Source: a virus (lineage: Duplodnaviria > Caudoviricetes). Taken from it: a stretch of 64,000 nucleotides of DNA. The translations under genes were made by a program, and so were the position numbers. Within the stretch, counting starts at the first letter, position 1; every line of letters begins with the position of its first letter. The stretch lies in the IMG/VR virus record IMGVR_UViG_3300021364_000005. One strand, given 5' to 3'. Under the pieces are notes generated by a model. That model ran no database searches. It was not told the origin of the DNA and saw nothing but the letters and a program-made list of their open reading frames with translations. Positions 1-64,000 of this stretch are shown piece by piece.

Positions 1-660
1 CCTATATTAGGATATTTTCTATATGTAGGACTTGGAATAAGTGTAACCTTCCATAGGTATTTGACACACAAAGCATATGAAACTTATCCTATTTTAGTTA
101 AAATTGGAACTTTGTTAGGATCACTTAGCAATACTGGTAGTAGTATTGTTTGGGTTGCAATACATATGAATCATCATCGTCATGCTGATACTGAAAAAGA
201 CCCACATAGTCCTAGACACCAAGGACTTAAAACTTTTGCATTAGAATACGATTTAGATACCAGTCGTGTTAGATGGAAAATGAAACATCTGATCGGAGAT
301 CCATTCCATATGTTTTTGCATAAGTACTACTTTGCTGTTATTGCAGCTTGGAGTTTGCTTCTGTTTTTAATTGGTGGATTTTATTTAATGGTATTTTTAC
401 ATTGGTTTCCTATGATCATTAGCGGCGTAATGAGTAATATTGTAAACTATATTGGCCATAAGCCAGACTGGTGGGGCGGTTATAGACGTTATGATACTCG
501 TGACGATAGCATAAACAATTGGTTATGGGCAATACCAAGTTGGGGCGAAACACTACATAATAATCATCATAAACGCCCATACAGTGCTACTCATGGAGAA
601 CGCTGGTGGGAAATTGACATCGGTGGTTATATTGTAAGGATGATTCGTACGGATGTTTAA
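1..660 (+). CDS. Delta-9-type fatty acid desaturase, 5'-truncated by the window edge
   Basis: Frame +1 is open from base 1 (PILGYFLYVGLGISVTFHRYLTH). Three His boxes (HRYLTH, HMNHH, HNNHH), TM segments and the WGE-LHNNHH motif. Confidence 0.9.
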   Translation, partial: PILGYFLYVGLGISVTFHRYLTHKAYETYPILVKIGTLLGSLSNTGSSIVWVAIHMNHHRHADTEKDPHSPRHQGLKTFALEYDLDTSRVRWKMKHLIGDPFHMFLHKYYFAVIAAWSLLLFLIGGFYLMVFLHWFPMIISGVMSNIVNYIGHKPDWWGGYRRYDTRDDSINNWLWAIPSWGETLHNNHHKRPYSATHGERWWEIDIGGYIVRMIRTDV

Positions 661-2227
661 AGGTGTTAATTGTATTCTGTTCACAGGCAGTAGTAGAACA
701 GATCCGTTCCGCACACAAGAAAAACTAGACAGTGCATATGCTCAAGTAATACGTCCTTTGGGTGCGTATCAAATTGCAAATTTACTTAGGCAAGAAGGAT
801 ATACTGTACAAGTTATAGACAGATATCCTTGGATTATTAGGAATTCTGATGATTTGTTTCCTATTCTTGAAAGGTATCTAGGTGAAGATACATTATGGAT
901 AGGGTATAGTAATACCTTTTTTGAGCATAGAATACAACAAAGTAAAATAAAAGATGGTTATCAAAGTCCTGAAGCAGACAGTATTGTTCTTAGCGACAGG
1001 GGAGTTCGCTATCTGAAAAGAAAAGCGTATGAAGCAAATCCTAATATAAAATTTTTAGTAGGCGGAGCAAAGACTTGGAGATGGAGCCAAGGCGACGAAA
1101 GGTTATTTGATTACTATGTTGAAGGCTATGCAGACGAAGCAGTCATACGCTTAACTAATTATTTGGCAGGCAAAGGCGAAAAGCCGCCTATGAAAAAGAA
1201 TGATGATGAACATAGTTATACAATTAACTATGATCAAAAAGGCAGCCTGTTTGATTTCAACAATAGTCATCACCATTGGCACGAAAGTGATCATTTAATG
1301 TGGGGAGAATCTCTTCCTATCGAAATTGCAAGGGGTTGTATTTTTAAATGTGCTTATTGTAGTTTTCCATTAAATGGAAAGAAGAAACTAGACTTTATAC
1401 GTGATCCGCAAAAACTCATAGATGAGCTAACAGAAAATTACGAAAAGTACGGAGTCTATCAATACATTTATAGTGACGATACACACAACGATAGTGTAGA
1501 AAAGTTAGAGTTGTTATATAACAAAGTTTATAGTAAACTACCTTTTAAAATTGAATTTAGCACTTACTTAAGATTAGACCTTTTAGCTGCTCATAGCCAT
1601 ACTATAGAATTACTTCACGCAAGCGGATTGAGAGGAACATTTTTTGGAATTGAAAGTTTCAATCATGAAGCAAATAAAACTGTGGGCAAAGGTGCAAGTG
1701 AACAAAAAATCTGGGATAACTTATACAAATGTAAAGAAGTATGGAAAGATGACGTTGTAATACATAGTGGTTTAATAGTAGGATTGCCAAATGATAGTGC
1801 AAAAACTATTACTGCTTGGCTTGAAAAAGCAGTTGCTCCTGATAGTCCTATAGACTTTAGTATGATAGCAGAATTACAAATATTTCCAAAGTGGGGTAGA
1901 GATAGTCACTGGATGAATAAGATAGAGTTAAATCCGGATTTTTACGGTTATAAATTTGATGATCCTGAAAATGACTGGAATTGGACAAATAATACAGGAC
2001 TTACAAAAATTCAAGCTATGGACATTGCACAGGTTTATAGACAAAAACAACTTCTTAATAAACCTAATATGGGATGGATGACTTATTTACGCTGTGCAAG
2101 TGTAGGGCAAACAGTTGAGCAATATAAAAATACAACAATGAAAGAACACGTAGTTATACGAGATAAAGTTTTTCGTGACTACTGTGACAAACTATTAAAT
2201 GCAGACGTTTCAATTCACAGAAAATAA
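653..2227 (+). CDS. Cobalamin-binding (class B-type) radical SAM enzyme
   Basis: N-terminal B12-domain-like PLGAYQIANLLRQEGYTVQVID; EIARGCIFKCAYCSFP (CxxxCxxC); GIES and IVGLP motifs. Confidence 0.85.
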   Translation: MFKGVNCILFTGSSRTDPFRTQEKLDSAYAQVIRPLGAYQIANLLRQEGYTVQVIDRYPWIIRNSDDLFPILERYLGEDTLWIGYSNTFFEHRIQQSKIKDGYQSPEADSIVLSDRGVRYLKRKAYEANPNIKFLVGGAKTWRWSQGDERLFDYYVEGYADEAVIRLTNYLAGKGEKPPMKKNDDEHSYTINYDQKGSLFDFNNSHHHWHESDHLMWGESLPIEIARGCIFKCAYCSFPLNGKKKLDFIRDPQKLIDELTENYEKYGVYQYIYSDDTHNDSVEKLELLYNKVYSKLPFKIEFSTYLRLDLLAAHSHTIELLHASGLRGTFFGIESFNHEANKTVGKGASEQKIWDNLYKCKEVWKDDVVIHSGLIVGLPNDSAKTITAWLEKAVAPDSPIDFSMIAELQIFPKWGRDSHWMNKIELNPDFYGYKFDDPENDWNWTNNTGLTKIQAMDIAQVYRQKQLLNKPNMGWMTYLRCASVGQTVEQYKNTTMKEHVVIRDKVFRDYCDKLLNADVSIHRK

Positions 2228-3152
2228 TTGGTCAAGTTGGCGATACAACGAAGGAGATCTGCATAGTAGAAGTCCTAGTGACGATGCAGTCTTTGAAGTT
2301 GTATACAAGCAACAGCAAGTTAAAATAGGTACACTATGGCAAGAAGCAGTAAAAGGTGCTAAAAGCACTATTGATGCTCATCCTGGAAAAAAGCCTAGTT
2401 TATTTTTTAGTGGGGGTGTTGATAGTGAAGTTATGCTTAGAGCATTTATTCATATAGGTTCTAATCCCGATGTATATATTGTTAGATATAATAATGATAT
2501 AAATTTGTACGATGTAAGTTATGCTGTGTCAATTTGTAATTCTCTTGGTGTTGACTTTAAAATTATTGATATTAATTTGTTTAAGTTTTTTGAAAATGAT
2601 GCAGAACAAATAAGCGAACTTGCACAATGTGATAGACCAAGAATGCTTCCACAGTTATCCTTTGCAGATTATGTAGATGGCCTTCCAATCTTATGTATGG
2701 CAGATATTACATGGCAGCGCAGCGATTCTGATTATACCAAAAAAGGCATTTGGAAAGCATGGGAAATAGAAAGCGACTGTGCGTGTGATAGGTATAATAT
2801 TGCTGTTGGCAGGGAAGCAATTTATCAATGGGGCAGATGGTCACCTGGTATATTACTAGCGCACACAAGATGGGAATGGTTTCATAAACTTATAAATGAC
2901 AAGTATTACGGAAAGTTAGGAAATAGCAGCACTAAGTTTGAAGGATTTAGCAGTGAATTTCCTGATATGATTCCTAGAAAGAAAAAAGTTGGCTTCGAAA
3001 AATGCGAAGATGTTATAAGTGAATTTGAAAGTTTTCTAAAAAAGAAATATAATGGATTACCATTTCGTAGGCAAAGTGAATACACATTAGACGAAATGTG
3101 GTTTAAAATTACTGGTAAGAACTACGCTGCCAATAACGTTTTGGCTCTGTAG
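2199..3152 (+). CDS. PP-loop (adenine nucleotide alpha-hydrolase) family protein, paralog 1
   Basis: LFFSGGVDSE PP-loop after a beta strand; remainder unassigned. Confidence 0.65.
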   Translation: MQTFQFTENNWSSWRYNEGDLHSRSPSDDAVFEVVYKQQQVKIGTLWQEAVKGAKSTIDAHPGKKPSLFFSGGVDSEVMLRAFIHIGSNPDVYIVRYNNDINLYDVSYAVSICNSLGVDFKIIDINLFKFFENDAEQISELAQCDRPRMLPQLSFADYVDGLPILCMADITWQRSDSDYTKKGIWKAWEIESDCACDRYNIAVGREAIYQWGRWSPGILLAHTRWEWFHKLINDKYYGKLGNSSTKFEGFSSEFPDMIPRKKKVGFEKCEDVISEFESFLKKKYNGLPFRRQSEYTLDEMWFKITGKNYAANNVLAL

Positions 3153-4011
3153 AGTTTGTTAAGAAATTTATTGTTTCTTCAATGTTTAAGAATACTTGAT
3201 TCTCTCTGTACCTGTGTTCCATACCATTAATGATATAATCTATTTTCTCACAACCTTGATATTTTGGTACATATATTAATTCATCTTTCCAATTCTTTCC
3301 GTAAAAGATTGGTTTGATAAACAAGTCCCAATAGTTAATAACACTAATAGGTTCTTCTTCTAAGTAAGACAGCCCTTTCATTTGGTAATAGTCCCATGCA
3401 TTACAAAATGCTGTTACTGTGCCGTCTTGTAAAACACTAAGCAATATATGCTCGTCTTTTTCGAAACCCACTGCTGTACGGTCGTTACACAGCGTCTTGT
3501 GTGCCCTTAAACGTGCATACTCTACACTGTTTGCTGTTTCTAGCAGGTAGTGTTTTCCATTATGTACATAAGGATCTGGACCATTAAATCCTTCTACTAG
3601 TGTTGTATTTTTTGGAAGTTTATTTAAGAAAAATGCGTGTAGTATTTGATTAGGTGGGATTTGCAGATCTTCTGATGTAGCAATTATATCATCCTTCACT
3701 TCGTATGGATCTATCTTAATTATTGTTACATCTATATTAAACTTATCTACACAAGCCTTTACGTTTTCTAGTTCATTGTCATTGTAATTAGGAAGATGTA
3801 AAAACGCACAATCTATTTGAATGCCTGCATCTTGAAAAGCTAAAAGGGTTGCTTGACTATCCAACCCTCCGCTAAAACTTAAAATTAAATTATTGTAATT
3901 ATTTTTTATAAAGTTAGCCCGCTCAGTAAACTCCTGTCTAACAGAACCTACTGGGCGGGTAACTGGGTGCAAATCTATATAGAATTTGCCATCTTCAAAA
4001 CCGTATGACAT
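3109..4011 (-). CDS. PP-loop family protein, paralog 2
   Basis: LSFSGGLDSQ PP-loop; no QueC-type C-terminal Cys cluster. Confidence 0.65.
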   Translation of the reverse strand: MSYGFEDGKFYIDLHPVTRPVGSVRQEFTERANFIKNNYNNLILSFSGGLDSQATLLAFQDAGIQIDCAFLHLPNYNDNELENVKACVDKFNIDVTIIKIDPYEVKDDIIATSEDLQIPPNQILHAFFLNKLPKNTTLVEGFNGPDPYVHNGKHYLLETANSVEYARLRAHKTLCNDRTAVGFEKDEHILLSVLQDGTVTAFCNAWDYYQMKGLSYLEEEPISVINYWDLFIKPIFYGKNWKDELIYVPKYQGCEKIDYIINGMEHRYRENQVFLNIEETINFLTNSTEPKRYWQRSSYQ

Positions 4012-4526
4012 TATGCAGTTTTGGGTTTTCTACCACGTTTCTTAGGTGCTTCCTTCTTAGGTGCTTCCTCGGCTAAGCTAGGATCCATTAGCTCTGTAAC
4101 GGTTCTCATCCAAGGGAAGATATTCCATACACGTTCGTGTGCATAATACAAGAACATATTAATAGCTGTTGAAAGTCCAGCAAAGATTGTTGCTGATCCC
4201 CAGCTTCCTGTTACTAAGAAAGGAATAATAAAATTATTAGATGTAATGACTGCACGCCATGTAATCATTTTTAAAACTGCACGAAATTCTCTTTCGTCAA
4301 ATGTCTCGTCTTTTTGCTTTCTAAGCAGCGAGAAAAAATTCCAAATTCTTTCATGTAACCAGTACAAGAAACTATTAATAATAGTAGCAATACCAGCAAT
4401 CTTAAGCCCAACTAGTAAACTACCAGTTGCTAAGAAGCCATTTACTACATGAGAGATTGTAAGTAATACTCTCCATGAAACCATCTTAGAGATAGTTCTG
4501 TATTGTCTTTCATTGAACTTTACCAT
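4011..4526 (-). CDS. Tandem DUF2061-like membrane protein
   Basis: Two copies of R(T/A)xxKxx(S/T)WR...Y(W/Y)xHERxWN; AGGAG SD upstream. Confidence 0.7.
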   Translation of the reverse strand: MVKFNERQYRTISKMVSWRVLLTISHVVNGFLATGSLLVGLKIAGIATIINSFLYWLHERIWNFFSLLRKQKDETFDEREFRAVLKMITWRAVITSNNFIIPFLVTGSWGSATIFAGLSTAINMFLYYAHERVWNIFPWMRTVTELMDPSLAEEAPKKEAPKKRGRKPKTA

Positions 4527-4554
4527 GAGATCTCCTTTTGTATAAAGTACGTAG

Positions 4555-5739
4555 TTATTTATTGATGATTAATTTTTCAGGGATTATTTCTGAATTCATA
4601 CGACCTACTTCAAATTGCTTTCCATGTATTTGTAATCCGTCTGCAAATCCGTGTTCGTAGGCTATAAAATTGCTTGCATTTTTCTTTACATAATCTAAAC
4701 CTTCTAACCATATAGCGTGTTCTTTAGTTCCTTGATAGCCATTTATCCACCAATGATCAAATTCAGAATACCAGTCTAAAGTTGCTTTATCTGCTTGCCA
4801 CCAATTGTCATTCCACGTAGAATATATTAGTGGACGTAATTCTCTTTCGTGTATATGTCTATACACGTCAGCAGTCATATTTTTATGAAACCACCATTTT
4901 TGTTTGTTTGGATTAGCCTCTAACCATCGTTTAATTACGAATGCTTGTTTTGCTACAATTGGTAATCCTTCAGGACACCAATAAAAATACTCAACTACAC
5001 TGTTGTCATACTCTTTAATATGATTAGCAACGGTAATTATGTTAGTAGCTCTGTCAGCAAATCTTACGTAAAATTTACCATTTGAATGTATAAAACATCT
5101 AGGCTTTTCAATACCTAAAACAAGTGCAATTTTTTTCTCTTTATCAAAGCGTTTTCTAACTTCATTGAAATGCAAATAATTAAAACGTGTAACATTTAAA
5201 GGGTTAAGCCCTTCTTTTTTACCTTGTATCCAACTAGCATCTTTAGCAGTTAGCCAATGTTCAAACAGGTATTCTGTCATATCAGTAACTGTAATTTTTA
5301 TTTTAGGATATTTTTTATTGATTTCTTTTAATCTTGGTATAGTTTGTAAATCGTGTTCAGCTGCCGCATTCCTTGGATCTTTATTACTAGGATCTATTAC
5401 AGTGTATTTTCTACTAGCAGATTCCATCGTATTACAAATTAATTCGTCAACGTGTAGTCCTTGACGTAAAAAGCTCATCAAAACATTATGGCTGTCAGCA
5501 CCTCCGCTGTAACTTATCATTATATAATCGTATTCTTCTCTGAGTTGTTTTGCACGTTTATCATACAGTTGATCTAACGTCTCTTTTGGTTCTATATTCC
5601 AAGGAAACATATCCATAGCCAAATTATTAAAATGCCATTTGACTTCTGCATTTTGTGTTTGTGCATAAAAACAAGCATCTAGTTTGCTTTCAAACTCAAT
5701 GCTATTAACAGAGTAATACCCTAGTTTTTTATTCATCAC
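4555..5739 (-). CDS. PP-loop family protein, paralog 3
   Basis: ISYSGGADSHN; co-linear with 8428..9630 (GYY, WHFNN, PW-IEP, GIEKPR, EYFYW, WYSE-D). Confidence 0.7.
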   Translation of the reverse strand: MMNKKLGYYSVNSIEFESKLDACFYAQTQNAEVKWHFNNLAMDMFPWNIEPKETLDQLYDKRAKQLREEYDYIMISYSGGADSHNVLMSFLRQGLHVDELICNTMESASRKYTVIDPSNKDPRNAAAEHDLQTIPRLKEINKKYPKIKITVTDMTEYLFEHWLTAKDASWIQGKKEGLNPLNVTRFNYLHFNEVRKRFDKEKKIALVLGIEKPRCFIHSNGKFYVRFADRATNIITVANHIKEYDNSVVEYFYWCPEGLPIVAKQAFVIKRWLEANPNKQKWWFHKNMTADVYRHIHERELRPLIYSTWNDNWWQADKATLDWYSEFDHWWINGYQGTKEHAIWLEGLDYVKKNASNFIAYEHGFADGLQIHGKQFEVGRMNSEIIPEKLIINK

Positions 5740-5743
5740 AAGT

Positions 5744-5749
5744 TATTTA
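5744..5749 (-). promoter_or_regulatory. T4-late-like TAAATA box, divergent from 5769-5774
   Basis: TAAATA 4 nt before the GTG of 4555..5739; no SD. Confidence 0.55.
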
Positions 5750-5768
5750 CTCAAATAAAACACGTAGA

Positions 5769-5774
5769 TAAATA
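5769..5774 (+). promoter_or_regulatory. T4-late-like TAAATA box
   Basis: ATAAATA-aaactg-ATG(5781); no SD. Confidence 0.55.
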
Positions 5775-5780
5775 AAACTG

Positions 5781-6725
5781 ATGAGTAAAGTTTTTCCTTC
5801 AAAATATCCTATACTTGCTGCACCTATGAATCAAGTATCAGAGGTTAATTTAGCTGTTGCGTGTTATAACAGCGGAATTTTTCCTAGTATAAGCACATTA
5901 TGTTTTGTAAATAATAGACAGATAGATTGGGAAGAATTAACTAGGCAACTTAATTTATACAAAAGTCAAACACAAAGTAACAATTTATTGCTAAGTGTTC
6001 CTGACAAATTATTTTTCAGCGATACATTTCAGTGTTTAAAAGATCAAAAATTATTTTCTCATTTAGAGATTATTTGCACAGATCTAAGACTTAATGATAA
6101 CATAACACTTAGTCAACATGATATTAACAATTTTAATAATTTAAACAATAAATTTCAATCTTGGAAAAATAACGGCTATAAGTTTATCTATAAAAGTTTG
6201 GCTAGATTTGTAATTTATGATATCTATAAAAATTACAAAAATGATTTATTTGATGCATTTGTTATTAAAGGTCCTGATGCAGCAGGAATGGTTATAGATA
6301 GGAAGAACGGTAATAACTTACTACAGGACTGTAATGAAGTTATTGAAAAATGTTCTGATATAAAACTTATTGCATCGGGAGGTATAGGCTCAAAAAAAGA
6401 TATAGATGATCTTTTACATATAGGAGTTGATAGTGTATCTTTAGGAACTATTTTTGCATCTAGTAAGGAAAGTATATTGTCTGAAACAACAAAAACAAAA
6501 ATGGTTAAGGCTGGCGCAAATAGTTTGAATAGATTTGCAAACTCCAATCAAAATGCATTACAGTTTAGTGTTGTCAACAATGACGACTTTAATCATACTA
6601 ATAGTTTAAAACAAGGAATATCTACTGGCAATCAAGGACATATTTTTGCAGGAAAGGGTATACAACACATAACGCAGATTCAATCTGTTAATAACATCGT
6701 TAAGGATTTAGTAAATGAAACGTAA
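5781..6725 (+). CDS. Nitronate monooxygenase/FabK-like FMN TIM-barrel oxidoreductase (divergent)
   Basis: YPILAAPMN start; ASGGIG and VSLGTIFASSKES motifs of the NMO family. Confidence 0.7.
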   Translation: MSKVFPSKYPILAAPMNQVSEVNLAVACYNSGIFPSISTLCFVNNRQIDWEELTRQLNLYKSQTQSNNLLLSVPDKLFFSDTFQCLKDQKLFSHLEIICTDLRLNDNITLSQHDINNFNNLNNKFQSWKNNGYKFIYKSLARFVIYDIYKNYKNDLFDAFVIKGPDAAGMVIDRKNGNNLLQDCNEVIEKCSDIKLIASGGIGSKKDIDDLLHIGVDSVSLGTIFASSKESILSETTKTKMVKAGANSLNRFANSNQNALQFSVVNNDDFNHTNSLKQGISTGNQGHIFAGKGIQHITQIQSVNNIVKDLVNET

Positions 6726-8085
6726 TTTTAGTTTAGATACCTTCTGTCCAGAAGTATATAGTCAAATAGAGATAGATGCAGAAGGTGACTACAAAATATG
6801 TTGCCTAGCAAATTTTGATAAAGACTTTGGTATGTGTTTAGATGAAAATGGAGAAGTAATGAATGTTGCTACCCATTCTATTGAAGAAGCTATCAACAGT
6901 GAAACGCATAAGCAGCATAGATTACAACTAGCAAAAAATGAAAGACCGTTGAGGTGCAGAAGCTGCTATGATAGCGAGGATGCAACAAAAGGGTTGGCAG
7001 AATGGGGTAAAAGTGCTAAGAGGGGTAGAAGTAAGCGTCAACGTGTATTATGGCAAACTGGTGCAAGTATACCTGAATATGTAAAGTTTGAACAAGCTGA
7101 ACAAATGACAAATGCTGACGGAAGCACTTCTGCTAAAGTTGTTAATTTAGATCTACGTTTTGGTAATCTTTGTAACCAAAAATGTATCATGTGTAGTCCC
7201 CAGCACAGTAATTTATGGTACGATGATTGGGTTACGCTAGGCTATGGTGATCCTTTATATAATAGAGATAAAGGTATCTATAAAAAAGGCGATGCAAAAA
7301 CATTTAAATTTTACAAAGATGAACACGGAAAAACAAAAATGACAGGCACTGAGCGTTGGTGGGAAACTGATACTTGGTGGGAATCATTTGATAAGATTGC
7401 TCCCGACCTGCGATACATTTATTTTACTGGAGGCGAACCTTTGGTTGTTCCTGCGATGCAAGAATGCTTAGATAGATTAATAAATGCGGGATATGCTGAA
7501 AACATACAGTTAAGATATGATACTAATTTAAGTGTAATAAACAAAAAAGTTATAGATAAATGGAAGCATTTTAAAAAAGTTTGGTTGTGTGTTAGCATAG
7601 ATGATACTGAAGAAAGATACAACCTTATAAGATTTCCTGGTAATTACGATAGAATAAAGGCAAATACTTTACAGTTAAAAGAAGCAGGAATACCTATTCA
7701 TTACATAAGCACTTGTGTAGGTATTGCAAGTCCGTATAGTGTTATACGTATTAGTCAACTTGCAAAAGAACTAGAAGTAGATACATATTTTAGATTTCTA
7801 GAAGGTCCTAACTGGTTAGATATTAGGAATTATCCTGCTAGTGCAAAACAAGAAATAATAGAAAATTTACAAAAGCATAGCGGCGATCCACTTTATGACA
7901 AGTGGGCAAAAGGTGAAATAAAACTTTTACAAAAGTATATGGATCATAGTGAAGAAAAGTACCTAAAAGAATTCATTAGAGTAATGGATATACTCGATGA
8001 GAATCGGGGAACTAATTGGAGGTCTGTGTTAACAGATGTAGTAGATTTGTTTAAAAATCATTGTCCTCATATATACAAAGATTAA
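6715..8085 (+). CDS. Radical SAM enzyme with N-terminal twitch/SPASM-like Cys domain
   Basis: DLRFGNLCNQKCIMCSP (CxxxCxxC); FTGGEP; SID; N-terminal CP...KICC...CRSC. Confidence 0.85.
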   Translation: MKRNFSLDTFCPEVYSQIEIDAEGDYKICCLANFDKDFGMCLDENGEVMNVATHSIEEAINSETHKQHRLQLAKNERPLRCRSCYDSEDATKGLAEWGKSAKRGRSKRQRVLWQTGASIPEYVKFEQAEQMTNADGSTSAKVVNLDLRFGNLCNQKCIMCSPQHSNLWYDDWVTLGYGDPLYNRDKGIYKKGDAKTFKFYKDEHGKTKMTGTERWWETDTWWESFDKIAPDLRYIYFTGGEPLVVPAMQECLDRLINAGYAENIQLRYDTNLSVINKKVIDKWKHFKKVWLCVSIDDTEERYNLIRFPGNYDRIKANTLQLKEAGIPIHYISTCVGIASPYSVIRISQLAKELEVDTYFRFLEGPNWLDIRNYPASAKQEIIENLQKHSGDPLYDKWAKGEIKLLQKYMDHSEEKYLKEFIRVMDILDENRGTNWRSVLTDVVDLFKNHCPHIYKD

Positions 8086-8390
8086 AGATTTTCTTCCATA
8101 GTCCTTGAAATACAAACAATTTCACAAGCTGTGTTGTATTCTAATTCTCTAGCCTGTTCGGCCATCCATTCTGCATCATTTGTTACATCATTCAAGTCTA
8201 CACTATCAACCCATTCGCTCACATATTGTATAACTAATTTAGAGTCATCTAAAAAAGATGCTTCTCTAAACTTAGTGCATAGTCCTGTGTCAATAGCAAT
8301 TTCTTGAATGTGATCTAAAAAAGACTGTTGTGGTGCATAAAATTCTACCTCTGTGTGAGGACGAATAAACTGTCTTGTAAATCTTTTCAT
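8082..8390 (-). CDS. Small hypothetical protein (about 102 aa)
   Basis: ATG at 8390 with GGAGA SD is preferred over the TTG at 8417. Confidence 0.6.
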   Translation of the reverse strand: MKRFTRQFIRPHTEVEFYAPQQSFLDHIQEIAIDTGLCTKFREASFLDDSKLVIQYVSEWVDSVDLNDVTNDAEWMAEQARELEYNTACEIVCISRTMEENL

Positions 8391-8417
8391 TTTTAATCTA
8401 TCTCCGTTTTGTTCCAA

Positions 8418-8423
8418 TAAATA
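8418..8423 (+). promoter_or_regulatory. T4-late-like TAAATA box
   Basis: ATAAATA-ctat-ATG(8428); no SD. Confidence 0.6.
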
Positions 8424-8427
8424 CTAT

Positions 8428-9630
8428 ATGTTAAAACACAAAGCACTTGGTTACTATGTTGTTAATGGCAAAACTTTTTCTAGTAAGATTGCTGCTTGTA
8501 TTTATGCAACGCAAAATCATGCAAGTATAAGATGGCATTTTAACAATGAAATATTTGATTATTATCCCTGGCACATAGAACCTGAAGAAAGTTTAGATGA
8601 ACTTTATTATCGTAGAGCTAGGCAACTGCGTGAGCAGTACGATTATATCTGTTTAGCATTTAGCGGAGGTGGTGATAGTAACAACATACTAGAAGCATTT
8701 TTGCGTCAAGGATTATTCATTGATGAAGTTGTAACAAACATCATGGATGATAAAAATAAACTTACTACCAATAATAGTTTACAGATTAGTAATTGGAACG
8801 AAGGTGCTGAGTATAAACTCCAAACTGTAGATAGACTTAAAGAACTACAAAGTCGATCTCCTAATACTAAAATAAGTGTTATTGATCTAAGTAAAGGATT
8901 GTTTGAAATATTTAATTCCTACGGAGATGCAGGTTGGATAGAAAAAACTAGAGAACGAATGAACCCTAGCGGATTTATGCGTCATAATTTTTTACACATG
9001 AAAGAAATACGTAAAAGATTTGATAAAGATAAAAAGATTTGTATGTTATTAGGAATCGAAAAACCTCGCACTTTTGTAAAAGATGGTATGTTTAAAATGG
9101 CTTTTAGCGATAAGGCTGTTAATATAGCTACAGTATCAGAGTTTATTGAAGACTACGACAATACAGAAGTAGAATATTTTTATTGGCATCCTGATGCTGC
9201 TGCAATAATTGCCAAGCAATGTCATGTTATAAAGCGTTGGTTAGAATTCAATCCTAGATTTTTAAAGTATTGGTTGCCTAAAGACACAGGCGAAATATGG
9301 AGTAACCATAGGAAGTATCACGAAAGGATACTTAGACCTTTGATATATAATTCAACATGGCATGAAACTTATTGGCAGGCAAATAAAAGTACTAAAGATT
9401 GGTATTCTGAAATTGACGACTGGTTTTGGAAGCAACACAGCGGAACAAAGGAACACGCTATATGGAGAGCCGGTTTAGATTATGTCAAAGAAAATGCAAA
9501 AGATTGGATGATGCCTGGTGACACCGAAGGTTTAAAAGGATTTTTGCATAGTTATGATATTGGAAAACTAAAAACTATTAATGCAGGTCAACCCACACAC
9601 CGTTCGCATATGCTTGGACTTTATTCGTAG
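8428..9630 (+). CDS. PP-loop family protein, paralog 4
   Basis: LAFSGGGDSNN; clear paralog of 4555..5739. Confidence 0.7.
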   Translation: MLKHKALGYYVVNGKTFSSKIAACIYATQNHASIRWHFNNEIFDYYPWHIEPEESLDELYYRRARQLREQYDYICLAFSGGGDSNNILEAFLRQGLFIDEVVTNIMDDKNKLTTNNSLQISNWNEGAEYKLQTVDRLKELQSRSPNTKISVIDLSKGLFEIFNSYGDAGWIEKTRERMNPSGFMRHNFLHMKEIRKRFDKDKKICMLLGIEKPRTFVKDGMFKMAFSDKAVNIATVSEFIEDYDNTEVEYFYWHPDAAAIIAKQCHVIKRWLEFNPRFLKYWLPKDTGEIWSNHRKYHERILRPLIYNSTWHETYWQANKSTKDWYSEIDDWFWKQHSGTKEHAIWRAGLDYVKENAKDWMMPGDTEGLKGFLHSYDIGKLKTINAGQPTHRSHMLGLYS

Positions 9631-11167
9631 TAGTATTGTAAATCATCATACCATTTTCGCCAGTCAGTGCATCTCTTGTAGTAGTATCCATATTTGCTAA
9701 TTTAGCATAGTTACCGAACGTTGTTCCTTGGTCTGGTTTAAATGTAGCAGCTATTGCTGTACTACCTGCTGCATCTGTTGTGTGTATTTCTACATTAGTT
9801 GGTACTACATTAGTGCTAACTGTTCCATCTACCTTAGCTACAATTTTTGCACTATCTATATAGTCAGTGCCGTCATGTCCTCTCCATTGGATTCTATGCA
9901 ATACGTCAGTGTCTTGTACTGCTGCTGGAGCGGTAGTTGTTCCTCTACTAAATGCAAGTCCTAGTCTTGGACCAACGCCAGGAAAGTTTGTTGCGCCAAT
10001 TGAATAGAAAGGCATTCCTGTTGGAGCTGATGTTATACCTGCATGAATACCAAAAGTTCTAAATGTTCCTGCACTGTCAATACTTGCTCGTGTAATTGGT
10101 GCACCTGAACTATTGTTAGTAACAAATTCAAGTAGGCCTGGTAATTGTTCGTCAGCTACTGTGCCGTCAGGGTCAACACTTGCTTTGATACTTGCGTTAG
10201 AACTTATATCATTACCGTCCCAGCCGCCAAAGATAATTTGTCCTGTTGCGTCACCTGCTTGTACAGGTGCCGGACTGTCTATAGTGCCTCTATTGAATAG
10301 TACACTTATAGTTGCTCCGCCGTTGTCATCATAGAATCTCTCAAAACGTCCAGCTGCAAAAGCATAGTTGTCTGCTTCACTTTTAACTAGTATTCTGTCT
10401 AATGTTGCTGTTCCTTTTACAGCTTCTGCTAGTAAACTACCCGCAACACCGTCTACTAGTAATGTGCTACCGTCTGAATAAACACTACCTGTTAAGTCGC
10501 CATCTACACTACCAGTTACATCTCCAGTTAAGTTACCAGTTACATTACCAGTTACAGAACCTGTATATTGAGCAGACGCTCCATCGGCACTTGGATTTAA
10601 AACTGTTACTAGACCGTCGTTAGATTTAACAGGACCTAGTAGTTCTCCAGTTACTGTTCCGTTAACATCACCTACTAAGTCACCTTGAAAGTTTGTTGAA
10701 ACAACATTTGTTGCAACAACATTACCTGTTAAATCACCAGTAACGTTACCTGTTAAGTCACCTATAAAATCGTTTGCTGTCATGGTTGACGCTGCCATTT
10801 CTAAATTGCCAGTATCTACCATTGTTGAGCTGTCGCTGCCTAAAATGTTTATTTCGTAAGAATTGCCTGCAACAACACCATCTCCTGTACCGCCTGATGG
10901 TGCCGGAACTGTTACCCATGCACTTTGTGATGCATTATATTGTAAGTACTCACCGTCGGCTACTGCTCCTGCTTCTACATCGGTAAGGTCTGTTAATACA
11001 GTAGCACCGCCACCGCCGCCACCTGTAGTATCAACTGCAACACCGCCTGCTGTTGTTCCGTCTCCTACAAATAATTTTTTGGTATCAGTTACATAAACTA
11101 ATTCACCTTCTGCTGGTGTAACTAGTAAACGTTCTGCGTCTGTTCCTCTTCTTAAGCGTAATGCCAT
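9578..11167 (-). CDS. Tail fibre-like structural protein
   Basis: N-terminal MALRLRRGT...EGELVYVTDTKKLFVGDG anchor motif typical of large myovirus fibres; GDLTG/GNVTG repeats; two RGT-x-xPxxVQxxD modules. Confidence 0.7.
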   Translation of the reverse strand: MALRLRRGTDAERLLVTPAEGELVYVTDTKKLFVGDGTTAGGVAVDTTGGGGGGATVLTDLTDVEAGAVADGEYLQYNASQSAWVTVPAPSGGTGDGVVAGNSYEINILGSDSSTMVDTGNLEMAASTMTANDFIGDLTGNVTGDLTGNVVATNVVSTNFQGDLVGDVNGTVTGELLGPVKSNDGLVTVLNPSADGASAQYTGSVTGNVTGNLTGDVTGSVDGDLTGSVYSDGSTLLVDGVAGSLLAEAVKGTATLDRILVKSEADNYAFAAGRFERFYDDNGGATISVLFNRGTIDSPAPVQAGDATGQIIFGGWDGNDISSNASIKASVDPDGTVADEQLPGLLEFVTNNSSGAPITRASIDSAGTFRTFGIHAGITSAPTGMPFYSIGATNFPGVGPRLGLAFSRGTTTAPAAVQDTDVLHRIQWRGHDGTDYIDSAKIVAKVDGTVSTNVVPTNVEIHTTDAAGSTAIAATFKPDQGTTFGNYAKLANMDTTTRDALTGENGMMIYNTTTNKVQAYANGVWVDLH

Positions 11168-11209
11168 GCTGACAACTCCTAAAATACATTCTATAATGTA
11201 TTTATGCCT

Positions 11210-11554
11210 TTATCTTCTTTTCTTCATGAATAAAGCAGTGCGTTTTTGTATATCTGCTTTAACCTTTTTAGTATCTAGTCTAAAGTCAACATTGTCGATA
11301 TTTTCTCCGTATTCATCAAAAAAATCACCAACAATGGTTTCTAAATCAGTTTTACCTTTGCGAGCTTTAGGACGTAAATCTACTTCCCAAATTTTGCCAT
11401 CTTTAAAACTGACTCGGATAGCAGCCAAGTACTCAAGGGGTACAACTTTAACGTCAATATCCTTGAGTACTTCTGGCCAATGCTGAACAACATCTTGGGG
11501 GAGTTTTCCTGTTTTTTTAGGCACTGCTCTTAGTTTTACGCTTTGTAGGAACAA
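11210..11554 (-). CDS. Hypothetical protein
   Basis: Fits the operon packing; start uncertain. Confidence 0.55.
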   Translation of the reverse strand: MFLQSVKLRAVPKKTGKLPQDVVQHWPEVLKDIDVKVVPLEYLAAIRVSFKDGKIWEVDLRPKARKGKTDLETIVGDFFDEYGENIDNVDFRLDTKKVKADIQKRTALFMKKRR

Positions 11555-12134
11555 GTTCTTCTGCTTGTTCTCTTAGCTTTTTAGCTTCCTTAAATAGGGC
11601 GTCTGCTTGCGAACGATACTGTGCGGCAAGATCTTCATCAGTTAATACACCGTCAGTACTAGGTTGTGCTTCGCTTACAGGTTGTTCTACTTTTTCTGGC
11701 TGTTCAGCTACAGATGGTTCTCCTAAATCTCTTTGTCTAGGGGCTTGCTCACTCATAGCAAGATCTTCAATTGAAATACCTTTTTGCTCAGCAATCAACC
11801 TGTTAAGTTCATCTAAACTTACACTTGTTTGTGTATTAGGTACCATTTCGATTTCACTTGTTTTCATTTTAACAAGTTTTTGGCTAGCATGAAAACGTGG
11901 CAGCATTCTACTACCATCATTTAAAAGTGCTCTATCCATTGCTTGGCCAAACTCTTGTGCAGTTTGACCTGCATTACTTTCAAGAAGATTAATCACAGCA
12001 TCATGATCTTCTGGTGAAAGATTTTCTGTTGGCAGTATTAAACAACTATTCGGATCGCCTGGAATAGTTCTAAATACTACTGCACATTTTCTCTGGTTGG
12101 ACTTAATACGTCCAACGTGATTGAGATTAGCCAT
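11517..12134 (-). CDS. Hypothetical protein with C-terminal coiled coil
   Basis: 205-aa ORF coupled to its neighbours. Confidence 0.7.
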   Translation of the reverse strand: MANLNHVGRIKSNQRKCAVVFRTIPGDPNSCLILPTENLSPEDHDAVINLLESNAGQTAQEFGQAMDRALLNDGSRMLPRFHASQKLVKMKTSEIEMVPNTQTSVSLDELNRLIAEQKGISIEDLAMSEQAPRQRDLGEPSVAEQPEKVEQPVSEAQPSTDGVLTDEDLAAQYRSQADALFKEAKKLREQAEELVPTKRKTKSSA

Positions 12135-12411
12135 TCACTGCTGCCTCAACTGCTGCGTCGGTAGTAGCTTCTGCTTGTGCTTCATTAGCTTGCTGTGATG
12201 CCGCAATGGCAGCTAAGAAGTTTTCTAGTTTGGTGTAGGTTTGTCCTACAACGGTCATTTCGTTTGGTTTAAATGCACCGCGTTGGCTTGCTACATCAAT
12301 AATAGTTTTTAATGCACTCAAGTCCTGTACTGTAAGATCTACAGGAGGAGCAGCAGCTTCTGTTGCTTGCTCGGTCTGAGGTGCTTGAGTTTCAGTTGTT
12401 TGTTCAGACAT
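12127..12411 (-). CDS. Small acidic hypothetical protein
   Basis: ATG at 12411 after AGGAGA SD; TAAATA upstream. Confidence 0.65.
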   Translation of the reverse strand: MSEQTTETQAPQTEQATEAAAPPVDLTVQDLSALKTIIDVASQRGAFKPNEMTVVGQTYTKLENFLAAIAASQQANEAQAEATTDAAVEAAVNG

Positions 12412-12450
12412 TATTTTATCTCCTTTGTGCAAATATTTATTGTGTCTAAA

Positions 12451-12747
12451 TTAGTTATACTTTAAAAGTGGACAAGCTAACATGAAATAACTAAGTTCTT
12501 TTTGATTTTCAAATCCAACTGTAAGTTTTGTTTGCATTGTTCCATCCTTTACTACGGTTCTTGGAGTAACAAAGTATCTACCTTTTAAGTTTGTATCAAT
12601 CCATCTTGTGATAGAATCTTGTAAGTTATACCTTTGTTCTAAATCAACAGTGTCAAAAAACTCCGGCAAGAAATCTACTTTCCTGTTACCGAATATATTT
12701 AATGGATTTGGTTCTTTAAGCCGCGTCATAGTGAACTGTCTGACCAA
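12451..12747 (-). CDS. Hypothetical protein
   Basis: 98-aa ORF in operon context. Confidence 0.6.
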   Translation of the reverse strand: MVRQFTMTRLKEPNPLNIFGNRKVDFLPEFFDTVDLEQRYNLQDSITRWIDTNLKGRYFVTPRTVVKDGTMQTKLTVGFENQKELSYFMLACPLLKYN

Positions 12748-14029
12748 ATGGTCCTTCTAAGTTTTTATCTCTGTTGCTGTGAATTAAAAATACTGTATCG
12801 CAGTAGTCTGGGTCACCCCATGAATCCCAAGCATACCCGTCTGTAAACATAATAAACTTTTTAGGTTGTATGTCTTGTTCTTTCATATAGTTCCAGTTGC
12901 ACATAAAATCAGTGCCGCCACCGCCATAAATTTCATAATCGGTTAACGTTTCTCCGCCGTCTGCTGTAAATGTTTGTTCGTTGTATACAGCAGTATCAAA
13001 ACACCATACAGTAATTTTGTAATCTTTGTATTCGTCCATAATGCCTTTAATTTCACTTAAGAAATCTTTAGCTTGTGCATCACCAATAGACCCGCTCATA
13101 TCAATACTAACACAAAGATCAATAGTGTCCTCAAAGTTCATACCTGGAAGTATTGCACCAGTATGCCATGCTTTGCGTGATGGGCGACTAAATGTATAAT
13201 CATTGCGTATTGTGCTTTGAATCTGTTGACGCAAAATTTCACGCCAATTCATTTTAGGCTCAGTAAGCTCTTTAATCATACGCTGTACTTCACCAGGCGT
13301 ATTGCCAGCACCTGCTGCCTGTGCAGCCTGCATTACACCTTCTTTAATTTCATCTTTAATTTTGCGAAGTTCTTCTTTAGAATACTTAGGTTTGCCTTTA
13401 GAAACAGCGTTGCCGTTGCTGTCAGTAGTTTCTTCACTACCGCCACCTTCGCCTTCGTCGTCTCCGTCTAGGTCTAGGTGCTCGTCTAACAGTTCACCTA
13501 ATTGCTTAAGGTATTCTTCACCATTCTTCTTTGCTTCTTCGTAAATGTCATCATACACATCTTCTGATGACCAGTTATCATATTTAAAGTCTTGGAAGCA
13601 ATCTACAAGTTTAGGTTTTTCACCAATACGATCACGTACAAGCAAGTTGTTTACAATATAGTCGGCAGCAATGTTATAGATAAGTGGTATTCTATCACCT
13701 CTACGTCCTAAATGATCAAATACGCAATGTAGGATTTCGTGTGCAATAACAAACTCAATTTCCTTGTTTGACATTGCATTAAAAAATTGTGTGTTGTAGT
13801 AAAGGTTACGCCCATCAACCGCCGCTGTAGGACACCAATCATCACCGCATACAATTCTAAGACGTGTAGCCATGTTACCAAAGAACGGATGTCGAAGCAA
13901 CAAACCAACTCGTGCAACGACAATTCTGTCTAAGACTTCTACACGCATTGCTTCTAATGCTTCTTGCGAAATATCCGGATCAGGTGTCCAGTGTTTCGTG
14001 CCCTCTAAGTTTCTCATTGGATATGCCAT
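12716..14029 (-). CDS. Metallopeptidase-like (HEXXH) plus VWA-domain protein (DUF2201-like), MoxR partner
   Basis: AHEILH Zn motif; MIDAS DMSGS; GGGGTDF; FTDG. Confidence 0.85.
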   Translation of the reverse strand: MAYPMRNLEGTKHWTPDPDISQEALEAMRVEVLDRIVVARVGLLLRHPFFGNMATRLRIVCGDDWCPTAAVDGRNLYYNTQFFNAMSNKEIEFVIAHEILHCVFDHLGRRGDRIPLIYNIAADYIVNNLLVRDRIGEKPKLVDCFQDFKYDNWSSEDVYDDIYEEAKKNGEEYLKQLGELLDEHLDLDGDDEGEGGGSEETTDSNGNAVSKGKPKYSKEELRKIKDEIKEGVMQAAQAAGAGNTPGEVQRMIKELTEPKMNWREILRQQIQSTIRNDYTFSRPSRKAWHTGAILPGMNFEDTIDLCVSIDMSGSIGDAQAKDFLSEIKGIMDEYKDYKITVWCFDTAVYNEQTFTADGGETLTDYEIYGGGGTDFMCNWNYMKEQDIQPKKFIMFTDGYAWDSWGDPDYCDTVFLIHSNRDKNLEGPFGQTVHYDAA

Positions 14030-14057
14030 GTTCTAACCCTTTTGCTACTATACTTAT

Positions 14058-14085
14058 ATTATATAGTCTTTCAATTAAAAGTCAA
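14058..14085 (-). promoter_or_regulatory. sigma70-type promoter for the VWA gene
   Basis: TTGACT-16-TATAAT. Confidence 0.7.
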
Positions 14086-14087
14086 GA

Positions 14088-14115
14088 GAAAATGGGTAGT
14101 TTCCTACCCATTTTC
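14088..14115 (-). terminator. Intrinsic terminator after the MoxR gene
   Basis: Perfect 12-bp stem GAAAATGGGTAG/CTACCCATTTTC, GAAA loop, followed by TCTT. Confidence 0.75.
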
Positions 14116-14119
14116 GATA

Positions 14120-15205
14120 TTAATCAGCTTGTGCGGCAGTAATATACTTGCCAAACCGATCATGGAACTCATCAAAGCATTCAACTTCATCAGGATCGAT
14201 TGGAAGTTGATATTGTGTAAGAGCAAGTTTGATACCCATTACAACAAGTTCGGTTTCAAAATTGTCCATTGCAAAGCGTAAGAAGTTGTTAACTTTATCG
14301 TCAAACTTCTTATCATTTGCATCACACGCTTCTTTTAGTTCATAGCAAAGACTCACAGTTAAGGAATACATGGCACTGATTTCTTTAGTACCGATCGTCT
14401 CTACTTTCCCGTCAAGGATGTCAGTTGGATTAGGCATACTGGCAGCAATTTTACGGTGAGCCATAAATTTAACTGCAAGTCCTTCACCGACTGCACCACT
14501 GACAAGATCTGTTGTTGTATTCTCATCATCATCGTCATCTAACAGTTCTGAAACAAACGACCAAGAACGAGGCGTTGCAAAAGAACGGCTTGGCGACTTA
14601 GGATCAAAGTCATACAAATCTTTTTTACTAAATGTCAAATAACCAACAACATCGTTGTGAATACGGTTATCAACTGCCCACTGAAACCAATCATCAAAGT
14701 TTACAGCAAGCTCTAAGTGTACAAAACGGTTAGCCAACGGAGCAGGCATACGATATGTTACACCTTTGTCAGCTTCGCGGTTACCAGCCGCAACAATAAG
14801 AACATTGTCTGGTAGTTTGTATTGACCAACCTTACGATTAAGAATTAGCTGATATGCAGCCGCTTGTACAGCAGGCGCAGCCGAATTCATTTCGTCTAAG
14901 AATAAAATAATCCATTTATGTTGTTTTGCAGTTTCTTCGTCTGGAAGTTCTGCAGGTGCAGCCCACACCATTTTATTATCGTTTGCGGCATAATAGGGGA
15001 TGCCTTTAATGTCTGTAGGTTCCCAAAGAGACAAACGAACATCAATTACAAGTGCTTCCATATCAACACCAATTTGATGAATAATGTCCGACTTACCAAT
15101 ACCTGGAGGACCCCAAAGAAACAGAGGACGCTTTTTCTTAAAAGCTCGTGTAATTGATTTTTTAGCCTGGTTAGGGCTTACAGTACGTAGTGCTACGCTT
15201 TCCAT
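14120..15205 (-). CDS. MoxR-like AAA+ ATPase
   Basis: Walker A GPPGIGKS; Walker B LFLDE; AAGN; ALANRF; TPRSW. Confidence 0.85.
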   Translation of the reverse strand: MESVALRTVSPNQAKKSITRAFKKKRPLFLWGPPGIGKSDIIHQIGVDMEALVIDVRLSLWEPTDIKGIPYYAANDNKMVWAAPAELPDEETAKQHKWIILFLDEMNSAAPAVQAAAYQLILNRKVGQYKLPDNVLIVAAGNREADKGVTYRMPAPLANRFVHLELAVNFDDWFQWAVDNRIHNDVVGYLTFSKKDLYDFDPKSPSRSFATPRSWSFVSELLDDDDDENTTTDLVSGAVGEGLAVKFMAHRKIAASMPNPTDILDGKVETIGTKEISAMYSLTVSLCYELKEACDANDKKFDDKVNNFLRFAMDNFETELVVMGIKLALTQYQLPIDPDEVECFDEFHDRFGKYITAAQAD

Positions 15206-15253
15206 TTTGTATTCCTTTTACTAGTGCCATTTGTTATTACTAACTATACATAT

Positions 15254-15282
15254 AATATAGCACCGCTTTAGTAAAAGGTCAA
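15254..15282 (-). promoter_or_regulatory. sigma70-type promoter for the MoxR gene
   Basis: TTGACC-17-TATATT. Confidence 0.7.
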
Positions 15283-15671
15283 CCTTTTTCTGCGTTTTTT
15301 TGTCGAGAAATTGCTTTTGTTAGTCCAAATTTTCTTACATCGCCACTAAAAAGACTAAGCTCTAATGCTTTCTTTTCGTTCGTTACACAAATACTTCTTG
15401 GACCTAAGTAATATGGACAGTCGATAAACTGATCTAACCATATAATTACATTTGTCGTAAACTCCATATCTTTGGGATATGGTACATCGTAAATCTTTAA
15501 GTCTAATTTTTCTACCAGAAAGTCATAGCCATCTTCTGTCAATCGAAGTCCACCGCTTTCCTTGTTTCTAGTATTTTTCCAAAGTCTGTGTAAGTAGTCT
15601 TTTACTGTAGCTTCATTTATAGAAATATCAGCTTGCTTCAGAAAAATTTTAGTATAAAGTTCTTTATTCAT
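15279..15671 (-). CDS. Hypothetical protein
   Basis: 130-aa ORF in operon. Confidence 0.65.
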   Translation of the reverse strand: MNKELYTKIFLKQADISINEATVKDYLHRLWKNTRNKESGGLRLTEDGYDFLVEKLDLKIYDVPYPKDMEFTTNVIIWLDQFIDCPYYLGPRSICVTNEKKALELSLFSGDVRKFGLTKAISRQKNAEKG

Positions 15672-15960
15672 TGTTTTCTGTCACTTTTTCGCCGTCTGTT
15701 AGTTTAACAACGCAAAACTGATCAGTATTAAATAATTCATTCAGTCTAGTAGCAAGATTAAATGCATGACCGGGATTAGAAAAACTAGTCTTCTTATACT
15801 TAGGTCCGGGGTAATTTGTTAATGCATTAGAACTTTTTAAATTAAATGGAGCATCATTATAAAATACAGCCCAAATAGAATCTGCCTCTAAAACTTGCTC
15901 CATTCTGTAAGTTTTTTTATTTATGTACTCTAAAATTACTTTGGGCTTAGGTCTGCTCAT
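15664..15960 (-). CDS. Hypothetical protein
   Basis: 98 aa; AAGGA SD and TAAATA upstream. Confidence 0.65.
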   Translation of the reverse strand: MSRPKPKVILEYINKKTYRMEQVLEADSIWAVFYNDAPFNLKSSNALTNYPGPKYKKTSFSNPGHAFNLATRLNELFNTDQFCVVKLTDGEKVTENNE

Positions 15961-15998
15961 ATACGTATCCTTTATATACGTATATATTTATCTCTTTT

Positions 15999-16241
15999 TT
16001 ACCAAGAATTCCCACCGTCAACGGAGATATTGACTACTTCGTTTTGTCCTGAATATTGCTTTTGAAGTAATTGTTCTAAGTCACCATTTAGTCTTGACAT
16101 AACTTCACCTAAAGTAAATGCTAAACCTTTTGCTTGTTGCATTGTAAGTTTAACTTCTTTGGCATTACTTGAATCTGCTGCCTTTACATTTTGAATAAAC
16201 GATGTTATAGGAAATGTATTAATTGGTTGATCTGACTGCAT
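15999..16241 (-). CDS. Hypothetical protein
   Basis: 80-aa ORF in operon. Confidence 0.6.
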   Translation of the reverse strand: MQSDQPINTFPITSFIQNVKAADSSNAKEVKLTMQQAKGLAFTLGEVMSRLNGDLEQLLQKQYSGQNEVVNISVDGGNSW

Positions 16242-16698
16242 ATGATAACTCCTCTCTCATTACACTAGATGTTTTAAAGGGTCCTTTATAATTATACTTT
16301 TGTAAAGTTACTAGTTTCGGACAGAAACTTTTAACCCAACCTTTATCAAATTGGATAATGTAATAACCAGCACAATACAGACTTTTAGATTTCTCACTTT
16401 TCGTAAATAAAGGAAGTTTGTTTTTTACATCATAAATGATATTATAAGGTGTAGTGCTTGTAGGGAAATCATATGCAATTTTATCTACTGACTCAGCATC
16501 ACTGACAGTGTTCTGTGACCATTGTATTTTTGTTCCAAGGTCTTTAGTAAGAGCATTTTTTGTAGGATAAAGTTTTGTACCTGTATCGCAAGTGTACATA
16601 TATTGTTCATCTGATACAGAAAGAGTACCGATATTACTACCGTTACTTTCTAATATCCAAAACTTGTTATCAATAATTGTTTTTGCTTTAATTGTCAT
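16219..16698 (-). CDS. Hypothetical protein
   Basis: Start moved to the ATG at 16698, which overlaps the RNase H stop (ATGA). Confidence 0.65.
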   Translation of the reverse strand: MTIKAKTIIDNKFWILESNGSNIGTLSVSDEQYMYTCDTGTKLYPTKNALTKDLGTKIQWSQNTVSDAESVDKIAYDFPTSTTPYNIIYDVKNKLPLFTKSEKSKSLYCAGYYIIQFDKGWVKSFCPKLVTLQKYNYKGPFKTSSVMREELSYAVRSTN

Positions 16699-17678
16699 AT
16701 AGGTAGCCTCGCTTGTAATGGTTCTGAAAATGTCTGTACTTGGTCTGCTACTCGTTGCATATCCCACTTAGCACAGAACTTTAATAACCGTACCCCTACG
16801 GTATTAATTTGTTTTTGTTCTACTTGATTGATAGTAGTATTAATTATCTCTCTAATATCTTCTGGTTGTGCTGTTAAGTCGCACAATGTTACATTGCGGT
16901 TGTAGTCGTCCAAAACACGGTGCTCAACGCCATTATGATCAACCCAACGCTGTAGCATAAGATTATTCCAGTTATAACCTTTCGTAGATTTATCTTCAAA
17001 TGCTTCAATTAGTCCTACCTTATTCTTTGTGCCTTTCTTACGTACACCAGGATATGCGGAGAACACATTATCACTTGTGTCGCCACGCATACACTTTTCA
17101 AATAACATCCATTCAGGATGCGGTGCAGGCTTAGGTTCTTTAGTTTTCTTATCAATAACCTCTTTGCCTTTGTCGTCAAAGTAACCTTCATGTGTAATAG
17201 TTGTGTTACTAACACCATTATATTGACGCACATTAGGTGCAATTAACTGTGCGAAGTCACCATCAGTTGAAATAATAACATGATTGTCATTAGGGTGTGT
17301 CTGCACCCATCCTGCAATAAGATCATCTGCTTCTAGCACCTTATTATGTAATACAGTGCAGTTAGTTTTTTCAGATACAAATGCTTTAAACTCGTCAAAT
17401 ACTTCAAAGAAAATTTTATCTTCTTCTGCTTCTCGTGGGCTCATAGCATCACGATGCTCTTTGCGGTTGCGTTTGTAAGGCTCATAATAGTCTTTACGCC
17501 AACTACGTCCTTCTAAGCAAAAAACAACATGATCAGCATTAAAGTCATTCCATGCTTTTCTGATACTCTGTAGAGTAACGTGTAATGCCATGCCTACTTT
17601 CGTGTCAATATCTCCACGCACTACATGACGGGCACGGAAAAACGTATTCATTGTGTCTACAAGTACATAAGTTGCCAT
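16695..17678 (-). CDS. rnh: T4-type RNase H / 5'-3' flap exonuclease
   Basis: VLVDTMN, EADDLIA, STDGDFAQL, GDTSDN acidic motifs. Confidence 0.9.
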   Translation of the reverse strand: MATYVLVDTMNTFFRARHVVRGDIDTKVGMALHVTLQSIRKAWNDFNADHVVFCLEGRSWRKDYYEPYKRNRKEHRDAMSPREAEEDKIFFEVFDEFKAFVSEKTNCTVLHNKVLEADDLIAGWVQTHPNDNHVIISTDGDFAQLIAPNVRQYNGVSNTTITHEGYFDDKGKEVIDKKTKEPKPAPHPEWMLFEKCMRGDTSDNVFSAYPGVRKKGTKNKVGLIEAFEDKSTKGYNWNNLMLQRWVDHNGVEHRVLDDYNRNVTLCDLTAQPEDIREIINTTINQVEQKQINTVGVRLLKFCAKWDMQRVADQVQTFSEPLQARLPI

Positions 17679-17728
17679 AATTATAACCTATCTATATTAA
17701 TTATATGTACTATTATTACATATATGTG

Positions 17729-18142
17729 TTAATTTGTCAAGCAAAATTCTTCCTCAATATACCGTTTTAGTTCATGATCCCCGACATTTTCAGGTAGTTC
17801 TTTTTTATAAAATAGTCTATAACTGTCTGATCCGTACTTACCAATTCCGTATAGTTCTGTTGCATCATTTCCGTCCCAGTCACCGAACTGTTCACTCATG
17901 CGATATAGTCTTTCTGCTCTTATCCTACGCATACCAAGTGGTGCAATTACTTCTTCAATCTCTTTGCGTGTTGCATAAAGCAATGCTTCATGGGTTGGCC
18001 AGCGTTTGAAAAATTTAGGAAGTACAGATTTAACTTGTTTTCTTCCAGTTTGGTTGAGACATATGACACCTACCATATGCTGCCATATGTTATCTACCTG
18101 TTGTTGTACCATTAAATCGTCACGCATGGTTTCCTCATACAT
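17729..18142 (-). CDS. MBD4-like HhH-GPD DNA glycosylase
   Basis: CLNQT...PLG...ELYGIGKYGSDSYRLF...DHEL closely follows the MBD4 glycosylase-domain motifs, including the catalytic Asp. Confidence 0.85.
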   Translation of the reverse strand: MYEETMRDDLMVQQQVDNIWQHMVGVICLNQTGRKQVKSVLPKFFKRWPTHEALLYATRKEIEEVIAPLGMRRIRAERLYRMSEQFGDWDGNDATELYGIGKYGSDSYRLFYKKELPENVGDHELKRYIEEEFCLTN

Positions 18143-18716
18143 AGCTAGTGTTGAAACTTATTACTTGTCTTTTCTCAGTGCTTGTTTCCATTTTAGTCTC
18201 ATGTTCTAACCAGCTAGGAAAGATGTAAAGCGTTAAAGGTTTTGGTTTGACATAGTGATAGTATGTATTATGTTCATTCTCGCCATCGAATAAGTCAAAC
18301 ATCCTGTAAGGTTTAAGAGGGCTATGAAACATCAGTTCGGCACTATCATCTGCGCCTTGCACATACAATGCACCACTGCATACACTTCCTTCGTGTCTAT
18401 GCGGCATCACTTTTGCACCTTTAGATGTTATGTTAGTCCAACAATTTGTAATGCCTAATTTGCGCAAGTTTAATAGTTTCTCGTATTCTGCAATACAAGT
18501 AAACAAAATATCACCTAACCAATCAAAACCTTCTGCATCAGTTAATAAATTTTGATACACAGCATAAGTGCTTACACCATCTCTTATTAAGTCGTGTGTC
18601 TCGCAAACTGATTCTAAATTTTTTAACTGTTCTATTTGGCTTTCATTTATAACTTCTTCTAAATTATATTCTAATATGCTAGTCGGAAAGACGCTATGTA
18701 AGCCAATTTGTATCAT
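18135..18716 (-). CDS. 2OG-Fe(II) oxygenase (TIGR02466-like)
   Basis: PHRH...SGALYV...IFPSWLEH...R-VISFN. Confidence 0.75.
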   Translation of the reverse strand: MIQIGLHSVFPTSILEYNLEEVINESQIEQLKNLESVCETHDLIRDGVSTYAVYQNLLTDAEGFDWLGDILFTCIAEYEKLLNLRKLGITNCWTNITSKGAKVMPHRHEGSVCSGALYVQGADDSAELMFHSPLKPYRMFDLFDGENEHNTYYHYVKPKPLTLYIFPSWLEHETKMETSTEKRQVISFNTSYV

Positions 18717-19114
18717 GAAACTTCGCTTTTGCCTTTATCAATTGGTACAACGTTAATAAACCCTGCACCTCTATCGGTGCTTTGTCCCTCTGCTTCTAAC
18801 ATATTGTAAACAATATCACGGAACCAACGATCCACAATTTCTTCTTCTGGATCACCTTCACTACCGTATCCTGCTGTCATTAGTTCTTGTATAAAATATT
18901 CATTCCAATCTAATTCAAAAAAGCCATTGCGAACATTTTCTTCGTTTACTTTAACATCAAGTACACTTACCCAAGGTTCTTTACGCTTTGTTGCATACGC
19001 TTTAGGATCTTTCTTTTTAAGAAGTTCAGCTTTTTCAGTTTCTATTTGTTTTTTTTCTGCTTCTAAACGCTCTTCTTCTTTTTTGTCTCTTACGAGTTTA
19101 TTCCACCAACCCAT
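18713..19114 (-). CDS. Hypothetical protein
   Basis: 133 aa, coupled start. Confidence 0.65.
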   Translation of the reverse strand: MGWWNKLVRDKKEEERLEAEKKQIETEKAELLKKKDPKAYATKRKEPWVSVLDVKVNEENVRNGFFELDWNEYFIQELMTAGYGSEGDPEEEIVDRWFRDIVYNMLEAEGQSTDRGAGFINVVPIDKGKSEVS

Positions 19115-19269
19115 TATAGTCCTGCCTCCCTAGCACGTTTTTCTAAATCTACGTCTGCTTCTTTACGATTAACTGCATCGTATGAAGGATAACCTTTTTC
19201 AAATACAGGAGCTTCAAATGCTTGTTCATGCTTCTTTGCTTTCTCCACAGTCTTAGGTCCCCCATGCAT
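19114..19269 (-). CDS. Small hypothetical protein (51 aa)
   Basis: Fills the gap between queE and 18713..19114; it is the 3' part of the track ORF 19114..19671. Confidence 0.4.
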   Translation of the reverse strand: MHGGPKTVEKAKKHEQAFEAPVFEKGYPSYDAVNRKEADVDLEKRAREAGL

Positions 19270-20149
19270 TTCCGAATAAGCTAATGTGGAGTCTTGGACT
19301 GAATCGCCATCCTCGCTCCATGCACGAGTTGGCCACTTCTGCCACGTTAAGATTATACTCTTCCGAACGTCCGCCAAGCGGCATAAGATATACTGGACAC
19401 TCGACGCCTGCATCACGATATTCTTGAACAGCACGACCAACTTCTTCAAAGTCGTCCATACTAGCCACGACAAATTTAAAATACTGGCTACTGTTAGTAA
19501 CACTGGCGTAATCACTAGCAACATCAGGCAAGATAGCATCACTCCAAGATTCTCCTGAAACGGAGAGTTTAGGCGAACAACTAAATGTTGTTTTGAATCT
19601 TGCATTGTCTGAAAGATATCGCTTGAAATCTTTGTGTAAAGGTTGTGTAGTGTTTGTTTCAAATGTAACATTTTTTAAGTCCCTCATTTTCGGATGTTCA
19701 AACAGCTCGACATACAGTCGTTGCCAAGCAAGTAATGGCTCACCGCCAGTAAGAATAAGATGAATGTCTTGTCCATTATCCATAGTCCATTTACCTTCTG
19801 GTAGTAAACTAATCAAATGATCAACAACTTCATCTACTTCTGCTAGTTTGTTAAAGTGTTTAAACTCTGGATAGATGCTTGCATATGTATCACAGCCTGT
19901 ATGAATGATAGGCAAGTCCTCAAACTTTTCTGTAGTCTCGTGTACACCTGCATCGAGCAATGCTTTTACTTCTGCATTGTAACGCTGACCTTCTGCGTGC
20001 TGTTCCCAACGATCTTTTTTAGTATCAACACCAAAGTTCATACAACGAAAGTTACAACCAAAGGTACGTAGGAACACACTAGGTACTCCTACGTATTTGC
20101 CTTCGCCTTGTACGCTATAGAACGCTTCACTATACCTCAGTTTCATCAA
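19253..20149 (-). CDS. queE: 7-carboxy-7-deazaguanine synthase (radical SAM)
   Basis: E-FYSVQGEG-YVG-PSVFLRT-GCNFRC...GCDT; LTGGEP; FETN; SPKL; RLH. Confidence 0.9.
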   Translation of the reverse strand: MMKLRYSEAFYSVQGEGKYVGVPSVFLRTFGCNFRCMNFGVDTKKDRWEQHAEGQRYNAEVKALLDAGVHETTEKFEDLPIIHTGCDTYASIYPEFKHFNKLAEVDEVVDHLISLLPEGKWTMDNGQDIHLILTGGEPLLAWQRLYVELFEHPKMRDLKNVTFETNTTQPLHKDFKRYLSDNARFKTTFSCSPKLSVSGESWSDAILPDVASDYASVTNSSQYFKFVVASMDDFEEVGRAVQEYRDAGVECPVYLMPLGGRSEEYNLNVAEVANSCMERGWRFSPRLHISLFGNAWGT

Positions 20150-20414
20150 CGTCCTCCATAATATTTTCTAAATCATCAAACGATGCTACATATTTTTTAT
20201 TTGATCGATCATCTAGTACTTCTACTAATCGACTAGCAGTATCACGTGCAACCAATGCACCTGTGCTTGTGTAATTACCGTATTTTGCAACAGGTAAGTC
20301 TGCCATGCTATACATACCACCTGGACGACCAAATTGATCTAGTGGAATATCTTTTACTGTAAATGTACAGTTGTAAGATTTACCTGGGGTAATATTTTCA
20401 ATTGAAATACTCAT
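20130..20414 (-). CDS. Hypothetical protein
   Basis: ATG overlaps the folE stop (TAATG). Confidence 0.6.
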   Translation of the reverse strand: MSISIENITPGKSYNCTFTVKDIPLDQFGRPGGMYSMADLPVAKYGNYTSTGALVARDTASRLVEVLDDRSNKKYVASFDDLENIMEDVDETEV

Positions 20415-21097
20415 TAGCAAGCAAACTCCTGTTGCAGTTTAATATTGTCAAAGAACTCTTTCTTTGTACCCGGATCGTCTTTAAATGCACCTTTTAGTAC
20501 AGTTGTTTGTGTTAAACTACTATGTGCCATAATGCCACGGTTCTCACAACAACCATGTGTTGCTTGAATATACACACCTAAGTGTTCTGCATTAGTTGCT
20601 AGTTGAATTTGCTTTGCAATTTCGTTTGCAAGTTCTTCTTGCAGTGTTCCACGTCTAGCACACCACTGTGCAATACGTGTATACTTACTAAGTCCAATAA
20701 GTTTCTCAGCGGCAATAATACCAATGTATGCAGTACCTACTACTGGCTGATGATGATGTGAACACATACTTTTTAGTTCTGATCGAACTACAAGCATACC
20801 TTCGTATCGTTCTTCTGAATCATTTGGAAATGCTGTTGCACCCGGCTTTGGATCGTAACGTCCTGCCATAATTTCATTAAAGTACATTTTAGCAAGGCGT
20901 CTTGCTGTACCTTCTGAATTTGGGTCATTAAGACGATCAATTACAAGTGCATCTAGCACACTTTCGAATGCTCTAGTAGCATCGTTAATTAATTCTTCTT
21001 TATCACCACGTTGTAAGACTTGTGAAATATTATCGCCAGCCCAGTAACGGATGCCAGCGTCTTCTAGTTTTTGTTTAATTTGTCTTGCTTTGCTCAA
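20414..21097 (-). CDS. folE: GTP cyclohydrolase I
   Basis: SMCSHH, IGLSK, RR-TLQE, ATHGCCENRG; TTG start with GGAG SD. Confidence 0.95.
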   Translation of the reverse strand: MSKARQIKQKLEDAGIRYWAGDNISQVLQRGDKEELINDATRAFESVLDALVIDRLNDPNSEGTARRLAKMYFNEIMAGRYDPKPGATAFPNDSEERYEGMLVVRSELKSMCSHHHQPVVGTAYIGIIAAEKLIGLSKYTRIAQWCARRGTLQEELANEIAKQIQLATNAEHLGVYIQATHGCCENRGIMAHSSLTQTTVLKGAFKDDPGTKKEFFDNIKLQQEFAC

Positions 21098-21137
21098 TTT
21101 GTTTCTCCGAGTTATAGACGAGGATGTCTATTGTTTT

Positions 21138-21166
21138 AATATACAGTATATTTAGGTTTTTGTCAA
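21138..21166 (-). promoter_or_regulatory. sigma70-type promoter for folE-queE
   Basis: TTGACA-17-TATATT. Confidence 0.75.
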
Positions 21167-21169
21167 CCA

Positions 21170-21415
21170 TTAACCGTTCAATTGTTCTTTTTCATCCAAC
21201 ATATCATCAAGAAAGTATCTTTCAACAATGTCCATTTGATCTTGATATGTTGCCATTTCTGCAAGTTCTTTTTCAATTGCGTCCATGATGTCCGGGTGTT
21301 CGCCAACACCTACAGCATTTTCTAAATATACTTCAATGTTGATTTTATGTTTTTGAATATGTGCATCTGCATGAGCCATTATAGTCTCTAGCATTTTTTG
21401 TTTCATAGTTTTCAT
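21170..21415 (-). CDS. Small hypothetical protein
   Basis: 81 aa; AAGGA SD. Confidence 0.6.
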   Translation of the reverse strand: MKTMKQKMLETIMAHADAHIQKHKINIEVYLENAVGVGEHPDIMDAIEKELAEMATYQDQMDIVERYFLDDMLDEKEQLNG

Positions 21416-21428
21416 GTTAATTTTCCTT

Positions 21429-21998
21429 TTAATAACTTCCCACGTTTTCCCATGGGTACACTAACCATACATCTTTTTCTTCTTTATTAACTTCATCGCA
21501 GTAATAGTTAACCTTGTGCGAAAAGTTACTAGACAAGTTATCCGTTAGTACGGCAAAACGGACATTATTACCGAATACATTATTCCAAACATCATCGCCT
21601 GGTAAACAACTAGATTTCCAATCCTTTATAAGCCAATTAAATGTTGCACCTGTATCGTTGATGTCATCTACAATAAGTATGTTCTTTTTCTTTTGAGGAT
21701 TATGGGTAGATGTTGGATAAAGATCATCTCTATCTCTAACTTCTTCGTAACCGTATGCATCTTCGGCCATCCAACAATTACTTTCTAAATGACTATCATC
21801 GTCACGTAAAGCTATTTTAAGTGCTTCGCAACGGATACCAGTCATATTACTTATAATAGTTGCAGGCACATTGCCTCCTCTGGTTATTCCTATGATGTAA
21901 TCCGGGCGCCAATTATCAGCATACATTTGATTAACTATGCTGACACACATATTTTCTACATCAGTCCATGAATAAATCTTCTTAGAAGGGGATGTCAT
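21429..21998 (-). CDS. Type I purine phosphoribosyltransferase (gpt/hpt-like)
   Basis: IIGITRGG and the PRPP-binding ILIVDDINDTGATF; C-terminal W-VYPWE. Confidence 0.85.
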   Translation of the reverse strand: MTSPSKKIYSWTDVENMCVSIVNQMYADNWRPDYIIGITRGGNVPATIISNMTGIRCEALKIALRDDDSHLESNCWMAEDAYGYEEVRDRDDLYPTSTHNPQKKKNILIVDDINDTGATFNWLIKDWKSSCLPGDDVWNNVFGNNVRFAVLTDNLSSNFSHKVNYYCDEVNKEEKDVWLVYPWENVGSY

Positions 21999-22398
21999 CG
22001 TCTAAACCTCGTTCTTTTAATTTGCCTTTGTAATCCTGTTCGCACATTTTATATATTGTTTTGAAATTATCATATGCTTTTTTAAGTGCAGGATATTCAT
22101 CACACATATTATCTATTTTCTCTAATTCTGGCATCACATCCTTAAACTCAGTTGCAGTAATTGTAATGTTATTTAGGTCAAAAGTTACATCACTTGAGTC
22201 AACTATGCCATCTAAACTTATTGTATACATACCGTCAACGTTTGATGTTGCTAAAGTATCAGTAGTATTAATAGTAATAGTGCTTGGACTTACTGTATCA
22301 TATGCAACACTATAAGTCATATCGTCATAAGGAGAAAAGGAACTTGCCTCTTCTAGGGTGATATAAACTTGATCATCGTCGTCTTTCTTTTTAGACAT
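21982..22398 (-). CDS. Acidic hypothetical protein
   Basis: Start moved to the ATG at 22398 (MSKKKDDD). Confidence 0.55.
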   Translation of the reverse strand: MSKKKDDDDQVYITLEEASSFSPYDDMTYSVAYDTVSPSTITINTTDTLATSNVDGMYTISLDGIVDSSDVTFDLNNITITATEFKDVMPELEKIDNMCDEYPALKKAYDNFKTIYKMCEQDYKGKLKERGLDDDIPF

Positions 22399-23437
22399 CT
22401 GATATGGTCCTATATAATGCGTTTCCACTAAAATAATCTTTGTTCAGTTTCATACGCTGCTTTTCTAAACTTACAATATAATCATCGTAATTTTCCATAT
22501 AGTCAACAATCTTAGCAGTAACATTGCCTCTATATTTTCTATATGAAGAATAATCTTCAGTCCAATCACTTGGATATTTGAATTCAGGAAGTGCCATTTC
22601 GCTATAGCTTAGTCTATCTGGAACCATTGGAATAGCATCTACAAGAGCACCTTCATACCAACTAATACCAAGTGTTTCTTGTAAGTTAGCACTAAACACA
22701 AGTTTTGCTTCACCTAGCAAATTATGGTATTCATTCTTTGTAAGTGTTTGTTCTTGACAAACTATAAACTCGTATTGTGGTAATTGTGCTTTAAGATCAT
22801 GGAATATATCTACTTGTTTTTCCGGAGCAATACGATGCGGGAAAAGAATAAGATCACGCTTTTCCATACCTTTGTAACTATCTAAACTGTTCTTTAGATA
22901 CTCCATAGGCCAGCCTACACGATGAGTTTTATCATCATCTATATCTAAACTTTCAGCAAATAGATCTATATGGAAGTCACTTGCAAAGAAGTTATCGTCA
23001 TAGCATTCATACATTGACTGCTCGGCATGACGTACCCAAGGCTTGTCGCCAATTAATCTTCCGAGGAAGTCTTGGGGATCATAACTTCCGGCGTGCCATA
23101 AGCCCCCAATACGGACATCCACGCCGAGTAATTCTGCCATGTAGCGTAGTTGTATAACAGTAGGGTTCCAAGCATCTGTGTATAAAAAGTAGTCATCGGT
23201 TTTAACTGTTCCATTACAAAACATTTCTCCAATTTGTTCTAGTTGTTTTGATTTATAAACATTAGTTCCGCCAAAATTGAGAAAAGCCCCAGGCGTAGTA
23301 GCCTGCGGCGTTTCCCCTCCGCTGATAACAACGACATCTTCATTTGTAGATCGTTCGAGCTGTTGTGGAAGGTGATCCTTCCATTGCTTAGTATAGCGTG
23401 TGTCAACTGCTTCTATATCTACAATATAAATAGTCAT
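22391..23437 (-). CDS. GT-B fold glycosyltransferase (GT4-like)
   Basis: FPHRIAPEKQ donor-binding loop; Y-NLLGEAK-VFSA-LQETLGIS-YEG-LV-AIP-VPD (E-x7-E motif). Confidence 0.85.
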   Translation of the reverse strand: MTIYIVDIEAVDTRYTKQWKDHLPQQLERSTNEDVVVISGGETPQATTPGAFLNFGGTNVYKSKQLEQIGEMFCNGTVKTDDYFLYTDAWNPTVIQLRYMAELLGVDVRIGGLWHAGSYDPQDFLGRLIGDKPWVRHAEQSMYECYDDNFFASDFHIDLFAESLDIDDDKTHRVGWPMEYLKNSLDSYKGMEKRDLILFPHRIAPEKQVDIFHDLKAQLPQYEFIVCQEQTLTKNEYHNLLGEAKLVFSANLQETLGISWYEGALVDAIPMVPDRLSYSEMALPEFKYPSDWTEDYSSYRKYRGNVTAKIVDYMENYDDYIVSLEKQRMKLNKDYFSGNALYRTISDV

Positions 23438-23649
23438 TAATTACTCCGTTGTTGAAACTTTCGTTGTGCGTGACGGTTCTTTGCACGAATCCAATTTAGG
23501 TGCTTCTGATATGCTTCCCATATAGGAGCTCCTTTTTTATACAAATCGGCTTCGTCAAACTTCTTGCCTTCAAAGCGGCAATAGTCACGAAACTTATCCA
23601 AATCGTTAAACACCTTAGTGTACGCTTCACGATTGAATTTAATAGACAT
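23437..23649 (-). CDS. Small hypothetical protein
   Basis: 70 aa; GAGG SD; coupled to the GT gene. Confidence 0.6.
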   Translation of the reverse strand: MSIKFNREAYTKVFNDLDKFRDYCRFEGKKFDEADLYKKGAPIWEAYQKHLNWIRAKNRHAQRKFQQRSN

Positions 23650-23664
23650 TTTCTCATATTCCTC

Positions 23665-24117
23665 TTATGATTGCTTAGGATAAATGTTGTGGCAGCCATT
23701 TTCTCCATCTTCGGAGACTTCGATAACAACAAAGCGGCCTGGATACTTTGTGTTAATTTCTTCATATAGGTCATCTGCAATCATCTCGCAAGACTTATAA
23801 TCAAGATTTAGTACATCATCTTTATAAAGATTTTCTAACCAGCGTTTGAACTGGATAAATTCAATTTCTCTGTCACTGTGTTTGACACTAATTGTAACTT
23901 TAAAATGGAACATATGGCGATGAGGATAACCTAAAAAGCTAACATCATACTCATCGCCTGTTGCTAGAGCAGGATCTTCTAGTGCCGCAGGATATTTATG
24001 AATTCCTTCCTTTTGAAAAGTGACCCAAATACTGCGGTTTACTTTCGATTCCATATAAATTTTCTTATCTTCTTCTCGCATCATGCGTAACATACCTTCA
24101 TAATAACGTTCTTGCAT
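23665..24117 (-). CDS. queD: QueD-like T-fold protein (6-carboxytetrahydropterin synthase or the DpdL paralog)
   Basis: Metal-binding His triad (EGIH...HRH-F), IEFIQFK, SCE-IA, V-EDGEN. Confidence 0.75.
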   Translation of the reverse strand: MQERYYEGMLRMMREEDKKIYMESKVNRSIWVTFQKEGIHKYPAALEDPALATGDEYDVSFLGYPHRHMFHFKVTISVKHSDREIEFIQFKRWLENLYKDDVLNLDYKSCEMIADDLYEEINTKYPGRFVVIEVSEDGENGCHNIYPKQS

Positions 24118-24124
24118 TGTTTAT

Positions 24125-24153
24125 AGTATACTTTCATAGTAAGATCTTGTCAA
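24125..24153 (-). promoter_or_regulatory. sigma70-type promoter for the queD-GT-PRT unit
   Basis: TTGACA-17-TATACT, nested in the 3' end of 24134..24667. Confidence 0.75.
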
Positions 24154-24667
24154 GTCCATATTTGCTCCAATCTGTAAATTTTTCTCTATCTAACAGATCG
24201 TGCAAACTATGACACCAGACACCTGGGTTGGACGCCTTAAAGTCTTTATCATCAATTTTCAACATAGTGTTGTAATTCCACTGTTTCACGTAAGGCACCG
24301 GAACGCGAAGTTGTGGGATAAAATTGTCATATTCAATTAAGCCTGATTCTAAAAATGCTTCAGCAAGTGCAATAGGAATATCTAAACTACAAAGATAACC
24401 TTCATCAAGGAACTCTGTAATCATATCTTCCCATTCACTCCATTCGTCTGCATCTTCTGGAAAATTAGTACCAGGATTAAAACTATGATTTGCACCAAAG
24501 AACAAGTGCTGACACTTTTCTTTTGTAAAGAATGTCATAATTTCTTCAGTATCTTGAATACCTTCAATAAAAAGTGTTTTCATTTTATATGCAGGAGTCT
24601 TTTCTACTTCGTAACCTGTAAAGTAGCAAACCTTTTCTACAATACCTTCTTCGTAATCTCTTTTCAT
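24134..24667 (-). CDS. Globular hypothetical protein within the dpd cluster
   Basis: 177 aa, coupled; no family recognised. Confidence 0.7.
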   Translation of the reverse strand: MKRDYEEGIVEKVCYFTGYEVEKTPAYKMKTLFIEGIQDTEEIMTFFTKEKCQHLFFGANHSFNPGTNFPEDADEWSEWEDMITEFLDEGYLCSLDIPIALAEAFLESGLIEYDNFIPQLRVPVPYVKQWNYNTMLKIDDKDFKASNPGVWCHSLHDLLDREKFTDWSKYGLDKILL

Positions 24668-24867
24668 CCTAATGCCTTTAGTTCAGTTTCGAGTCTGTGT
24701 ATTTCATCTTTGAGCCAAAGTTTTTGAGTTTTAAGCCTGTTTACTTTGTTATCATCTTCCCACTTATTATACAACTCTTTTACTTCGTCGTCAAGTGCTC
24801 TATGTTTCCGATATAATTCTTGTAAATGGGTTGCAATTTTATTGTGCTTCTCAGTAAAATTACTCAT
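24664..24867 (-). CDS. DUF465/YdcH-like small coiled-coil protein
   Basis: H-ALDD-V...LKTQKLWLKDEI pattern. Confidence 0.7.
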   Translation of the reverse strand: MSNFTEKHNKIATHLQELYRKHRALDDEVKELYNKWEDDNKVNRLKTQKLWLKDEIHRLETELKALG

Positions 24868-26318
24868 TCAAACAACTCCCCAAATTTAGTTTGTGCATTT
24901 ACAGTTTTCTTACCAGTGGCACCCCGTGTGCCAATGATGCTCATCCAGAAGCGGCTGTATTCTTCTACAAGTGCTTCTGCTTTTTGCCGGTCATCCGTTG
25001 CGAATATTTCGTCCACAACATCTCTGAAAAATAGCCTGTCAAAACGCTCTTCCACAAGCATTGCCGGAAGTATTCCGTTGTCGTATTGTCTATTTGCTTC
25101 TTGTACTGCATTAATGTGCATCCATACGTTATGCCCCATCATGATAGCATATGAAAAACTATCCCATGAGGTCTTGCCTTCTTTGCCTATTTTATTTAGA
25201 TCACCTGGACCATATATACAAATATCTTTGGCTTGAAGTTCTGCTGTAATCGGACTATCCATAAAGCTAGGATGTTTGCCTTCTCGAACGAATGCTTGCC
25301 CGAACTGAGTAGTATCTTGTGCAAGTGACTTATCATCTATACTAGGCACCATTCGATATACCCATTTAGTGCGATCTTGTGTTTCAAGTTCACAATAAAT
25401 CTGTCCATTAGCAGTTGCAAGGAATGGAGAAGCACAATCAAACGTAATAGTAAAGTTTTCATTGTGATATTTGCGTACTGCTCTTTGGATATCTGTTAAT
25501 AATGTAGCCCATTCGAGCTTTGAAGTACCTAAGAAGTGCATTACATCATGTATGCCTTTCTCAAGCAATCCGTCAAATCGCAGTGCAACCAAACGCTTGA
25601 GTGCAAGATGAACATCACACATATTTTGTCCACCCATCGACCAACCGTTGAAATGATCATTTGGATATTTCTTAGGATCACAATAATCCTTCATCTGGTT
25701 GTACCAGTCATCCGCATCGGCGTGATTTTCACCTTGGAGAACATTAAGGAACTTACAAGCACCTGTTCGATGTTTCATCCAATAATCATTGTTAATACGT
25801 GTTGCTTTTACTGCTTCTGCATATGTACTAATGCCTGTTGCTTTTGCACCTTCCGGAGAACGTGCAACCCAGGCTGGAATATCAAGTATCATTCCATAGT
25901 CCATATATGCGTCCATCCACTTCAAAACGCCATCACGTTTCTTTTGTGCCTTTGGACAATTTGGATCTTTCCAGTCACCTTCCCAAACACCCTTACCAAT
26001 TTGGAAGCCACCTGAGTCACCAAGTAGCCAAGTGTTTTGTCTATCTCTATTACGCACCATGTCTTCTTTAGGAGCAAACTTATTGACATCTAAGTCAGCG
26101 TGTCCGGCACTATACAAACTCCATTTGTAAGTAAACTGTCCTTCCTGTGCATTTAGATAATTTAAACTTTCAACTCCGTGTGTAAGGTTAGAAGGTATTC
26201 TGGACTTATCCACATATTCTTCATGACGTTGCTTACCTACATAGGTAGCATAAAAGCCACTTAGTGCGGGCAAAAAACGTGCATAATCATTTTGTGTTGC
26301 GGTTAAATCTTTATTCAT
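24864..26318 (-). CDS. dpdA: TGT-fold guanine transglycosylase acting on DNA (DpdA family)
   Basis: GDSGGFQ, MILDIP, NVLQG, MGG, HFLG and FDCASP TGT motifs; clustered with folE, queD and queE. Confidence 0.85.
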   Translation of the reverse strand: MNKDLTATQNDYARFLPALSGFYATYVGKQRHEEYVDKSRIPSNLTHGVESLNYLNAQEGQFTYKWSLYSAGHADLDVNKFAPKEDMVRNRDRQNTWLLGDSGGFQIGKGVWEGDWKDPNCPKAQKKRDGVLKWMDAYMDYGMILDIPAWVARSPEGAKATGISTYAEAVKATRINNDYWMKHRTGACKFLNVLQGENHADADDWYNQMKDYCDPKKYPNDHFNGWSMGGQNMCDVHLALKRLVALRFDGLLEKGIHDVMHFLGTSKLEWATLLTDIQRAVRKYHNENFTITFDCASPFLATANGQIYCELETQDRTKWVYRMVPSIDDKSLAQDTTQFGQAFVREGKHPSFMDSPITAELQAKDICIYGPGDLNKIGKEGKTSWDSFSYAIMMGHNVWMHINAVQEANRQYDNGILPAMLVEERFDRLFFRDVVDEIFATDDRQKAEALVEEYSRFWMSIIGTRGATGKKTVNAQTKFGELFE

Positions 26319-26515
26319 TAATCTTTCACGTTTAAATTGCTTGGGCTATATTGTTCACCATTATAGCCACTTCCAGATCCATCTACACCTGAGTTGCAAG
26401 CAAATACAACTAAGCATAGAAAGAAAGCACTCCACAGTGTAGCTCGTTTACTCCAAAGGATGAATCCATCCATTGCTTCTTCGGCTTGTTTCTGTGCTTG
26501 CTCTGCTGGTGTCAT
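26318..26515 (-). CDS. Single-TM peptide resembling aa3-type cytochrome c oxidase subunit IV
   Basis: Q-EE-MDGFILWS-R...hydrophobic helix...NS resembles the Rhodobacter/Paracoccus CtaH pattern (by eye). Confidence 0.5.
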   Translation of the reverse strand: MTPAEQAQKQAEEAMDGFILWSKRATLWSAFFLCLVVFACNSGVDGSGSGYNGEQYSPSNLNVKD

Positions 26516-27243
26516 TACTTACTCTGTGCTGGCAGGATATAGTCATACTTGGCCATACCGCTGTCTACTGAAATCATCATTGCACCTTGATCTGAGATAC
26601 TCATTGTTGCATCACCATCTAAGTTTAAAATACTTTGAACTTGTGCTACTGGCCAACTCCATGTATGTGCAAGTGTTCCTTCAATACCATGTTGGAAAAC
26701 AAACTCACCTGCGTGTGTACTTGCATCACCAAAGCTAAACACTAGATTTCCGTCTTTAGTACTAACATTAAATGTTGGTTCTTCTGAGTGTGCAGCACTC
26801 ATTAGCTTCATACGTGCAATACTTGCTACACTTGGACTAAAAGTAATCTGCCATTGTGCGCCTTTAAACTTTACAGTTTTAAGTTTTTCTTCAATAATTG
26901 CTTTGTTCATAAAGCGATAATCATTTTGAAAGTCGCCTGCTGCGTTTTCAAAGTGAATGTGTGTTGGAACAACCTCTCCATTACGTTCTGCTGTTACAAC
27001 TTCAATTTTTGCATCCTTTTGATATTCCGGATTTTTCAAATGCAAGCTAAGTTTGTCTAAATTTGGCATACCAAATGTGTCAACAAACTCTGATACAGGC
27101 GAGTGTGTTTCTGCACTTAGGATAACACTTCGATCGTCTGCCATTGAATCAATTAAAGTGCCTTCGTCGTTCTGCACTTTTACAATGCTTAGGAAGCCTA
27201 ATGCATGGGTGTGTGCAACAATGTCTTGTAAGATATCTTTCAT
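26515..27243 (-). CDS. Sliding clamp (gp45/PCNA-like)
   Basis: Size and two-domain beta pattern; ends in YDYILPAQ; own promoter; a clamp loader is in the window. Confidence 0.7.
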   Translation of the reverse strand: MKDILQDIVAHTHALGFLSIVKVQNDEGTLIDSMADDRSVILSAETHSPVSEFVDTFGMPNLDKLSLHLKNPEYQKDAKIEVVTAERNGEVVPTHIHFENAAGDFQNDYRFMNKAIIEEKLKTVKFKGAQWQITFSPSVASIARMKLMSAAHSEEPTFNVSTKDGNLVFSFGDASTHAGEFVFQHGIEGTLAHTWSWPVAQVQSILNLDGDATMSISDQGAMMISVDSGMAKYDYILPAQSK

Positions 27244-27989
27244 ACTGTTTCTCCATTCTTAAATTCTATTATATTGCCTAATTTGTTGTTTGTCAAGAGT
27301 TTTTCTACTGAGTATTTAGGTTTAAAGCCTAAACTTTTTATTTTATCCATATTGGCGCAAGTCCAACTCCGTTCATTCGGGGTATTTAGACGAATTGGCA
27401 AGTCAGGTGCAAAGTCACGGATTCTAAATGGATGGCCTGTGCCTATGTCTATTTCGCCTGTTAGTTTACTATTCATACAAAGTTCTATTGCATCACATAA
27501 ATCTTCTATATGTATAAAGTCTCTGTAATGATTAGTTACATAATCTAGTTCATTGTCTATAAGTTTTTGCAAAAACATACCTTTTCTAGGAGCATATGAG
27601 AAAACTGTATGAAATCTCATGCATAATGTATTAACATAACAAGCTGCTGCTTCTTCGACAATGTATTTGCTTGCAGCGTAAGGATTTAAATGTGGTTCGT
27701 AAATAGAACTAGAACTTGCAATTAACATACGTGTTTCTGGATAACGTTCTAATAGTCTTTTTGTGACCTCTACGTTATTACGCCAGTAGCCTGCAGGATC
27801 GTCCATACTTTCACGCACACCGCTTTTACCAGCAAGATGTATTATTAGGTCAAAGTTTTCACGTAAAGGAATATCTAATAGATCCTGACCGTCTATTAAG
27901 TCAAAGCCTACGACACTATGGTGTCGTGTGAGCCGTTTAAGCAAGTGACTTCCTATAAATCCTCTATGACCCGTTAGACATATATGCAT
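27240..27989 (-). CDS. NAD-dependent nucleotide-sugar epimerase/dehydratase (extended SDR)
   Basis: TGHRGFIGS, HLAG, SSSS, YAASK. Confidence 0.9.
   Translation of the reverse strand: MHICLTGHRGFIGSHLLKRLTRHHSVVGFDLIDGQDLLDIPLRENFDLIIHLAGKSGVRESMDDPAGYWRNNVEVTKRLLERYPETRMLIASSSSIYEPHLNPYAASKYIVEEAAACYVNTLCMRFHTVFSYAPRKGMFLQKLIDNELDYVTNHYRDFIHIEDLCDAIELCMNSKLTGEIDIGTGHPFRIRDFAPDLPIRLNTPNERSWTCANMDKIKSLGFKPKYSVEKLLTNNKLGNIIEFKNGETV
27268..27296 (-). promoter_or_regulatory. sigma70-type promoter for the clamp-dpdA unit
   Basis: TTGACA-17-TATAAT (perfect consensus), nested in the epimerase 3' end. Confidence 0.8.
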
Positions 27990-28671
27990 TTAATTTACTC
28001 CAAGTGTCTTGCCAACCATTGACACTATAATTCATACCATTTTTATTTGCTTGAGCTAATGGAAAATCATTACCATCTTCATCCATTCTATCACCAAAAA
28101 ACAAGATAGTATCGTTTTGGCTAAAATCTCGCATTATTTGGCTTTTATCTGCTCCTACAGGAAAAATATCTATTCCTGTTTCTCCGCCTACCACAGCTTC
28201 TATATCTGGAAACTTTTGTTTAAACATTTTTGCTATAGTAACTCGTTCTTCTGTTCTTTCGTCATGCTGAACATACAATTTGCGCTCACCAAGAGTTGCG
28301 TTTCTTCCTACAACACTAAAATTACACATACCAGGCCTGTCTTCTATGTGTAATCCTGTACGTAGAGGAAACTTACTTAGTGCTAATTCTTCACGCAGCC
28401 ACGCTTCTGCCTCTTCTGGTATACTCCATGTATTTGTAAAAACATTATTATTTTGCTCCCATACATCATTACCGGAACAGTTGTAAACCTTAACTGCTAA
28501 GTTGTATATTGTTGCGCCTACCTGTTCTATAGTTTTGTCTCTATCTGATCCAGTCACAAGGTACACAGCATTATGGGTTGCAAATTGTTCAAACCAAGCT
28601 GCAAATTCTTTATCCATTTTTCCACGGCTTGGGGTAAGTGTGCCGTCTACATCAAATATAAATTTAGACAT
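27964..28671 (-). CDS. Phosphomannomutase, HAD-IIB (eukaryote-type PMM-like)
   Basis: FDVDGTLTP-R; R-GM-NFS-VGR; GGETGIDIFP-G-DK; FFGDR---GND. Confidence 0.85.
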   Translation of the reverse strand: MSKFIFDVDGTLTPSRGKMDKEFAAWFEQFATHNAVYLVTGSDRDKTIEQVGATIYNLAVKVYNCSGNDVWEQNNNVFTNTWSIPEEAEAWLREELALSKFPLRTGLHIEDRPGMCNFSVVGRNATLGERKLYVQHDERTEERVTIAKMFKQKFPDIEAVVGGETGIDIFPVGADKSQIMRDFSQNDTILFFGDRMDEDGNDFPLAQANKNGMNYSVNGWQDTWSKLNAYMSNGS

Positions 28672-29083
28672 TGTTTTGCCTTTCTGCTACCCGCTTTCGC
28701 AAATCACTGGACGAGAAGCGGTGATCTCTTTTGTTAAAGTATAGCTGGATACCCCGCTTCTTGCAAATATCCTTGCCCGTAAAATCCTTTTCACGATACT
28801 CTTCTCCTAATATTCTAACATCAATTTGGTACATTGTCAAGATATCATTTAGGTCTTCTTCAGTGCCGTAAGGAATAATTTCATCTACGTACCCTACTGC
28901 TTTAAGTTGTGTATACCTTTCTACAATAGTTTGTATAGGAGAATTTTTTTCTGATCTATCTATGCTTGGATCAACCTGCAATCCACATATTAGATAGTCG
29001 CATTGTTCTTTTGCTTCACGTAACATTTGTACGTGACCTGCGTGTAATAAATCAAATGTTGAACAAGTAAATCCTACTTTCAT
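28664..29083 (-). CDS. TagD-like cytidylyltransferase
   Basis: STFDLLHAGH (HIGH), VDE-IPY, R-H-FSSS-LR. Confidence 0.9.
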   Translation of the reverse strand: MKVGFTCSTFDLLHAGHVQMLREAKEQCDYLICGLQVDPSIDRSEKNSPIQTIVERYTQLKAVGYVDEIIPYGTEEDLNDILTMYQIDVRILGEEYREKDFTGKDICKKRGIQLYFNKRDHRFSSSDLRKRVAERQNNV

Positions 29084-29796
29084 GATACAAATGCCTTTTC
29101 TTGTACAAAAGTTCCTGCTTGCTTTTTGTTACCTTCATTCCAGCCCCAGTCATTCAACATATCTTTAACATCATTATTAAAAGGCATACTACCACATATC
29201 ATAACTTTATCCTTTTCAGGTGTAGCACCAGTTAGTATTACGCCGGCACTCATTGCTGTTGTTATACGTTTATTTAGGCCCTGCCATTCTCTGTCTTGTG
29301 TAACAATGGGTGTGTAATCGATAGGAAGTTCTTGTAAGAAATCATTATATGCAAGCAATTCCGGCATACTTCGCACACTCCAAACAACATGAATATTATC
29401 AAAACTATCAAAAGTTTCCGGATCTCTTAGTAAACTGATAAATGGAGCGATTCCAGTACCAGTTGCTAACATCCATAAGTCTCCTTTTAATTCTAAATTT
29501 GCTAAAATTAAAGTACCTGTTGCTTTAGAACCTACCTCTAATTGGTCTCCAACTTTTATGTGTTGTAACTTACTTGTTAATGGGCCGTCTTGCACCTTAA
29601 TGCTATAAAACTCTAAGTAGTCATCGTATGGTCCGCTTGTAATGCTGTATGCTCTGCGTATGTCATCATCAGGAAATCCTATCATTACAAATTCTCCTGC
29701 TGTAAATCTATATGATTTAGGACGATTACATTGTATTTTAAATAACCTATCAGTGTAGTGTTCAACACTTGTCACTGTAAGAGTTTCATAGCTCAT
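29080..29796 (-). CDS. fpr: Ferredoxin(flavodoxin)-NADP+ reductase, bacterial subclass I
   Basis: RAYSI, FYSIKV-DGPLTS-LQ, ATGTGIAPF, MICGS, EKAFV C-terminus. Confidence 0.92.
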   Translation of the reverse strand: MSYETLTVTSVEHYTDRLFKIQCNRPKSYRFTAGEFVMIGFPDDDIRRAYSITSGPYDDYLEFYSIKVQDGPLTSKLQHIKVGDQLEVGSKATGTLILANLELKGDLWMLATGTGIAPFISLLRDPETFDSFDNIHVVWSVRSMPELLAYNDFLQELPIDYTPIVTQDREWQGLNKRITTAMSAGVILTGATPEKDKVMICGSMPFNNDVKDMLNDWGWNEGNKKQAGTFVQEKAFVS

Positions 29797-30041
29797 TTAT
29801 CTTCCTCTGGTAGTTTTATTACATTATTTTCATTAGCAAGCATATTTTCCTTAATGTCATATACTTGCTCGCTTTTAATCATATTAATAATTGTATTTGT
29901 CAAACTTACTTCTTGGCGTAAGTATCCAATCTTACGTTGCAATTCTTCTAGCTCTTTTAGATAAAATTCTAATTCTTGTTCCTTACGTAACTTCTGTTCA
30001 ATAAAGTCAGTAATTAGAATTAGTTTTTGTTCTTCGCTCAT
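29793..30041 (-). CDS. Coiled-coil hypothetical protein
   Basis: ATGA coupling at 30041. Confidence 0.6.
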   Translation of the reverse strand: MSEEQKLILITDFIEQKLRKEQELEFYLKELEELQRKIGYLRQEVSLTNTIINMIKSEQVYDIKENMLANENNVIKLPEEDK

Positions 30042-30316
30042 TGCACTAGCGTACTCCATTTACGAAGTTTTTCACGTTTGACGTTAGCTCTATCTTCCAA
30101 GTCAATCCATTTGCAAACATTATGTTGCACCATAAGTTCTAGCATACAATAAACGTCACCAAGTTCTTCGATTAGCTTTTGCTCTTGATCGTATTCAATT
30201 TCGTTTACAGTGTTGTATTTCCGCATAATTTTACTACAACGTTGTGTTAGTTCACCACATTCTTCCATAGTAATACACATAAGTTGTTGTAAATCATTGA
30301 TAGGGCTGTCTTCCAT
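30038..30316 (-). CDS. MazG-like NTP pyrophosphohydrolase
   Basis: EECGEL...EELGDV; start moved to the ATG at 30316 after GGAGA. Confidence 0.75.
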   Translation of the reverse strand: MEDSPINDLQQLMCITMEECGELTQRCSKIMRKYNTVNEIEYDQEQKLIEELGDVYCMLELMVQHNVCKWIDLEDRANVKREKLRKWSTLVQ

Positions 30317-30317
30317 T

Positions 30318-33011
30318 TTAATCTCCAAAGTCAAATAAACTTGTAAATGTGTTAGATTGTTTTGTGCTATCGATATCATAGTTTAGCACACCAATTAAGT
30401 TATCAATTTTATTATCAATAATAGTTGCTTCCATAGCATCGCCATCAAATGGCAATTCTTTGAACCAATCTGGCAAACGCAATTCATCTGTTGGATATGC
30501 AACACTTGTATACCCTAATGGATTCTGCTTGAGTTTGCACACAATAACTTTCATACCATCTACAATCTCTTGCGAATACTTGTCACCATTCATACGCTTC
30601 AGTGTGTTCCAGTTAATGCTTGCTCTAACGTGCCCTGGCATATTTGCCTTGCCTTGCTTTTCTTCAAGACGCTGATAGTGCCCAATTTTGTTAGCACGTT
30701 TAGGAGCACCTTTTTCCCAACCCGGTCTATTTTTAAAATCACGCCTAAAGTCAGTAATACGTTCTAGTATTTCTTTTTCGCCTTTTTCTTGTAGTACCAT
30801 CATCAGCACTTCGCTTAGAAACTCTTGCATATACACAGGTGTGTCTGATCTACGCAAGTCTAAGCCCATTGCTTTTACTTTGCCTGGCTTGCCATCTGTG
30901 TCTGAACGGAAGCCTTCAACATCATATACCAATGCTGCATAACGTTTCTTTGTAATGTACAAGCCGCTTTCAGCAACAATCTCTCTACCTGCTGCAATAA
31001 CGTCTGATCGGCTCTTTGGACAGTGAAATGCTTTTTGCATAAAGTCTTGGAATGTGCTATTTGCCTCTTCTGCGACTTGATCATATAGAGTAATTACATT
31101 GTCTTTACTCCATGGAATAGATCCGTTGTCAATTTGTTGTTTTAATACAGGATATGCACTAAAATACACAGAGTCTGTATCACCATATATTACGCTTTCA
31201 CCTACATGATCATAGGATCCTGTAATAACTTTGTTAACTTCTGCTGACATATGCTTTACAATAGTACGGCCTGATAATGTAGTACTTTGTCCAATACGTT
31301 TATCAAAAAAGCGACAGCCAGGGTTAAGAATGGCACCATAAAGACTGTTAAGGTTAATTTTCTTAACCAACTGACGTTTGTCCCAAAAAGCGATTTCTGC
31401 TTCATTTCCTGCATCCTTTGCTTTCTTAAGCATTTTCTGTAGATCTTTTCTTTCCGCATACCACCTCTTTAGAATTCCAGGAATAACACCTTCAAATTCT
31501 GTTGTAAAAATTGTGCCATTTGAACTTAGCATCCAAGGCATATTACTGTCAAATATTAGTTTGTAAATTTCTGCTCCACTTAGTACGTCTGAACGACCGT
31601 CTTCCCAGTCAATAGTTAGAGCAATGTCTTTGCGTTGGTCCATAACTGCTTCATATTCTTCTGTACTGAAGCGTCCTTCCCATGAACCTGCAAATGACTT
31701 TTTCTTAAGCGTCATATCTTCATGAACACGAGCTTCTGACATCTCAGGACGTATTTGTCCTACAATAGTTTCTGGAGCCATATTCAATGCACGAATCACA
31801 CTTGGATACAGACTGTTCAAGTCCATTGAACCAATCCATTTGTGAACACCTTTTTTAGGAAATGCAACATAAGCACCAGCGGCTGCTGTATTCTCATCAT
31901 CACGCTTTGGACGATTAGGAACTTGTAATCCTCTATCATGTGCTTCATTAATAATTGCTTGTTCTGTAACAGCAACAGCACCCATAGTTGTTTGTAGCAA
32001 AACAGTATTTGCGTGTGCCAGCTCGTTTGAAAGATCAATAAATCTTAGTTTTTTGTCCAGCTTGTCTAGTAGTGCAACGTCTTGTCTATTATATTCGATA
32101 AATGTTTCAAAGTCGTTGTTGTATAACTGATCAAGTGTTCCTTCATATACTGTTTTACGTTCACCAACTTCAAGTTCGCCAATAGCATCAAGACGATATG
32201 TGTGTCTTTCTTCATATGTGTATTTGCGATATAATTCTAAACTGTCTAAATGCACTCTGCCCACAAAGTCATAAGTTTCACTTGTTTTTCCAAACTTTTC
32301 GTATTCACGTTTTTTAGGCAGTTGTCCCCATAAGCAAAAACGTCTTGTGTCATCTGTACTTAAAACACGTTTAATTCTGTTAACAGTATACGGAACATCA
32401 TAACCTTCACTATTCCAGCCACTAAAGATATCTGCATCCTCTAGCAAATCAAGGAATGTAAGAAGCATTTGTCTCTCACCATTTCCTTCTTTGTCGTTTG
32501 GATATAAAATAACATCATCGCCCCAGCGATCTTTACACATTTTTTGTGCTTCTTCAAAAGGTAATCCCTTTGGCGGAACTGCAAGTGTAATAAGTGCATC
32601 GAGCCATTGTAAATGTACAGTGATAGCTGTAATTGGCATAAACGGATCTTCAACTGGAGCAAATCCTCGCTCTGGATCAAAGTCGGTCTCGATATCCCAA
32701 AACGCAACATTTAATTTAGGTGCGTCTTGATTAAGATAATTTTCACTTAAACATTGAAATATTGGATTAATATCGCTTTCGAATAAGTCTTTGCCTTTGT
32801 TTATTGCAATTTCTTTACGAAAGTCTTTTGTATTTTTGCAAACAATACGTGTTAGATTGTCGCCATATACACTTTTGTATTTGCCACGTTCGTCTTTATA
32901 ATAAAACGTGTATTTTGCTTGGTATTCTCTAAAATCTCTTTTACCATCTTTGCGTTCAACACATCTAATAATGTCTTGGTCGCGATCAAAGAAAGCATCT
33001 ACGTAACTCAT
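30318..33011 (-). CDS. polB: Family B DNA polymerase (gp43-like)
   Basis: ExoI WDIETD, DLNSLYPS, K-NLNSLYG, YGDTDS, KKRY; no intein visible. Confidence 0.97.
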   Translation of the reverse strand: MSYVDAFFDRDQDIIRCVERKDGKRDFREYQAKYTFYYKDERGKYKSVYGDNLTRIVCKNTKDFRKEIAINKGKDLFESDINPIFQCLSENYLNQDAPKLNVAFWDIETDFDPERGFAPVEDPFMPITAITVHLQWLDALITLAVPPKGLPFEEAQKMCKDRWGDDVILYPNDKEGNGERQMLLTFLDLLEDADIFSGWNSEGYDVPYTVNRIKRVLSTDDTRRFCLWGQLPKKREYEKFGKTSETYDFVGRVHLDSLELYRKYTYEERHTYRLDAIGELEVGERKTVYEGTLDQLYNNDFETFIEYNRQDVALLDKLDKKLRFIDLSNELAHANTVLLQTTMGAVAVTEQAIINEAHDRGLQVPNRPKRDDENTAAAGAYVAFPKKGVHKWIGSMDLNSLYPSVIRALNMAPETIVGQIRPEMSEARVHEDMTLKKKSFAGSWEGRFSTEEYEAVMDQRKDIALTIDWEDGRSDVLSGAEIYKLIFDSNMPWMLSSNGTIFTTEFEGVIPGILKRWYAERKDLQKMLKKAKDAGNEAEIAFWDKRQLVKKINLNSLYGAILNPGCRFFDKRIGQSTTLSGRTIVKHMSAEVNKVITGSYDHVGESVIYGDTDSVYFSAYPVLKQQIDNGSIPWSKDNVITLYDQVAEEANSTFQDFMQKAFHCPKSRSDVIAAGREIVAESGLYITKKRYAALVYDVEGFRSDTDGKPGKVKAMGLDLRRSDTPVYMQEFLSEVLMMVLQEKGEKEILERITDFRRDFKNRPGWEKGAPKRANKIGHYQRLEEKQGKANMPGHVRASINWNTLKRMNGDKYSQEIVDGMKVIVCKLKQNPLGYTSVAYPTDELRLPDWFKELPFDGDAMEATIIDNKIDNLIGVLNYDIDSTKQSNTFTSLFDFGD

Positions 33012-33086
33012 GTTGTCTCCTGTTGTTTTTGGCCAACTATACCTTCAACCTGTTCGTAAGTGAACGACTCTATAATGTATATATTA

Positions 33087-33431
33087 CTATATATTGATGA
33101 CGCTGTCAATCTCGGCTTGGTCTTTTTGATACTGATCTTCAAAATATTTTTCCACATTTTGTGCTTTATCATCGATCCATATATCGTAATGGGGTTTTCC
33201 AACATTTGCTGATGTGTATTTTACACCCCATTTGTGTAATTGCTCTAGTGTAAGTTCTTTATAATCTATACCAGACTCAGAACCACGAGCTGTGTAATAA
33301 TGTACTTCGTGGCCTTTTTCGTATAGATCATTAAAATGAGCAATTCTTTCTGTATATGGCTTACTCAAATTGTATGGACGTCCTACTTCTTGGTCACAAA
33401 TTGTACCATCTATATCTACATAGTAGATCAA
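33087..33431 (-). CDS. Small HAD-family phosphatase
   Basis: YVDIDGTIC, YTARG, GKP-YD-WIDDK. Confidence 0.8.
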   Translation of the reverse strand: MIYYVDIDGTICDQEVGRPYNLSKPYTERIAHFNDLYEKGHEVHYYTARGSESGIDYKELTLEQLHKWGVKYTSANVGKPHYDIWIDDKAQNVEKYFEDQYQKDQAEIDSVINI

Positions 33432-34162
33432 AGTTCGTTCTCCTTTATGTACTTGATCATTTTTTGTTTGAATCTTGCATTTAAAAATGCGTCATAGCAT
33501 TGCTTTAACGGTGTGGGCAATAGTTTATTCTGTTTTAACTCTTTAAATGTTGTGCATTGTAAAACTATATGTTTAGGATCACTCATTAAGCTATTCGCAT
33601 CAAATTTTACCATACGTATTTTTTCGTTAGTATTGAATTTAAAATAACTAATATGATCACCTTCTTTCAAGTTTAGGCTATTCATACCTTTTTTAAATTT
33701 AAATGCAGGACGAACAGGTCTAATCCATTTTGATATATTATATGTACCGCTTATCCCCATACAATTTTCAGTAAAATTATTTTCTGCATAATATGGATGA
33801 AGCTGTGTCATAGTAATATCAGCTTCTGTGAAAAATATGTATGCTGGGTCTGCCATCTGATGAACTCTCTCCGCATTAGGAGGAGTTAGAAATCTGATAA
33901 AATATTCTTGATCAAGATTTGATAATGTCTTTGCTGAATTGTTTTCGTAATCTATTTCTATGTCTATATCCAGAGGAGATTTAATTACAAATGTATTTTT
34001 TAACTCATCAGAAATAGCTGGACATCTAGATGTAAATTCACCAAAAAATTCTTGGTGGTTAATTTCTTTAATTAACGGAGTCGGAACACTATACCTTAAT
34101 TCACTTAGACTATCAAAGTCATCGAAATAACTAATTATTGGACTCCAATATACTGTAATCAT
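33428..34162 (-). CDS. Hypothetical protein
   Basis: 244-aa ORF, coupled. Confidence 0.65.
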   Translation of the reverse strand: MITVYWSPIISYFDDFDSLSELRYSVPTPLIKEINHQEFFGEFTSRCPAISDELKNTFVIKSPLDIDIEIDYENNSAKTLSNLDQEYFIRFLTPPNAERVHQMADPAYIFFTEADITMTQLHPYYAENNFTENCMGISGTYNISKWIRPVRPAFKFKKGMNSLNLKEGDHISYFKFNTNEKIRMVKFDANSLMSDPKHIVLQCTTFKELKQNKLLPTPLKQCYDAFLNARFKQKMIKYIKENEL

Positions 34163-34163
34163 T

Positions 34164-34445
34164 TTACCACCAATTCATTGCTACACCAAAGCCGAACACG
34201 TTTACAATTACAAACCATCCTGTAAGCATCATAGGCCAAGCAAGTTTTCTCCTGATATATCCCATTAATCCTGTTACACTTCCTATAAAAAAGAAAGGAT
34301 AAACAATACGCATATCAGGTTGATCTGCTGTAAATGCTAGTGTAGCACTTGCGCCTACAGTAAAAATGAAACTTAACACTTCATATGTAAATGCAATCTT
34401 ATCTGTTTGGTAACTGTGTAACCAAAACTCTTTTATTTTATTCAT
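34164..34445 (-). CDS. Small 3-TM membrane protein
   Basis: Three hydrophobic segments. Confidence 0.65.
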   Translation of the reverse strand: MNKIKEFWLHSYQTDKIAFTYEVLSFIFTVGASATLAFTADQPDMRIVYPFFFIGSVTGLMGYIRRKLAWPMMLTGWFVIVNVFGFGVAMNWW

Positions 34446-34702
34446 TTATCATAGCCTAGTGTTGCGACAAGGGTTTCTAGATCTTCGTGTGCATCAGCGT
34501 GTGCGTCCCAGTCACGATTCTTTGCTATTTTAATTGCTTTGGTAATAAGGCTTGGTTTAATATCTAGCTCTTCTGCAACAGCTTTTACAGTTTCTTTTAA
34601 ACCTGCATTAAGATCTTCTACTTCCTGCAATACTGTAACACCTTCACGTACTAGACGTTCAAGTTTTGCTTTTTCTTCAGCACCATAGGTACGGTCACTC
34701 AT
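34442..34702 (-). CDS. DsbA/GapR-like dsDNA-binding protein
   Basis: EVEDL---LKE-VK-VAEELDIKP-LI-KAIK pattern of T4 DsbA; ATG at 34702 after GGAGA. Confidence 0.7.
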   Translation of the reverse strand: MSDRTYGAEEKAKLERLVREGVTVLQEVEDLNAGLKETVKAVAEELDIKPSLITKAIKIAKNRDWDAHADAHEDLETLVATLGYDK

Positions 34703-34730
34703 TAGATTCTCCAATTAGTTAATATATTTT

Positions 34731-34759
34731 ATTATACAACAAAGTTATGTATATGTCAA
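34731..34759 (-). promoter_or_regulatory. sigma70-type promoter for the DsbA-polB operon
   Basis: TTGACA-17-TATAAT (perfect consensus). Confidence 0.8.
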
Positions 34760-35530
34760 TCTATTTTGAATAAGATTGTATGTTTTTTCTGCAAATGCTT
34801 TTTGAGACAAAGGACCAAAATGTTCGTTATCAGTTGCTCTATCTATGTCGGGAATATATCTATCGTTTTTATCGTCATGATATAAAGTATCATATTCGTC
34901 ACATAAAGATACTAAATCAGATTCTTTTTCGTGCCAACCCCAGTAATTAAAAATATTAGGAATATTCTTTGATTTTATTAGACTAAAAACGCTTCTTAAA
35001 TTTTGTAGTGCTGTAATATACTGAGTGTCATTCATACCTGCAAAATATAATTTTCGCCATTTTGTAAGCACAGAAGGATCTGTATCTCTGTCAAAATCTC
35101 CAGTTGGATATATTATTCCTATACTGTCATCATTTCTAAAATATTCCACTCTATCGGGAGTTGAACAATACCACACCACCATATCTACTTTATATAAGTC
35201 TAAAGCCCATACTGCATTTGTACAACAAACACCTACTGAGGCGCCTGGTGTACCTACATTTATTAGTTTGTAACCTAATTTGTTAGCAAGTTGTTCTGCC
35301 CACGTTTCTTTTGTTTGTAATCCTGTTCCAAAAGTATGGCTGCATCCTACTGTAAGCAAGGTTTTATTACCTGAAGTATCATGCTTACGTAAGCCAAACT
35401 CATTTGTTTGATAAATTCCAGATTTATAGTTTGGTGTTAGATGACTTCTTGGAAATTGTCTAATACTATCTTTAGTTTGCCAAATATGTGGAGTCTCAAG
35501 ACCACGAGTATCGTTTGCTCTTTTGTTCAT
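34745..35530 (-). CDS. SGNH/GDSL-like hydrolase or acyltransferase
   Basis: VGCSHTFG block I, N-G-PG-S block II, D--HFG block V. Confidence 0.7.
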   Translation of the reverse strand: MNKRANDTRGLETPHIWQTKDSIRQFPRSHLTPNYKSGIYQTNEFGLRKHDTSGNKTLLTVGCSHTFGTGLQTKETWAEQLANKLGYKLINVGTPGASVGVCCTNAVWALDLYKVDMVVWYCSTPDRVEYFRNDDSIGIIYPTGDFDRDTDPSVLTKWRKLYFAGMNDTQYITALQNLRSVFSLIKSKNIPNIFNYWGWHEKESDLVSLCDEYDTLYHDDKNDRYIPDIDRATDNEHFGPLSQKAFAEKTYNLIQNRLTYT

Positions 35531-35535
35531 AAAGA

Positions 35536-35541
35536 TATTTA
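35536..35541 (-). promoter_or_regulatory. T4-late-like TAAATA box
   Basis: ATAAATA-tcttt-ATG(35530). Confidence 0.6.
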
Positions 35542-35554
35542 TTAGTAATATTTT

Positions 35555-35755
35555 TTAATCTATTTTATTTTGGCGTTCCCAGGCCTCTTCAAACTGTTCT
35601 GCATAGTCATATAAAGGAGCACCATTGGCACCGTCATACCAAAGGCGTTTGAAATATCCTTCTGCACTTGCTATTACTGTTTCAGGGGATGCATTGAGAT
35701 GACCTTTAACCATATAGAATAATCTGTATTCTTCTTTAAGGTCGTTCCTTAACAT
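35555..35755 (-). CDS. Small hypothetical protein
   Basis: 66 aa; TAAATA (35760-35765) 4 nt before the ATG. Confidence 0.6.
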   Translation of the reverse strand: MLRNDLKEEYRLFYMVKGHLNASPETVIASAEGYFKRLWYDGANGAPLYDYAEQFEEAWERQNKID

Positions 35756-35792
35756 ACTGTATTTACATTGTTACAGTATTATAACGCTAACA

Positions 35793-35945
35793 TTAGGCTT
35801 TTTTAGCCATATTTGTAGCAGTGCCGTATTTTACAGCTTCCCAGTCTTTACCATAACGTTTTTTGAATTCTTTGTCAGGGAGATCGTCTGCGTAATCGTC
35901 ACGCTTCTTAATTTCTTTTTTTGTAAGTTTACGTTCGCTTGTTAC
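35793..35945 (-). other. Unannotated 50-codon coding segment in the -1 frame of 35942..36862
   Basis: VTSERKLTKKEIKKRDDYADDLPDKEFKKRYGKDWEAVKYGTATNMAKKA-stop. It has no start or SD of its own and is reached via A-AAA-AAG at the upstream stop. Confidence 0.7.
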
Positions 35946-36862
35946 TTTTTTTTTGATTCTGCGAGTTTTGCATGAAGTGCCTTTTTATATGGATCGTTTG
36001 TTTCTTTTGTAACGATCTTAGGCTTTGCATTTGTTTCAGGCATAGCTGCTTCAGAAGCTTCTTCATAATCCATATGATGATATACGCTTCCTATATCATT
36101 AGCTGCTTTTGTAATTTTACTTTGAACCCATCCGTCGAGTCCTTCTGCTTCTGAAACACCTTTAAGCAAGTCGTGTAGCTTTATTGCGTATTTTGCAATT
36201 TTATATAGTTCTGCACGAGCCATTTGAACTTCATGATCTTGTTCAGCACGATGAGCGAGATCGCCTAAACCTTCATTAGTTTTTTTCTTACCTAAAATTT
36301 GGTCTTTAATTTTACCCTTTTCTTCTTCGCTTGCACCATCACGTCCTGCTTTTTGTAATTTTTCAAAGCCTTTTTTACCGTATTTTTTTATTCCGGTATA
36401 ACGCTGTAAACCGCTTTCTGTAGTATCTGTATCGCTCATATCACTTTCTCGCTTTATTGGTTTGTATGCTCTGCCATCTTTAAGGGCATCAATGTACATT
36501 TTAAATGCACTATTATTATTTATCTGTCCACCTTGCCAACCGCCTGGCATTTTCTTAACCCAACTTTGTCCTGCCCATTGCCACATAATACCTTTAGGAT
36601 CTTTAAACCCTGTGCCTGGAGGAATTTCTTTGACACTTTTTGGAATAGGTATATTAGGATCAACTTTTACAGGAGTTACAGGAATAGGTTTCCATTCTGC
36701 CTTTTTTGGTTGCGGTTTGTCGTCACCATATGTGTCAGGATCTAAAGCCTTATCAACAGCTCTGTTTAAAGCATCAGGGCTTTTTTTACCTGCTTGAAAT
36801 CCTTTAGCGAAACCTTTGGCTACACTTTTGAAAGGATTTTCATTTAGTTCTGACTTTCTCAT
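35942..36862 (-). CDS. Probable internal head protein (modular, Lys-rich)
   Basis: MRKSELNE N-terminus; TAAATA (36867-36872) 4 nt before the ATG. Confidence 0.65.
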   Translation of the reverse strand: MRKSELNENPFKSVAKGFAKGFQAGKKSPDALNRAVDKALDPDTYGDDKPQPKKAEWKPIPVTPVKVDPNIPIPKSVKEIPPGTGFKDPKGIMWQWAGQSWVKKMPGGWQGGQINNNSAFKMYIDALKDGRAYKPIKRESDMSDTDTTESGLQRYTGIKKYGKKGFEKLQKAGRDGASEEEKGKIKDQILGKKKTNEGLGDLAHRAEQDHEVQMARAELYKIAKYAIKLHDLLKGVSEAEGLDGWVQSKITKAANDIGSVYHHMDYEEASEAAMPETNAKPKIVTKETNDPYKKALHAKLAESKKK

Positions 36863-36869
36863 ACAGTAT

Positions 36870-37103
36870 TTATGCCTTCTTCTTTTTCTTTTTAGGATTC
36901 CGTGACTTCATATTTCCAATTGGCATTGCTACACTTGCAACACCGCCTGCTGCTGTTGTTTCCGAAACTGTAGGATCATTACAGTTGCAGTGCTTACAAG
37001 TTGGAGGACATTTGCAATCTTCGGCCTTTGTGTCTGCTCCGCAACATTTATCTGAGCAATATTTGTCCTTTTTTTCTTCAGCTAATAGTTCATTGATTTT
37101 CAT
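36870..37103 (-). CDS. Small Cys-rich probable head protein
   Basis: MKINELLAE, then YCSDKCC...CKCPPTCKHCNC; GGAGG SD; TAATG coupling. Confidence 0.65.
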   Translation of the reverse strand: MKINELLAEEKKDKYCSDKCCGADTKAEDCKCPPTCKHCNCNDPTVSETTAAGGVASVAMPIGNMKSRNPKKKKKKA

Positions 37104-37360
37104 TAAAAATCCTCCATGTTCCATCCAGTTTCTGGATCTAATCTTCGTAATTGTTTTTTATACTTTTTATATGTTTTCCAATATTCTTCACGTTCATTTG
37201 CTCTTGCCCGTCGAGCTTCGTGTTCTTTTAATTTGGCAACATAGTGTGCCCATTCAATATCATCTATACTGTTATCTTCGTGTTCTCTCCACGTTTTGCT
37301 ATACCCGTCTGGATATAGTTCTACTACTTTTTCTTCCCGCCCTTCATATTTGCGCACCAA
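37103..37360 (-). CDS. Hypothetical protein
   Basis: 85 aa in operon. Confidence 0.55.
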   Translation of the reverse strand: MVRKYEGREEKVVELYPDGYSKTWREHEDNSIDDIEWAHYVAKLKEHEARRARANEREEYWKTYKKYKKQLRRLDPETGWNMEDF

Positions 37361-38589
37361 TGATACATCCTCGCTTTCTCACCTGAGCTATTCTTAGCTC
37401 TCTTTCGTAAATCTGTAACACTACCGTTGCAACTAGCACCTGAACGTTTTACACGCCCTGGTCTGCTTTTGCCTTTTTTCTTACCGTCAGCAAAGTTTTC
37501 GCCTACTGCTTGTTTAATTGCTTTTGCTGTGCGTTCGAATTTATGGTCTTTGTACTTAAATCCTATACCGCCTGCAGATTCCCATGCATTTATGTTTACG
37601 CCGTAGTCGTCAATTAATATATTAGGAGTACCATTTTCGTTTTTTGCATATTGTGGTTTATTATGAGTTATGTATATATTTTTTGGAGGGAAGAAACTAA
37701 GATGCTTTTTGATCCATTGTTTCTTGTGTGGCTCTGATCTAGGGTCATCTGCTAATGGACTAGAACAAATATTATAACTGCCTTTAACTTGCTTTATTAA
37801 CATAAGCAATTCTTTAGCTTGAGGCAACATAGGCAGTTTCAACCAAAAATCATCTACAGTTTTAATTTTCTTTAAAGCAGCTTGTGGATCTTTAATATCT
37901 CTAAAATTTTTCTTACCTGCAACTTTTGCCCATTCTCCAAAAAAGTCTGCAAGCACTCCGTCCATATCGACGTAAATCTCTGTGCTTGGATCTAATTCGC
38001 CTAATGCTTCGGATAAGTCATAGGCAGCAAGCTCTTGCATTATTGCGCTCATTCTTTTTTGAGGACGTTGTGGAACTTCGTGTCCACCTTCCATTAGTGC
38101 TAGTTCATATGCGGAGTAATTTTCATGATATGCTTTATCAGTTGCTGTTTTTGCTTTTTCAGCATCAGGGTGTTTTGGATTAATAGTAACTACTTCGCCA
38201 TTAATTAGTTCTGCAACATTTGCACTTTTGCCAATTGTGTCTAATAGCTGATGTAAATCATCATTAGGATCATAGTTACCACTTTCATATCCTAACTTTC
38301 CTCTTACTTCTGTACGCCTACCTGTATCAGTATTAGTAATGTTAAGGACAAGCATTTCTTTATCTCTTTCAAGTTGTAATTTATACCCTTCTGCAAGTCC
38401 TAGATTAAAAAGAACATTTGTTGATTTGCCTTTTACTTTGCTACTCAGCGTAGGAGGCTTTCCGTCTTTATCTACTTTGTTTCCAAACTTAGCTGCTTCG
38501 ATAGAAGTTTGATTAACACCAACATCGTGTGTTGTATTAACACCTTTTACTATTCTTCCAACTGCTTCATCTAAATGTTCAATTTTCAT
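37324..38589 (-). CDS. Multidomain probable head protein carrying a 5'(3')-deoxyribonucleotidase (NT5C-like HAD) domain
   Basis: Start MKIEHLDE at 38589 (ATGA coupling); YVDMDGVLADF...K--W...LIDDY--N--AWE-AGG-G. Confidence 0.75.
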   Translation of the reverse strand: MKIEHLDEAVGRIVKGVNTTHDVGVNQTSIEAAKFGNKVDKDGKPPTLSSKVKGKSTNVLFNLGLAEGYKLQLERDKEMLVLNITNTDTGRRTEVRGKLGYESGNYDPNDDLHQLLDTIGKSANVAELINGEVVTINPKHPDAEKAKTATDKAYHENYSAYELALMEGGHEVPQRPQKRMSAIMQELAAYDLSEALGELDPSTEIYVDMDGVLADFFGEWAKVAGKKNFRDIKDPQAALKKIKTVDDFWLKLPMLPQAKELLMLIKQVKGSYNICSSPLADDPRSEPHKKQWIKKHLSFFPPKNIYITHNKPQYAKNENGTPNILIDDYGVNINAWESAGGIGFKYKDHKFERTAKAIKQAVGENFADGKKKGKSRPGRVKRSGASCNGSVTDLRKRAKNSSGEKARMYHWCANMKGGKKK

Positions 38590-38804
38590 TTTTTCTTGCG
38601 TCCCCTGAATTGAGGAACTCCTGTCATATATGGTTTTGAAAACCATAATTTGAACCAGTCTTTATCTCCTGGTTTTAAATTTAATCTTTTTTCTTTCTTT
38701 TTTAATTCAGCAGCTGTCTCGGAAGGGTTTTCGTCAATGTGATATTCTGAGTATCCTTTGAATTCATTTATACCTGCTAGTCTTTTTAAAGTATCTAAAT
38801 CCAT
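38586..38804 (-). CDS. Small probable head protein
   Basis: MDLDTLKRLAGINE; basic C-terminus. Confidence 0.6.
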   Translation of the reverse strand: MDLDTLKRLAGINEFKGYSEYHIDENPSETAAELKKKEKRLNLKPGDKDWFKLWFSKPYMTGVPQFRGRKKK

Positions 38805-39874
38805 TAGTCTGCATTCCTGATTTGATATTTTATTCCTAAGTTATCAAACAGTTTACTAGCTTGTGCAATATTTGTCAATGCCTGTTTTACTTGTGGTAGA
38901 TATTCTTCATTATCTTCTACTTTACGCATAAACTTCTTTGCCTGATCTGGCATAATCCAAATAAGTTTGCCACTCCATGCAGCACCTTTGCGGTAAAAAC
39001 TTAAGAAGTGTTCTTTGTTATCCTGTCTATTAGCAATCCAGTCTAATACCTTAAGTTTGTTTGGATCCTGTTCTTTAATACTAGGTGCTGTGCTTTTGGA
39101 TTTAAAAACATCAAGTTCGTCTGTTCTACCTTTATGCTTTTGGTATCCTTGTTTAGCAAGTCTTTTTTTGTCTTTGTGCGCACCCATTGCACCGCTCTTA
39201 CGCAAATCTTGCATAGTTTGTGCATTTGGATCTCTTGGCTTGATTAGCTTGGGTTTAGATGCTTCGGTCTGTTCGCTTAGTGCTTGATTTAATAATTGCA
39301 CTGCTGTTTCGGCACCCTTACCATACATTTGTTGTGCAGCCTTTAACTTATCTTCATCTGACATTTCAGGCCAAGTAGCTCTTAGTTCGCTTGCACTTTT
39401 TATCTGCATACCTGAAAAATTGAAGTTAATTGTTGGACCATATGCCATGTATCCTGCTACTTCACTAGGTTCTAAATCTTTATTCTTATAACTTCTTAGG
39501 TATCCTGGTTCGCCATTCTTTTTTATTTGATCAGGTAAAGGTTGGGATGTTTTATCTTTTTCGCTACGGATAAACACTAGTGCTTTAGAATCATCTAATA
39601 TATCTAAATAACTCTTAGCATTAAACGGTGATTTTACTTGTATAAATCTTTGTTCTGGAACGCCTGCCATTGCAGCAAGTTTTTTCTTTACATCGAAAGG
39701 AAATGGTCTTGAACTAGTATCGTTTGTAGCAGCTACGTATACATTAGCTTTTCCAAACTCTTTAACTGCCCAGTCATACAAACTTTTATGTCCAGGATGG
39801 AACGGATGAAACCCGCCAGGCATAATTGCTACAACGCCATTTGCTGATTGTTCAAACAGTTCCCTTAGTAGCAT
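38804..39874 (-). CDS. Probable head protein with a HIGH-type nucleotidyltransferase domain
   Basis: MLLRELFE; GGFHPFHPGH; SASELR. Confidence 0.7.
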   Translation of the reverse strand: MLLRELFEQSANGVVAIMPGGFHPFHPGHKSLYDWAVKEFGKANVYVAATNDTSSRPFPFDVKKKLAAMAGVPEQRFIQVKSPFNAKSYLDILDDSKALVFIRSEKDKTSQPLPDQIKKNGEPGYLRSYKNKDLEPSEVAGYMAYGPTINFNFSGMQIKSASELRATWPEMSDEDKLKAAQQMYGKGAETAVQLLNQALSEQTEASKPKLIKPRDPNAQTMQDLRKSGAMGAHKDKKRLAKQGYQKHKGRTDELDVFKSKSTAPSIKEQDPNKLKVLDWIANRQDNKEHFLSFYRKGAAWSGKLIWIMPDQAKKFMRKVEDNEEYLPQVKQALTNIAQASKLFDNLGIKYQIRNAD

Positions 39875-40200
39875 TAGTAATCACCTTTTCTCAGTGCTTC
39901 TATTTCATCCTCGTATATACGATTGATTATATCATCATAATCTTCAGTTGTCAACAAGTCTTCAGGTAATTTATTAATTTTGTAACATTCTACATAACCT
40001 TTAGTAGCAAGTTCTACCATAGGTCCTATTAAATCTTTAGCATTGTTTTGACTTTTTAACTCGTCCTGCATTTTACACATTGTTGGATAATAAACCTTGC
40101 GGTAAAACATTGGATCGTTTTTCATATACTGTTGAACATCATCTACAACATCAAAAGGCATTTGATCCTGATGTGATGTAAATTCTAGTATCTTTACCAT
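39874..40200 (-). CDS. Hypothetical protein
   Basis: 108 aa, coupled. Confidence 0.6.
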   Translation of the reverse strand: MVKILEFTSHQDQMPFDVVDDVQQYMKNDPMFYRKVYYPTMCKMQDELKSQNNAKDLIGPMVELATKGYVECYKINKLPEDLLTTEDYDDIINRIYEDEIEALRKGDY

Positions 40201-40760
40201 TTTCTACAACTCCAGTATCTTGCTTTTGTTCTTGGACCTGGATTATCACAGTTGTGTCTAGCACGGAATGAACGTCTACGAGCAGGATTAGATTTCTTAA
40301 TCTTCATGTTAGGATCACCAAAGTTTACTTTCTTAACATTCTTAGTCTTTGGATCTCTAACATAAACTTTAAACTTTTTGACATCGCCCTGCATTGGTTT
40401 ACCAAGTTTTACTTTACGGCCTTGATATTCTGCTTCGTCCATTTCTTCATCTTCGTTGTACCACATTACGCCGTACTCTTCGAAGAAGTCATTACCGTCA
40501 TATGTTTCTTCATCAAGCATTTCTTCATTAGTAGAAATTTCAATATCAAAATCATCATATCCTGACTCAGTCATAAACGCAACTAATCTATCAGCATATT
40601 CATCTGCTTCAGATTCTGTTAATTCTCTTGCTAAAGGAATATGAATTACAGTTGCACCTTGTTCTGATTCTAAAAGTTCCATGCCTGGAAAGATACTTTC
40701 ATTTATCATTCCATTTATTTCATCTTGTTTTTCCATTACAACTCTTACAAAATGTTCCAT
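40194..40760 (-). CDS. Probable head protein: acidic N-domain plus basic C-domain
   Basis: C-terminal EAEYQGRKVKLGKP...RARH-C...ARYWSC-KW motif, recalled from T4-like aquatic phages. Confidence 0.65.
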   Translation of the reverse strand: MEHFVRVVMEKQDEINGMINESIFPGMELLESEQGATVIHIPLARELTESEADEYADRLVAFMTESGYDDFDIEISTNEEMLDEETYDGNDFFEEYGVMWYNEDEEMDEAEYQGRKVKLGKPMQGDVKKFKVYVRDPKTKNVKKVNFGDPNMKIKKSNPARRRSFRARHNCDNPGPRTKARYWSCRKW

Positions 40761-40787
40761 AATTGTTTCCTTTTTAGTATTTATCTA

Positions 40788-41531
40788 CTATACTGTTCCT
40801 AAGTATTCTACAGTGATGGTCCATGCGTCTATGTCACCTGTTACAGATCCGCTATTTCGACGGTTTCTATCTTCACTTGTTAGTCTGTCACCTCGTGTAA
40901 CTCTAAATCTAGTTTCTTTATGTTCCCACGCTGCATTCCAATCGGTTGCATCACTTGATGTGTCTTTGATAGTAAACTCTACTTGTGTAATCGTACCTGG
41001 AAAGGCTTCTGTTTGTCCGAGGTTGCCAAAGTCTGTAAAGTCTATTGAATTACTAGGTGCAAACTGTCCTTCCATTGCAAAGTATACATGATTACTGCTA
41101 GTAGTTGTTGCTCCTGCTGTTGGTTGACTTTCAGTAGAACGCCAGCGGGTGTCTGCTGTAATTGTAGGATAAGTAAAGCTACCTACAGTAATATCTATAT
41201 CGTACACCATTATCCAGGCACTAGGCTGTATATATGGATCAACTATTTTACCAGGCATATAAGTTCCGTTAGGAAAAGCAAAAGAAAGTCCTGAATATTC
41301 TGCTGAAGAACTTGGGTTATCCCATTTGTCCCACGCCCAGTTACCCGAAAATTCATTTGCATAAAATTCAGTTTTACTATGATAAAGTAATCCCGGTGTG
41401 CTACTACCACTGTTAACACCTAATGAAATCGGTCCACCTAAGCCTGTAGTTGTAATAGAAAGTGCATCTTCTAGGTTTACAGCAGGTCTACGTCCGGCCC
41501 TAAAACTATGCGTAAAACTACCAAAAGCCAT
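40788..41531 (-). CDS. Hypothetical fibre-associated protein
   Basis: Coupled to the fibre gene; beta-rich. Confidence 0.6.
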   Translation of the reverse strand: MAFGSFTHSFRAGRRPAVNLEDALSITTTGLGGPISLGVNSGSSTPGLLYHSKTEFYANEFSGNWAWDKWDNPSSSAEYSGLSFAFPNGTYMPGKIVDPYIQPSAWIMVYDIDITVGSFTYPTITADTRWRSTESQPTAGATTTSSNHVYFAMEGQFAPSNSIDFTDFGNLGQTEAFPGTITQVEFTIKDTSSDATDWNAAWEHKETRFRVTRGDRLTSEDRNRRNSGSVTGDIDAWTITVEYLGTV

Positions 41532-42817
41532 TATGAAAAGTCCACTAGTTGTCCGAGTATATGATAAGTTGCACCAATTACGATAATACTAAAACTTACA
41601 ACGTCAACACCATTTGCTGTACCTGTTGGCGGAGTTCCGCCTTGCCATCTTATAGTCTGTGGGGCTCCCATGATTTGTACTGCTGAAGGAATAAAAGGCT
41701 GTGACTCTTGTATGATTGCTAGTGTTACGTTTCTTGCACTATCTAGTGGTACATTTATATTAATAAAGTTTGCTGTCCAATCTGCTGCTGGTTGAATGTT
41801 CCACCAAACATTTGTTGCATTACAGTCATATGTTACAACACCTGTCGGATTGTTAACCTGTACTAATTGTTCTAATATGCCGTGATTAAGTATATGTAAG
41901 TCTGCGCCTCCAACAGTCATACCAGCTTGGAAATCAATAAGGTCTGTAGTGGTTGCACCCCTAGTTGTTACATCTTGTAAAGTGTCAGCAGATTGTGCTA
42001 CCCAGGAATAATCTCCATTACCTGAAAGAGCACTAGCGTCCCAACTTAGAACATATCCGTCTGTTGGTGCTGTGCTACCTGACCATAGATGATTATTAAT
42101 TACAGGATTAAATGCACTTCCGCCAGCGATAGTTGCACTACCAAAATGAATTGTTGTACCTTGTAAATCATATGTTCCGCCAGGTTGAGCATTTATGCCT
42201 CCTGTACCAATATCTATAGTGGTTACAGCTATTTTGCCAGTTACACTTACACCATAAGTTTCGTCTTGAATATTATTTAAACTTGAACCTGATGATTGTG
42301 CAACCCATGCATAATCTGAGCCGTCCCAACTTAATACTTCGTTACTAGTTGCAGTGCTTGTGTTTAAATGAGCATCAATGTCTGCATTCAAGTTGCCTAC
42401 TGGCTGATATTGTGATAGATCTGGGGGAGCATAAGTAAAAACTCCAGTTGTATTATCATAAGAAATACCGCCATCGCCTGAAGCAGGATCTTCAGCACCT
42501 ACACTTAAATCACCTAAGGCAATGCCTGCTGCTGGTATTGTTGGCTTGTTTGTTAAACTATCATAGTCTCCGTCAAATGTACTAAATGAACTTAAATCGG
42601 GCGGAGTATATGTAAATACACCTGTAGTGTTATTGTACGAAAGAGCTGCTGTGCCTGCAGGATTTGTAGATATACTTAGATCTGTAAGTGCAATACCGCC
42701 GCCGCTTGATATATACAATTCATCAAAGTTGTCATTGATTTTGTCAAACGCTGAACGAAGGCTTTCACCGTCCCCTGCTAGTTCTGCTGATCCAATGTTA
42801 ATTGTTTGCTTTGCCAT
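41531..42817 (-). CDS. Tail fibre / baseplate-attached protein (gp9/gp10-like N-terminus)
   Basis: MAKQTINIG...GDGESLRSAFDKINDNFDELY anchor motif. Confidence 0.75.
   Translation of the reverse strand: MAKQTINIGSAELAGDGESLRSAFDKINDNFDELYISSGGGIALTDLSISTNPAGTAALSYNNTTGVFTYTPPDLSSFSTFDGDYDSLTNKPTIPAAGIALGDLSVGAEDPASGDGGISYDNTTGVFTYAPPDLSQYQPVGNLNADIDAHLNTSTATSNEVLSWDGSDYAWVAQSSGSSLNNIQDETYGVSVTGKIAVTTIDIGTGGINAQPGGTYDLQGTTIHFGSATIAGGSAFNPVINNHLWSGSTAPTDGYVLSWDASALSGNGDYSWVAQSADTLQDVTTRGATTTDLIDFQAGMTVGGADLHILNHGILEQLVQVNNPTGVVTYDCNATNVWWNIQPAADWTANFININVPLDSARNVTLAIIQESQPFIPSAVQIMGAPQTIRWQGGTPPTGTANGVDVVSFSIIVIGATYHILGQLVDFS
42413..42697 (-). repeat. Internal duplicated module in the fibre gene
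   Basis: GIALxDLS...SYxNTTGVFTYxPPDLS occurs twice. Confidence 0.8.
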
Positions 42818-42826
42818 TTGCCCACC

Positions 42827-43234
42827 TTAATGATTTAACTTGATATAATTTACTGTACCTGTAGTCCAATTAGATACATAAGCTCTAATCCATACATAAT
42901 TGCCGGTAAAGTTGTATGTTTTAGTATTTGTAGTTGCATCAGTGTATTCTATAAAAGTTATGTTTTCTTCTGAAATAAGTCCTGTGGTATCTACAGATAA
43001 TCCACCAGTACCTAGCTCTACAGTAAACCAGTCATCTGCTGTAGGGTTAACAGCTAGTGTTGCTTGAATCTCAATCTTGCCTACAAATCCGTTAAGATTT
43101 GCTTGCATGGTGTGTAGACCGTCTGAGCGGCCGTAATACCCATCCCCGCGATATTGGTCACCAGTTACTGTCGTAACAGTGCTATCATCTGGATGTGTGT
43201 TCTGTGTTAAAATATCTATACTATTACTCGGCAT
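42827..43234 (-). CDS. Hypothetical (probably structural) protein
   Basis: Start moved to the ATG at 43234; TAAATA (43240-43245) 5 nt upstream. Confidence 0.65.
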   Translation of the reverse strand: MPSNSIDILTQNTHPDDSTVTTVTGDQYRGDGYYGRSDGLHTMQANLNGFVGKIEIQATLAVNPTADDWFTVELGTGGLSVDTTGLISEENITFIEYTDATTNTKTYNFTGNYVWIRAYVSNWTTGTVNYIKLNH

Positions 43235-43238
43235 ACTA

Positions 43239-43910
43239 CTATTTATCAATAGTAGGGTCAACAACTACTTCTTCAATTTTACGGATATTGTTACCTATGA
43301 AAATATTTAATAAAGATAGTACTTTTGGACTTTTTACATAAAAATAGTAACCATGACAAAACCCTGATGTTTTAATATATTCATATGCACGAGTACCTAT
43401 TTTAATTTTATCCCTATTTGCATCAATCCATGCTGCAAAATCTGTACTTACTCTGTTTTTTAAAGTAACTCTATACTTAAAATCAGTAGGTCTTTTTAAT
43501 ATAGCTACTCTTGGGATTTCGTTTATTAGGTCTTTTAAATTATCACTTGGGCTGTAGTATTTGCATTCTTTATAAAGTTTGTCAGATATGCCAAATAAAA
43601 ACTTAGGACTATTGGCATATAAACTAATAGATCCCATTTCTATTCTAATCATGTAATCTGTTTTAGTTTGGCTTAGTTTTTGTAAAAGGTATTTTGCATC
43701 CAAAAAGTCTTCCATACTTACTGGAATTTCTATATATGCTTTTCGCAGTATAAGTTCAGTTCCCTTATCATATTCGTGTTGAATACTTTCTAGCATAGAT
43801 CTAGCATAGGCAAAATTTTTATCTCTAAAAATATGCGCTATGCTATTAAAAAATTCTAGTTTATACCAATATTTCTCATAATATTTTTTAGGTGAATTAA
43901 ACTTCTTCAA
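43239..43910 (-). CDS. Hypothetical protein
   Basis: 223 aa. Confidence 0.6.
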   Translation of the reverse strand: MKKFNSPKKYYEKYWYKLEFFNSIAHIFRDKNFAYARSMLESIQHEYDKGTELILRKAYIEIPVSMEDFLDAKYLLQKLSQTKTDYMIRIEMGSISLYANSPKFLFGISDKLYKECKYYSPSDNLKDLINEIPRVAILKRPTDFKYRVTLKNRVSTDFAAWIDANRDKIKIGTRAYEYIKTSGFCHGYYFYVKSPKVLSLLNIFIGNNIRKIEEVVVDPTIDK

Positions 43911-46149
43911 CTAAAATCTCTCCGGTTCTTAAAGATATAGTATTTTCATCTGCATCATGCACAATTTCTACTACACCCCCATCTTTAAGATTTCCAAAAA
44001 GTAATTCTCTTGATAGAGGACGTTTAATTTCCTTGTCAATAACACGTTGTAAAGGTCTTGCTCCCATTTTAGGATCAAAGCCTTTTTCTACAAGGTAGTC
44101 TAATGCATCATCGGAAATGGTAATTTTAACATTTTTATCTTTGACCATTGTTTTTAATTCTAACAAGAACTTGCCAACAATTTTCATCATTGTTTCTTTA
44201 CCAAGTTTTGCAAATGTAATTGTAGCATCTAATCTGTTACGGAACTCAGGAGCAAAAAAGTTCTTAAGTTCTTTATCATCATACTCGTTATCATTATCAT
44301 TGCCAAACCCGATAGTATTCTTTTCAGCTTCCTTAGCACCTAAATTAGTTGTTAATATAAGAACACTATTTCTAGCATCTGCTTCCTTGCCATTTGAGCT
44401 TGTTACTTTTCCGTTGTCCATAATCTGCAAAAGGATCTGAGACACGTCTGGGTGAGCTTTTTCAATTTCGTCTAGCAATAACACACAGTTAGGATTTTCT
44501 TGTAGTTTTTCAATTAATAATCCACTAGTTTCTTCATGCCCAACATAGCCTGGAGGCGAACCAATAAGTTTTGCGACAGAGTGTTTTTCTTGATATTCAC
44601 TCATATCAAATCTTACAAGCTCTACTCCTAAATGTGAAGCAAGTTGTTTTGCAGTTTCTGTTTTACCAGTACCTGTTGGCCCCATAAACACAAATGAACC
44701 AATCGGGCTTGTTGGTGCTTTTAGCCCTGCTTGGGCAACAAGGATTTTGTCAACAATATTTTCGATAGCTTCATCTTGTCCATAAACAACAGACTTCATA
44801 TTCTTTTCTAAATTAGCAAGATTTTCTGTTTCTTTTTCAGCAACCTGTTCAGGTGGCAATTTAACATACTTTGCAAGCTCAAATTGAATGTTCTTTTCGC
44901 TTACAATTTTGTCACCTTCAAACTCGATCAAATTAAATCTAGAACAAGCAGCATCAATTAGATCAATTGCTTTGTCAGGAAGTTTTTTGTCTGGCTGATA
45001 TTTTACACTAAGTTTAATACTAGCATCAATAGCTTCTTCGGTAATTGTTGCATTATGATATTCTTCGTAGTATTGTTTGATGCCGTTTAGAATATCTTTA
45101 GTTACGGATTCACTAGGCTCTTCAACTGTAACTCTTTGGAATCTACGCATTAATGCTCTATCTGATTCAAAGTATTTTCTGTATTCTTCCCAAGTTGTTG
45201 ATGCAACAACTTTAAGATTGCCTTTAGTGAGAGCTGGCTTCAGCATATTTGCTAAATCGTTTGAGCTATTACCTCCGCCAGCACCTGCACCGTTCATCAT
45301 GTGAGCTTCATCTACAAACATGATGGCTTTGTCTTTCTTTGTAAGTGCATGAAGCACTAATTTAAACCGCTCCTCAAAATCACCTCGGTACTTGGAGCCT
45401 GCAAGCATTGCGCCGATGTCTAAATTATATACTTCATATTCTGCTAAGAAAGGCGGAACATTGCCATTTACAATATTCCATGATAAGCCTTCTGCAATAG
45501 CAGTTTTACCAACTCCAGGGTCACCTACAAGTAAGACGTTATTCTTATTTCTGCGTCCTAGAGCAAGTGCAATACTGTCTAGTTCTTCAGAACGTCCGAT
45601 TACTGGATCAATTTTTCCTTTTTTAACTTGAGCATTTAGATCAGTAGTAAATGCACGTAGAGCCTTTTGTGCTTGGCTATTAGTTTCTGAATCTTCTGCT
45701 TCTTCTGCAACTTCATTACTTACATATTCGTTAAATGCTTCTTTATCAACTCCGCCTTTATTTAAGTAGTAGCAAGCAGGTGTTTTCTTTTCTGCAAGTA
45801 TACTACTCATAACATCCTGAAGCTGAATAGTATTACGACCGTTGAATAAAACTTGTGTAAACGCACGATTTAAGATACGTTCTACAGTTTGTGTTTTTTT
45901 AGGTTTGAATTTCTTTGGCTCACCATCTTCGATAATTTTAATTTCTTCTGCATTCTTAAGATGATGTTCTAAACTAGATTTGATAAAATCTACTTCTGCA
46001 CCGAACCCTATTAAAAGTTGTGCAAAATTCTTTTCGCAAAGCATACTGAACAATAGATGTTCTACTGTTACATATTCGTGTCTCAATTTTTGTGCGTCTT
46101 TAATTGCTTTATCAAATACTGCTTGTAGTTCGTTACTTGGCTCTACCAA
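43897..46149 (-). CDS. clpA: ClpA-type Hsp100 AAA+ chaperone / protease ATPase subunit
   Basis: Clp N-domain (HEYVTVEHLL), D1 GDPGVGKT, D2 GPTGTGKT, IGF ClpP-docking loop, GARPL; no ClpB/C middle domain. Confidence 0.92.
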   Translation of the reverse strand: MVEPSNELQAVFDKAIKDAQKLRHEYVTVEHLLFSMLCEKNFAQLLIGFGAEVDFIKSSLEHHLKNAEEIKIIEDGEPKKFKPKKTQTVERILNRAFTQVLFNGRNTIQLQDVMSSILAEKKTPACYYLNKGGVDKEAFNEYVSNEVAEEAEDSETNSQAQKALRAFTTDLNAQVKKGKIDPVIGRSEELDSIALALGRRNKNNVLLVGDPGVGKTAIAEGLSWNIVNGNVPPFLAEYEVYNLDIGAMLAGSKYRGDFEERFKLVLHALTKKDKAIMFVDEAHMMNGAGAGGGNSSNDLANMLKPALTKGNLKVVASTTWEEYRKYFESDRALMRRFQRVTVEEPSESVTKDILNGIKQYYEEYHNATITEEAIDASIKLSVKYQPDKKLPDKAIDLIDAACSRFNLIEFEGDKIVSEKNIQFELAKYVKLPPEQVAEKETENLANLEKNMKSVVYGQDEAIENIVDKILVAQAGLKAPTSPIGSFVFMGPTGTGKTETAKQLASHLGVELVRFDMSEYQEKHSVAKLIGSPPGYVGHEETSGLLIEKLQENPNCVLLLDEIEKAHPDVSQILLQIMDNGKVTSSNGKEADARNSVLILTTNLGAKEAEKNTIGFGNDNDNEYDDKELKNFFAPEFRNRLDATITFAKLGKETMMKIVGKFLLELKTMVKDKNVKITISDDALDYLVEKGFDPKMGARPLQRVIDKEIKRPLSRELLFGNLKDGGVVEIVHDADENTISLRTGEILVEEV

Positions 46150-46179
46150 AATAAATGCTCCTGTTTTATTATTGTATTT

Positions 46180-46208
46180 ACTTTAACATAAAATTGTTGT
46201 AATGTCAA
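46180..46208 (-). promoter_or_regulatory. sigma70-type promoter for clpA overlapping a TAAATA box
   Basis: TTGACA-17-TAAAGT; TAAATA at 46175-46180. Confidence 0.6.
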
Positions 46209-47014
46209 TTGGACTGGTAACCAAAAATGTTTTCTAATTGTAGTAATTGCATTTCGGTTAACTTTGGCATCACAGTGTCTATTTTAATATACGCATTTCC
46301 ACGTTGTCTATTGTTAAGTGGTAACCCGTGTCCTGTTATACTTAATGTGGTTCCAGGTTTTGTGCCTCTTGGAATATTAACTTTTATATCACTGCCTTCT
46401 AACGATTTTACAAATATGTGTGTGCCTTTTAATAAACTAATTAATGGAATTGTTTCTTTAGCTTTTAAATGGGGACCATCAATGTTCCAATAATGATGTC
46501 TTATGTAATTTACTAGGACATTTAAATTGCCTCTAGGAAAATCAGATACTGCGTTATCTCCTAATCCTCTAAACTGAACAGTTTGACCGTTTTGGATGTA
46601 AGGGGGAATAGTAACCTCAGCCTCTTCTATACCTCTTGTTGTTTTATATCTTAGTCTTAAATTTTTTCCACTGAATACTTCTTCTAGACTAAGTTTTACT
46701 GGTATAGAAATATCCTTGTTTCTTGGTCCGTGTCTTTGTTGAAATCCTCCTCCGAACATATTGGAAAATATATCATTAAAATTTCCAAAATTATCACTAA
46801 AGGCATTTGAATTGAACTGTGCTTGTGGATTATCATACGCTGCTTTTTTTTGTGGATCTTTTAAAACATCGTATGCTTCGTTTATTTGTTTAAATTTGGT
46901 ATCGTCACCACCTGTACGATCAGGATGATGCTCCATAGCAAGTTTTCTATATGCTTGTTTTATTTCTTTGTCAGAGGCTGTTCTATTTACGCCAAGTACA
47001 CTATAATGGTCCAT
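46205..47014 (-). CDS. dnaJ: DnaJ-class J-domain co-chaperone (type II, CbpA-like)
   Basis: J domain with HPD, G/F region and C-terminal domain; no Zn finger. Confidence 0.92.
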   Translation of the reverse strand: MDHYSVLGVNRTASDKEIKQAYRKLAMEHHPDRTGGDDTKFKQINEAYDVLKDPQKKAAYDNPQAQFNSNAFSDNFGNFNDIFSNMFGGGFQQRHGPRNKDISIPVKLSLEEVFSGKNLRLRYKTTRGIEEAEVTIPPYIQNGQTVQFRGLGDNAVSDFPRGNLNVLVNYIRHHYWNIDGPHLKAKETIPLISLLKGTHIFVKSLEGSDIKVNIPRGTKPGTTLSITGHGLPLNNRQRGNAYIKIDTVMPKLTEMQLLQLENIFGYQSN

Positions 47015-47034
47015 ACTGTACTTAGCGTGTTATA

Positions 47035-47400
47035 TTAGCCTTTCTTGCTAGTTCCGGCGTATAGTCCGAACCAAGCAGCACCTGCACCGACTACTACACT
47101 TATTAGTCCTGATTGCTCCATAGTCGGGTCTGGTAAGTCCATATACCAAATAACACATTTGTAAAGTAATATTATGTAAACAGTAATAAAAATACGAGGG
47201 AAAATTCTCCAAGCATCTACTGCTTTAGCTAAATGTATTATTTTTGCATAAGGATTAGGTCCTAGGTCTTTAACACTTGTATCTACTTCTAAATCTAGCT
47301 TCACTTTTTTAGTAGCACCTTCTGAACTTGCTGGAACTACTACTTCTGCGTCATGCTTTTCTGCTGGAACATCTAAGTCTTCAAGTTTTCTTCTTGGCAT
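47035..47400 (-). CDS. 2-TM membrane protein, holin candidate
   Basis: Two TM helices with a charged N-terminus, inside the lysis cassette. Confidence 0.45.
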   Translation of the reverse strand: MPRRKLEDLDVPAEKHDAEVVVPASSEGATKKVKLDLEVDTSVKDLGPNPYAKIIHLAKAVDAWRIFPRIFITVYIILLYKCVIWYMDLPDPTMEQSGLISVVVGAGAAWFGLYAGTSKKG

Positions 47401-47677
47401 TTTTGCCCTCCAATTTCTCTAAACGTTTTTCTATTTCATCTATTTTTGATGTTATTTTAGGATACTTTACACGCCAAGCATTTGGATCGTTTTGTAGCCA
47501 GGTCCATCCCCAACGTATTGCTAGATATTCTAATGTTGCATCAAATTTACTTACTGCCCATGTTGCCATTCTTGTGTCTTTAAACCAAAACAAAAATGCC
47601 GCACCAAACAGTGAACCTGCAAGTGCTGTGTAAATCCACAGTCTATCGCTTGCCATACGTTCAATCATTTCCCACAT
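47381..47677 (-). CDS. 1-TM membrane protein (lysis cassette)
   Basis: TM helix plus coiled tail; GGAGG SD. Confidence 0.55.
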   Translation of the reverse strand: MWEMIERMASDRLWIYTALAGSLFGAAFLFWFKDTRMATWAVSKFDATLEYLAIRWGWTWLQNDPNAWRVKYPKITSKIDEIEKRLEKLEGKNAKKKT

Positions 47678-47700
47678 AGTACCCTCCTACTATGTTGTAT

Positions 47701-48177
47701 TTATTCTATATGACGCCTAATACTTATCGCACGACCGGGATAATATAAACTGTATTTTACTTGGTTATTTTGATTGCCACCTAGTATTATCCATTCGCCC
47801 GAAGGTGGGTACGTGCCTACATAAAACCCTACGTGCCCTTTCCATCCTTCATTTCCTCTTGGAAATACTACTATGTCTCCGTACTGTATTTTTGTATAAT
47901 GTACTTCTTCGCCCCAATCTAAAAAACTTCTCGCCATTAAAGGATATTCCGATACACTTTCACTACCAGGAATTCCTGCATTATTCAACATTGCATTAAC
48001 AAATGCTGCACACCATTCAGTACGCACTGGATCTACACCTACAAGTTGTTTTATTTCTTGTCTGTCTTTTGTTTCAGTCAATCCTATAAAACCTTTTGCT
48101 CTATCAAGAGGCGAGGCATTTATTGTCTGACAAGCAGATAGTGCCACAAGGATGGCCGGAAGAAATTTCCTAAGCAT
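47701..48177 (-). CDS. NlpC/P60-CHAP-like peptidoglycan hydrolase (TIGR02594-like), probable lipoprotein
   Basis: Lipobox LSAC; WCAAFV catalytic Cys; GHVGF; GGNQ. Confidence 0.8.
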   Translation of the reverse strand: MLRKFLPAILVALSACQTINASPLDRAKGFIGLTETKDRQEIKQLVGVDPVRTEWCAAFVNAMLNNAGIPGSESVSEYPLMARSFLDWGEEVHYTKIQYGDIVVFPRGNEGWKGHVGFYVGTYPPSGEWIILGGNQNNQVKYSLYYPGRAISIRRHIE

Positions 48178-48185
48178 ACAGATAT

Positions 48186-48638
48186 TTATTTAAATGGGTT
48201 TAGCTTATCTAATGTAGATTCTGCAGGTCTGCTATTTTCTGCTTCAACTTCTACTTGTGCATTTTCAATTTGTTGATTGGCATCTTCTAATGCTTTTTCG
48301 GATTGTTCGTAGTAGTTTTGATAGGCAGCAATTATTTCTTTTTGCTGTTGTAATAACACCATTATATCACTCATGTTTAACGATAGTTTTTCATAACCGT
48401 CATCTGTCAATGCAATTAAAGCAGGGTCTTTTTTGTCCTTAATTAATTTGGCAAAAACTTCTTCAGCATTTTCTTTGTTAATTACAATCCATTCTACGTC
48501 CTTTAGACGTAGTTGTTCTACAGGAGGTAAAACTAGTGCTGGCTTATCAATTGGCTTGGCACTTATTTCTATTTGTCTCGGAGTTGATGTGCATCCTACT
48601 AATAATAGTGTCGCAACTAAAATTGTTATGAGTTTCAT
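48186..48638 (-). CDS. Outer-membrane spanin (Rz1-like lipoprotein)
   Basis: MKLITILVATLLLVGC lipobox; Pro-rich; ATG overlaps the i-spanin stop. Confidence 0.75.
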   Translation of the reverse strand: MKLITILVATLLLVGCTSTPRQIEISAKPIDKPALVLPPVEQLRLKDVEWIVINKENAEEVFAKLIKDKKDPALIALTDDGYEKLSLNMSDIMVLLQQQKEIIAAYQNYYEQSEKALEDANQQIENAQVEVEAENSRPAESTLDKLNPFK

Positions 48639-49132
48639 AAATTCTTCCTTTTCCAAGCATCGCTTTGAATGTTAGGATCAAAGTTAGGATTTGCTGTTCT
48701 CCAACATTCAGGATTAATTTCACTTGGCTTTGTTGCTGACTTTTCTTTATCTGTCAGTTCCGCCCCACTCATTATTTCTAAACAACGCTGCACATTTGAA
48801 GTTGCACCGTTTAATACTTTTTCAGTAAGCCCTGGTTTAGCAACTGCCGCGGCTCCTATATCATGTCGCGACAGTCTATCTTCTAAAGCTCTATTACGAT
48901 CACTTATTGCTTTCCATTCAGTTTGTAATCTTGCATTTTCTATTTGCATACTTTGAAATGCAGCCTGTTGTGCTACAAGAGCTTGTTCATTGGTTTGTAC
49001 GGCTGTCTCTAACTTAGCATTATTTTCCTGCAGAATTGCAATACGCTCTTGTGTGTCATTATAATACCACGCACCAGCAGCTGCCATGCCTGCCATTAAA
49101 AAGAAAAATACGATTGCTAATTTGGCACCCAT
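48635..49132 (-). CDS. Inner-membrane spanin (Rz-like)
   Basis: N-terminal TM followed by a long coiled coil, directly after the endolysin. Confidence 0.75.
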   Translation of the reverse strand: MGAKLAIVFFFLMAGMAAAGAWYYNDTQERIAILQENNAKLETAVQTNEQALVAQQAAFQSMQIENARLQTEWKAISDRNRALEDRLSRHDIGAAAVAKPGLTEKVLNGATSNVQRCLEIMSGAELTDKEKSATKPSEINPECWRTANPNFDPNIQSDAWKRKNL

Positions 49133-49137
49133 ACCAC

Positions 49138-49995
49138 CTACCCTAGTAATTTTCCCAATGTCTTGGGTCCTACTATGCCGTCAGCAACAAGTCCATTTGC
49201 ACTTTGCCATTCTTTTACAATGCGCTCTGTGCCTGGACCAAAGATACCGTCTGCTGGAGAAATATCAAGTTTTTCTTGTACCTCTGCAACTAATGGCCCT
49301 CTGCTGCCTTTACGTATAGTTTGATTTAAGTTAAGTTCTTGCTCTTCAGGTTCTTCGTAATCGCCGCCTAATACATCCATTGCATGAAGATAGTGTTTCT
49401 TACGATCGTCTAAACCAATAGTGCCACCGTTAATACGCTTTGTTGCACCTACAACATCCATATCATCACAGTACCTATTAATGCCATTTGTGTCCCAGAA
49501 CCAACACGCTGAGTCGAGCGCACCTTTTTTGGTACGTACATAGTCTACTGCTTCTTCAGGTGACATATCTACTTCTTTGCCGAACTTTGTGTAGTTGTAA
49601 CGTCCGGTAAGCTGAAGAATACCTCCGCCTCTAAACATCCAGCCGTCACCGGAATCGGTGTCACCGTTGTCCATTCTATTTGCGTAAATAACGTTTGCAA
49701 TTTTTTCAGGCTGTCTGTGATACTCATTTGCATCCCTTCCTGCTCTTTTAAAGTATTTAGGGAATATAGTGTTAAGAGCTTTTGCACTATAGTTTAAGTT
49801 TTCACTTAATACTCTAAAGCCACCGCTTTCATGTCCACATTGTGCAACAAACATTGCTACACGTTCGATTGTATCTACTTCCCATAGAGGAAGGATTTCG
49901 CACATTGCTTCATACCAATCCTCCCAATCATCTCTATGGATTAACTCCTCTGCCATCCACGGCTCGAAGTCAAACTTAAAATGTTCTTTTGCCAT
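49138..49995 (-). CDS. GH19 endolysin with a C-terminal PG-binding domain
   Basis: AQCGHESGG, ENLNYS, RG-G-LQLTG--NY, T--INGG; C-terminal DGIFGP-T...DGIVGP-T. Confidence 0.9.
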   Translation of the reverse strand: MAKEHFKFDFEPWMAEELIHRDDWEDWYEAMCEILPLWEVDTIERVAMFVAQCGHESGGFRVLSENLNYSAKALNTIFPKYFKRAGRDANEYHRQPEKIANVIYANRMDNGDTDSGDGWMFRGGGILQLTGRYNYTKFGKEVDMSPEEAVDYVRTKKGALDSACWFWDTNGINRYCDDMDVVGATKRINGGTIGLDDRKKHYLHAMDVLGGDYEEPEEQELNLNQTIRKGSRGPLVAEVQEKLDISPADGIFGPGTERIVKEWQSANGLVADGIVGPKTLGKLLG

Positions 49996-49996
49996 A

Positions 49997-50701
49997 CTAT
50001 GTCCTTTTGACTACAAGGGCTTTGCCCTGATTTTCGAAGACTAATTCGTCTCCATACTTACTTATATTGTAGTCGCCGATATACTTAGTTAAAAAGAGTA
50101 TTTCAGGATAAGCATCTATGTTAAATGCTTCTGTCATAAATAATTTATTACTATTCACAAATTTAATAAATTCAAAAACTAGAGGCTCAGCATATGCTTT
50201 TTTTACAACTATTTTGTTTGCTTTCATATGTACTGACTCTAACATACTTTGATCAAAAAACTTAGTGTAATTATTAACTTTTGATTCTTGTATTGCTTTT
50301 TCATAAGTGTCGTTATCTAATGGAATAACGCCTAAATTTTCTAATGTTGCTTCTTCGCTTTTAAAGCTCTTATAATATCTAAATCTTAATTTTTCTAGTC
50401 CAGCAAGGTCTTGGATACCATATACCATTTCTGCAATTTGTTCTGGAACATCTCTATTTCTTTCTATTTCAATAAAGACTTTGTATGTGCCGTCCGATTG
50501 TTCGCCTGTGCTTACATCTGCGTCTAACACAAAAGGATAGCCTTTTTCACAAAAGTTCATTAGATCTTTAGCTGCTTCTCTTTCATGAACACTAAAACTT
50601 ACAGTAACAATATCCTTATCTTCTCCCATTTTAGAAGAAAAACTGTCCACTTCAAAAACATCATCTACAAGGTGTATCAAGTCATCTTTTTGTAGACCCA
50701 T
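49997..50701 (-). CDS. Hypothetical protein
   Basis: 234 aa, coupled. Confidence 0.65.
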   Translation of the reverse strand: MGLQKDDLIHLVDDVFEVDSFSSKMGEDKDIVTVSFSVHEREAAKDLMNFCEKGYPFVLDADVSTGEQSDGTYKVFIEIERNRDVPEQIAEMVYGIQDLAGLEKLRFRYYKSFKSEEATLENLGVIPLDNDTYEKAIQESKVNNYTKFFDQSMLESVHMKANKIVVKKAYAEPLVFEFIKFVNSNKLFMTEAFNIDAYPEILFLTKYIGDYNISKYGDELVFENQGKALVVKRT

Positions 50702-51216
50702 TACACTGCTCCTTCAGGTGCTGGCGTATCTGTTGCTGCATCTGCATTAGCTTGAACATCTGCTTCTTGTGGAGCAGAATCTGCTGGCTTAGGATTTATT
50801 TGATTATACCCGCCATAAACTTCACCAATTAATGATGTAGGCATTTTAATTTCAACTACCCAAATTGGCTTACGGTCAAGTTTACCTTTTTTTGTACCTG
50901 GACGAATATCTTCTTCTTTGCGTATTTTACGAGGTACTAGAATATTATCTTTCCCCATACGTACTTTACAGTCATAATCTAACAGACGCTTTGCTCCCAT
51001 TGGATCTGGCATTTTTTCTCTTGGCCACATAAACTGGCAAGTAACCCAATGCCGATCAATGTCTGGTCCCATAGCTAATTCACCCTCTGACCAGTTCTCA
51101 TATACATACAAATCTAGTTCGTCAATGACTCTTTCAAAGTCCTTCAAAACATTAAACGATGTATCTGATTCATATATTGATTCTATATTTTTTACAATAT
51201 CTAAAACGTCTTTCAT
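50701..51216 (-). CDS. Hypothetical protein
   Basis: Start moved to the ATG at 51216 (AGGA SD; TAAATA at about 51240). Confidence 0.65.
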   Translation of the reverse strand: MKDVLDIVKNIESIYESDTSFNVLKDFERVIDELDLYVYENWSEGELAMGPDIDRHWVTCQFMWPREKMPDPMGAKRLLDYDCKVRMGKDNILVPRKIRKEEDIRPGTKKGKLDRKPIWVVEIKMPTSLIGEVYGGYNQINPKPADSAPQEADVQANADAATDTPAPEGAV

Positions 51217-51272
51217 ATCATAAATCCTATCTACTATGTTATTTATCCAATCCATCGATGCTAAATACATTT

Positions 51273-51305
51273 GTAGGGCAACAGCCCGAACGGGCAAAGC
51301 TCTAC
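51273..51305 (+). promoter_or_regulatory. Structured 5' leader of phoH
   Basis: GTAGGGC/GCTCTAC outer stem with an inner GCCC-GAAC-GGGC hairpin, downstream of TAAATA (51262-51267). Confidence 0.5.
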
Positions 51306-51330
51306 TTCCTATTCCAATAAGGAGGACTTA

Positions 51331-52047
51331 ATGGGAGCTAAAAGAAAGGCCGCAAGGCAGCACAATAAATATGACAATGTTGTCAATATTAACACTTTCC
51401 AAAAAAAACAAACCGTAACAATACTTCCACGTAACAGAAATCAAGAACAATATGTACTAAAACTGCTCGATACTGACAAAGATATAGTCTTTGGAATCGG
51501 ACCAGCTGGTACAGGTAAAACTTTGTTAGCAGTGCAAGTAGCTGTAAAACTTTTCAAACAAGGCACAATCGATAAGATTATTGTCACTAGACCAGCAGTG
51601 TCCGTTGATGAAGATCTAGGGTTTCTACCAGGAACACTAGAACAAAAAATGGCACCATGGACTAGACCTATTTTTGATGTGTTAAGAGAATATTTTAACG
51701 CTAGAGAAATAGAAGGCATGATAGAAGAGGGCATTATCGAAATTGCTCCTCTTGCTTATATGAGAGGCCGTACATTCAAGCATAGCTTTATTTTAGCAGA
51801 CGAAATGCAGAATGCTACACCTAATCAAATGAAAATGTTATTGACCAGACTTGGCGAGGGATCAATGATGGCAGTAACGGGTGACTTAGCACAGGCAGAT
51901 AGGCTAAAGGATAATGGTTTAATAGACTTTACAAAACTATTAGAAACATCTAGCACGACTCACTTGGACATAGTCCATTTCGGACAAGGAGATATAGAAA
52001 GACATGACGCAGTAAAAGAAGTCCTCCAAGTTTACGGAGACGAATAA
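51331..52047 (+). CDS. phoH: PhoH-like ATPase
   Basis: GPAGTGKT, RPAV, GFLPG, MRGRTF, DEMQN, GD--Q. Confidence 0.95.
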   Translation: MGAKRKAARQHNKYDNVVNINTFQKKQTVTILPRNRNQEQYVLKLLDTDKDIVFGIGPAGTGKTLLAVQVAVKLFKQGTIDKIIVTRPAVSVDEDLGFLPGTLEQKMAPWTRPIFDVLREYFNAREIEGMIEEGIIEIAPLAYMRGRTFKHSFILADEMQNATPNQMKMLLTRLGEGSMMAVTGDLAQADRLKDNGLIDFTKLLETSSTTHLDIVHFGQGDIERHDAVKEVLQVYGDE

Positions 52048-52050
52048 TGG

Positions 52051-52069
52051 AAGGGGCGTTAAGCCCCTT
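52051..52069. terminator. Probable bidirectional terminator at the convergent junction
   Basis: AAGGGGC-gttaa-GCCCCTT hairpin between phoH and the minus-strand operon. Confidence 0.65.
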
Positions 52070-52283
52070 TCAGTTTCTTAACTAGCCATTCATTCTTTGT
52101 ATATTTAAAAGTCCAAGAATTGCTTTTTAAAGGATGAGACATTTCGTTGTCGTAATACTTATTGACAGCGATGTACTTTTCTAACCAGACACGTTTTCCA
52201 CTACTCATACGCACAGGCAACAAGGCAAAGTGTTCACTAACATCCTGTTGAGGCTTTCCCATAATAGCACTTATATGCTTCAA
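52059..52283 (-). CDS. Small hypothetical protein
   Basis: Coupled to the thyX end; start uncertain. Confidence 0.5.
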   Translation of the reverse strand: MKHISAIMGKPQQDVSEHFALLPVRMSSGKRVWLEKYIAVNKYYDNEMSHPLKSNSWTFKYTKNEWLVKKLKGA

Positions 52284-52948
52284 ATTTTTTCCACCAACGG
52301 AAACACTTCAGCAATAACTTTTGCACATTTATGCGCAATTTCCATATGTTCTTTTTGTGTACCATTAGCACCGCGGAGTTCAATATAGTGTACCCAACTT
52401 CGCAGAGTGCCGTTCATATACAGTCTTGTTTTTGTGCAGCCTTCTGGTAGAACAGCCCTTGCTTGTTCTTTTGCAATCCCATTTTCAATAGCCCATTTGT
52501 ATGCTGTGCCTGCGGCATACATAACATTTTGTTGCATCTCTTCCCATCTATCCTGTAGAGTTGTATCTTCAGTTTCGATTGAATTTTGCCTATTCTTTTC
52601 ATCCTGTAGTCTTGCTTCACGAATGACAAACATATCTCCCATTTCTGAGGGATTAGCGTAACGTTGACTAAACTCTTGGAATGCAAATGAACGGTGACGC
52701 ACAATTTGGTGTGCAATATCACGTGTGGTTTCAATTTCCATACACACGTTAACCATTTCTAATGGGCTCCAGTGTGCGTGTTTAATCAAATACTTTACAA
52801 GTTTCTCACTTGTTTCACTATTCATTTGATTTGACGGATTTGATACTCTAGCACAAAACGCAACAAGATCTAATAAATCTTTGTTTTCCATGCCTTCTTT
52901 AACAAACTCTTCGGTTGGTGTTGTGTAACTTACAAGTCTAACGTTCAA
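52280..52948 (-). CDS. thyX: FAD-dependent thymidylate synthase
   Basis: RHR-x7-S-x-R (RHRSFAFQEFSQR); H-SPLE; AR-VLP; AQKEH-like motif. Confidence 0.95.
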   Translation of the reverse strand: MNVRLVSYTTPTEEFVKEGMENKDLLDLVAFCARVSNPSNQMNSETSEKLVKYLIKHAHWSPLEMVNVCMEIETTRDIAHQIVRHRSFAFQEFSQRYANPSEMGDMFVIREARLQDEKNRQNSIETEDTTLQDRWEEMQQNVMYAAGTAYKWAIENGIAKEQARAVLPEGCTKTRLYMNGTLRSWVHYIELRGANGTQKEHMEIAHKCAKVIAEVFPLVEKI

Positions 52949-52957
52949 TGTTTTCTC

Positions 52958-53491
52958 CTAATACATCATGTCGGCAGCAACAATAAATCTATCCTTGTCG
53001 CTTTTTAATTCACCTGGACGGTGCCATTCTTTACTATTATATATTATCCATTGTCCTTCTTTAGGAGGCAATTGGAGTCTTTCAGGTGCTTCGGGTCCAT
53101 TAGGAGCAAACTCTGTACCGCACTCTTTTTTATTGACCGGTACTTTGACATAGTATACTCCGCTTAAACTTTCTACTGCTTTGTTATGGTGATGGTGATG
53201 CCAAAGTGCATCACGTGGTTCGGGGTATTTTAAGCTAGTCATAAAACTCCAACTTTGTACACCTTTAATTTGTACCTCTCTACCTAAAAAGGCAAAGCAA
53301 CTCCAAACAAAACTCATTTTTAATTTTGACCAATGTGTCCCTGGCTGCCCAAATATTTGATCATTTGTTTGATACTTTGGGCTATTGTGCCAGAAGCGTC
53401 CTGCTTTGATAAGTTCACGGACATCATCTGCCATTGCATTACGCTCATTGCGTGTTATCAAGGCATTAAAATCATACCACTTGTAATCCAT
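52958..53491 (-). CDS. Putative 2OG-Fe(II) oxygenase
   Basis: WHHH...LSGVYY...WHRP...R-IVA. Confidence 0.6.
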   Translation of the reverse strand: MDYKWYDFNALITRNERNAMADDVRELIKAGRFWHNSPKYQTNDQIFGQPGTHWSKLKMSFVWSCFAFLGREVQIKGVQSWSFMTSLKYPEPRDALWHHHHHNKAVESLSGVYYVKVPVNKKECGTEFAPNGPEAPERLQLPPKEGQWIIYNSKEWHRPGELKSDKDRFIVAADMMY

Positions 53492-53832
53492 TAGTCACCT
53501 TTTCCAGGTGCTTCAGAAAAATATTTCATTTTACCTTCTACGCCGTGCCATTCTACAGCATCTTTAGGAACATCCTCATGCCGCACTTTTGTAATGACAG
53601 GCCAAAGCTCTGAATACTTTTGATTAAACTCTACCCAATCTTTTCCGTTTTCGTGTGTGTCTGGAAAAATAGCATCTGCAGGACATTCCGGCTCACATAC
53701 ACCACAGTCAATACATTCTGCAGGATTAATTACAAGCATATTTTCACCTTCGTAAAAGCAGTCTACAGGGCAAACCTCTACACAGTCCATATGCTTACAA
53801 TTAATACACGAATCATTTACTATATAAGTCAC
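53491..53832 (-). CDS. fdxA: 7Fe ferredoxin (FdxA type)
   Basis: [21 protein letters not shown]...[12 protein letters not shown]...YFSEAPG-GD. Confidence 0.95.
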
Positions 53833-54746
53833 TATAACCTCGCTAGTCTAATTAGCGTTGCCGCTAAGTTAATTTCAGGATCAACTACTAGGGTGTGATC
53901 CACTAACCCTTGTTTAATGATTAGAACTGCTTGATCTTGCTTTTCTGAATCTCCAAACAATTCTAAATTATCATACAACCAGCGATATACTTCTTCCATT
54001 TCTTCTGGACGGATAGTGCCACAAAGCAATTTACGTGCTTGCTCAATTTTACCGGCTTTAAATAATTCTACCATATCCAGTTTCCAGTCGCTCTCGCCTG
54101 TATCACCTTCATTAGGTTTGTTTAGTACACCATCAACTGAGTTCATCTGTACAGTGTTAATACATTTACGCAAGTCAGGATATGTTGCTTTTACATAGGT
54201 ATCGAGCGTATCCAAATCTGGATTAACACCTTCGGTAATAAGGATTTCAGCAACTCTAGCTGTAAATTCAGTTTGGTCAATTTTAGCAATGTGGAAACCT
54301 TGACACCTACTATGCAAAGCGGGTATAATACGATTTGGATAATTACAAGTAAGAATGAAACGAGCAGTAGTATGATACTCTTCCATAACACCGCGCAATG
54401 CCGCTTGAGCGTTTGGAGATAAGTAGTCAGCTTCATCTAATAATACAACCTTAAAGTCCCCGAATGGGATCATCTGTACAAAGTTTACAATTTTATCACG
54501 AACATCGTCTACTGAGTTTGTTCGAGATGCGTTAATTTCTAGTACGTCTAAGTCATTTACATCAAGTTCGTTAAAAAGTAATTTAGCAAGAGTAGTTTTA
54601 CCAATCCCGGCATTGCCACTAAACAGCAAATGCGGAATGGTTTTATCTTTTATCCAAGTTTGTACTTGCTTACGTTGTGCTTCATCTCTAAATACATAGC
54701 CGTCCACTGTCTTTGGACGATACTTCTCTACCCATAGTTCTTTCAT
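53832..54746 (-). CDS. Clamp loader ATPase subunit (gp44/RFC-like)
   Basis: WVEKYRP, G-AGIGKTT, EINAS, DEAD, SRC. Confidence 0.92.
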
Positions 54747-54901
54747 TTACGGTTTTCCTGACCTATTCCTGCAACAATTAAAAATACATATAATATTGGC
54801 CATGCCCATCCTGTGAGATAACCAGTGATGTGTAGTGTCATAAGTGCAATACCGGTTAGTCCTGTAGTACCTATGCCACTAGATTGTCTGTCTATTTTCA
54901 T
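54743..54901 (-). CDS. 52-aa membrane peptide missed by the ORF track
   Basis: [52 protein letters not shown]; AAGGAG SD; stop overlaps the clamp-loader ATG. Confidence 0.7.
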   Translation of the reverse strand: MKIDRQSSGIGTTGLTGIALMTLHITGYLTGWAWPILYVFLIVAGIGQENRK

Positions 54902-54926
54902 AAGAAAACTCCTTACTATTCTTTAC

Positions 54927-54955
54927 ATTATAGCGTAAAAACAGTAAGGAGTCAA
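54927..54955 (-). promoter_or_regulatory. sigma70-type promoter
   Basis: TTGACT-17-TATAAT. Confidence 0.75.
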
Positions 54956-54963
54956 GTGTTTTT

Positions 54964-55638
54964 TTATTCTCTATTGCCAATTAAATGTAATAACATTTGG
55001 AATAGATTAATAAAGTTTAGATATAAGCTAATTGCAAATTGGATGCCGTAACGTGGGTCATTGCCATGGGCAAGATAAATCCGTTTAGCCATTTGAATAT
55101 CATATGCAGTCAATCCTGTAAAAATTATCACACCGATAACGCTTACAGCAAATGCAACAGCACTGCTGGCAAGGAACAAATTAACTACCATTGCAATAAT
55201 GATACCAATCAATCCTATCATTAGGAAAGTACCCATACTTGTTAGGTCTTTGTTAGTTGTATAGCCATACAAACTTGCTCCAGCAAAAGTTGCAGCAGTT
55301 ATGAAAAATACTTTTGCTATACTTACATCAGTATAAACTGCAAAAATAGGTGCAAGACTTACACCCATTACAACTGTAAATGCGTAGTAAAAATTTGTTA
55401 ATGTTCCTACACTCCAATTTTGTCCTGCAAAACTGTAAAATAAAATCATACCTAAAGGAGCAAATGCAAATAGCCACATAACAGGACCTAATGCATAGAT
55501 TAGTCCAGTAGCAAAAGTTAGATATGCTGTTAGTCCACTTACTGCAAGTCCTGCTGAAGTATGATTAAACATATTAAGCATAAAGTTACGCAATCCTTCG
55601 TCATAAACTTTTTGCTGTCGTAATGCTTCTATACTCAT
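54964..55638 (-). CDS. Bax inhibitor-1/YccA family 7-TM protein
   Basis: DEGLR-FM---FNH, FAGASLYGYTT-KDLT-MG-FL, TAYDIQ, A-SLYLNFINLF. Confidence 0.9.
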   Translation of the reverse strand: MSIEALRQQKVYDEGLRNFMLNMFNHTSAGLAVSGLTAYLTFATGLIYALGPVMWLFAFAPLGMILFYSFAGQNWSVGTLTNFYYAFTVVMGVSLAPIFAVYTDVSIAKVFFITAATFAGASLYGYTTNKDLTSMGTFLMIGLIGIIIAMVVNLFLASSAVAFAVSVIGVIIFTGLTAYDIQMAKRIYLAHGNDPRYGIQFAISLYLNFINLFQMLLHLIGNRE

Positions 55639-55639
55639 A

Positions 55640-55999
55640 TTAGTCTCCTATAAATTGTGCAAGTTCTGGAGCCTTCCATCCTTGTGGCTTCAGCACCTTG
55701 CCATCTTCACGTTTACGAACTTTGCCTGTGTCGGGATCAATCTTTGCAAAGTTTGTATCCATTACTTCTTTCCACGCACCTTCGCCGTCAAAGCCGCCTG
55801 CACGAATAGCACCCATAGTAACAACAAGAATATCAATAAGTGCATCAAGTTGTTCCACAGTATCATTTGCTTCAACTGCTTCTTGTAGTTCTTCGTATTC
55901 TTCTTTGATCAAACTGAGGTACATTTTGTAGTTTGCTTCACTAGGTTCTTGATCACACGCAGAACCAAACGTGTCAATATCTTTAAATGGATTTGTCAT
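55640..55999 (-). CDS. All-alpha NTP pyrophosphatase (MazG/DR2231-like)
   Basis: LIKEEYEEL...EQLDALID; V---NFAK; R-DGKVLKP-GW--P. Confidence 0.8.
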   Translation of the reverse strand: MTNPFKDIDTFGSACDQEPSEANYKMYLSLIKEEYEELQEAVEANDTVEQLDALIDILVVTMGAIRAGGFDGEGAWKEVMDTNFAKIDPDTGKVRKREDGKVLKPQGWKAPELAQFIGD

Positions 56000-56403
56000 T
56001 AAGCACCTGCTCCGAACGCTTCTGGTCTAATTTCTGCTGGACCGTCTGAATATTCAGCTCCAATTTGAACTTCGTCAGGTTTTTCTTCGCTAAATGCTAA
56101 GATGTTTTCTTGGTCAACCATACGAATTTCAAATTCGCCTTTTTCGTTTTCGATTTTTACACCACGAGTCCATCGACCGTGTTCGATCAAAATCCAGTGT
56201 CCAACTTCATACGGATCCTTATTTTCAGGACCTTTTGCATAAACTTGACCCCAGCGTGGATAGATACCCCTTGTGGTGCCATCATCGTCTCTTAAAATTA
56301 AACCACTTTTTGTTTTTTGTTCACCAAAGTGCATATTAGAAACAATGACACGTTTTCCAATAGCACGTACATCGCTGTTTATTGTGTTTAAGTTAATACT
56401 CAT
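55999..56403 (-). CDS. groES: GroES-like co-chaperonin
   Basis: RAIG-RVIV...KTKSGLIL mobile loop...G-V-A-GP...VG...IL-. Confidence 0.75.
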   Translation of the reverse strand: MSINLNTINSDVRAIGKRVIVSNMHFGEQKTKSGLILRDDDGTTRGIYPRWGQVYAKGPENKDPYEVGHWILIEHGRWTRGVKIENEKGEFEIRMVDQENILAFSEEKPDEVQIGAEYSDGPAEIRPEAFGAGA

Positions 56404-56816
56404 ACATCACCTTTTTTTACAAAGTCTCCATTTTCATCTTCTACCCATTCGTCGTCATCAAATTCTGCTAATTCAGCAGCAGTAGGTAAATTTTCTGTTT
56501 CTTCTACTTTCTTTTGTGCTCTACTTGAACGAGTTGTTTTTGTAGCAGGCTTTTCTTCTTCTGCTACAGGTGCAGATGCTTTAGAAGGTGTACGAGCTTC
56601 GTCAGCAACAGGTGCTGGGTTATCTTCATAGTAGTCTCGAATAATTTCTGCTCTACCTCTAATAATTTTGCCACCTGGACCTAGTTCGTCACCTCGAGCA
56701 TTTACTTTTGCATTGCCAACGGCTGGTGTTAATTCGTTTCGTTGACGCAACATATCCATATCAACAACTTTACCTTTGGCTGTTCTATGGACTGCTTGTT
56801 TGTTTTTCATAGCCAT
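56400..56816 (-). CDS. Hypothetical protein
   Basis: 138 aa; AGGAG SD; TAAGTA upstream. Confidence 0.65.
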   Translation of the reverse strand: MAMKNKQAVHRTAKGKVVDMDMLRQRNELTPAVGNAKVNARGDELGPGGKIIRGRAEIIRDYYEDNPAPVADEARTPSKASAPVAEEEKPATKTTRSSRAQKKVEETENLPTAAELAEFDDDEWVEDENGDFVKKGDV

Positions 56817-56838
56817 AACAGTCTCCTTATATCATTAC

Positions 56839-57360
56839 TTATCTTAAGAACTCACGCCAATCCAGGTCAAACTGGATTGAGTTTATTCTATGTACACCAA
56901 TCAAATACAGCACATAGCTTGCTACACTTGATCCACGTCCTACACCCCATACAATGTTGTTCTCACGCATAAAGTCTACAAGATATATCATATAGCGTAG
57001 CAAGTTGTTCATGTCACGTTTTTTAAACTCTACAAGTTCATTGCTTACTCTTGCTATTTCTTTATCAGTTTTGCATTTATTAAGAACCCAACTTTGTACA
57101 TCAATGGCTTTATATTCATCAGGCATAAACCATTCACTTTGACATACACCGTCAAAAGTCTTTTGATCTACATCTAATGGGATATACTTTTGCAATGGAC
57201 TCATACCTTGTTCTTCCATTGCATTGTTAAATTTATCTACATCATCACTAGGATCACATAGTACCACATGAACTTTATCCGCATGACCACTATAGATCAT
57301 ATCGATTAAATCACGGTTAGAGAATCTGGGTAAACCTAAATCATCTGTTTTCATTAGCAT
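56839..57360 (-). CDS. Stand-alone DnaE (Pol III alpha) fragment
   Basis: ELV-F...F-RENNIVWGVGRGSSVASYVLYLIGVH-I-S--FDL-W-EFL matches the DnaE GRGS segment; it stops before PDxDxD. Confidence 0.75.
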   Translation of the reverse strand: MLMKTDDLGLPRFSNRDLIDMIYSGHADKVHVVLCDPSDDVDKFNNAMEEQGMSPLQKYIPLDVDQKTFDGVCQSEWFMPDEYKAIDVQSWVLNKCKTDKEIARVSNELVEFKKRDMNNLLRYMIYLVDFMRENNIVWGVGRGSSVASYVLYLIGVHRINSIQFDLDWREFLR

Positions 57361-57366
57361 ATGTGT

Positions 57367-57395
57367 ATTTTACGATACATTTATTAAATTGTCAA
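57367..57395 (-). promoter_or_regulatory. sigma70-type promoter, probably giving a leaderless mRNA
   Basis: TTGACA-17-TAAAAT-6-ATG(57360). Confidence 0.65.
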
Positions 57396-57603
57396 GAGAA
57401 TCATCGCCAGCTGTTGCATTTTTCTGTGCTTCTTTGGCTAACCTTACTTGTAGTTCAACCTTATAAATGTCTAAAAATGTTGCAATTTGTGCTTGCACAT
57501 CTGGATTATTAGAAATCCAATACTTTTTTGATAGTTCTTGGATTTTATTTTCTAGTTCTGGTATTGTATATTCTGATAAGTCTTTTTGAAAAGGGCTAAA
57601 CAT
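57370..57603 (-). CDS. Small hypothetical protein
   Basis: 77 aa, coupled. Confidence 0.6.
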   Translation of the reverse strand: MFSPFQKDLSEYTIPELENKIQELSKKYWISNNPDVQAQIATFLDIYKVELQVRLAKEAQKNATAGDDSLDNLINVS

Positions 57604-58196
57604 TATGTGTTAAAACGTCCTATTACTCTTCCGTAAATATTTAAATTATCCCAACTTGTGAATTCTACCATTATATGAGGATTTGTGCTATCATCATTTA
57701 GTTCAAATGTAGTCCAAAGGGAATTTCCGTCATTTAATAATGTTTTTCCTGCTCCTACATCCCAAGACAGTACAGGATTAGCACCGCTGCCTGCCATTCT
57801 TACAATAACAACCATTTTGCTAAATTTTGTATCAGAACTAGAACCTAGTAGATTTCTAATTTGCACTGTTGTGTTTACTTCAAATGTAAGATTATAGTAA
57901 GATGCTTCTTCATAGTCTAGTACTTTTGTTGTTGCTGTATTTGCAACTGCACCAACCTGTGCTTCGTGAGATATTTGTACAAGATTTGCATTTAGTATAT
58001 TGTTACCTTGAAAATTATTTGCAGCATTTGTTTTTGCTGTATTATCTTGTAAGTCTGCAATGTAGCCCGCAGCACCTGTCAAACTGTCCTTAATGGCAGT
58101 AAAATTTTCTCTAAATCCTTGTGTGTCGTTATCTTGTCCTGCGACAGGATAATCTGTGTCAACACTGCCAGGTGTTATATTACTTGTATCACTCAC
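57603..58196 (-). CDS. Probable baseplate/fibre structural protein
   Basis: YPVAGQDNDTQGFRENF--IK motif recalled from large myoviruses. Confidence 0.6.
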   Translation of the reverse strand: MSDTSNITPGSVDTDYPVAGQDNDTQGFRENFTAIKDSLTGAAGYIADLQDNTAKTNAANNFQGNNILNANLVQISHEAQVGAVANTATTKVLDYEEASYYNLTFEVNTTVQIRNLLGSSSDTKFSKMVVIVRMAGSGANPVLSWDVGAGKTLLNDGNSLWTTFELNDDSTNPHIMVEFTSWDNLNIYGRVIGRFNT

Positions 58197-58222
58197 TTTG
58201 CATACTCCTTACAACTATTTAT

Positions 58223-60739
58223 CTATACATTTGATATATTACTAGTAAACAGAATGAACTGTTCGTCTCTAGTATTGGTTGTGCTATCTATTAAATATCT
58301 ATCTACTTCTAAATTTATGTCTTTGAAATCAAACTTGCTATTCTTTATGGCTGCAATGATGTTTTTTGCTTCGCCAACTTTACAGTATGCAAGCACCAGC
58401 GCAGGAGTGTATCCAAGATACGCAATTCTTCCCGGTTGTGATGTTCTCATCCAAAGAGGTAGGAAATTATTATCAGTATCTCCTATTTCTCTAATATTCT
58501 TTCTCATATTAGTAATATTACTGATATAAAAATCTCTACGGTTTGTATCGCTTACTTTAACAAAATTAGCATCTGCCTTAACTGTTGTACCATTTGGTCT
58601 AAATCTAAACGGTGCTTTATCTTCGTCTACAATATTTACTACACTGTCACCATTACGACCTTCTACTGTAAGTGTCTGTCCAGTTACTGGATCATTTACC
58701 ACAGTTCCTGATCTTTGTAAAACTTCCATTCCGCCATTTTCTACATCTATAGTCCTTGTCAACCCTTGTCTATTAGTTATTTTTAAAATTGGATCACCGC
58801 GTCCTATACCGCTGCTATCATCTACAGGTGCATATTCTATACTATCAGCTGTTATTTTATTTTGAACAAATGTTGAAAAACTGCGTCTAGTTTCATAAGA
58901 TGTATTATCGTCTGGATCGACTATTTCTACATATACAGCTTCATATATATCATCATCAGTTCCCGGCATTCTACCTATAGCACTTTTGACATCACCAAAG
59001 TAGTAACTTTTCCTTTTGTGATTTGTTCCTGCTGCTGATACATATTTGTCTATTTCTTTTGTTTCTATGCCTGCATATAACAACACTTTTACATCACGCT
59101 GTACACCAAAGTTTGGATCATTAGATCTGTAAATTTTTGTGTTGTCAAATATATCGCCATTGTTAATGAAAGTTTCGAATAACTCTCTTTGAGATTGCTT
59201 CAACATAGGTTTTAAATATAGGTTTGAATAAAGTTTATCATTCGGATCATCTACCATTAAAGTAAATGTTCTAGTAATTGCACTGTAGTTTAGTTTATCT
59301 CTAGCCTCAACAGTAAATGTATACTTTTTATCGAATGTAGTTGTGTTTTTATCAAAACTTGTTGCGTTGCTATCAAAAATAATCAATCCAGGAATGTTAG
59401 CTGTACTAAATTGATTAACTTTACCTATTATTTCGCCTCTAGGATCTAATGTTAATCCTGGAGGCAAACTTCCGCTCTTCAGCGTAAAAAATACTGTATT
59501 ACCAGGCAACGTTGTATTTGCTATTATCTTTTTATGGCTTATAGCATTTGCATCTATTTTTCCTAAATCAGGATCACTGCCCCAAGTAATAACACTTTCG
59601 ATTTCACCTAATATTTTAATTGTAAATGTTTTATCTTTAAACGTAGGATTTTCAGGTGTTCCTTGTCTAATTGCTCTAAGTGTAAATTTGTACTCTTTAG
59701 TTACAGCCGGTTGATAAGGAACACGACCTGCTACTTCGCCATCTACACTATCAAGTTGTAATCCTGGAGGCAACAAACTATGTGAACCATCTGGATTAGT
59801 AGGAAGCAATTCATACCCTATATTTCCTGCTACGTATTGCGGATCAATAGTTTCAAAGAACAAAGTCAAATAATTATTTGCTCTCCTGAAACCTAAATCA
59901 GCAGGAGTAAGCCATATAGGTGTTCTTACATATGTGTTGTCTGCACTAAACAAACCTGTAGCAACTTGCATAATAGTGTTGTCTGCTCTTAGGAAATCGT
60001 CACCAACAAGATAGATTTGGAATTTGCGTTTTACTAAACTATCACCGTCGCTTACACTTACTTCAAATTCATAATACCTATTTAATTTTCTTGGTACTCT
60101 TGTAGGAATACTAAAGTCGTAAAATTCTACATCGTAATAGAAGCTGCTGTATCCATTATGGCTTAATACACTGAAGTCGTATGGGTAAGGTCCAAATGGT
60201 TGCGAATCATAGCCTCCATCTCCAGCATCTTTATCTAAAGCTAATAAAGGTTCAACTACACCAACTAGTTGTCCTTCTGGTAATAATCTTATTCCCGGAG
60301 GTAACACTCCGTCGCCGTCTTCAATCCAAAAAGTTAGTCTTTCCCCTGTAGGAATATCAGGATCAATTACTTGTAAATGAAAATCTACTGGTTGGCTATC
60401 TAAAATAAAATATTGTTTTGCAAGTCCTATAGGAAGCAACCCTTCTTGTGTCACCCACACAGGATCATCTGATCCATTTATTGTAATTGTGTAAGATCTA
60501 TCTTCAAAGTCTGTCACGCCTTCAACAGCTCGCAAACAAAATGTAAAATCTGTAGTTCTTGCAACTTCATAAGGTGTTCCGACTATTCTAAATCCGTCTA
60601 TACGTAATCCTGGAGGCATTTGTCCGCTTATTTTAGATACAGCTGTCACGTCATTGGTTACCGGCAAAGGTATACTTAATGTATTCCTTTCTTCAAATGT
60701 GCCTAGTTTAGTACCTGTAGGTTGCGTCCAATAGTGCAT
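58223..60739 (-). CDS. Baseplate wedge-like protein with putative Ig repeats
   Basis: Four G-LPPGL-L...G-I-G Ig-like repeats followed by F-F-V-A-D strands. Confidence 0.7.
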   Translation of the reverse strand: MHYWTQPTGTKLGTFEERNTLSIPLPVTNDVTAVSKISGQMPPGLRIDGFRIVGTPYEVARTTDFTFCLRAVEGVTDFEDRSYTITINGSDDPVWVTQEGLLPIGLAKQYFILDSQPVDFHLQVIDPDIPTGERLTFWIEDGDGVLPPGIRLLPEGQLVGVVEPLLALDKDAGDGGYDSQPFGPYPYDFSVLSHNGYSSFYYDVEFYDFSIPTRVPRKLNRYYEFEVSVSDGDSLVKRKFQIYLVGDDFLRADNTIMQVATGLFSADNTYVRTPIWLTPADLGFRRANNYLTLFFETIDPQYVAGNIGYELLPTNPDGSHSLLPPGLQLDSVDGEVAGRVPYQPAVTKEYKFTLRAIRQGTPENPTFKDKTFTIKILGEIESVITWGSDPDLGKIDANAISHKKIIANTTLPGNTVFFTLKSGSLPPGLTLDPRGEIIGKVNQFSTANIPGLIIFDSNATSFDKNTTTFDKKYTFTVEARDKLNYSAITRTFTLMVDDPNDKLYSNLYLKPMLKQSQRELFETFINNGDIFDNTKIYRSNDPNFGVQRDVKVLLYAGIETKEIDKYVSAAGTNHKRKSYYFGDVKSAIGRMPGTDDDIYEAVYVEIVDPDDNTSYETRRSFSTFVQNKITADSIEYAPVDDSSGIGRGDPILKITNRQGLTRTIDVENGGMEVLQRSGTVVNDPVTGQTLTVEGRNGDSVVNIVDEDKAPFRFRPNGTTVKADANFVKVSDTNRRDFYISNITNMRKNIREIGDTDNNFLPLWMRTSQPGRIAYLGYTPALVLAYCKVGEAKNIIAAIKNSKFDFKDINLEVDRYLIDSTTNTRDEQFILFTSNISNV

Positions 60740-60747
60740 TATAGCTC

Positions 60748-61488
60748 CTAAATGATTGTGCCAGCATCAAATGTTCTGTAGTCAGGATATGTAAAACTTC
60801 CAAAGTCAATATCAGATCCAGATACGATCCAATCAAACATATTTGTTACTGTTTCTGTTATTCCGCCAAAGTCCATAACACCTTCTTGTTGGAATGCAGC
60901 TGACGTTCTAATATCTATACCAAAAACCAATCCGTTAATTGGACCGTTAAATTCAGTTGCTGTAACTGTACCGCCATTTATAATATCATTGAAGTTTGCG
61001 TTTAGATTTCCACCAAGTGTAGGCGTGTTATCTGCTTTAAGTTTAGGATTTATTCTAAATTTAATTTCACCATCTTCATAACTAGTATAAACTTGATCAC
61101 TTTGTGCTGGGTCTATTTCAACTGGATAAGGCACACCTTTCATATGTATAATGTTCGAAGCTAAACTATCTTCTACTAGGTGTGTACCGCTATTAGTCAC
61201 AAAACGCATTTCTCCGCCTACAGCATCAAACTCTATCTCGTCACTTATAGTTTCTTCTAAAGTAATTCTTCCGCTTGCACTTGCTTTAAGTTTCTTAAAT
61301 TGTAAATCGTATCCAACACGTTCTTTAAATATGCTTGATCCTGTGCCAAGATTACTAGCAGTTGTTTGCTCGTCATTTCTTAAGTCAAGCATTTCAAAAT
61401 TTGCATTCACTTTTGCAAACGCTTCTCTGAGATCATCTCCTGTTCCGTCATTTGCAAAGTCGCCTATGTTTATTAATTGTACTGCCAT
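60748..61488 (-). CDS. Baseplate/fibre protein (gp9/gp10-like N-terminus)
   Basis: INIG--ANDGTGDDLREAFAKVNANF. Confidence 0.75.
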   Translation of the reverse strand: MAVQLINIGDFANDGTGDDLREAFAKVNANFEMLDLRNDEQTTASNLGTGSSIFKERVGYDLQFKKLKASASGRITLEETISDEIEFDAVGGEMRFVTNSGTHLVEDSLASNIIHMKGVPYPVEIDPAQSDQVYTSYEDGEIKFRINPKLKADNTPTLGGNLNANFNDIINGGTVTATEFNGPINGLVFGIDIRTSAAFQQEGVMDFGGITETVTNMFDWIVSGSDIDFGSFTYPDYRTFDAGTII

Positions 61489-61497
61489 TGTTTTTCC

Positions 61498-63315
61498 TTA
61501 TGCTATTTCTTTAATATAAAGTGTGTCACCGCATATTCCATATTGAACTCTAGCACTTTCATTTGAATATGAACTCATGTCAACTTTTAATTTATATTCA
61601 ACTGTACTTCCTGAACTTGCACCGTGTGTGTCAACATATAGAAAATGCTGTGAACCATAGAATGTGTTAGCTACAGGAAACAAAAAGATTTTAACAGTGG
61701 TAGGATTTAACCCATCTACTGTTCTTTCTAGTGCAATTAGCATTTCTGTTGTAGCGTCTGTAAGATTTGCAATACTTGCATCTAATTCTACTTTTATTTT
61801 TGAAAATCCTGGAGTTACTGTAACACTTGCGGCTACATCCGCAGTATCTGCTTCGTTACGAATATAAGAACCATGTGTAACTGCTCCGCCCGGATTGTAC
61901 GTTGTTGATGTAGCAAAGGTGTCATATGCTTCATTACCAGTGCCTGAAATTACACTGTATGGGATAGTTCCGTTAACACCATCTACTAATAGTGTTGAAT
62001 TGTCAGCAAATACACTACCTTTTACTTCACCGTCTAAAGTTCCTGTAACATTACCAGTAACGTTACCTGTTACGTCACCTGTTAACGGTCCAACAAATCC
62101 TGCAGACGTTACTGATGATACTTGAGAGCTTGATATCTGGAACGATATTGTATTTCCAGCATCTAAGTTAATATTTGTTGTGCTTTCTATAGTAGGAGTA
62201 CCTGTGCCATTTGATGCAAAAACGTCAGCTGTAATAGTACCACCTGGTGCATCTACATCTCCTGTCAAACTTAATGACCCTTGTATATCAAAGTTACCTG
62301 TGTGTACTGTTGGACCTACACCCACACTTGGTGCTATAGCATCAACAATAATGCCTCCGCTAAATGTTACTTCATCTGCTGTAATTGCGCCGGCATTAGT
62401 TACCTGCTGTAATGGAGGAGTAACACTAGATCCTTCTTGATCTATAAAAGCAAAATTCCCTGCTCCGTCTGTAGAAAGAACTTGGTTAGCTGTTCCATCT
62501 GAAATATTAAGGTCTAAAAGCGTTGTAGGCACAGAGCCCTTATTTGCTAGTTCTATCCAGTTTCCGCCATGAGCAAAAAACATTGCTTCGTCTGAATGAC
62601 TATGAGCTATGGCACCGTGATATGTTGTAGCATTAGGAAATGCTGCCTGGTCTGCATAAAAGAAAGGAATCACTGCTGTAGTTGTTGTAACTGCGCCTCT
62701 ACTTATTACTGAATCTAAAGTATCTGTTTCTGTATAACTTGTAATATATCCTGCAACACTATGATCTCCCCAGCTATACGCTGTGTCCCAGTTTGTACTG
62801 TCTTGAATATTTGCTTTAGGAATATTGCTGTTAGTACCGTCCACCAAGAGTGTCGAATCATCACCAAACACACTACCTTGCAAGTCTCCTGTAGGATTTA
62901 CTGAAACGCCTCCTGTAACGTCAGCAAGTGTAATAAAATTAGTATCGTTTGTAAATTGGCTTAGTGCAGTTGGTTGACCTGATAAATCTGCATATGCTCC
63001 ACTAAACCCATCTGTAATGCCATAGCCTGCAAGAGTGGTTGGGGTTCCTGTTATGGTAGTCCAAGAAACGCTTGCTGGACCGCCAGTAAGTAGGCTTTGT
63101 GTATCTGTAAGTTGACTTATATCTGTTGGTATAGTAGGACGGTTACTTAAATCGTTATAATCAGCAGTAATATTGTTACCGTTTACTGTTAATGTTGAGA
63201 TAACAGCAATATTGTCTACGTTAACTATATCATTGCCAGTCAAATCAAGGTTATCACCGTTTGGTATTTCTTGTATTTGATTGTTGTTTAGTACTAAAGG
63301 AAATCTATTTGACAT
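61498..63315 (-). CDS. Tail fibre-like protein
   Basis: YNDL-N-PTIP, W--I-G-PTTLAGYGITD, G-L-GSVF-DDSTLLVDG and GDVTGNVTG repeats. Confidence 0.75.
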   Translation of the reverse strand: MSNRFPLVLNNNQIQEIPNGDNLDLTGNDIVNVDNIAVISTLTVNGNNITADYNDLSNRPTIPTDISQLTDTQSLLTGGPASVSWTTITGTPTTLAGYGITDGFSGAYADLSGQPTALSQFTNDTNFITLADVTGGVSVNPTGDLQGSVFGDDSTLLVDGTNSNIPKANIQDSTNWDTAYSWGDHSVAGYITSYTETDTLDSVISRGAVTTTTAVIPFFYADQAAFPNATTYHGAIAHSHSDEAMFFAHGGNWIELANKGSVPTTLLDLNISDGTANQVLSTDGAGNFAFIDQEGSSVTPPLQQVTNAGAITADEVTFSGGIIVDAIAPSVGVGPTVHTGNFDIQGSLSLTGDVDAPGGTITADVFASNGTGTPTIESTTNINLDAGNTISFQISSSQVSSVTSAGFVGPLTGDVTGNVTGNVTGTLDGEVKGSVFADNSTLLVDGVNGTIPYSVISGTGNEAYDTFATSTTYNPGGAVTHGSYIRNEADTADVAASVTVTPGFSKIKVELDASIANLTDATTEMLIALERTVDGLNPTTVKIFLFPVANTFYGSQHFLYVDTHGASSGSTVEYKLKVDMSSYSNESARVQYGICGDTLYIKEIA

Positions 63316-63338
63316 TTTTTATCCCAACTTTTATATAT

Positions 63339-64000
63339 TTATTTTCTTAACTTGATTGCTGTATTTCTAACAATCATGCCGTTCTTTGCTGTGCCGTCCT
63401 GCGCTGCATTAAATTTATTATATAACATCTTATTAGGCGCTCCCATTAAACTTGTAGTGTACGAGCTGTAATCAGTATCACTGTTAGTTGTATGTAAAAC
63501 ACTCTGACTATCATCTAGCATCATTTGTTTCAGTTGCGCTGGTGTTGCGTTTTTGTTTATTTGTAGATATAACGCCCCAACCCCGCAAACTTGTGGAGCA
63601 GCCATTGATGTTCCGCTTATGTTTGTTTGTTTGTAACTACTATCTTCGTTATATGTGGATCCGCCAATAGCATTTGTTTGACTACTAGCACTCATTATAT
63701 TTGATCCAGGTGCCCATATATTAACTCCTGGTCCTCTATTTGTAAAGGTACTTGTTTTATCTGCTCCAGACTGGTCATTACTATCTATGCTTCCTACTAT
63801 AAATGCTTCATCATCATACGGTGAACTACCTCTATGATAGTAATAAGTGTTTCCGTCATTAGATACAGTATTATCGTAATCATCTCCTGTTGGCACATCT
63901 ATTTTTGTGTAGGCATTGCCACTAGCAATTACAACATGAATACCATCATCTATCATTTCTTGTATTTCTGCATCTACAGTTGATACCCTTGCATTTAAAG
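63339..64000 (-). CDS. Subtilisin-like (S8) serine protease, 5'-truncated by the window edge
   Basis: VVIASGN oxyanion Asn; APG--I-SA; ISGTSMAAPQV-G catalytic Ser; frame open to the window end. Confidence 0.9.
   Translation of the reverse strand, partial: LNARVSTVDAEIQEMIDDGIHVVIASGNAYTKIDVPTGDDYDNTVSNDGNTYYYHRGSSPYDDEAFIVGSIDSNDQSGADKTSTFTNRGPGVNIWAPGSNIMSASSQTNAIGGSTYNEDSSYKQTNISGTSMAAPQVCGVGALYLQINKNATPAQLKQMMLDDSQSVLHTTNSDTDYSSYTTSLMGAPNKMLYNKFNAAQDGTAKNGMIVRNTAIKLRK

What the first reader, a model, noticed from the sequence alone, without database searches (positions are those of the whole stretch)
22391..29083. Glycosyltransferase and sugar-nucleotide genes embedded in the dpd cluster: candidate glycosylated 7-deazaguanine DNA
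Seen: a GT-B glycosyltransferase is transcribed from the same promoter as the QueD-like gene (promoter 24125-24153), between dpdA and folE. An NDP-sugar epimerase, a PMM-type phosphomannomutase and a cytidylyltransferase lie just upstream of the clamp-dpdA unit. Known: phage GTs glycosylate hydroxymethyl-pyrimidines in DNA (T4 agt/bgt), and tRNA queuosine is mannosylated or galactosylated in animals. I know of no described sugar-bearing 7-deazaguanine in DNA. No dCMP hydroxymethylase or TET-type pyrimidine pathway is recognisable in this window to give the GT another DNA acceptor. Inference: the phage may make a hexose-conjugated deazaguanine and its own activated sugar. This is the strongest novel-system candidate here.
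Basis: inference. Interest (0 to 1): 0.88.

Follow-up and report, generated by a model that had tools for sequence, protein, structure and literature searches.

The report
Glycosyltransferase locked into phage deazaguanine cluster
A marine jumbo phage, and at least seven other phage lineages, keep a sugar-transferring enzyme inside the gene set that swaps guanine in DNA for 7-deazaguanine, which predicts a sugar-bearing DNA base I found no report of; the nearby sugar-nucleotide genes are not a conserved part of it.

Summary

**The enzymes**
- The 348-aa protein (22391-23437, minus strand) is a GT4-type GT-B glycosyltransferase.
- The 484-aa protein (24864-26318) is a distant DpdA/TGT that keeps the catalytic motifs.
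- The "QueD-like" gene (23665-24117) is DpdL, with the LxxxHRHxF motif.

**The conserved link**
- In 80 related viral contigs the order is fixed: PolB, clamp, DpdA, P4, DpdL, GT, PRTase, FolE, QueE.
- The GT also sits beside DpdL and/or DpdA in Phosso, the PA5oct group, ACP17, X1/BUDD, BCSR5 and cyanophage BUCT-ZZ01, even though the rest of the gene order is shuffled.
- The GT is absent from the QueC-type deazaguanine phages that were searched.
- Five of five complete GT-bearing genomes lack QueC. Three of those five also lack any thymidylate-synthase homologue, so no hydroxymethyl-pyrimidine is available there as an acceptor.

**What did not hold**
- The epimerase/PMM/nucleotidyltransferase trio is in only 3 of 80 loci, so "its own activated sugar" is weakly supported.

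**What remains open**
- The acceptor atom and the stage (free base or DNA) are unknown. The nearest folds are small-molecule GT4 enzymes, not T4 AGT/BGT.
- The papers searched report no sugar-bearing deazaguanine in DNA.
- First readers of this scan flagged the same pattern in other genomes.

**Verdict:** a strong but chemically untested candidate for a new DNA hypermodification.

The parts
22391..23437 (-). GT4-type GT-B glycosyltransferase (P0001, 348 aa). It has an EX7E motif (E254...E262) and R202/K207. Its N-terminal acceptor domain matches no Pfam family.
23665..24117 (-). DpdL: a QueD-paralogous T-fold protein with LGYPHRHMF (LxxxHRHxF). It is proposed in the literature, not shown, to be a CDG decarboxylase.
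24864..26318 (-). Distant DpdA/TGT-superfamily DNA transglycosylase (P0002, 484 aa). Motifs: DSGGFQ 101-106, LDIP (D146), LQGEN (Q195), HFLG 261-264, FDCASP (D294).
   Evidence: negative control
24134..24667 (-). P4 (P0004, 177 aa): conserved alpha/beta protein of unknown function. Present in 73 of 80 related loci and in ACP17. Not found by the P4 searches run on the Phosso, PA5oct-group, X1, BCSR5 and BUCT-ZZ01 cluster regions. No structural match at E <= 0.001.
24664..24867 (-). DUF465 small protein between DpdA and P4. Found in 5 of 80 loci, so not part of the core.
23437..23649 (-). 70-aa ORF between DpdL and the GT. Found in 46 of 80 loci. Function unknown.
21982..22428 (-). Acidic 148-aa ORF just downstream of the GT. 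Found in 34 of 80 loci, with a weak PA5oct-group homologue. Function unknown.
21429..21998 (-). Type I purine phosphoribosyltransferase (xanthine/guanine PRT-like). Found in 54 of 80 loci and also in the PA5oct-group and BUCT-ZZ01 clusters. Likely salvages the guanine that DpdA releases (inference).
20414..21097 (-). FolE, GTP cyclohydrolase I.
19253..20149 (-). QueE-like radical SAM CDG synthase. All family hits are below the curated cut-offs, but it matches five QueE models and has phage QueE homologues.
18713..19114 (-). 133-aa conserved ORF after QueE. Found in 51 of 80 loci, with homologues in the PA5oct group and Phosso. Function unknown.
26515..27243 (-). Sliding clamp (PCNA-like) between PolB and DpdA. 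It fixes the module inside the replication genes.
27240..27989 (-). Short (249 aa) NAD-dependent sugar epimerase/dehydratase-family protein. Lineage-specific: 3 of 80 loci.
27964..28671 (-). HAD-IIB, eukaryote-type phosphomannomutase-family protein. Lineage-specific: 3 of 80 loci.
28664..29083 (-). Cytidylyl/adenylyltransferase-like protein (139 aa). Nearest models are HldE domain II and TagD, both below cut-off. Found in 8 of 80 loci. In five of these it sits between P4 and DpdL.
24125..24153 (-). Sigma-70-like consensus match (11 of 12) just upstream of DpdL.

Best explanation
The window holds the replication module of an uncultured marine jumbo myovirus. Its PolB is nearest to those of Phosso, Atu_ph07 and Vibrio phage 2.275.O.

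Inside that module is a QueC-less 7-deazaguanine DNA-modification system. FolE and QueE, together with a QueD encoded elsewhere in the genome, make 7-carboxy-7-deazaguanine (CDG). DpdL, a QueD paralogue, processes CDG; the literature proposes decarboxylation to 7-deazaguanine. A divergent DpdA transglycosylase exchanges genomic guanine for the deazapurine. A purine PRTase probably recycles the released guanine.

The GT4-type glycosyltransferase is a dedicated, conserved member of this DpdL branch. Most likely it transfers a sugar from a nucleotide sugar, probably supplied by the host, onto the DpdL-branch deazapurine. The phage DNA would then carry a glycosylated 7-deazaguanine derivative.

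Shown: the gene identities, the conserved synteny and co-occurrence, the absence of QueC, and the absence of a pyrimidine-hydroxymethylation route in three of five complete GT-bearing genomes.

Inferred: that the acceptor is the deazapurine, that the sugar ends up in DNA, the atom modified (candidates: C7/C8 C-glycoside, N2, or the carboxylate of CDG), and the stage at which it acts (free base or nucleotide versus DNA).

The adjacent epimerase/PMM/nucleotidyltransferase trio is a lineage-specific insertion, not a core part of the system.
For: GT identity:
- 45 of 58 family members hit Glycos_transf_1.
- The EX7E motif, R202 and K207 are conserved.
- The AF2 model (pLDDT 96.6) matches BshA, MshA, GlgM and PimB' at E 1e-9 to 1e-11 and TM 0.6-0.7.
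- Atlas neighbour clusters are almost all viral.

DpdA identity:
- hhalign against known phage DpdAs gives probability 88% and E 2.9e-6, aligning all catalytic motifs. The GT profile run as a negative control gives 0.1%.
- Orthologues of the window's DpdA hit the ACP17/nt-1-type DpdA HMM at 1e-5 to 1e-6.

DpdL identity:
- The motif and alignment match the phiST DpdL.

Linkage:
- The gene order is invariant in 80 IMG/VR loci. Counts out of 80: DpdL 75, P4 73, DpdA 69, FolE 67, QueE 58. These are lower bounds because of contig ends.
- The GT is adjacent to DpdL and/or DpdA in Phosso, the PA5oct group, ACP17, X1, BCSR5, BUCT-ZZ01 and the L009/L108-L110 lineage, with otherwise shuffled order and two different DpdA clades.
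- Whole-record searches find no GT in the QueC-type phages pf16, nt-1 and Ps15. The tblastn search of all phage records found none in 2.275.O, and its DpdA region holds none; that phage has the window's DpdA clade but carries QueC/QueF.
- QueC is absent from 5 of 5 complete GT-bearing phages.
- The thymidylate-synthase family is absent from ACP17, X1 and BUCT-ZZ01.
- Mosaicism: in locus L015 the flanks are 85-97% identical to the window, but P4, DpdL, GT and PRT are 64-69%, as if they move or evolve as one cassette.

Literature:
- PA5oct DNA resists G-site restriction enzymes and is hit by END nucleases that sense hypermodification. The base itself was not identified (PMC12191111).
- Glycosylation of free 7-deazapurine bases by a GT is known from huimycin (HuiG).
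Against: - No chemical data exist for any of these phages.
- 7-deazaguanine, the proposed DpdL product, has no hydroxyl group. The acceptor atom is therefore unclear and unusual chemistry is required (C-, N- or acyl-glycosylation).
- The GT is acidic (pI 4.7; family median 5.7) and its N-domain has few conserved basic residues.
- Its closest folds act on small molecules, not nucleic acids. T4 AGT and BGT are not among the best 50 hits. DNA-level action is therefore not favoured, and the product might never reach DNA.
- Six DpdL lineages lack the GT, including phiST, which has plain dDG. The GT is an add-on.
- Some distant family members (PhiXhv/Ep phages, L007) sit in other contexts without DpdL.
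- The whole genome of this phage could not be searched. Relatives do carry a ThyA-like gene.
Confidence: 0.55

Rival explanations
1. The GT belongs to the deazaguanine pathway but acts only on a soluble intermediate (free base or nucleotide). It might make a transient glycosyl or acyl-glycosyl intermediate, or a storage or detoxified form. The base finally in DNA would be plain dDG or dCDG without a sugar.
For: - The nearest structural neighbours all use small-molecule acceptors: BshA, MshA, GlgM, LmbT and 2-deoxystreptamine GTs.
- The protein is acidic.
- The tightest linkage is to DpdL, which is proposed to act on the free base.
- A PRTase in the cassette suggests base- or nucleotide-level chemistry.
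- There is precedent: huimycin's HuiG glycosylates a free 7-deazapurine.
Against: - phiST makes dDG with DpdL and no GT, so a GT is not needed for dDG.
- Spending an NDP-sugar on a transient step has no known precedent in this pathway.
- PA5oct is targeted by nucleases that sense hypermodification.
Confidence: 0.2
2. The GT glycosylates something unrelated to deazaguanine, and merely sits in the early/replication gene block. Candidates are a hydroxymethyl- or hydroxy-pyrimidine in DNA, queuosine in host tRNA, a phage or host protein, or an envelope glycan.
For: - Relatives of this phage and two cultured GT-bearing phages carry a thymidylate-synthase-family gene.
- According to unchecked first-stage notes, the genome has other GT islands and sugar genes.
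- Distant family members occur with GlmS or deacetylase genes, or with a second GT4 and no DpdL.
Against: - Adjacency to DpdL/DpdA persists across about 8 lineages despite gene-order shuffling and two DpdA clades.
- ACP17, X1 and BUCT-ZZ01 have no TS homologue at all.
- The relatives' TS has the ThyA motifs PPCH and PFNIASY and scores about 350 bits.
- No match to the QTMAN N-domain (PF12038) at E <= 10 in five GT-bearing genomes.
- The GT is absent from the QueC-type deazaguanine phages examined.
Confidence: 0.12
3. One reading: the phage builds its own activated hexose with the epimerase, PMM and nucleotidyltransferase, and the GT uses that donor on deazaguanine.
For: - The three genes are real and lie between PolB and the clamp.
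- The three closest relatives keep them.
- In five other loci a homologous nucleotidyltransferase sits between P4 and DpdL.
- Unchecked first-stage notes report other sugar-redox genes next to GT-DpdL in other genomes.
Against: - The full trio is in only 3 of 80 GT-bearing loci, and none of the annotated cultured-phage clusters shows it. Only the PA5oct group has a short epimerase-domain gene there.
- The epimerase is truncated and falls below every equivalog cut-off.
- The nucleotidyltransferase looks most like heptose-1-P or glycerol-3-P enzymes, not a hexose-1-P enzyme.
- PMM and the epimerase are 58-61% identical to their L015 counterparts while the flanking genes are 85-97% identical.
Confidence: 0.15

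Closest known systems
DpdL/DpdA3-type dDG system of Cellulophaga phage phiST (Cui, Hutinet et al. 2023, PMC10516641)
   Same: FolE, QueD, QueE and DpdL plus a divergent DpdA, with no QueC, and located near replication genes. The DpdL motif LxxxHRHxF is shared.
   Different: phiST has no GT of this family anywhere in its record, and its DNA carries plain dDG. The window's DpdA belongs to another clade: profile A3 matched only the PA5oct-group and L009 proteins among the phage loci tested. That test did not include phiST, so its DpdA was not compared here.
T4 alpha- and beta-glucosyltransferases acting on 5hmC DNA, and related phage DNA GTs on 5hmC, 5hoC or 5hmU
   Same: A phage-encoded GT-B enzyme placed among DNA-metabolism genes. 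It would add a sugar to a non-canonical base as an anti-restriction measure.
   Different: There is no hydroxymethyl-pyrimidine pathway here. TS homologues are absent in three complete GT-bearing genomes. T4 AGT and BGT are not among the best 50 structural matches. The fold class is GT4 retaining type, and the presumed acceptor is a purine analogue.
QTMAN (GTDC1) and QTGAL, which mannosylate or galactosylate queuosine in animal tRNA
   Same: A sugar is added to a 7-deazaguanine derivative in a nucleic acid. From memory, QTMAN is also a GT4-like GT-B enzyme.
   Different: The QTMAN N-domain family (PF12038) gives no match at E <= 10 in five GT-bearing phage genomes, and QTMAN is not in the top 30 Swiss-Prot fold hits. 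The acceptor in tRNA is the cyclopentenediol of Q, which cannot be made here because QueC and all later enzymes are missing.
Huimycin/dapiramicin biosynthesis (HuiG glycosyltransferase)
   Same: A GT glycosylates a 7-deazapurine base derived from the FolE-QueD-QueE pathway.
   Different: That is actinomycete secondary metabolism. It acts on an O-methylated preQ0 free base, has no transglycosylase, and the product never enters nucleic acid. Homology between HuiG and P0001 was not tested.
GT4 small-molecule glycosyltransferases BshA and MshA
   Same: They are the best structural matches (TM 0.6-0.7, E 1e-9 to 1e-11). They share the C-terminal NDP-sugar domain with the EX7E motif.
   Different: Sequence identity is only 11-15%. 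The N-terminal acceptor domain has no Pfam match and carries its own set of conserved acidic and aromatic residues.

Membership tests
GT-B glycosyltransferase, GT4-like (Pfam Glycos_transf_1) | Two Rossmann-like domains (GT-B fold) | tested here: met
   The AF2 model (pLDDT 96.6) aligns over residues 1-347 with BshA, MshA and GlgM at Foldseek probability 1.00.
GT-B glycosyltransferase, GT4-like (Pfam Glycos_transf_1) | Sequence match to the family model | tested here: inconclusive
   P0001 itself has no Pfam hit. However, 45 of 58 homologues match PF00534 at E <= 0.1 (best 1.3e-8). The family profile hits the GT 8xsg at 2e-5, in the C-domain only.
GT-B glycosyltransferase, GT4-like (Pfam Glycos_transf_1) | EX7E motif and basic residues that bind the NDP-sugar | tested here: met
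   E254 and E262 are spaced as EX7E. E262 is invariant. E254, R202 and K207 are conserved in at least 90% of 55 sequences. The roles assigned to these residues come from my knowledge of PimA/MshA-type enzymes.
DpdA / tRNA-guanine transglycosylase superfamily | Homology to established DpdA proteins | tested here: met
   hhalign of A3 against A5 gives probability 88% and E 2.9e-6 over 192 columns. The control A2 against A5 gives 0.1%. The ACP17/nt-1-type HMM hits orthologues at 1e-5 to 1e-6. No direct Pfam or PDB sequence hit.
DpdA / tRNA-guanine transglycosylase superfamily | Catalytic motifs: DSGGFQ Asp, substrate-binding Asp, QG, and FDC nucleophile Asp | tested here: met
   D101-S-G-G-F-Q106, D146, Q195-G196 and F293-D294-C295 are all invariant in 26 orthologues. 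The mapping to TGT residues is from memory.
DpdA / tRNA-guanine transglycosylase superfamily | Exchange of guanine in DNA for a 7-deazaguanine | not testable with these tools
   Needs biochemistry or nucleoside mass spectrometry.
DpdL (QueD-paralogous T-fold, proposed CDG decarboxylase) | LxxxHRHxF in place of the QueD motif CxxxHGH | tested here: met
   P0003 has L-GYP-HRH-M-F. In the same alignment the canonical QueDs show C/S-xx-HGY. The motif definition is from PMC10516641.
DpdL (QueD-paralogous T-fold, proposed CDG decarboxylase) | Homology to phiST DpdL, and co-occurrence with FolE, QueE and DpdA without QueC | tested here: met
   tblastn to phiST at 2e-8 and to ACP17 at 8e-36. QueC is absent from 5 of 5 complete GT-bearing genomes. 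The window holds only sub-threshold PP-loop hits.
DpdL (QueD-paralogous T-fold, proposed CDG decarboxylase) | CDG decarboxylase activity | not testable with these tools
   Also unproven in the literature: heterologous expression gave no dDG.
Phage DNA glucosyltransferases of T4 type (AGT/BGT) | Structural or sequence similarity to T4 AGT or BGT | tested here: not met
   Neither is among the best 50 PDB or BFVD Foldseek matches. No sequence hit in the PDB.
Phage DNA glucosyltransferases of T4 type (AGT/BGT) | A hydroxymethyl-pyrimidine acceptor pathway in the genome | tested here: not met
   No TS homologue in the window, nor in ACP17, X1 or BUCT-ZZ01. The phage's own whole genome was not available.
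QTMAN (queuosine-tRNA mannosyltransferase, GTDC1) | QTMAN_N domain (PF12038) | tested here: not met
   No match at E <= 10 in five GT-bearing phage genomes. Not in the top 30 Swiss-Prot fold matches.
NDP-sugar supply pathway dedicated to the GT | Co-inheritance of epimerase, PMM and nucleotidyltransferase with the GT | tested here: not met
   Out of 80 GT-bearing loci: epimerase 3, PMM 3, nucleotidyltransferase 8.

The most novel reading that the evidence does not exclude
A widespread group of phages replaces genomic guanine with a glycosylated 7-deazaguanine. The group includes abundant marine and freshwater jumbo myoviruses, the Pseudomonas therapy-candidate PA5oct group, ACP17, Phosso, X1/BUDD, BCSR5 and a cyanophage. 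This would be the first sugar-bearing purine analogue in DNA, made by a dedicated GT4-type enzyme working with DpdL and DpdA. Because 7-deazaguanine has no hydroxyl, the linkage would have to be a C-, N- or acyl-glycoside. Lineages with two paralogous GTs (L108/L109) might add a second sugar.
Probability: 0.45. Interest if true: 0.9.

Novelty: new variant of a known kind. Interest (0 to 1): 0.8.

Why it matters
Every known sugar-bearing DNA base in phages is a pyrimidine. Every known DNA deazaguanine (dPreQ0, dPreQ1, dG+, dADG, dDG, dCDG, mdPreQ1, fdPreQ1) lacks a sugar.

A glycosylated deazapurine would be a new chemical class of DNA hypermodification. It probably needs unusual glycosyltransferase chemistry.

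It may explain two open observations:
- ACP17 dpdL plus dpdA failed to give dDG in E. coli.
- PA5oct DNA resists G-site restriction and is sensed by END nucleases.

The modification could therefore be common in aquatic viromes. It could also affect sequencing and restriction-based handling of such DNA.

Cultured carriers exist (PA5oct, ACP17, Phosso, X1, BCSR5, BUCT-ZZ01), so the prediction can be tested directly by nucleoside LC-MS/MS.

Tried and rejected
Searches that found nothing:
- Megablast of 20000-30000 against cultured phages: no match.
- Direct Pfam, PHROG, NCBIfam and PDB sequence searches of the GT and DpdA proteins: nothing.
- Profile-to-PDB searches for DpdA (A3, A5) and P4 (A4): nothing meaningful.
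- Atlas search for P4: no usable hit.
- P4 model (pLDDT 87): no PDB match at E <= 0.001; best was HpcH-type aldolase fragments at TM 0.33.
- tRNA and Rfam scans of the window: empty.
- Supplementary tables of PMC10516641: not held.

Ideas tested and rejected:
- The QTMAN idea, taken from another first-stage note: no PF12038 match.
- "QueC hidden among the four PP-loop proteins at 2199-9630": rejected by the Pfam threshold. Scores were 18-19 bits against a cut-off of 22, covering only the N-terminal PP-loop.

Limits on the analysis:
- The phage's own whole genome is not held, so relatives' contigs were used instead.
- Many metagenome contigs carrying GT homologues were too short to give context.
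- The search for related loci with P0213 found nothing.

Full report
**Observation.** All genes in the region lie on the minus strand and are tightly packed.
- Pfam confirms an NAD-dependent epimerase/dehydratase-family protein (27240-27989, 6.9e-24), a eukaryote-type PMM/HAD-IIB protein (27964-28671, 2.6e-25) and a cytidylyltransferase-like protein (28664-29083, 6.7e-15).
- Pfam also confirms FolE (20414-21097, 1.5e-38), a type I PRTase (21429-21998), a weak radical-SAM/QueE (19253-20149) and PolB (30318-33011). NCBIfam supports the QueE and xanthine/guanine-PRT assignments, although below the curated cut-offs.
- The claimed GT (22391-23437, P0001), DpdA (24864-26318, P0002) and "QueD-like" gene (23665-24117, P0003) have no direct Pfam hit, so each was tested separately.
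- The promoter-like site at 24153-24125 exists (11 of 12 consensus matches). Such sites are not enriched over shuffles in this region, and its -10 element ends 8 nt before the DpdL start codon.

**The glycosyltransferase.**
The nearest Atlas clusters are almost all viral.
- 45 of 58 diverse members match Pfam Glycos_transf_1.
- The family profile hits the C-terminal domain of the GT 8xsg at 2e-5. That protein is AmGGT according to PMC12159676.
- An AF2 model (pLDDT 96.6, pTM 0.93) aligns over its full length with retaining GT4 GT-B enzymes: BshA, MshA, GlgM, PimB', PglA, LmbT and 2-deoxystreptamine GTs. E-values are 1e-9 to 1e-11 and TM scores 0.6-0.7.
- In BFVD the only close matches are the ACP17 orthologue (TM 0.93) and one further unnamed viral protein (TM 0.82). 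T4 AGT and BGT are not among the best 50 hits in either library.
- E254 and E262 form an EX7E motif. R202 and K207 are conserved. From my knowledge of PimA/MshA-type enzymes, this fits an active NDP-sugar site.
- The N-terminal acceptor domain matches no Pfam family. It carries its own set of conserved acidic and aromatic residues: E9, Y15, W19, F52, D82, D88, W90, Y99, H115, D120, D123, E139, D147.
- The protein is acidic, with pI 4.7.

**DpdA and DpdL.**
- P0002 shows DSGGFQ, LDIP, LQGEN, HFLG and FDCASP, all invariant among 26 orthologues.
- A profile-profile comparison with an alignment of established phage DpdAs (ACP17, X1, BCSR5, BUCT-ZZ01, pf16, nt-1, Ps15) gives probability 88% and E 2.9e-6 over 192 columns, aligning those motifs. 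The GT profile, used as a negative control, gives 0.1%.
- Orthologues of P0002 also hit the ACP17/nt-1-type HMM at 1e-5 to 1e-6. Atlas features point to TGT and DpdA clusters.
- P0003 carries LGYPHRHMF, the LxxxHRHxF signature that Cui, Hutinet et al. used to define DpdL. DpdL is a QueD paralogue proposed, but not proven, to decarboxylate CDG to 7-deazaguanine (PMC10516641).
- P0003 aligns with phiST DpdL and with the ACP17 protein. Canonical QueDs in the same alignment keep the Cys/HGY-type motif.
- So the "QueD-like" gene is DpdL. Canonical QueD is not in the window but lies about 55 kb from the module in relatives' large contigs.

**Conserved linkage.**
- Eighty IMG/VR loci that encode GT homologues at 58-69% identity were retrieved. 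Wherever the contig reaches far enough, the order is the same: PolB, clamp, DpdA, P4, DpdL, (70-aa ORF), GT, (148-aa ORF), PRTase, FolE, QueE, 133-aa ORF.
- Counts out of 80, which are lower bounds: DpdL 75, P4 73, DpdA 69, FolE 67, clamp 66, PolB 65, QueE 58, PRT 54.
- Among cultured phages the GT sits next to DpdL and/or DpdA in Sinorhizobium phage Phosso, the PA5oct group, Acidovorax phage ACP17, Xanthomonas phages X1/BUDD, Burkholderia phage BCSR5 and Synechococcus phage BUCT-ZZ01. The same holds in a separate metagenomic lineage (L009, L108-L110), two of whose members carry two paralogous GTs.
- Gene order around the pair differs between lineages, and two different DpdA clades are involved. 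The adjacency is therefore not simple inherited synteny.
- Whole-record searches, with a working positive control, find no GT in the DpdL phages phiST, RHph_I1_18, Bakedbeans, Ahp1, D479 and MA9V-3, nor in the QueC-type phages pf16, nt-1 and Ps15.
- Vibrio phage 2.275.O has the same PolB-clamp-DpdA layout and the same DpdA clade as the window. It carries QueC, QueF and an amidotransferase, and no GT or DpdL turned up in its DpdA region or in the tblastn searches of all phage records.
- The GT therefore tracks the DpdL branch, not DpdA as such. 18 of 23 GT-family phage records hold DpdL, against 28 of 50,697 overall (not corrected for phylogeny; roughly six independent cultured lineages plus two metagenomic ones).
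- In the closest relative (L015) the flanks are 85-97% identical to the window, but P4, DpdL, GT and PRT are only 64-69% identical. The four behave as one cassette.

**Other acceptors.**
- QueC is absent from five of five complete GT-bearing genomes, so preQ0, preQ1 and queuosine-type side chains cannot be made.
- The thymidylate-synthase family is needed to make 5hmC, 5hmU or 5hoC nucleotides (background). It is absent from ACP17, X1 and BUCT-ZZ01.
- Where a TS homologue is present in relatives, it scores about 350 bits and has the ThyA motifs PPCH and PFNIASY.
- The QTMAN N-domain family gives no match at E <= 10 in five GT-bearing genomes.

**The sugar-nucleotide genes.**
- The epimerase and PMM occur in 3 of 80 GT-bearing loci and the nucleotidyltransferase in 8. 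They are an insertion between PolB and the clamp, found only in the window's closest relatives.
- The epimerase is short and falls below every equivalog cut-off. The nucleotidyltransferase is nearest to heptose-1-P adenylyltransferase and glycerol-3-P cytidylyltransferase models, both below cut-off.
- One hint of a link remains: in five loci a homologous nucleotidyltransferase sits between P4 and DpdL.
- Other first-stage notes, which I did not check, describe further GT islands in this genome that such genes could serve.
- On present evidence the GT does not depend on this trio and probably uses host nucleotide sugars.

**Mechanism.**
- Most likely sequence: GTP goes to H2NTP (FolE), then to CPH4 (QueD, encoded elsewhere), then to CDG (QueE). 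DpdL acts on CDG. DpdA exchanges guanine in DNA for the deazapurine. The PRTase returns the released guanine to the GTP pool. The GT adds a sugar to the DpdL-branch deazapurine.
- It is unresolved whether the GT acts on the free base, on a nucleotide, or on DNA.
- The small-molecule GT4 neighbours and the acidic surface lean towards a soluble acceptor. The T4 and QTMAN precedents, which glycosylate after incorporation, lean the other way.
- 7-deazaguanine has no hydroxyl. The linkage would have to be a C-glycoside at the nucleophilic C7/C8, an N-glycoside (as reported for huimycin), or an acyl-glycoside of CDG.
- Two published observations fit a missing enzyme or an unidentified hypermodified G. 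ACP17 dpdL plus dpdA gave no dDG in E. coli. PA5oct DNA resists G-site enzymes and is targeted by hypermodification-sensing END nucleases, but the base was not identified.

**Novelty and verdict.**
- Eight full-text searches found no report of a sugar-bearing 7-deazaguanine in DNA, nor of this GT in a dpd context.
- First readers of this scan flagged the same pattern in several other genomes. That is not independent evidence.
The "own activated sugar" part is weak.
- I rate it a new variant of a known kind of system (7-deazaguanine DNA modification) that would yield a new class of DNA base if the chemistry is confirmed.
- Odds: the GT works in the deazaguanine pathway, about 0.8. The virion DNA carries the sugar, about 0.45-0.55.

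**Context.** The phage is uncultured. Near-identical DNA is held by seawater, marine and marsh metagenomes. PolB is 43-49% identical to those of Phosso, Atu_ph07, Vibrio phage 2.275.O and large E. coli jumbo phages.

Noticed in passing
window:166-9630: A tailoring island on both strands: fatty-acid-desaturase-like, B12-binding radical SAM, two PP-loop proteins with sub-threshold QueC N-terminal hits (18-19 bits against cut-off 22), a DUF2061 membrane protein, an NMO/IMPDH-like flavin oxidoreductase, and a radical SAM-SPASM enzyme. By Pfam these are not QueC. Function unknown.
   Followed up: partly
window:9578-11167 (-): A 529-aa protein with an Mtd_N (major tropism determinant N-terminal) domain at 1.3e-11. 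It may be a receptor-binding protein or a target of a diversity-generating retroelement.
   Followed up: no
window:17729-18716 (-): A small HhH-GPD glycosylase-like protein (137 aa, 1.1e-8) overlaps the start of a 2OG-Fe(II) oxygenase (PF13759), directly downstream of the deazaguanine module. Each was found in only 1 of 80 related loci. Phosso has an unrelated "glycosylase" between its clamp and DpdL.
   Followed up: partly
window:30038-30379 (-): A MazG-like nucleotide pyrophosphohydrolase directly after PolB. phiST also has a MazG next to its DpdL. It may clean the dGTP pool.
   Followed up: no
L108:1584-2639 and 9986-11095; L109:4772-5956 and 10001-11095: Two paralogous GTs of this family sit in one deazaguanine cluster. 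In L108 an MDR alcohol-dehydrogenase-like gene precedes the P4-like gene, the second GT and FolE. This could mean a disaccharide or an alternative sugar.
   Followed up: partly
L007:845-4791: A 35%-identical member of the GT family lies next to a second canonical GT4, a PurT-like ATP-grasp enzyme, a PRTase and a NUDIX hydrolase. No DpdL, DpdA or FolE is seen on this 7-kb contig. It may be a different purine-linked system.
   Followed up: no
L116 (Vibrio phage 2.275.O, record 322312-340000): The same PolB-clamp-DpdA layout and DpdA clade as the window, but followed by QueF, a YhhQ-like transporter, QueC, an amidotransferase and FolE. A 370-aa hypothetical protein (not this GT family) sits directly after DpdA.
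   Followed up: partly
window:24134-24667 (-): P4 is a conserved 177-aa alpha/beta protein (model pLDDT 87) with no structural match at E <= 0.001. It lies beside DpdA here and in ACP17. It is a candidate new component of the pathway.
   Followed up: partly
window:12716-15205 (-): A DUF2201 metallopeptidase/VWA-like protein paired with a MoxR-like AAA ATPase.
   Followed up: no

Follow-up and report, generated by a model that had tools for sequence, protein, structure and literature searches.

Does a phage gene that stops directly after a run of nine adenines also give rise to a longer protein, and if so, by which route? The question is raised by a minus-strand junction in a 64,000-nucleotide stretch of viral DNA (Caudoviricetes; IMG/VR record IMGVR_UViG_3300021364_000005), the whole of which is called the window below. 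The ORF at 36862..35942 encodes P0001, a Lys-rich, multi-module protein of 306 aa whose short leader ends in Glu; the 3' end of the ORF reads TCA AAA AAA AAG TAA. This end contains a homopolymer of exactly nine A's (A9; 35946..35954), the proposed slippage site, and the heptamer A_AAA_AAG (35945..35951) in the shifty phase. The zero-frame stop codon TAA (35942..35944) stands directly after the heptamer and overlaps codons 1 and 2 of the -1 frame. The latter opens no farther upstream than 35984 and, if entered at 35945, runs through 50 sense codons to a TAA at 35795-35793. The extension thus defined, P0002 (35793..35945, minus strand), consists of a linker ending in Glu and a conserved two-helix module of approximately 46 residues. 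A previous interpretation made from the letters alone (the sequence-only reading) had described the terminal codons and the 50-codon -1 frame, and both were confirmed. Its statement that this frame fills the gap ahead of the next promoter without a start or Shine-Dalgarno sequence of its own also held: the module occupies the 186-nt gap before the next gene start at 35755, the open -1 frame contains no ATG, GTG, or TTG ahead of an internal Met near its end, and no Shine-Dalgarno-like sequence lies upstream of the A9 junction or the module in the window sequence. According to a frame check, A10 in place of A9 would read directly into the module.

Copies of one start-context motif, TAAATAC-W-GTATG, lie at either end of the two frames. 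The copy at 36860..36872 (minus strand) includes the ATG of P0001 and marks the start of the two-frame unit, and the copy at 35753..35765 (minus strand) belongs to the next gene, with its ATG at 35755, and forms the 3' bound. Four copies occur in the window (the other two at 8418-8430 and 47012-47024), compared to 0.46 expected, and all of them end on the ATG of a gene. No terminator-like site was found between the module stop and the next start-context motif. Because the frames share these bounds and no terminator separates them, both lie in one unit. The motif contains ATAAATA, which resembles a T4 late promoter, at a distance of just a few bases from the start codon. With this placement, leaders would be very short or absent, or the motif would be another kind of start signal.

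The window is part of a large (jumbo) uncultured marine phage, and the exact P0001 protein is found on a 204-kb contig. Nearby genes code for a T4-type DNA polymerase, a clamp loader, a Lon-like protease, an endolysin, and fibre-like proteins, and the same gene cluster contains a nucleotidase-domain protein and a cytidylyltransferase-like protein. No tRNA genes were detected in the 64-kb window. The genes from 40760 to 35793 are assemblies of small modules, which recur in many orders in other phages. Neither P0001 nor P0002 has a match in Pfam or PHROG, and in the ESM Atlas P0001 leads to unnamed viral clusters only and to a poorly folded model. Full-length homologs of P0001 (58-67% identity) have the same end point or continue in frame into another module. 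Within this gene family, a short deletion inside the C-terminal module of L004 (approximately 3850-3880, compared to L006) breaks the frame and the rest continues in -1, which represents either a natural deletion or an assembly fault. The adjacent P0126 (36870-37103) is an eight-Cys module flanked by x-x-Glu sites. This module recurs in at least 35 viral contigs (L226-L260) as a fusion with a wide range of partners, one being the tail region of the P0001 gene family. An insertion of the P0001 gene between the halves of an older small gene was hinted at by two loci (L083 and L085). This reading was dropped in view of L228, where the upstream 84-aa gene has the same end without the P0001 gene.

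The module in the -1 frame has relatives in 55 viral contigs, with up to 93% protein identity. Its subtype is in frame in all 32 of these contigs that were frame-checked, and it occurs in frame within varied proteins, also in Salicola phage SCTP-2. The copy in the window retains all ten invariant residues of the family, has no private amino-acid change, and differs from its nearest relatives by 16-22 synonymous and 5-7 non-synonymous substitutions. Where dN/dS was computable in these comparisons it ranged from 0.025 to 0.05, with synonymous sites near saturation. Since the module is 92-93% identical in protein to modules of other viral contigs and keeps the invariant residues, the -1 frame is open because it is coding and not by chance. 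AlphaFold, with an alignment as input, models the module as a helical hairpin (helices at residues 9-21 and 24-49; pLDDT 92.3), and a PDB fold search with this model gave no informative match. The sequence-only reading had regarded the extension as a Lys/Arg-rich DNA-binding tail, a view that found no support, as the module folds as a confident helical hairpin without a structural match. In cultured cyanophages the module is found in frame or as a stand-alone small gene. For example, a related module in Synechococcus virus S-PRM1 (L342, 1471-1656) is a separate gene of 61 aa; from its annotated start, this gene shares 4 bases with the end of a 670-aa gene. Thus, the related module can also be produced on its own.

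How a frame without a start is translated becomes clearer from related loci. All 261 fetched loci (1.27 Mb) were scanned for A runs of nine or more. The scan revealed 14 distinct runs, every one of exactly nine bases: 11 were in frame inside long ORFs, one (L119) was outside any long ORF, and two, those of the window and of L220, were at frame breaks. In L220, an ORF that shares the central module of P0001 meets A9, and the -1 frame codes for a module of a sister subtype that has no start. A search with the L220 module gave 225 relatives, 80 of them listed as loci. In 23 of the 80 listed loci, an upstream ORF of 141-232 codons leads into exactly A9, a stop follows 1-9 codons later, and a startless module lies in the -1 frame. 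These 23 loci are each from a different metagenome and comprise at least 11 distinct junction sequences. Their upstream ORFs are of at least two kinds; those of L261, L271, and L340 carry the P0001 central module and thus belong to the gene family of the window, so that frame-broken lineages with an upstream gene of this family number four, counting the window. Five further loci of the 80 have A9 in frame at the equivalent junction, among them L275 (a 236-kb contig), where a homolog of a gene neighbouring P0001 in the window lies just upstream. The remaining junctions among the 80 are in frame and have runs of seven or fewer. Neither A8 nor A10 was found among the approximately 30 A-run junctions in the listed relatives, all of which are exactly A9. 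The run begins at codon position 1, 2, or 3, depending on the lineage, and each of these A9 junctions also holds an in-phase A_AAA_AAN heptamer. Both the in-frame and the out-of-frame junctions have nine A's, but their flanking bases differ. In L280 an in-frame A9 (approximately 90-100) is situated within the module itself and not at the junction.

Comparison of the frame-broken lineages with each other showed that their modules evolve as proteins. Between L292 and L301 there are 8 synonymous and 0 non-synonymous differences, between L292 and L316 there are 12 and 3, and between L277 and L289 there are 23 and 5; the pN/pS values of all pairs fall within 0.00-0.25. Such a pattern would not arise in an untranslated module, and therefore the out-of-frame module must be translated. 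As it has no start, it can be reached only by a slip at the run. This conservation across relatives provides the decisive evidence for a putative recoding signal, and it lends substance to the proposal of the sequence-only reading that a slip yields a short and a long isoform, because frame-broken relatives keep the run. The further expectation that homologs keep the broken frame together with a conserved slippery heptamer was borne out for the frame and the run; each A9 also holds a phased heptamer, but the codon phase of the run varies and nine bases instead of seven are kept. Moreover, the kept broken frame is seen in the sister subtype and in more distant members of the gene family and not in the exact pairing of the window.

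This pairing of a P0001 gene with the module subtype of the window was found only in near-identical strains. According to protein records, the exact 306-aa P0001 is present on four contigs from two sources, and two near-identical variants (one differing in one residue, the other of 93 aa with three differences) share the same stop. All six contigs of the window lineage are thus frame-broken by protein records, with the run length there being deduced from these. An in-frame form of 356 aa was absent from a 168-536 aa search of a collection of 5.8 billion protein clusters, and near-identical DNA was found neither in cultured phages nor in IMG/VR (searched with two junction patterns) nor in one metagenome scan. 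For the window itself, support for recoding therefore comes by analogy with the sister subtype and the more distant gene-family members.

Taken together, we consider it likely that the junction is a programmed one-base slippage site, most probably one where RNA polymerase adds an A, and we have good confidence that recoding at this junction of the window is functional. Under standard decoding, translation would stop just after A9 and yield the 306-aa short form. In a fraction of the products the reading frame would move back by one base at A9. The most likely cause would be that RNA polymerase adds one extra A on the run, so that A9 in the gene becomes A10 in the mRNA; a ribosomal -1 slip on A_AAA_AAG beside the stop codon would be a lesser or alternative route. 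Either way, the product would be the same 356-aa long form with the two-helix module at its C-terminus. Slippage of the two kinds, giving the same protein, cannot be distinguished by sequence. The data show the site, the intact module, the absence of another way to translate it, and the same design conserved in other phage lineages with purifying selection on the out-of-frame module. The identity of the slipping machine, the proportion of the two forms, and what the module does are inferred.

The composition of the genome bears on this point, albeit not in one direction. The A9 at 35946-35954 is the sole run of nine or more A's or T's in 64 kb, where shuffled sequences are expected to contain 7.9. 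However, A/T runs decay with length in the window (18 of length 7, three of length 8, one of length 9), and the single A9 is not far from what this decay predicts, which counts against a special status. In the window genes, none of 13 Lys-Lys-Lys triplets is coded by AAA AAA AAA, compared to 5.5 expected from the 75% usage of AAA, and the positions of AAG in such triplets break up long A runs, a pattern suggesting that this phage is under selection to avoid runs prone to slippage. The heptamer AAAAAAG, on the other hand, is not avoided (49 copies in the window, 38 expected). Because of these 49 copies, and because another one lies in phase within the P0001 gene itself (36701-36707), the heptamer motif by itself is weak evidence.

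The foremost competing explanation is a purely ribosomal programmed -1 frameshift on A_AAA_AAG, aided by the adjacent stop codon and without any part played by RNA polymerase. The heptamer is in the correct phase with the stop directly after it, an in-phase A_AAA_AAN is present at every A9 junction of the relatives, and A_AAA_AAG is among the best motifs in Escherichia coli when stimulated (PMC4066793). The stimulators, however, are missing. That the window has neither an upstream SD-like element nor a strong stem downstream, as already noted from the sequence, was confirmed, for the stem by folding: the RNA downstream of A9 gave z-scores of 0.71 and -0.64, with no stable structure in the window, and an alignment of 11 junctions yielded a consensus structure with zero predicted base pairs. 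Unstimulated heptamers in E. coli exceed a background of 0.055% no more than 2-10 fold (Sharma et al., 2014; PMC4066793) and thus stay well under 1%. In addition, a heptamer needs seven bases, but nine are conserved, and in every codon phase; and in the window the heptamer is tolerated in 49 copies whereas A9 is avoided. The ribosomal mechanism on which the sequence-only reading had relied is hence weakened, for it is the length of the run that is conserved, in any codon phase, and a stimulator is lacking. Conservation of run length instead of phase and the missing stimulator make slippage by RNA polymerase at least as likely as ribosomal slippage. The occurrence of A9 in all phases, the lack of RNA structure, and the avoidance of long A runs favour transcriptional over purely ribosomal slippage. 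On balance, we lean slightly toward a functional recoding that is mainly transcriptional; one that is mainly ribosomal appears unlikely, and we judge a purely ribosomal frameshift similarly. Ribosomal slippage may nevertheless contribute beside the transcriptional kind.

Systems of both kinds are available for comparison. Programmed transcriptional slippage of this type occurs in Shigella mxiE, alongside Thermus dnaX and tssM1. Runs of nine A's or T's provoke efficient slippage by bacterial RNA polymerase in vivo, and Thermus thermophilus dnaX yields its tau and gamma subunits through such slippage at a nine-base run (Atkins et al., 2016; PMC5009743). The window junction shares with this gene a run of exactly nine A/T in a coding region, no need of an RNA stimulator, and two products from one gene that differ at the C-terminus. 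The Thermus layout, in which the long form is in frame and the slipped form is short, is matched by the in-frame A9 relatives L262, L267, and L275, whereas the window has the reverse layout and its long form would need the slip. Thermus dnaX codes for a replicase subunit, and the window gene for a phage accessory protein with slippage read from sequence. In Citrobacter rodentium tssM1 an A run lies just before the stop, and slippage reaches an efficiency of 20-25% (Gueguen et al., 2014; PMC4256274). Here, as in Yersinia tssM3, an A run is followed by a stop, and added A's restore the frame and append a C-terminal domain; the short form of TssM1 is in the majority and the long form in the minority (20-25%). 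Related genes of tssM1 and tssM3 show both orientations, as do the relatives of the window. However, tssM1 is a bacterial secretion gene with eleven A's and the window design has nine A's in phage genes. Unlike the run in tssM1, the A9 of the window recurs ahead of a single shuffled module, and the upstream genes that precede it are of at least two kinds.

On the ribosomal side, E. coli dnaX and the IS3/IS911 elements share both the heptamer and its phase with the window, as well as a functional extension in the -1 frame, but they need an upstream SD-like element and/or a downstream hairpin or pseudoknot, none of which is present or conserved here. The tail chaperone G/GT of phage lambda is a ribosomal frameshift of a phage, as summarised in PMC4256274. 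Like the putative site of the window, it is conserved among phages and sets the proportion of a short to a C-terminally extended protein. It differs in being ribosomal, in using another motif, and in residing in a tail assembly gene that is syntenic across long-tailed phages. The slippery run in the window, unlike that of G/GT, accompanies a small module that is shuffled among genes. A narrow literature search found no annotated or published example of the A9-plus-module design. The A9 design is, as far as slippage can be deduced from the letters, a further presumptive case of a known kind of recoding.

An explanation without recoding is that the frame was broken recently and without selection, by loss of one base or by a recombination scar at the poly-Lys junction, and that the module, silent except for occasional slippage, would decay. 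The exact pairing of gene and module is, after all, known only from near-identical strains, the P0001 gene family often ends naturally at this point, and a frame-breaking deletion has been seen in the same family (L004). Even the absence of private non-synonymous changes would still be compatible with silent drift up to approximately 3% divergence. However, a mutational hot spot predicts A8 and A10 alleles and a minority of broken copies, but the approximately 30 A-run junctions of the relatives are all exactly A9, and six of six contigs of the lineage are broken. Furthermore, the module is under purifying selection in the 23 frame-broken relatives. A recent break is thus rather improbable.

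Even less probable is that the nine A's are an assembly or sequencing error for a true A10, or a phase-variation tract that differs among virions. Homopolymers are error-prone on some sequencing platforms. Yet four contigs from two sources and two variants share the stop, no fused form turned up in the length range searched, and a miscount cannot explain why A9 occurs at both in-frame and out-of-frame junctions whose flanking bases differ. Phase variation is at odds with the lack of length variation among the protein records of the lineage and the relative junctions. The sequence-only reading had named a one-base error or phase variation in A9 as its alternative, which we regard as very unlikely given the same stop across the lineage contigs and the absence of A8 and A10 in the relatives. 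Translation of the module alone from a non-standard start, for which the stand-alone 61-aa gene with its own start in S-PRM1 offers a precedent, or by readthrough of the stop has a negligible chance of being correct, because the open part of the -1 frame contains neither ATG, GTG, or TTG nor a Shine-Dalgarno sequence and readthrough would remain in the zero frame while the module lies in -1. An alternative genetic code was rejected from the sequence itself.

A second junction of similar appearance was examined in the same cluster. The gene at 38646..37324 (minus strand) ends in Lys-Lys-Lys-stop on G_AAA_AAG, and a -1 frame ORF follows to 37103. The layout of this junction (37324-37378 in the window) is kept in eight viral loci (L218-L225). 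The motif GAGGA-N7-TTG inside the gene upstream of 37324 is also kept, within a stretch of approximately 29 bases that shows no variation, synonymous sites included. Owing to this conserved start, the junction was rejected as a twin frameshift, and the ORF is most likely an overlapping gene with a start of its own. Since the ORF most likely starts by itself, it offers no support for a frameshift design across the cluster.

What the slippage would serve depends on the function of P0001, which the sequence-only reading took for a head protein. A role as a head or capsid-internal protein is plausible, as judged from a T4-like leader pattern and the junctions ending in Glu, which form the only basis of this assignment. 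By pattern match, the N-termini of the window cluster genes and of the relatives' upstream ORFs fit a leader of about 10 residues that ends in hydrophobic-x-Glu, and x-x-Glu precedes the module in all 17 lineages examined. Hydrophobic-x-Glu motifs are the sites of the T4 prohead protease, and the modules in the window are bounded by sites that fit this pattern. The gene cluster also resembles the T4 internal proteins in a short N-terminal leader ending in Glu and in a highly variable set of genes. We know of no recoding in the T4 internal-protein genes. The T4 internal proteins carry a capsid targeting sequence (Rao and Black, 2010; PMC3012670). T4 IPI-III, however, have no sequence homology to the window proteins, for which packaging and cleavage are only putative. 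A relation to known internal proteins was indicated neither by a PHROG or Pfam match nor by a named Atlas cluster or a PDB fold match. As a guess, the module might be a peptide packaged in the capsid: the leader-bearing protein might carry it into the head, where a cut at the Glu just before the module might release it.

To our knowledge, few recoding sites other than those of the tail chaperone genes are conserved in a large number of uncultured phages. The A9 site occurs in large marine phages of an abundant group and is linked to a small module that is found shuffled from one gene to another. A simple sequence rule describes it, namely A9 followed by a startless conserved module. Current gene callers miss this design and report a truncated protein and an empty gap. 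The in-frame and out-of-frame A9 alleles represent a clean set for separating transcriptional from ribosomal slippage. Tentatively, A9 and the two-helix module might constitute a portable "slip-on" cassette that operates behind different leader-bearing phage genes. If this were true, the frequency of slippage would set the amount of the module and perhaps the capsid load of a protease-released peptide, and a change from in-frame to out-of-frame A9, or back, would reverse the balance of long and short forms while keeping both. Should the long form be confirmed, the junction would be a natural system in which phages use slippage to dose an accessory, possibly packaged, peptide.

Follow-up and report, generated by a model that had tools for sequence, protein, structure and literature searches.

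A block of eight minus-strand genes (35942-40760) in an uncultured marine T4-like jumbo phage, lying within the 64,000-nt stretch of DNA analysed here (the window), appears on balance, and with modest confidence, to be a late operon-like set of head-cargo genes of the T4 type, modular and polyvalent in its products. Six of the eight proteins carry T4-style capsid-targeting-like N-termini, and the five N-termini quoted by the first-pass annotation were all found in the sequence, each on the minus strand. Since this is the same kind of short tag as that used for T4 head loading, the cluster proteins are probably packed with the DNA.

Organization of the cluster

The cluster (Table 1) lies between chaperone and replication genes, with the capsid gene ~80 kb away, and in more than 40 related contigs it has DnaJ and ClpA upstream of it. 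This conserved neighbourhood prompted a ClpA-degron reading of the locus, for which no supporting feature was found.

Table 1. Features of the cluster and of its late-promoter-like boxes, from high to low coordinates.
Feature	Position	Strand	Details
ATAAATA late-promoter-like box	40778..40784	-	24 nt before the first cluster gene (start 40760)
188-aa acidic protein	40194..40760	-	two modules; C-terminal ~80-aa basic Cys module matches phrog_7595, DUF5754-like
108-aa acidic protein	39874..40200	-	IPI-like N-terminus MVKILEFTS, resembling T4 IPI MKTFKEFTS
356-aa protein	38804..39874	-	leader MLLRELFE; predicted adenylyl/cytidylyltransferase domain (13-205); variable, mostly disordered C-terminal region
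72-aa basic protein	38586..38804	-	starts MDLDTLKRLAGINE; N-terminus ..LKRLAGINE, a copy of the scaffold C-terminal tail
421-aa polyvalent-type protein	37324..38589	-	leader MKIEHLDE; N-module 9-67 ending NLGLAE; folded domain 68-165; predicted NT5C deoxyribonucleotidase 200-348; basic Cys-containing C-module ending KKK
85-codon ORF	37103..37360	-	TTG start; -1 frame; overlaps KKK stop of the 421-aa gene
77-aa protein	36870..37103	-	leader MKINELLAE; eight-Cys module; poly-Lys tail
ATAAATA box, second	36867..36873	-	11 nt before the 306-aa gene (start 36862)
306-aa basic protein	35942..36862	-	four modules; leader MRKSELNE; helical module 'A' and module 'B'
further module	35793..35941	-	out of frame; follows an A9 run at the 306-aa stop

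Of the 22 ATAAATA occurrences in the window, 14 lie between genes and in the sense direction, with a start codon following after 11-38 nt; such boxes also precede the tail-fibre genes (starts 11167 and 63315) and genes in the lysis region, and the window scan found none before the start of the DNA polymerase gene. As far as this motif goes, the cluster would be expressed late enough for prohead assembly.

Several of the smaller units have counterparts elsewhere: the N-module of the 188-aa protein is an ORF of its own in some relatives, and the Cys module of the 77-aa protein recurs within multi-module proteins of relatives. A resemblance of the C-half of the 77-aa protein to the capsid protein after its predicted cut site was weak, 77-91 of 2000 shuffles reaching its score, and we make no claim of it. 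For the 421-aa gene, the first ATG, at 38646, if used, would give a 60-nt overlap with the upstream gene.

Leaders resembling capsid-targeting sequences

Most cluster proteins begin with what appears to be a common leader, M-[KR]-hydrophobic-x-[DE]-[LIF]-x-E, predicted to be amphipathic and similar to the T4 capsid-targeting sequence (CTS). It has an 8-9-residue form in four genes; one gene has the IPI-like form, orthologues of which start with MRIDEF, MKINEF or MKLKEF, and another a different tag ending I-N-E. Among the T4 N-termini (NC_000866), gp24 MAKINELLRE and alt MELITELFDE are comparable with MKINELLAE and MLLRELFE of the cluster; ipII and ipIII begin MKTYQEFIAE and gp22 MLKEQLIAE. For gp21 the cleavage rule L/I-x-E has been described, as has what individual CTS residues do (PMC9026906).

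The likeness of these N-termini to capsid-targeting sequences, noticed in the first-pass annotation, exceeded chance in two genomes. By a simple rule taken from T4, which asks for [LIF]-x-E with its Glu at one of residues 6-10, positives were five of nine cluster ORFs against six of 86 other ORFs in the window, and five of 12 against 20 of 276 in the related 256-kb contig G001. With a position matrix built from 65 distinct octamers of relatives, G001 being excluded from the building, the best three scores and five of the six best among the 288 G001 ORFs belonged to the cluster; scores of at least 10 bits were confined to the cluster in G001, and none of 1418 internal-Met octamers attained them. 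Two places in G001 are marked by the simple rule, one being the cargo cluster and the other the head core, where the consecutive genes for the protease (MNLLRE), the scaffold (MEAIKDLLE), the capsid protein (MSELLE) and an acidic core protein fit it. Two relatives that share the cluster, G001 and G003, encode a Peptidase_S77 (gp21) protease and a gp22-type scaffold.

Conservation of the leader is of residue type, not of codons. In an alignment of 25 transferase orthologues it equals the catalytic core in conservation, with M1 and R4 invariant and L6 and E8 conserved in at least 90%.

The 72-aa protein appears to bear an address of another kind. The gp22 C-terminus, ..D[IL][KR]RLAG[LI][KN], is conserved in 120 homologues, and the 72-aa gene family begins with this invariant C-terminal motif of the scaffold, which within G001 occurs only in gp22 and the orthologue of the 72-aa gene. 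When the G001 capsid protein was modelled in complex with the 70-aa mimic of the scaffold tail, the score was 0.08 (mark 0.34), which is neutral on binding.

In the 421-aa protein, the leader is followed by a conserved, disordered N-module, the two together making 67 residues and ending L-x-E. A profile search with this N-module gave 776 cluster representatives; the top match, an 1836-aa repeat protein, was discarded as a false positive. Among the top 150 matches, 93 had the module N-terminal with a leader, in proteins of ~70 to more than 1000 aa. The module is mostly N-terminal across hundreds of protein families with differing cargo, and its end is invariably FNLG[LM]xE; where copies are internal, Glu always stands directly before them, with P3 mostly hydrophobic.

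Predicted enzymes, shuffled modules and their junctions

By its sequence and predicted structure, the 421-aa protein carries an NT5C 5'(3')-deoxyribonucleotidase domain of the HAD superfamily: PF06941 matches with 37.6 bits (cut-off 24.8), the DMDGV (DxDxV) motif is conserved in the alignment, and the NT5C fold was modelled at pLDDT above 90, with linkers below 50 at 1-22, 48-66, 170-196 and 349-375. Foldseek on this model returned deoxyribonucleotidases, 3bwv and 1q92 at the top (E around 1e-5), for the NT5C domain only, and none for the folded domain 68-165; nothing usable came from the ESM Atlas, either for the 306-aa protein or for residues 1-200 of the 421-aa protein. The 356-aa protein is, on the same kinds of prediction, a HIGH-motif adenylyl/cytidylyltransferase (PF01467, 22.1 bits, cut-off 21; TIGR00125, 29.4, cut-off 27.7), with HPGH (HxGH motif) invariant in the alignment and a Rossmann-like fold modelled at pLDDT 80-93; no specific substrate family (NMNAT, PPAT) reached its cut-off.

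Relatives also have as cargo Cu/Zn superoxide dismutase (SOD), sub-threshold ParB_N matches of 18-24 bits (Pfam cut-off 26.3) and two borderline matches, to GH19 (24.6 bits, cut-off 25.5) and to a sigma-r4-like HTH (23.0 bits, cut-off 24.1), in the combinations NT5C with SOD and the borderline GH19, NT5C with sub-threshold ParB_N, NT5C with the borderline sigma-r4 HTH, and transferase with sub-threshold ParB_N. At least two unrelated effector-type domains thus occur per polypeptide, and the architecture varies among relatives. The 306-aa protein has 1523 homologues, in which the order of modules is shuffled. Searches of cultured phages by tblastn with the 306-aa, 356-aa and 72-aa proteins returned almost nothing, the sole match of note being a weak module match inside the S-SM2 gene SSM2_109.

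Glu precedes every A or B module, the P3 residue at these internal junctions being mostly Thr or Val and not the Leu or Ile of T4; the junction after the transferase domain is conserved as ..APVGE in relatives. Predicted cut sites fall in low-confidence linkers of the 421-aa and 356-aa models. No junction examined lacks the Glu, and the linkers that hold the sites are disordered, so that cutting of a polyprotein into mini-domains is plausible from the sequences; yet the junction Glu might be no more than the residue with which each module begins. The interpretation offered by the first-pass annotation thus divides: its capsid-targeting part gains several independent supports, and the internal tripeptides that it quoted are all present, most of them at mapped junctions or in predicted disordered linkers, but the proposed internal enrichment of L/I-x-E did not hold, since the raw count of [LI]-x-E is 23 in 1597 positions in the cluster against 203 in 18661 elsewhere, and the cluster falls to background once the N-terminal leaders are removed.

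Discussion

We envisage that each cluster protein would bear an N-terminal address, which may be a CTS-like leader, a copy of the scaffold tail or, in the nucleotidase, the leader plus the disordered ~60-residue module. The address would confer affinity for the prohead core, by which the proteins would be built into the prohead. The gp21-type prohead protease, of the kind encoded by relatives with the same cluster, would then remove the address after Glu and probably also cut hydrophobic-x-Glu junctions in the disordered linkers, yielding small basic modules, an NT5C-type deoxyribonucleotidase and an adenylyl/cytidylyltransferase. These products would remain with the packaged DNA and probably exit with it at infection. 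Once injected, they might serve as the 'first-strike effectors' suggested by the first-pass annotation. A broader generalization, to which we give only tentative credence, is that in this abundant group of uncultured marine T4-like phages the head serves as a general loader: a module would be packaged on gaining either of at least two address tags, the CTS-like leader or the copied scaffold tail, and a uniform hydrophobic-x-Glu grammar would let the head protease free each module, allowing recombination to shuffle a large injected repertoire of enzymes and small basic domains.

The closest precedent is that of T4 IPI, IPII, IPIII and Alt (PMC9026906, PMC3012670, PMC12373910). There, as in the cluster, proteins that are otherwise unrelated have in common only a short leader of spaced hydrophobic residues ending hydrophobic-x-Glu, the genes lie dispersed outside the head module, the proteins are basic and the cargo includes an enzyme (in T4, Alt); a protease of the gp21 family is found in the relatives of the cluster. 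Unlike the T4 proteins, to which the cluster cargo has no sequence homology, the cluster proteins are multi-module and shuffled, with a leader of 8-9 residues instead of 10; in one family the leader is followed by a disordered but conserved module of ~60 residues, and one member has a scaffold-tail-like tag.

For a marine relative of T4, virion data exist. In the cultured T4-like cyanophage S-CREM2, leaders of the M-K-x-F-x-x-F-L-x-E type stand on enzymes, including a HIGH-motif cytidylyltransferase, present in CsCl-purified virions: the cytidylyltransferase gp154 (MKNFSSFLTE), the SAM hydrolase gp6 (MKDFDSFLEE), gp13, the kinase gp14 and gp136 were detected (PMC10665884, Table 3), gp154 by three peptides; the authors warn that abundant proteins may co-purify. 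A generic leader rule gave 22 positive S-CREM2 ORFs, of which 11 were virion-detected, and 201 negatives, of which 40 were (Fisher p = 0.005). The leader goes unmentioned in the paper, gp154 is weakly similar to the cluster transferase (pairwise E = 0.004), and the S-CREM2 proteins are single-cargo, in contrast to the shuffled mini-modules of the cluster.

Alternatively, the proteins might be loaded into the head and act there and not in the next host, as basic counter-ions, as aids to DNA packing or ejection, or as expendable filler degraded like gp67 and gp68; they would then form no library of injected effectors. Their composition would suit such a role, the pI being 8.9-9.7 in five of the eight, Lys+Arg 17% in the cluster against 11% elsewhere in the window, and Lys runs ending four proteins; most modules are small and without an enzyme signature, and T4 gp22, gp67 and gp68 offer a precedent, since most of the peptides into which they are cut escape from the head (PMC9026906). 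We nevertheless judge this unlikely, as intact-looking enzyme domains are retained (DMDGV with the NT5C fold; the HIGH-type transferase) and the SOD and the borderline or sub-threshold GH19 and ParB_N added in relatives form a set typical of delivered proteins (PMC5512222).

It is quite improbable, in our estimate, that these are unpackaged late cytoplasmic proteins, the octamer being a ClpA/DnaJ recognition tag, a stability signal or a translation-initiation optimum and the junction Glu an N-cap. The recurrent position behind DnaJ and ClpA would fit such an account; NT5C and nucleotidyltransferases belong to the usual metabolic genes of phages, NT5C standing alone in Melnitz and HTVC008M; and some modules exist as small proteins of their own, with no leader, in phages that are not T4-like, an example being the C-module of the 188-aa protein, which Pelagibacter phage Kolga and Roseobacter phage CRP-235 (both unclassified Caudoviricetes) have as a separate protein of 79 aa. 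It would leave aside, however, that the cluster has its own late-promoter-like box, that the leader is patterned like prohead-core proteins and the T4 CTS and conserved by residue type, that tagged S-CREM2 proteins are in virions, and that a scaffold-tail mimic makes no obvious sense outside head assembly. That the shared N-termini reflect chance or the composition of an AT-rich genome, with its many Lys- and Glu-rich starts, is scarcely credible: AAA-/GAA-rich starts are indeed common in low-GC phages and the loose rule admits ~7% of unrelated ORFs, but the highest matrix scores are cluster-only, the pattern recurs in hundreds of families and the Fisher-type contrasts hold in two genomes.

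Returning to the head-cargo reading, the cluster also resembles the polyvalent proteins of phages and conjugative elements described by Iyer, Burroughs, Anand, de Souza and Aravind (2017, PMC5512222) in joining unrelated small or enzymatic domains in one polypeptide, in its late gene context and in its predicted travel with DNA; the relatives add sub-threshold ParB_N matches and a borderline lysozyme-type GH19 match to the resemblance. The cluster proteins differ in being much smaller, and release would here need the prohead protease and loading a CTS-like leader; no Pfam or PHROG match to a peptidase (MPTase) or MuF/portal-type carrier domain was found among the window proteins and 10 relatives. 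The giant phages phiKZ, 201phi2-1 and SPN3US (PMC5694885, PMC7411985; summarised in PMC9026906) have many head-internal proteins cut C-terminal to Glu by gp21-like proteases, and their ejection or inner-body proteins are alike in short motifs, redundant sites and a large cargo mass in the capsid; they differ in their P3 of Ser, Ala or Gly, in lineage and in genes that lie largely near structural genes.

If the head-cargo reading is true, capsid-delivered proteins would not be peculiar to coliphage T4 and a few giant phages, and common ocean phages would hold a large, fast-shuffling pool of them, on the scale of the 776 sequence clusters of the N-module and of more than 1500 homologues of one helical module. 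Hundreds of marine phage proteins now called 'hypothetical' would gain a likely location and a route of delivery, and the reading predicts enzymes acting before phage gene expression, namely the nucleotidase, the nucleotidyltransferase and, in relatives, superoxide dismutase, with the borderline GH19 (lysozyme-type) and sub-threshold ParB_N as weaker members of the set. Such cargo could then be found by a simple sequence rule, and natural tags would be at hand for putting foreign proteins into phage heads other than those of coliphages.

Lastly, two reading-frame details of the cluster may be noted. The sequence of the 85-codon ORF is kept in relatives as small separate ORFs, and the module at 35793..35941 is in frame at the C-terminus in the related contigs L015 and L018 and out of frame again in L016.

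N-terminal leaders and their T4 counterparts

The N-terminal leaders of the cluster, short sequences resembling the T4 capsid targeting sequence (CTS) and ending in hydrophobic-x-Glu, are real and specific. The first-pass annotation had proposed, from the starts of consecutive genes, head-packaged polyproteins cut at L/I-x-E, and all the N-termini that it quoted are correct in the sequence; the start of the 421-aa gene (MKIEHLDE) agrees with the gene spacing and with all orthologues. Across relatives the leader follows the consensus M-[KR]-hydrophobic-x-[DE]-[LIF]-x-E and stands ahead of non-homologous domains. When a position matrix built from 65 distinct octamers of relatives, with G001 (a related 256-kb contig carrying the same cluster) and its near-copies excluded, was applied to all 288 G001 ORFs, the three best scores (at least 11.6 bits), and five of the six best, fell in the cluster, and none of 1418 internal-Met octamers scored 10 bits or more with this matrix. 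A simple T4-derived rule, [LIF]-x-E with the Glu at residue 6-10, is satisfied by 5/9 cluster ORFs versus 6/86 other ORFs of the window, and in G001 by 5/12 cluster ORFs versus 20/276 of the remainder. Across 25 transferase orthologues, M1 and R4 do not vary, and L6 and E8 are at least 90% conserved, a strength equal to that of the catalytic core.

The T4 proteins themselves (NC_000866) start MKTYQEFIAE (ipII and ipIII), MKTFKEFTS... (ipI), MELITELFDE (alt), MLKEQLIAE (gp22), MAKINELLRE (gp24), MEGLIE (gp67) and MNEPQLLIE (gp21); those of gp24, Alt and IPI are strikingly near MKINELLAE, MLLRELFE and MVKILEFTS of the window, respectively. T4 gp21 cleaves after L/I-x-E, and residues 1-10 of IPIII are sufficient for packaging, with positions 4 and 7 mattering for targeting and 8 and 10 for processing (PMC9026906). 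A prohead protease gene, for which the proposed processing called, is present in the relatives G001 and G003 as a Peptidase_S77 member (T4 gp21). Consecutive genes of the G001 head module encode an acidic core protein (MTDTNKFEE), the protease (MNLLRE; L050:9685-10308, minus strand), the scaffold (MEAIKDLLE) and the major capsid protein (MSELLE), and all four are among the few ORFs outside the cluster that satisfy the simple rule. Beside head and tail genes of G001, a 172-aa protein (96425-96943; 18426-18944 of its part L050) starts MKVFEIISE, with an ATAAATA box upstream, and is a candidate for further cargo outside the cluster.

The 72-aa gene may carry a different signal. Its family begins M-D-x-x-x-L-K-[KR]-L-A-G-[IV]-N-E, the gp22 scaffold of the lineage ends [VI]-D-[IL]-[KR]-R-L-A-G-[LI]-[KN] in 120 homologues, and in the whole of G001 the tail motif is confined to two proteins, gp22 and the 72-aa family member. 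We read this N-terminus as a mimic of the scaffold C-terminal tail and, given that likeness, as a putative head-assembly address. The C-terminus of the T4 prohead-core protein gp68 (L068:2524-2949; ..KRRKALGLS) recalls the invariant marine scaffold end (..KRLAGL[KN]; G001 gp22, L050:8584-9672), which may be coincidence. Separately, the C-terminal half of the 77-aa protein (..SETTAAGGVASVAMPIG..) aligns to the stretch of the G001 capsid protein (L050:7395-8573) that immediately follows the predicted maturation site (..SESATSGATAAGNIATL..), with a score that about 4% of shuffles equal.

Organization and modular architecture

The window comes from an uncultured marine T4-like jumbo phage, with almost all genes on the minus strand and including family-B DNA polymerase, clamp loader, ClpA/DnaJ and tail-fibre-like genes; no close relative was found among cultured phages. 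More than 40 contigs from IMG/VR and ENA, up to 351 kb long, carry the tightly packed cluster genes in synteny between ClpA and DNA polymerase.

Features of the cluster, with genes in transcription order and junction sites in residue numbers
Feature	Strand	Position	Description
Cluster	minus	40760 to 35942	eight genes
Further module		35793-35941	
Gene 1	minus		188-aa acidic two-module protein
Gene 2	minus		acidic protein, 108 aa
Gene 3	minus		356 aa, adenylyl/cytidylyltransferase domain; PF01467 22.1 bits (cut-off 21), TIGR00125 29.4 (cut-off 27.7)
Gene 4	minus		basic protein, 72 aa
Gene 5	minus	start 38589	421 aa, NT5C deoxyribonucleotidase domain; 37.6 bits (cut-off 24.8)
Gene 6	minus		ORF of 85 codons, -1 frame
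Gene 7	minus	36870-37103	eight-cysteine protein, 77 aa
Gene 8	minus		basic protein, 306 aa
LAE		65-67	predicted-linker junction site
LSE/LGE		192-198	predicted-linker junction site
VGE		before NFADG	predicted-linker junction site
LSE		199-201	predicted-linker junction site

Lys runs encoded by A-runs terminate four of the cluster proteins. The 306-aa gene ends GAA TCA AAA AAA AAG TAA, beyond which a conserved module lies in a different frame and lacks a start codon (35793-35957, minus); the relatives L015 and L018 have this module in frame, and L016 has it out of frame once more. Likewise, the 421-aa gene is followed by a conserved small ORF in the -1 frame (37103-37360, minus). Slippage on the A-runs, recurrent homopolymer mutation and assembly error are all possible causes of these frame changes.

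The proteins are mosaics. For the 306-aa protein no family match was found, and each of its 1523 homologues covers just 25-53% of it, its relatives having the same mini-modules in varying order. In the 421-aa family the leader is followed by a near-invariant N-module (residues 9-67, ending NLGL[AT]E), a variable cargo and a conserved basic C-module always directly preceded by [VI]-x-E. By Pfam, the cargo position of relatives holds NT5C, Cu/Zn superoxide dismutase accompanied by a GH19 match that is borderline (24.6 bits, cut-off 25.5), ParB_N matches under the cut-off (18-24 bits versus 26.3) or a borderline sigma-r4-like HTH (23.0 versus 24.1 bits). In one relative (L028:7050-9047) the same N-module heads a fusion of NT5C with a complete Cu/Zn superoxide dismutase domain (E = 1.6e-47) and a region resembling GH19 lysozyme/chitinase, which would make it a candidate packaged superoxide dismutase.

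A profile search with the N-module against 1.84 billion representatives matched 776 proteins at E <=0.001, 460 of them at <=1e-10. Among the best 150 of the 776, the module is N-terminal with a leader in 93, in proteins of about 70 to more than 1000 aa, and internal in 35 copies, several owing to mis-called starts; in these 150 it always ends FNLG[LM]xE. Internal copies are always directly preceded by Glu, with a mostly hydrophobic P3 (the third residue before the cut), and in two representatives the N-module joins the C-module directly through one shared Glu (..GMSE|NFAD). In the AlphaFold models pLDDT is <50 in the 421-aa protein at residues 1-22, 48-66, 170-196 and 349-375, and in the 356-aa protein at 1-6 and across most of 207-308; what folds is a domain at 68-165, NT5C (pLDDT >90, deoxyribonucleotidase fold) and the transferase. 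That the N-module is the most conserved part and yet predicted to be disordered would fit a binding segment.

This architecture is like that of polyvalent proteins, which are predicted to accompany invading DNA (PMC5512222); unlike them, the cluster proteins have neither an in-built peptidase nor a MuF carrier.

Internal junctions

Every internal site proposed earlier for cleavage is present in the sequence; in the 421-aa and 356-aa proteins these sites, listed in the table, fall at mapped junctions, within predicted linkers or at their edges. Glu directly precedes module A (helical) at 43/43 and module B at 15/15 distinct internal junctions, and the junction after the transferase domain reads ..APVGE in most relatives. 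The expectation that L/I-x-E would be more frequent here did not hold: [LI]-x-E is not enriched overall, and with the leaders removed the cluster equals background. At the A- and B-module junctions, moreover, P3 holds Thr or Val in place of Leu or Ile, and the junction Glu could equally be simply the first residue of each module. For these reasons we regard cleavage at the internal sites as plausible but not established.

Leaders in S-CREM2 virions

S-CREM2 is a T4-like cyanophage of cluster C (OR473000) whose virions, purified on CsCl, have been examined by mass spectrometry (PMC10665884, Table 3). Its virion-detected non-structural proteins include a cytidylyltransferase (gp154, MKNFSSFLTE), a SAM hydrolase (gp6, MKDFDSFLEE), gp13 (MKDLHSFLTE), a kinase (gp14, VKRFDAFLTE), gp136 (MQTFSMFFSE) and gp15 (MNFSEFNE), and gp12 has ..LRFASFMAE close to its start. 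The strict start M/V-[KQ]-x-[FL]-x-x-F-[LFM]-x-E is found in five proteins, all of them on the virion list, against a base rate of 52/221; under the generic rule, 11/22 positive ORFs were detected versus 40/201 negatives (Fisher p = 0.005). The text of that study makes no mention of any leader; it remarks that cyanophage virion proteomes repeatedly contain NMNAT-like proteins, and its authors caution that abundant proteins might co-purify (PMC10665884). The S-CREM2 cytidylyltransferase and the 356-aa protein resemble each other just weakly, in the region of the HIGH motif (pairwise E = 0.004). Our literature search found no paper that connects capsid targeting sequences with marine phages or with phages of cyanobacteria.

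The gp136 gene (107301-108014 of OR473000) occupies the same position as SSM2_109 of Synechococcus phage S-SM2 (L047:3701-5827). The latter, between the small and large terminase subunits, is a 708-aa string of similar mini-modules, including a helical A-like and a Cys module, and has no CTS-like leader.

Interpretation

The cluster is best read as a head-cargo system of the T4 type that has taken a modular, polyvalent shape. We lean slightly towards the cluster proteins being loaded via their leaders and trimmed. The whole sequence of events, from loading through cutting into modules and injection to effector action, seems to us rather doubtful. Counting against the head-cargo reading are the location of the cluster amid chaperone and replication genes and the fact that two cultured relatives, Melnitz and HTVC008M, have NT5C standing alone. 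Pelagiphage Kolga and roseophage CRP-235, two unclassified Caudoviricetes, also encode some cluster modules as free small proteins lacking a leader; the modules therefore have a function for which T4-type packaging is not needed.

Late-promoter boxes

The late-promoter box of T4 has ATAAATA as its core. This heptamer occurs 22 times in the window, 14 of these being intergenic, in sense orientation and 11-38 nt ahead of a start codon. Such boxes stand ahead of the first cluster gene (box 40784) and the 306-aa gene (box 36873), as well as of tail-fibre genes (starts 11167 and 63315) and genes of the lysis region, and none lies before the start of the window's DNA polymerase gene; the G001 cluster has the same pattern. 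This motif argument suggests that the cluster is expressed late. In six cases (5768, 8417, 35542, 36873, 43246 and 48189) the box starts merely 11-13 nt ahead of the ATG, with no Shine-Dalgarno sequence visible at these sites; if the boxes serve as T4-type late promoters, the resulting mRNAs would be leaderless or almost leaderless.
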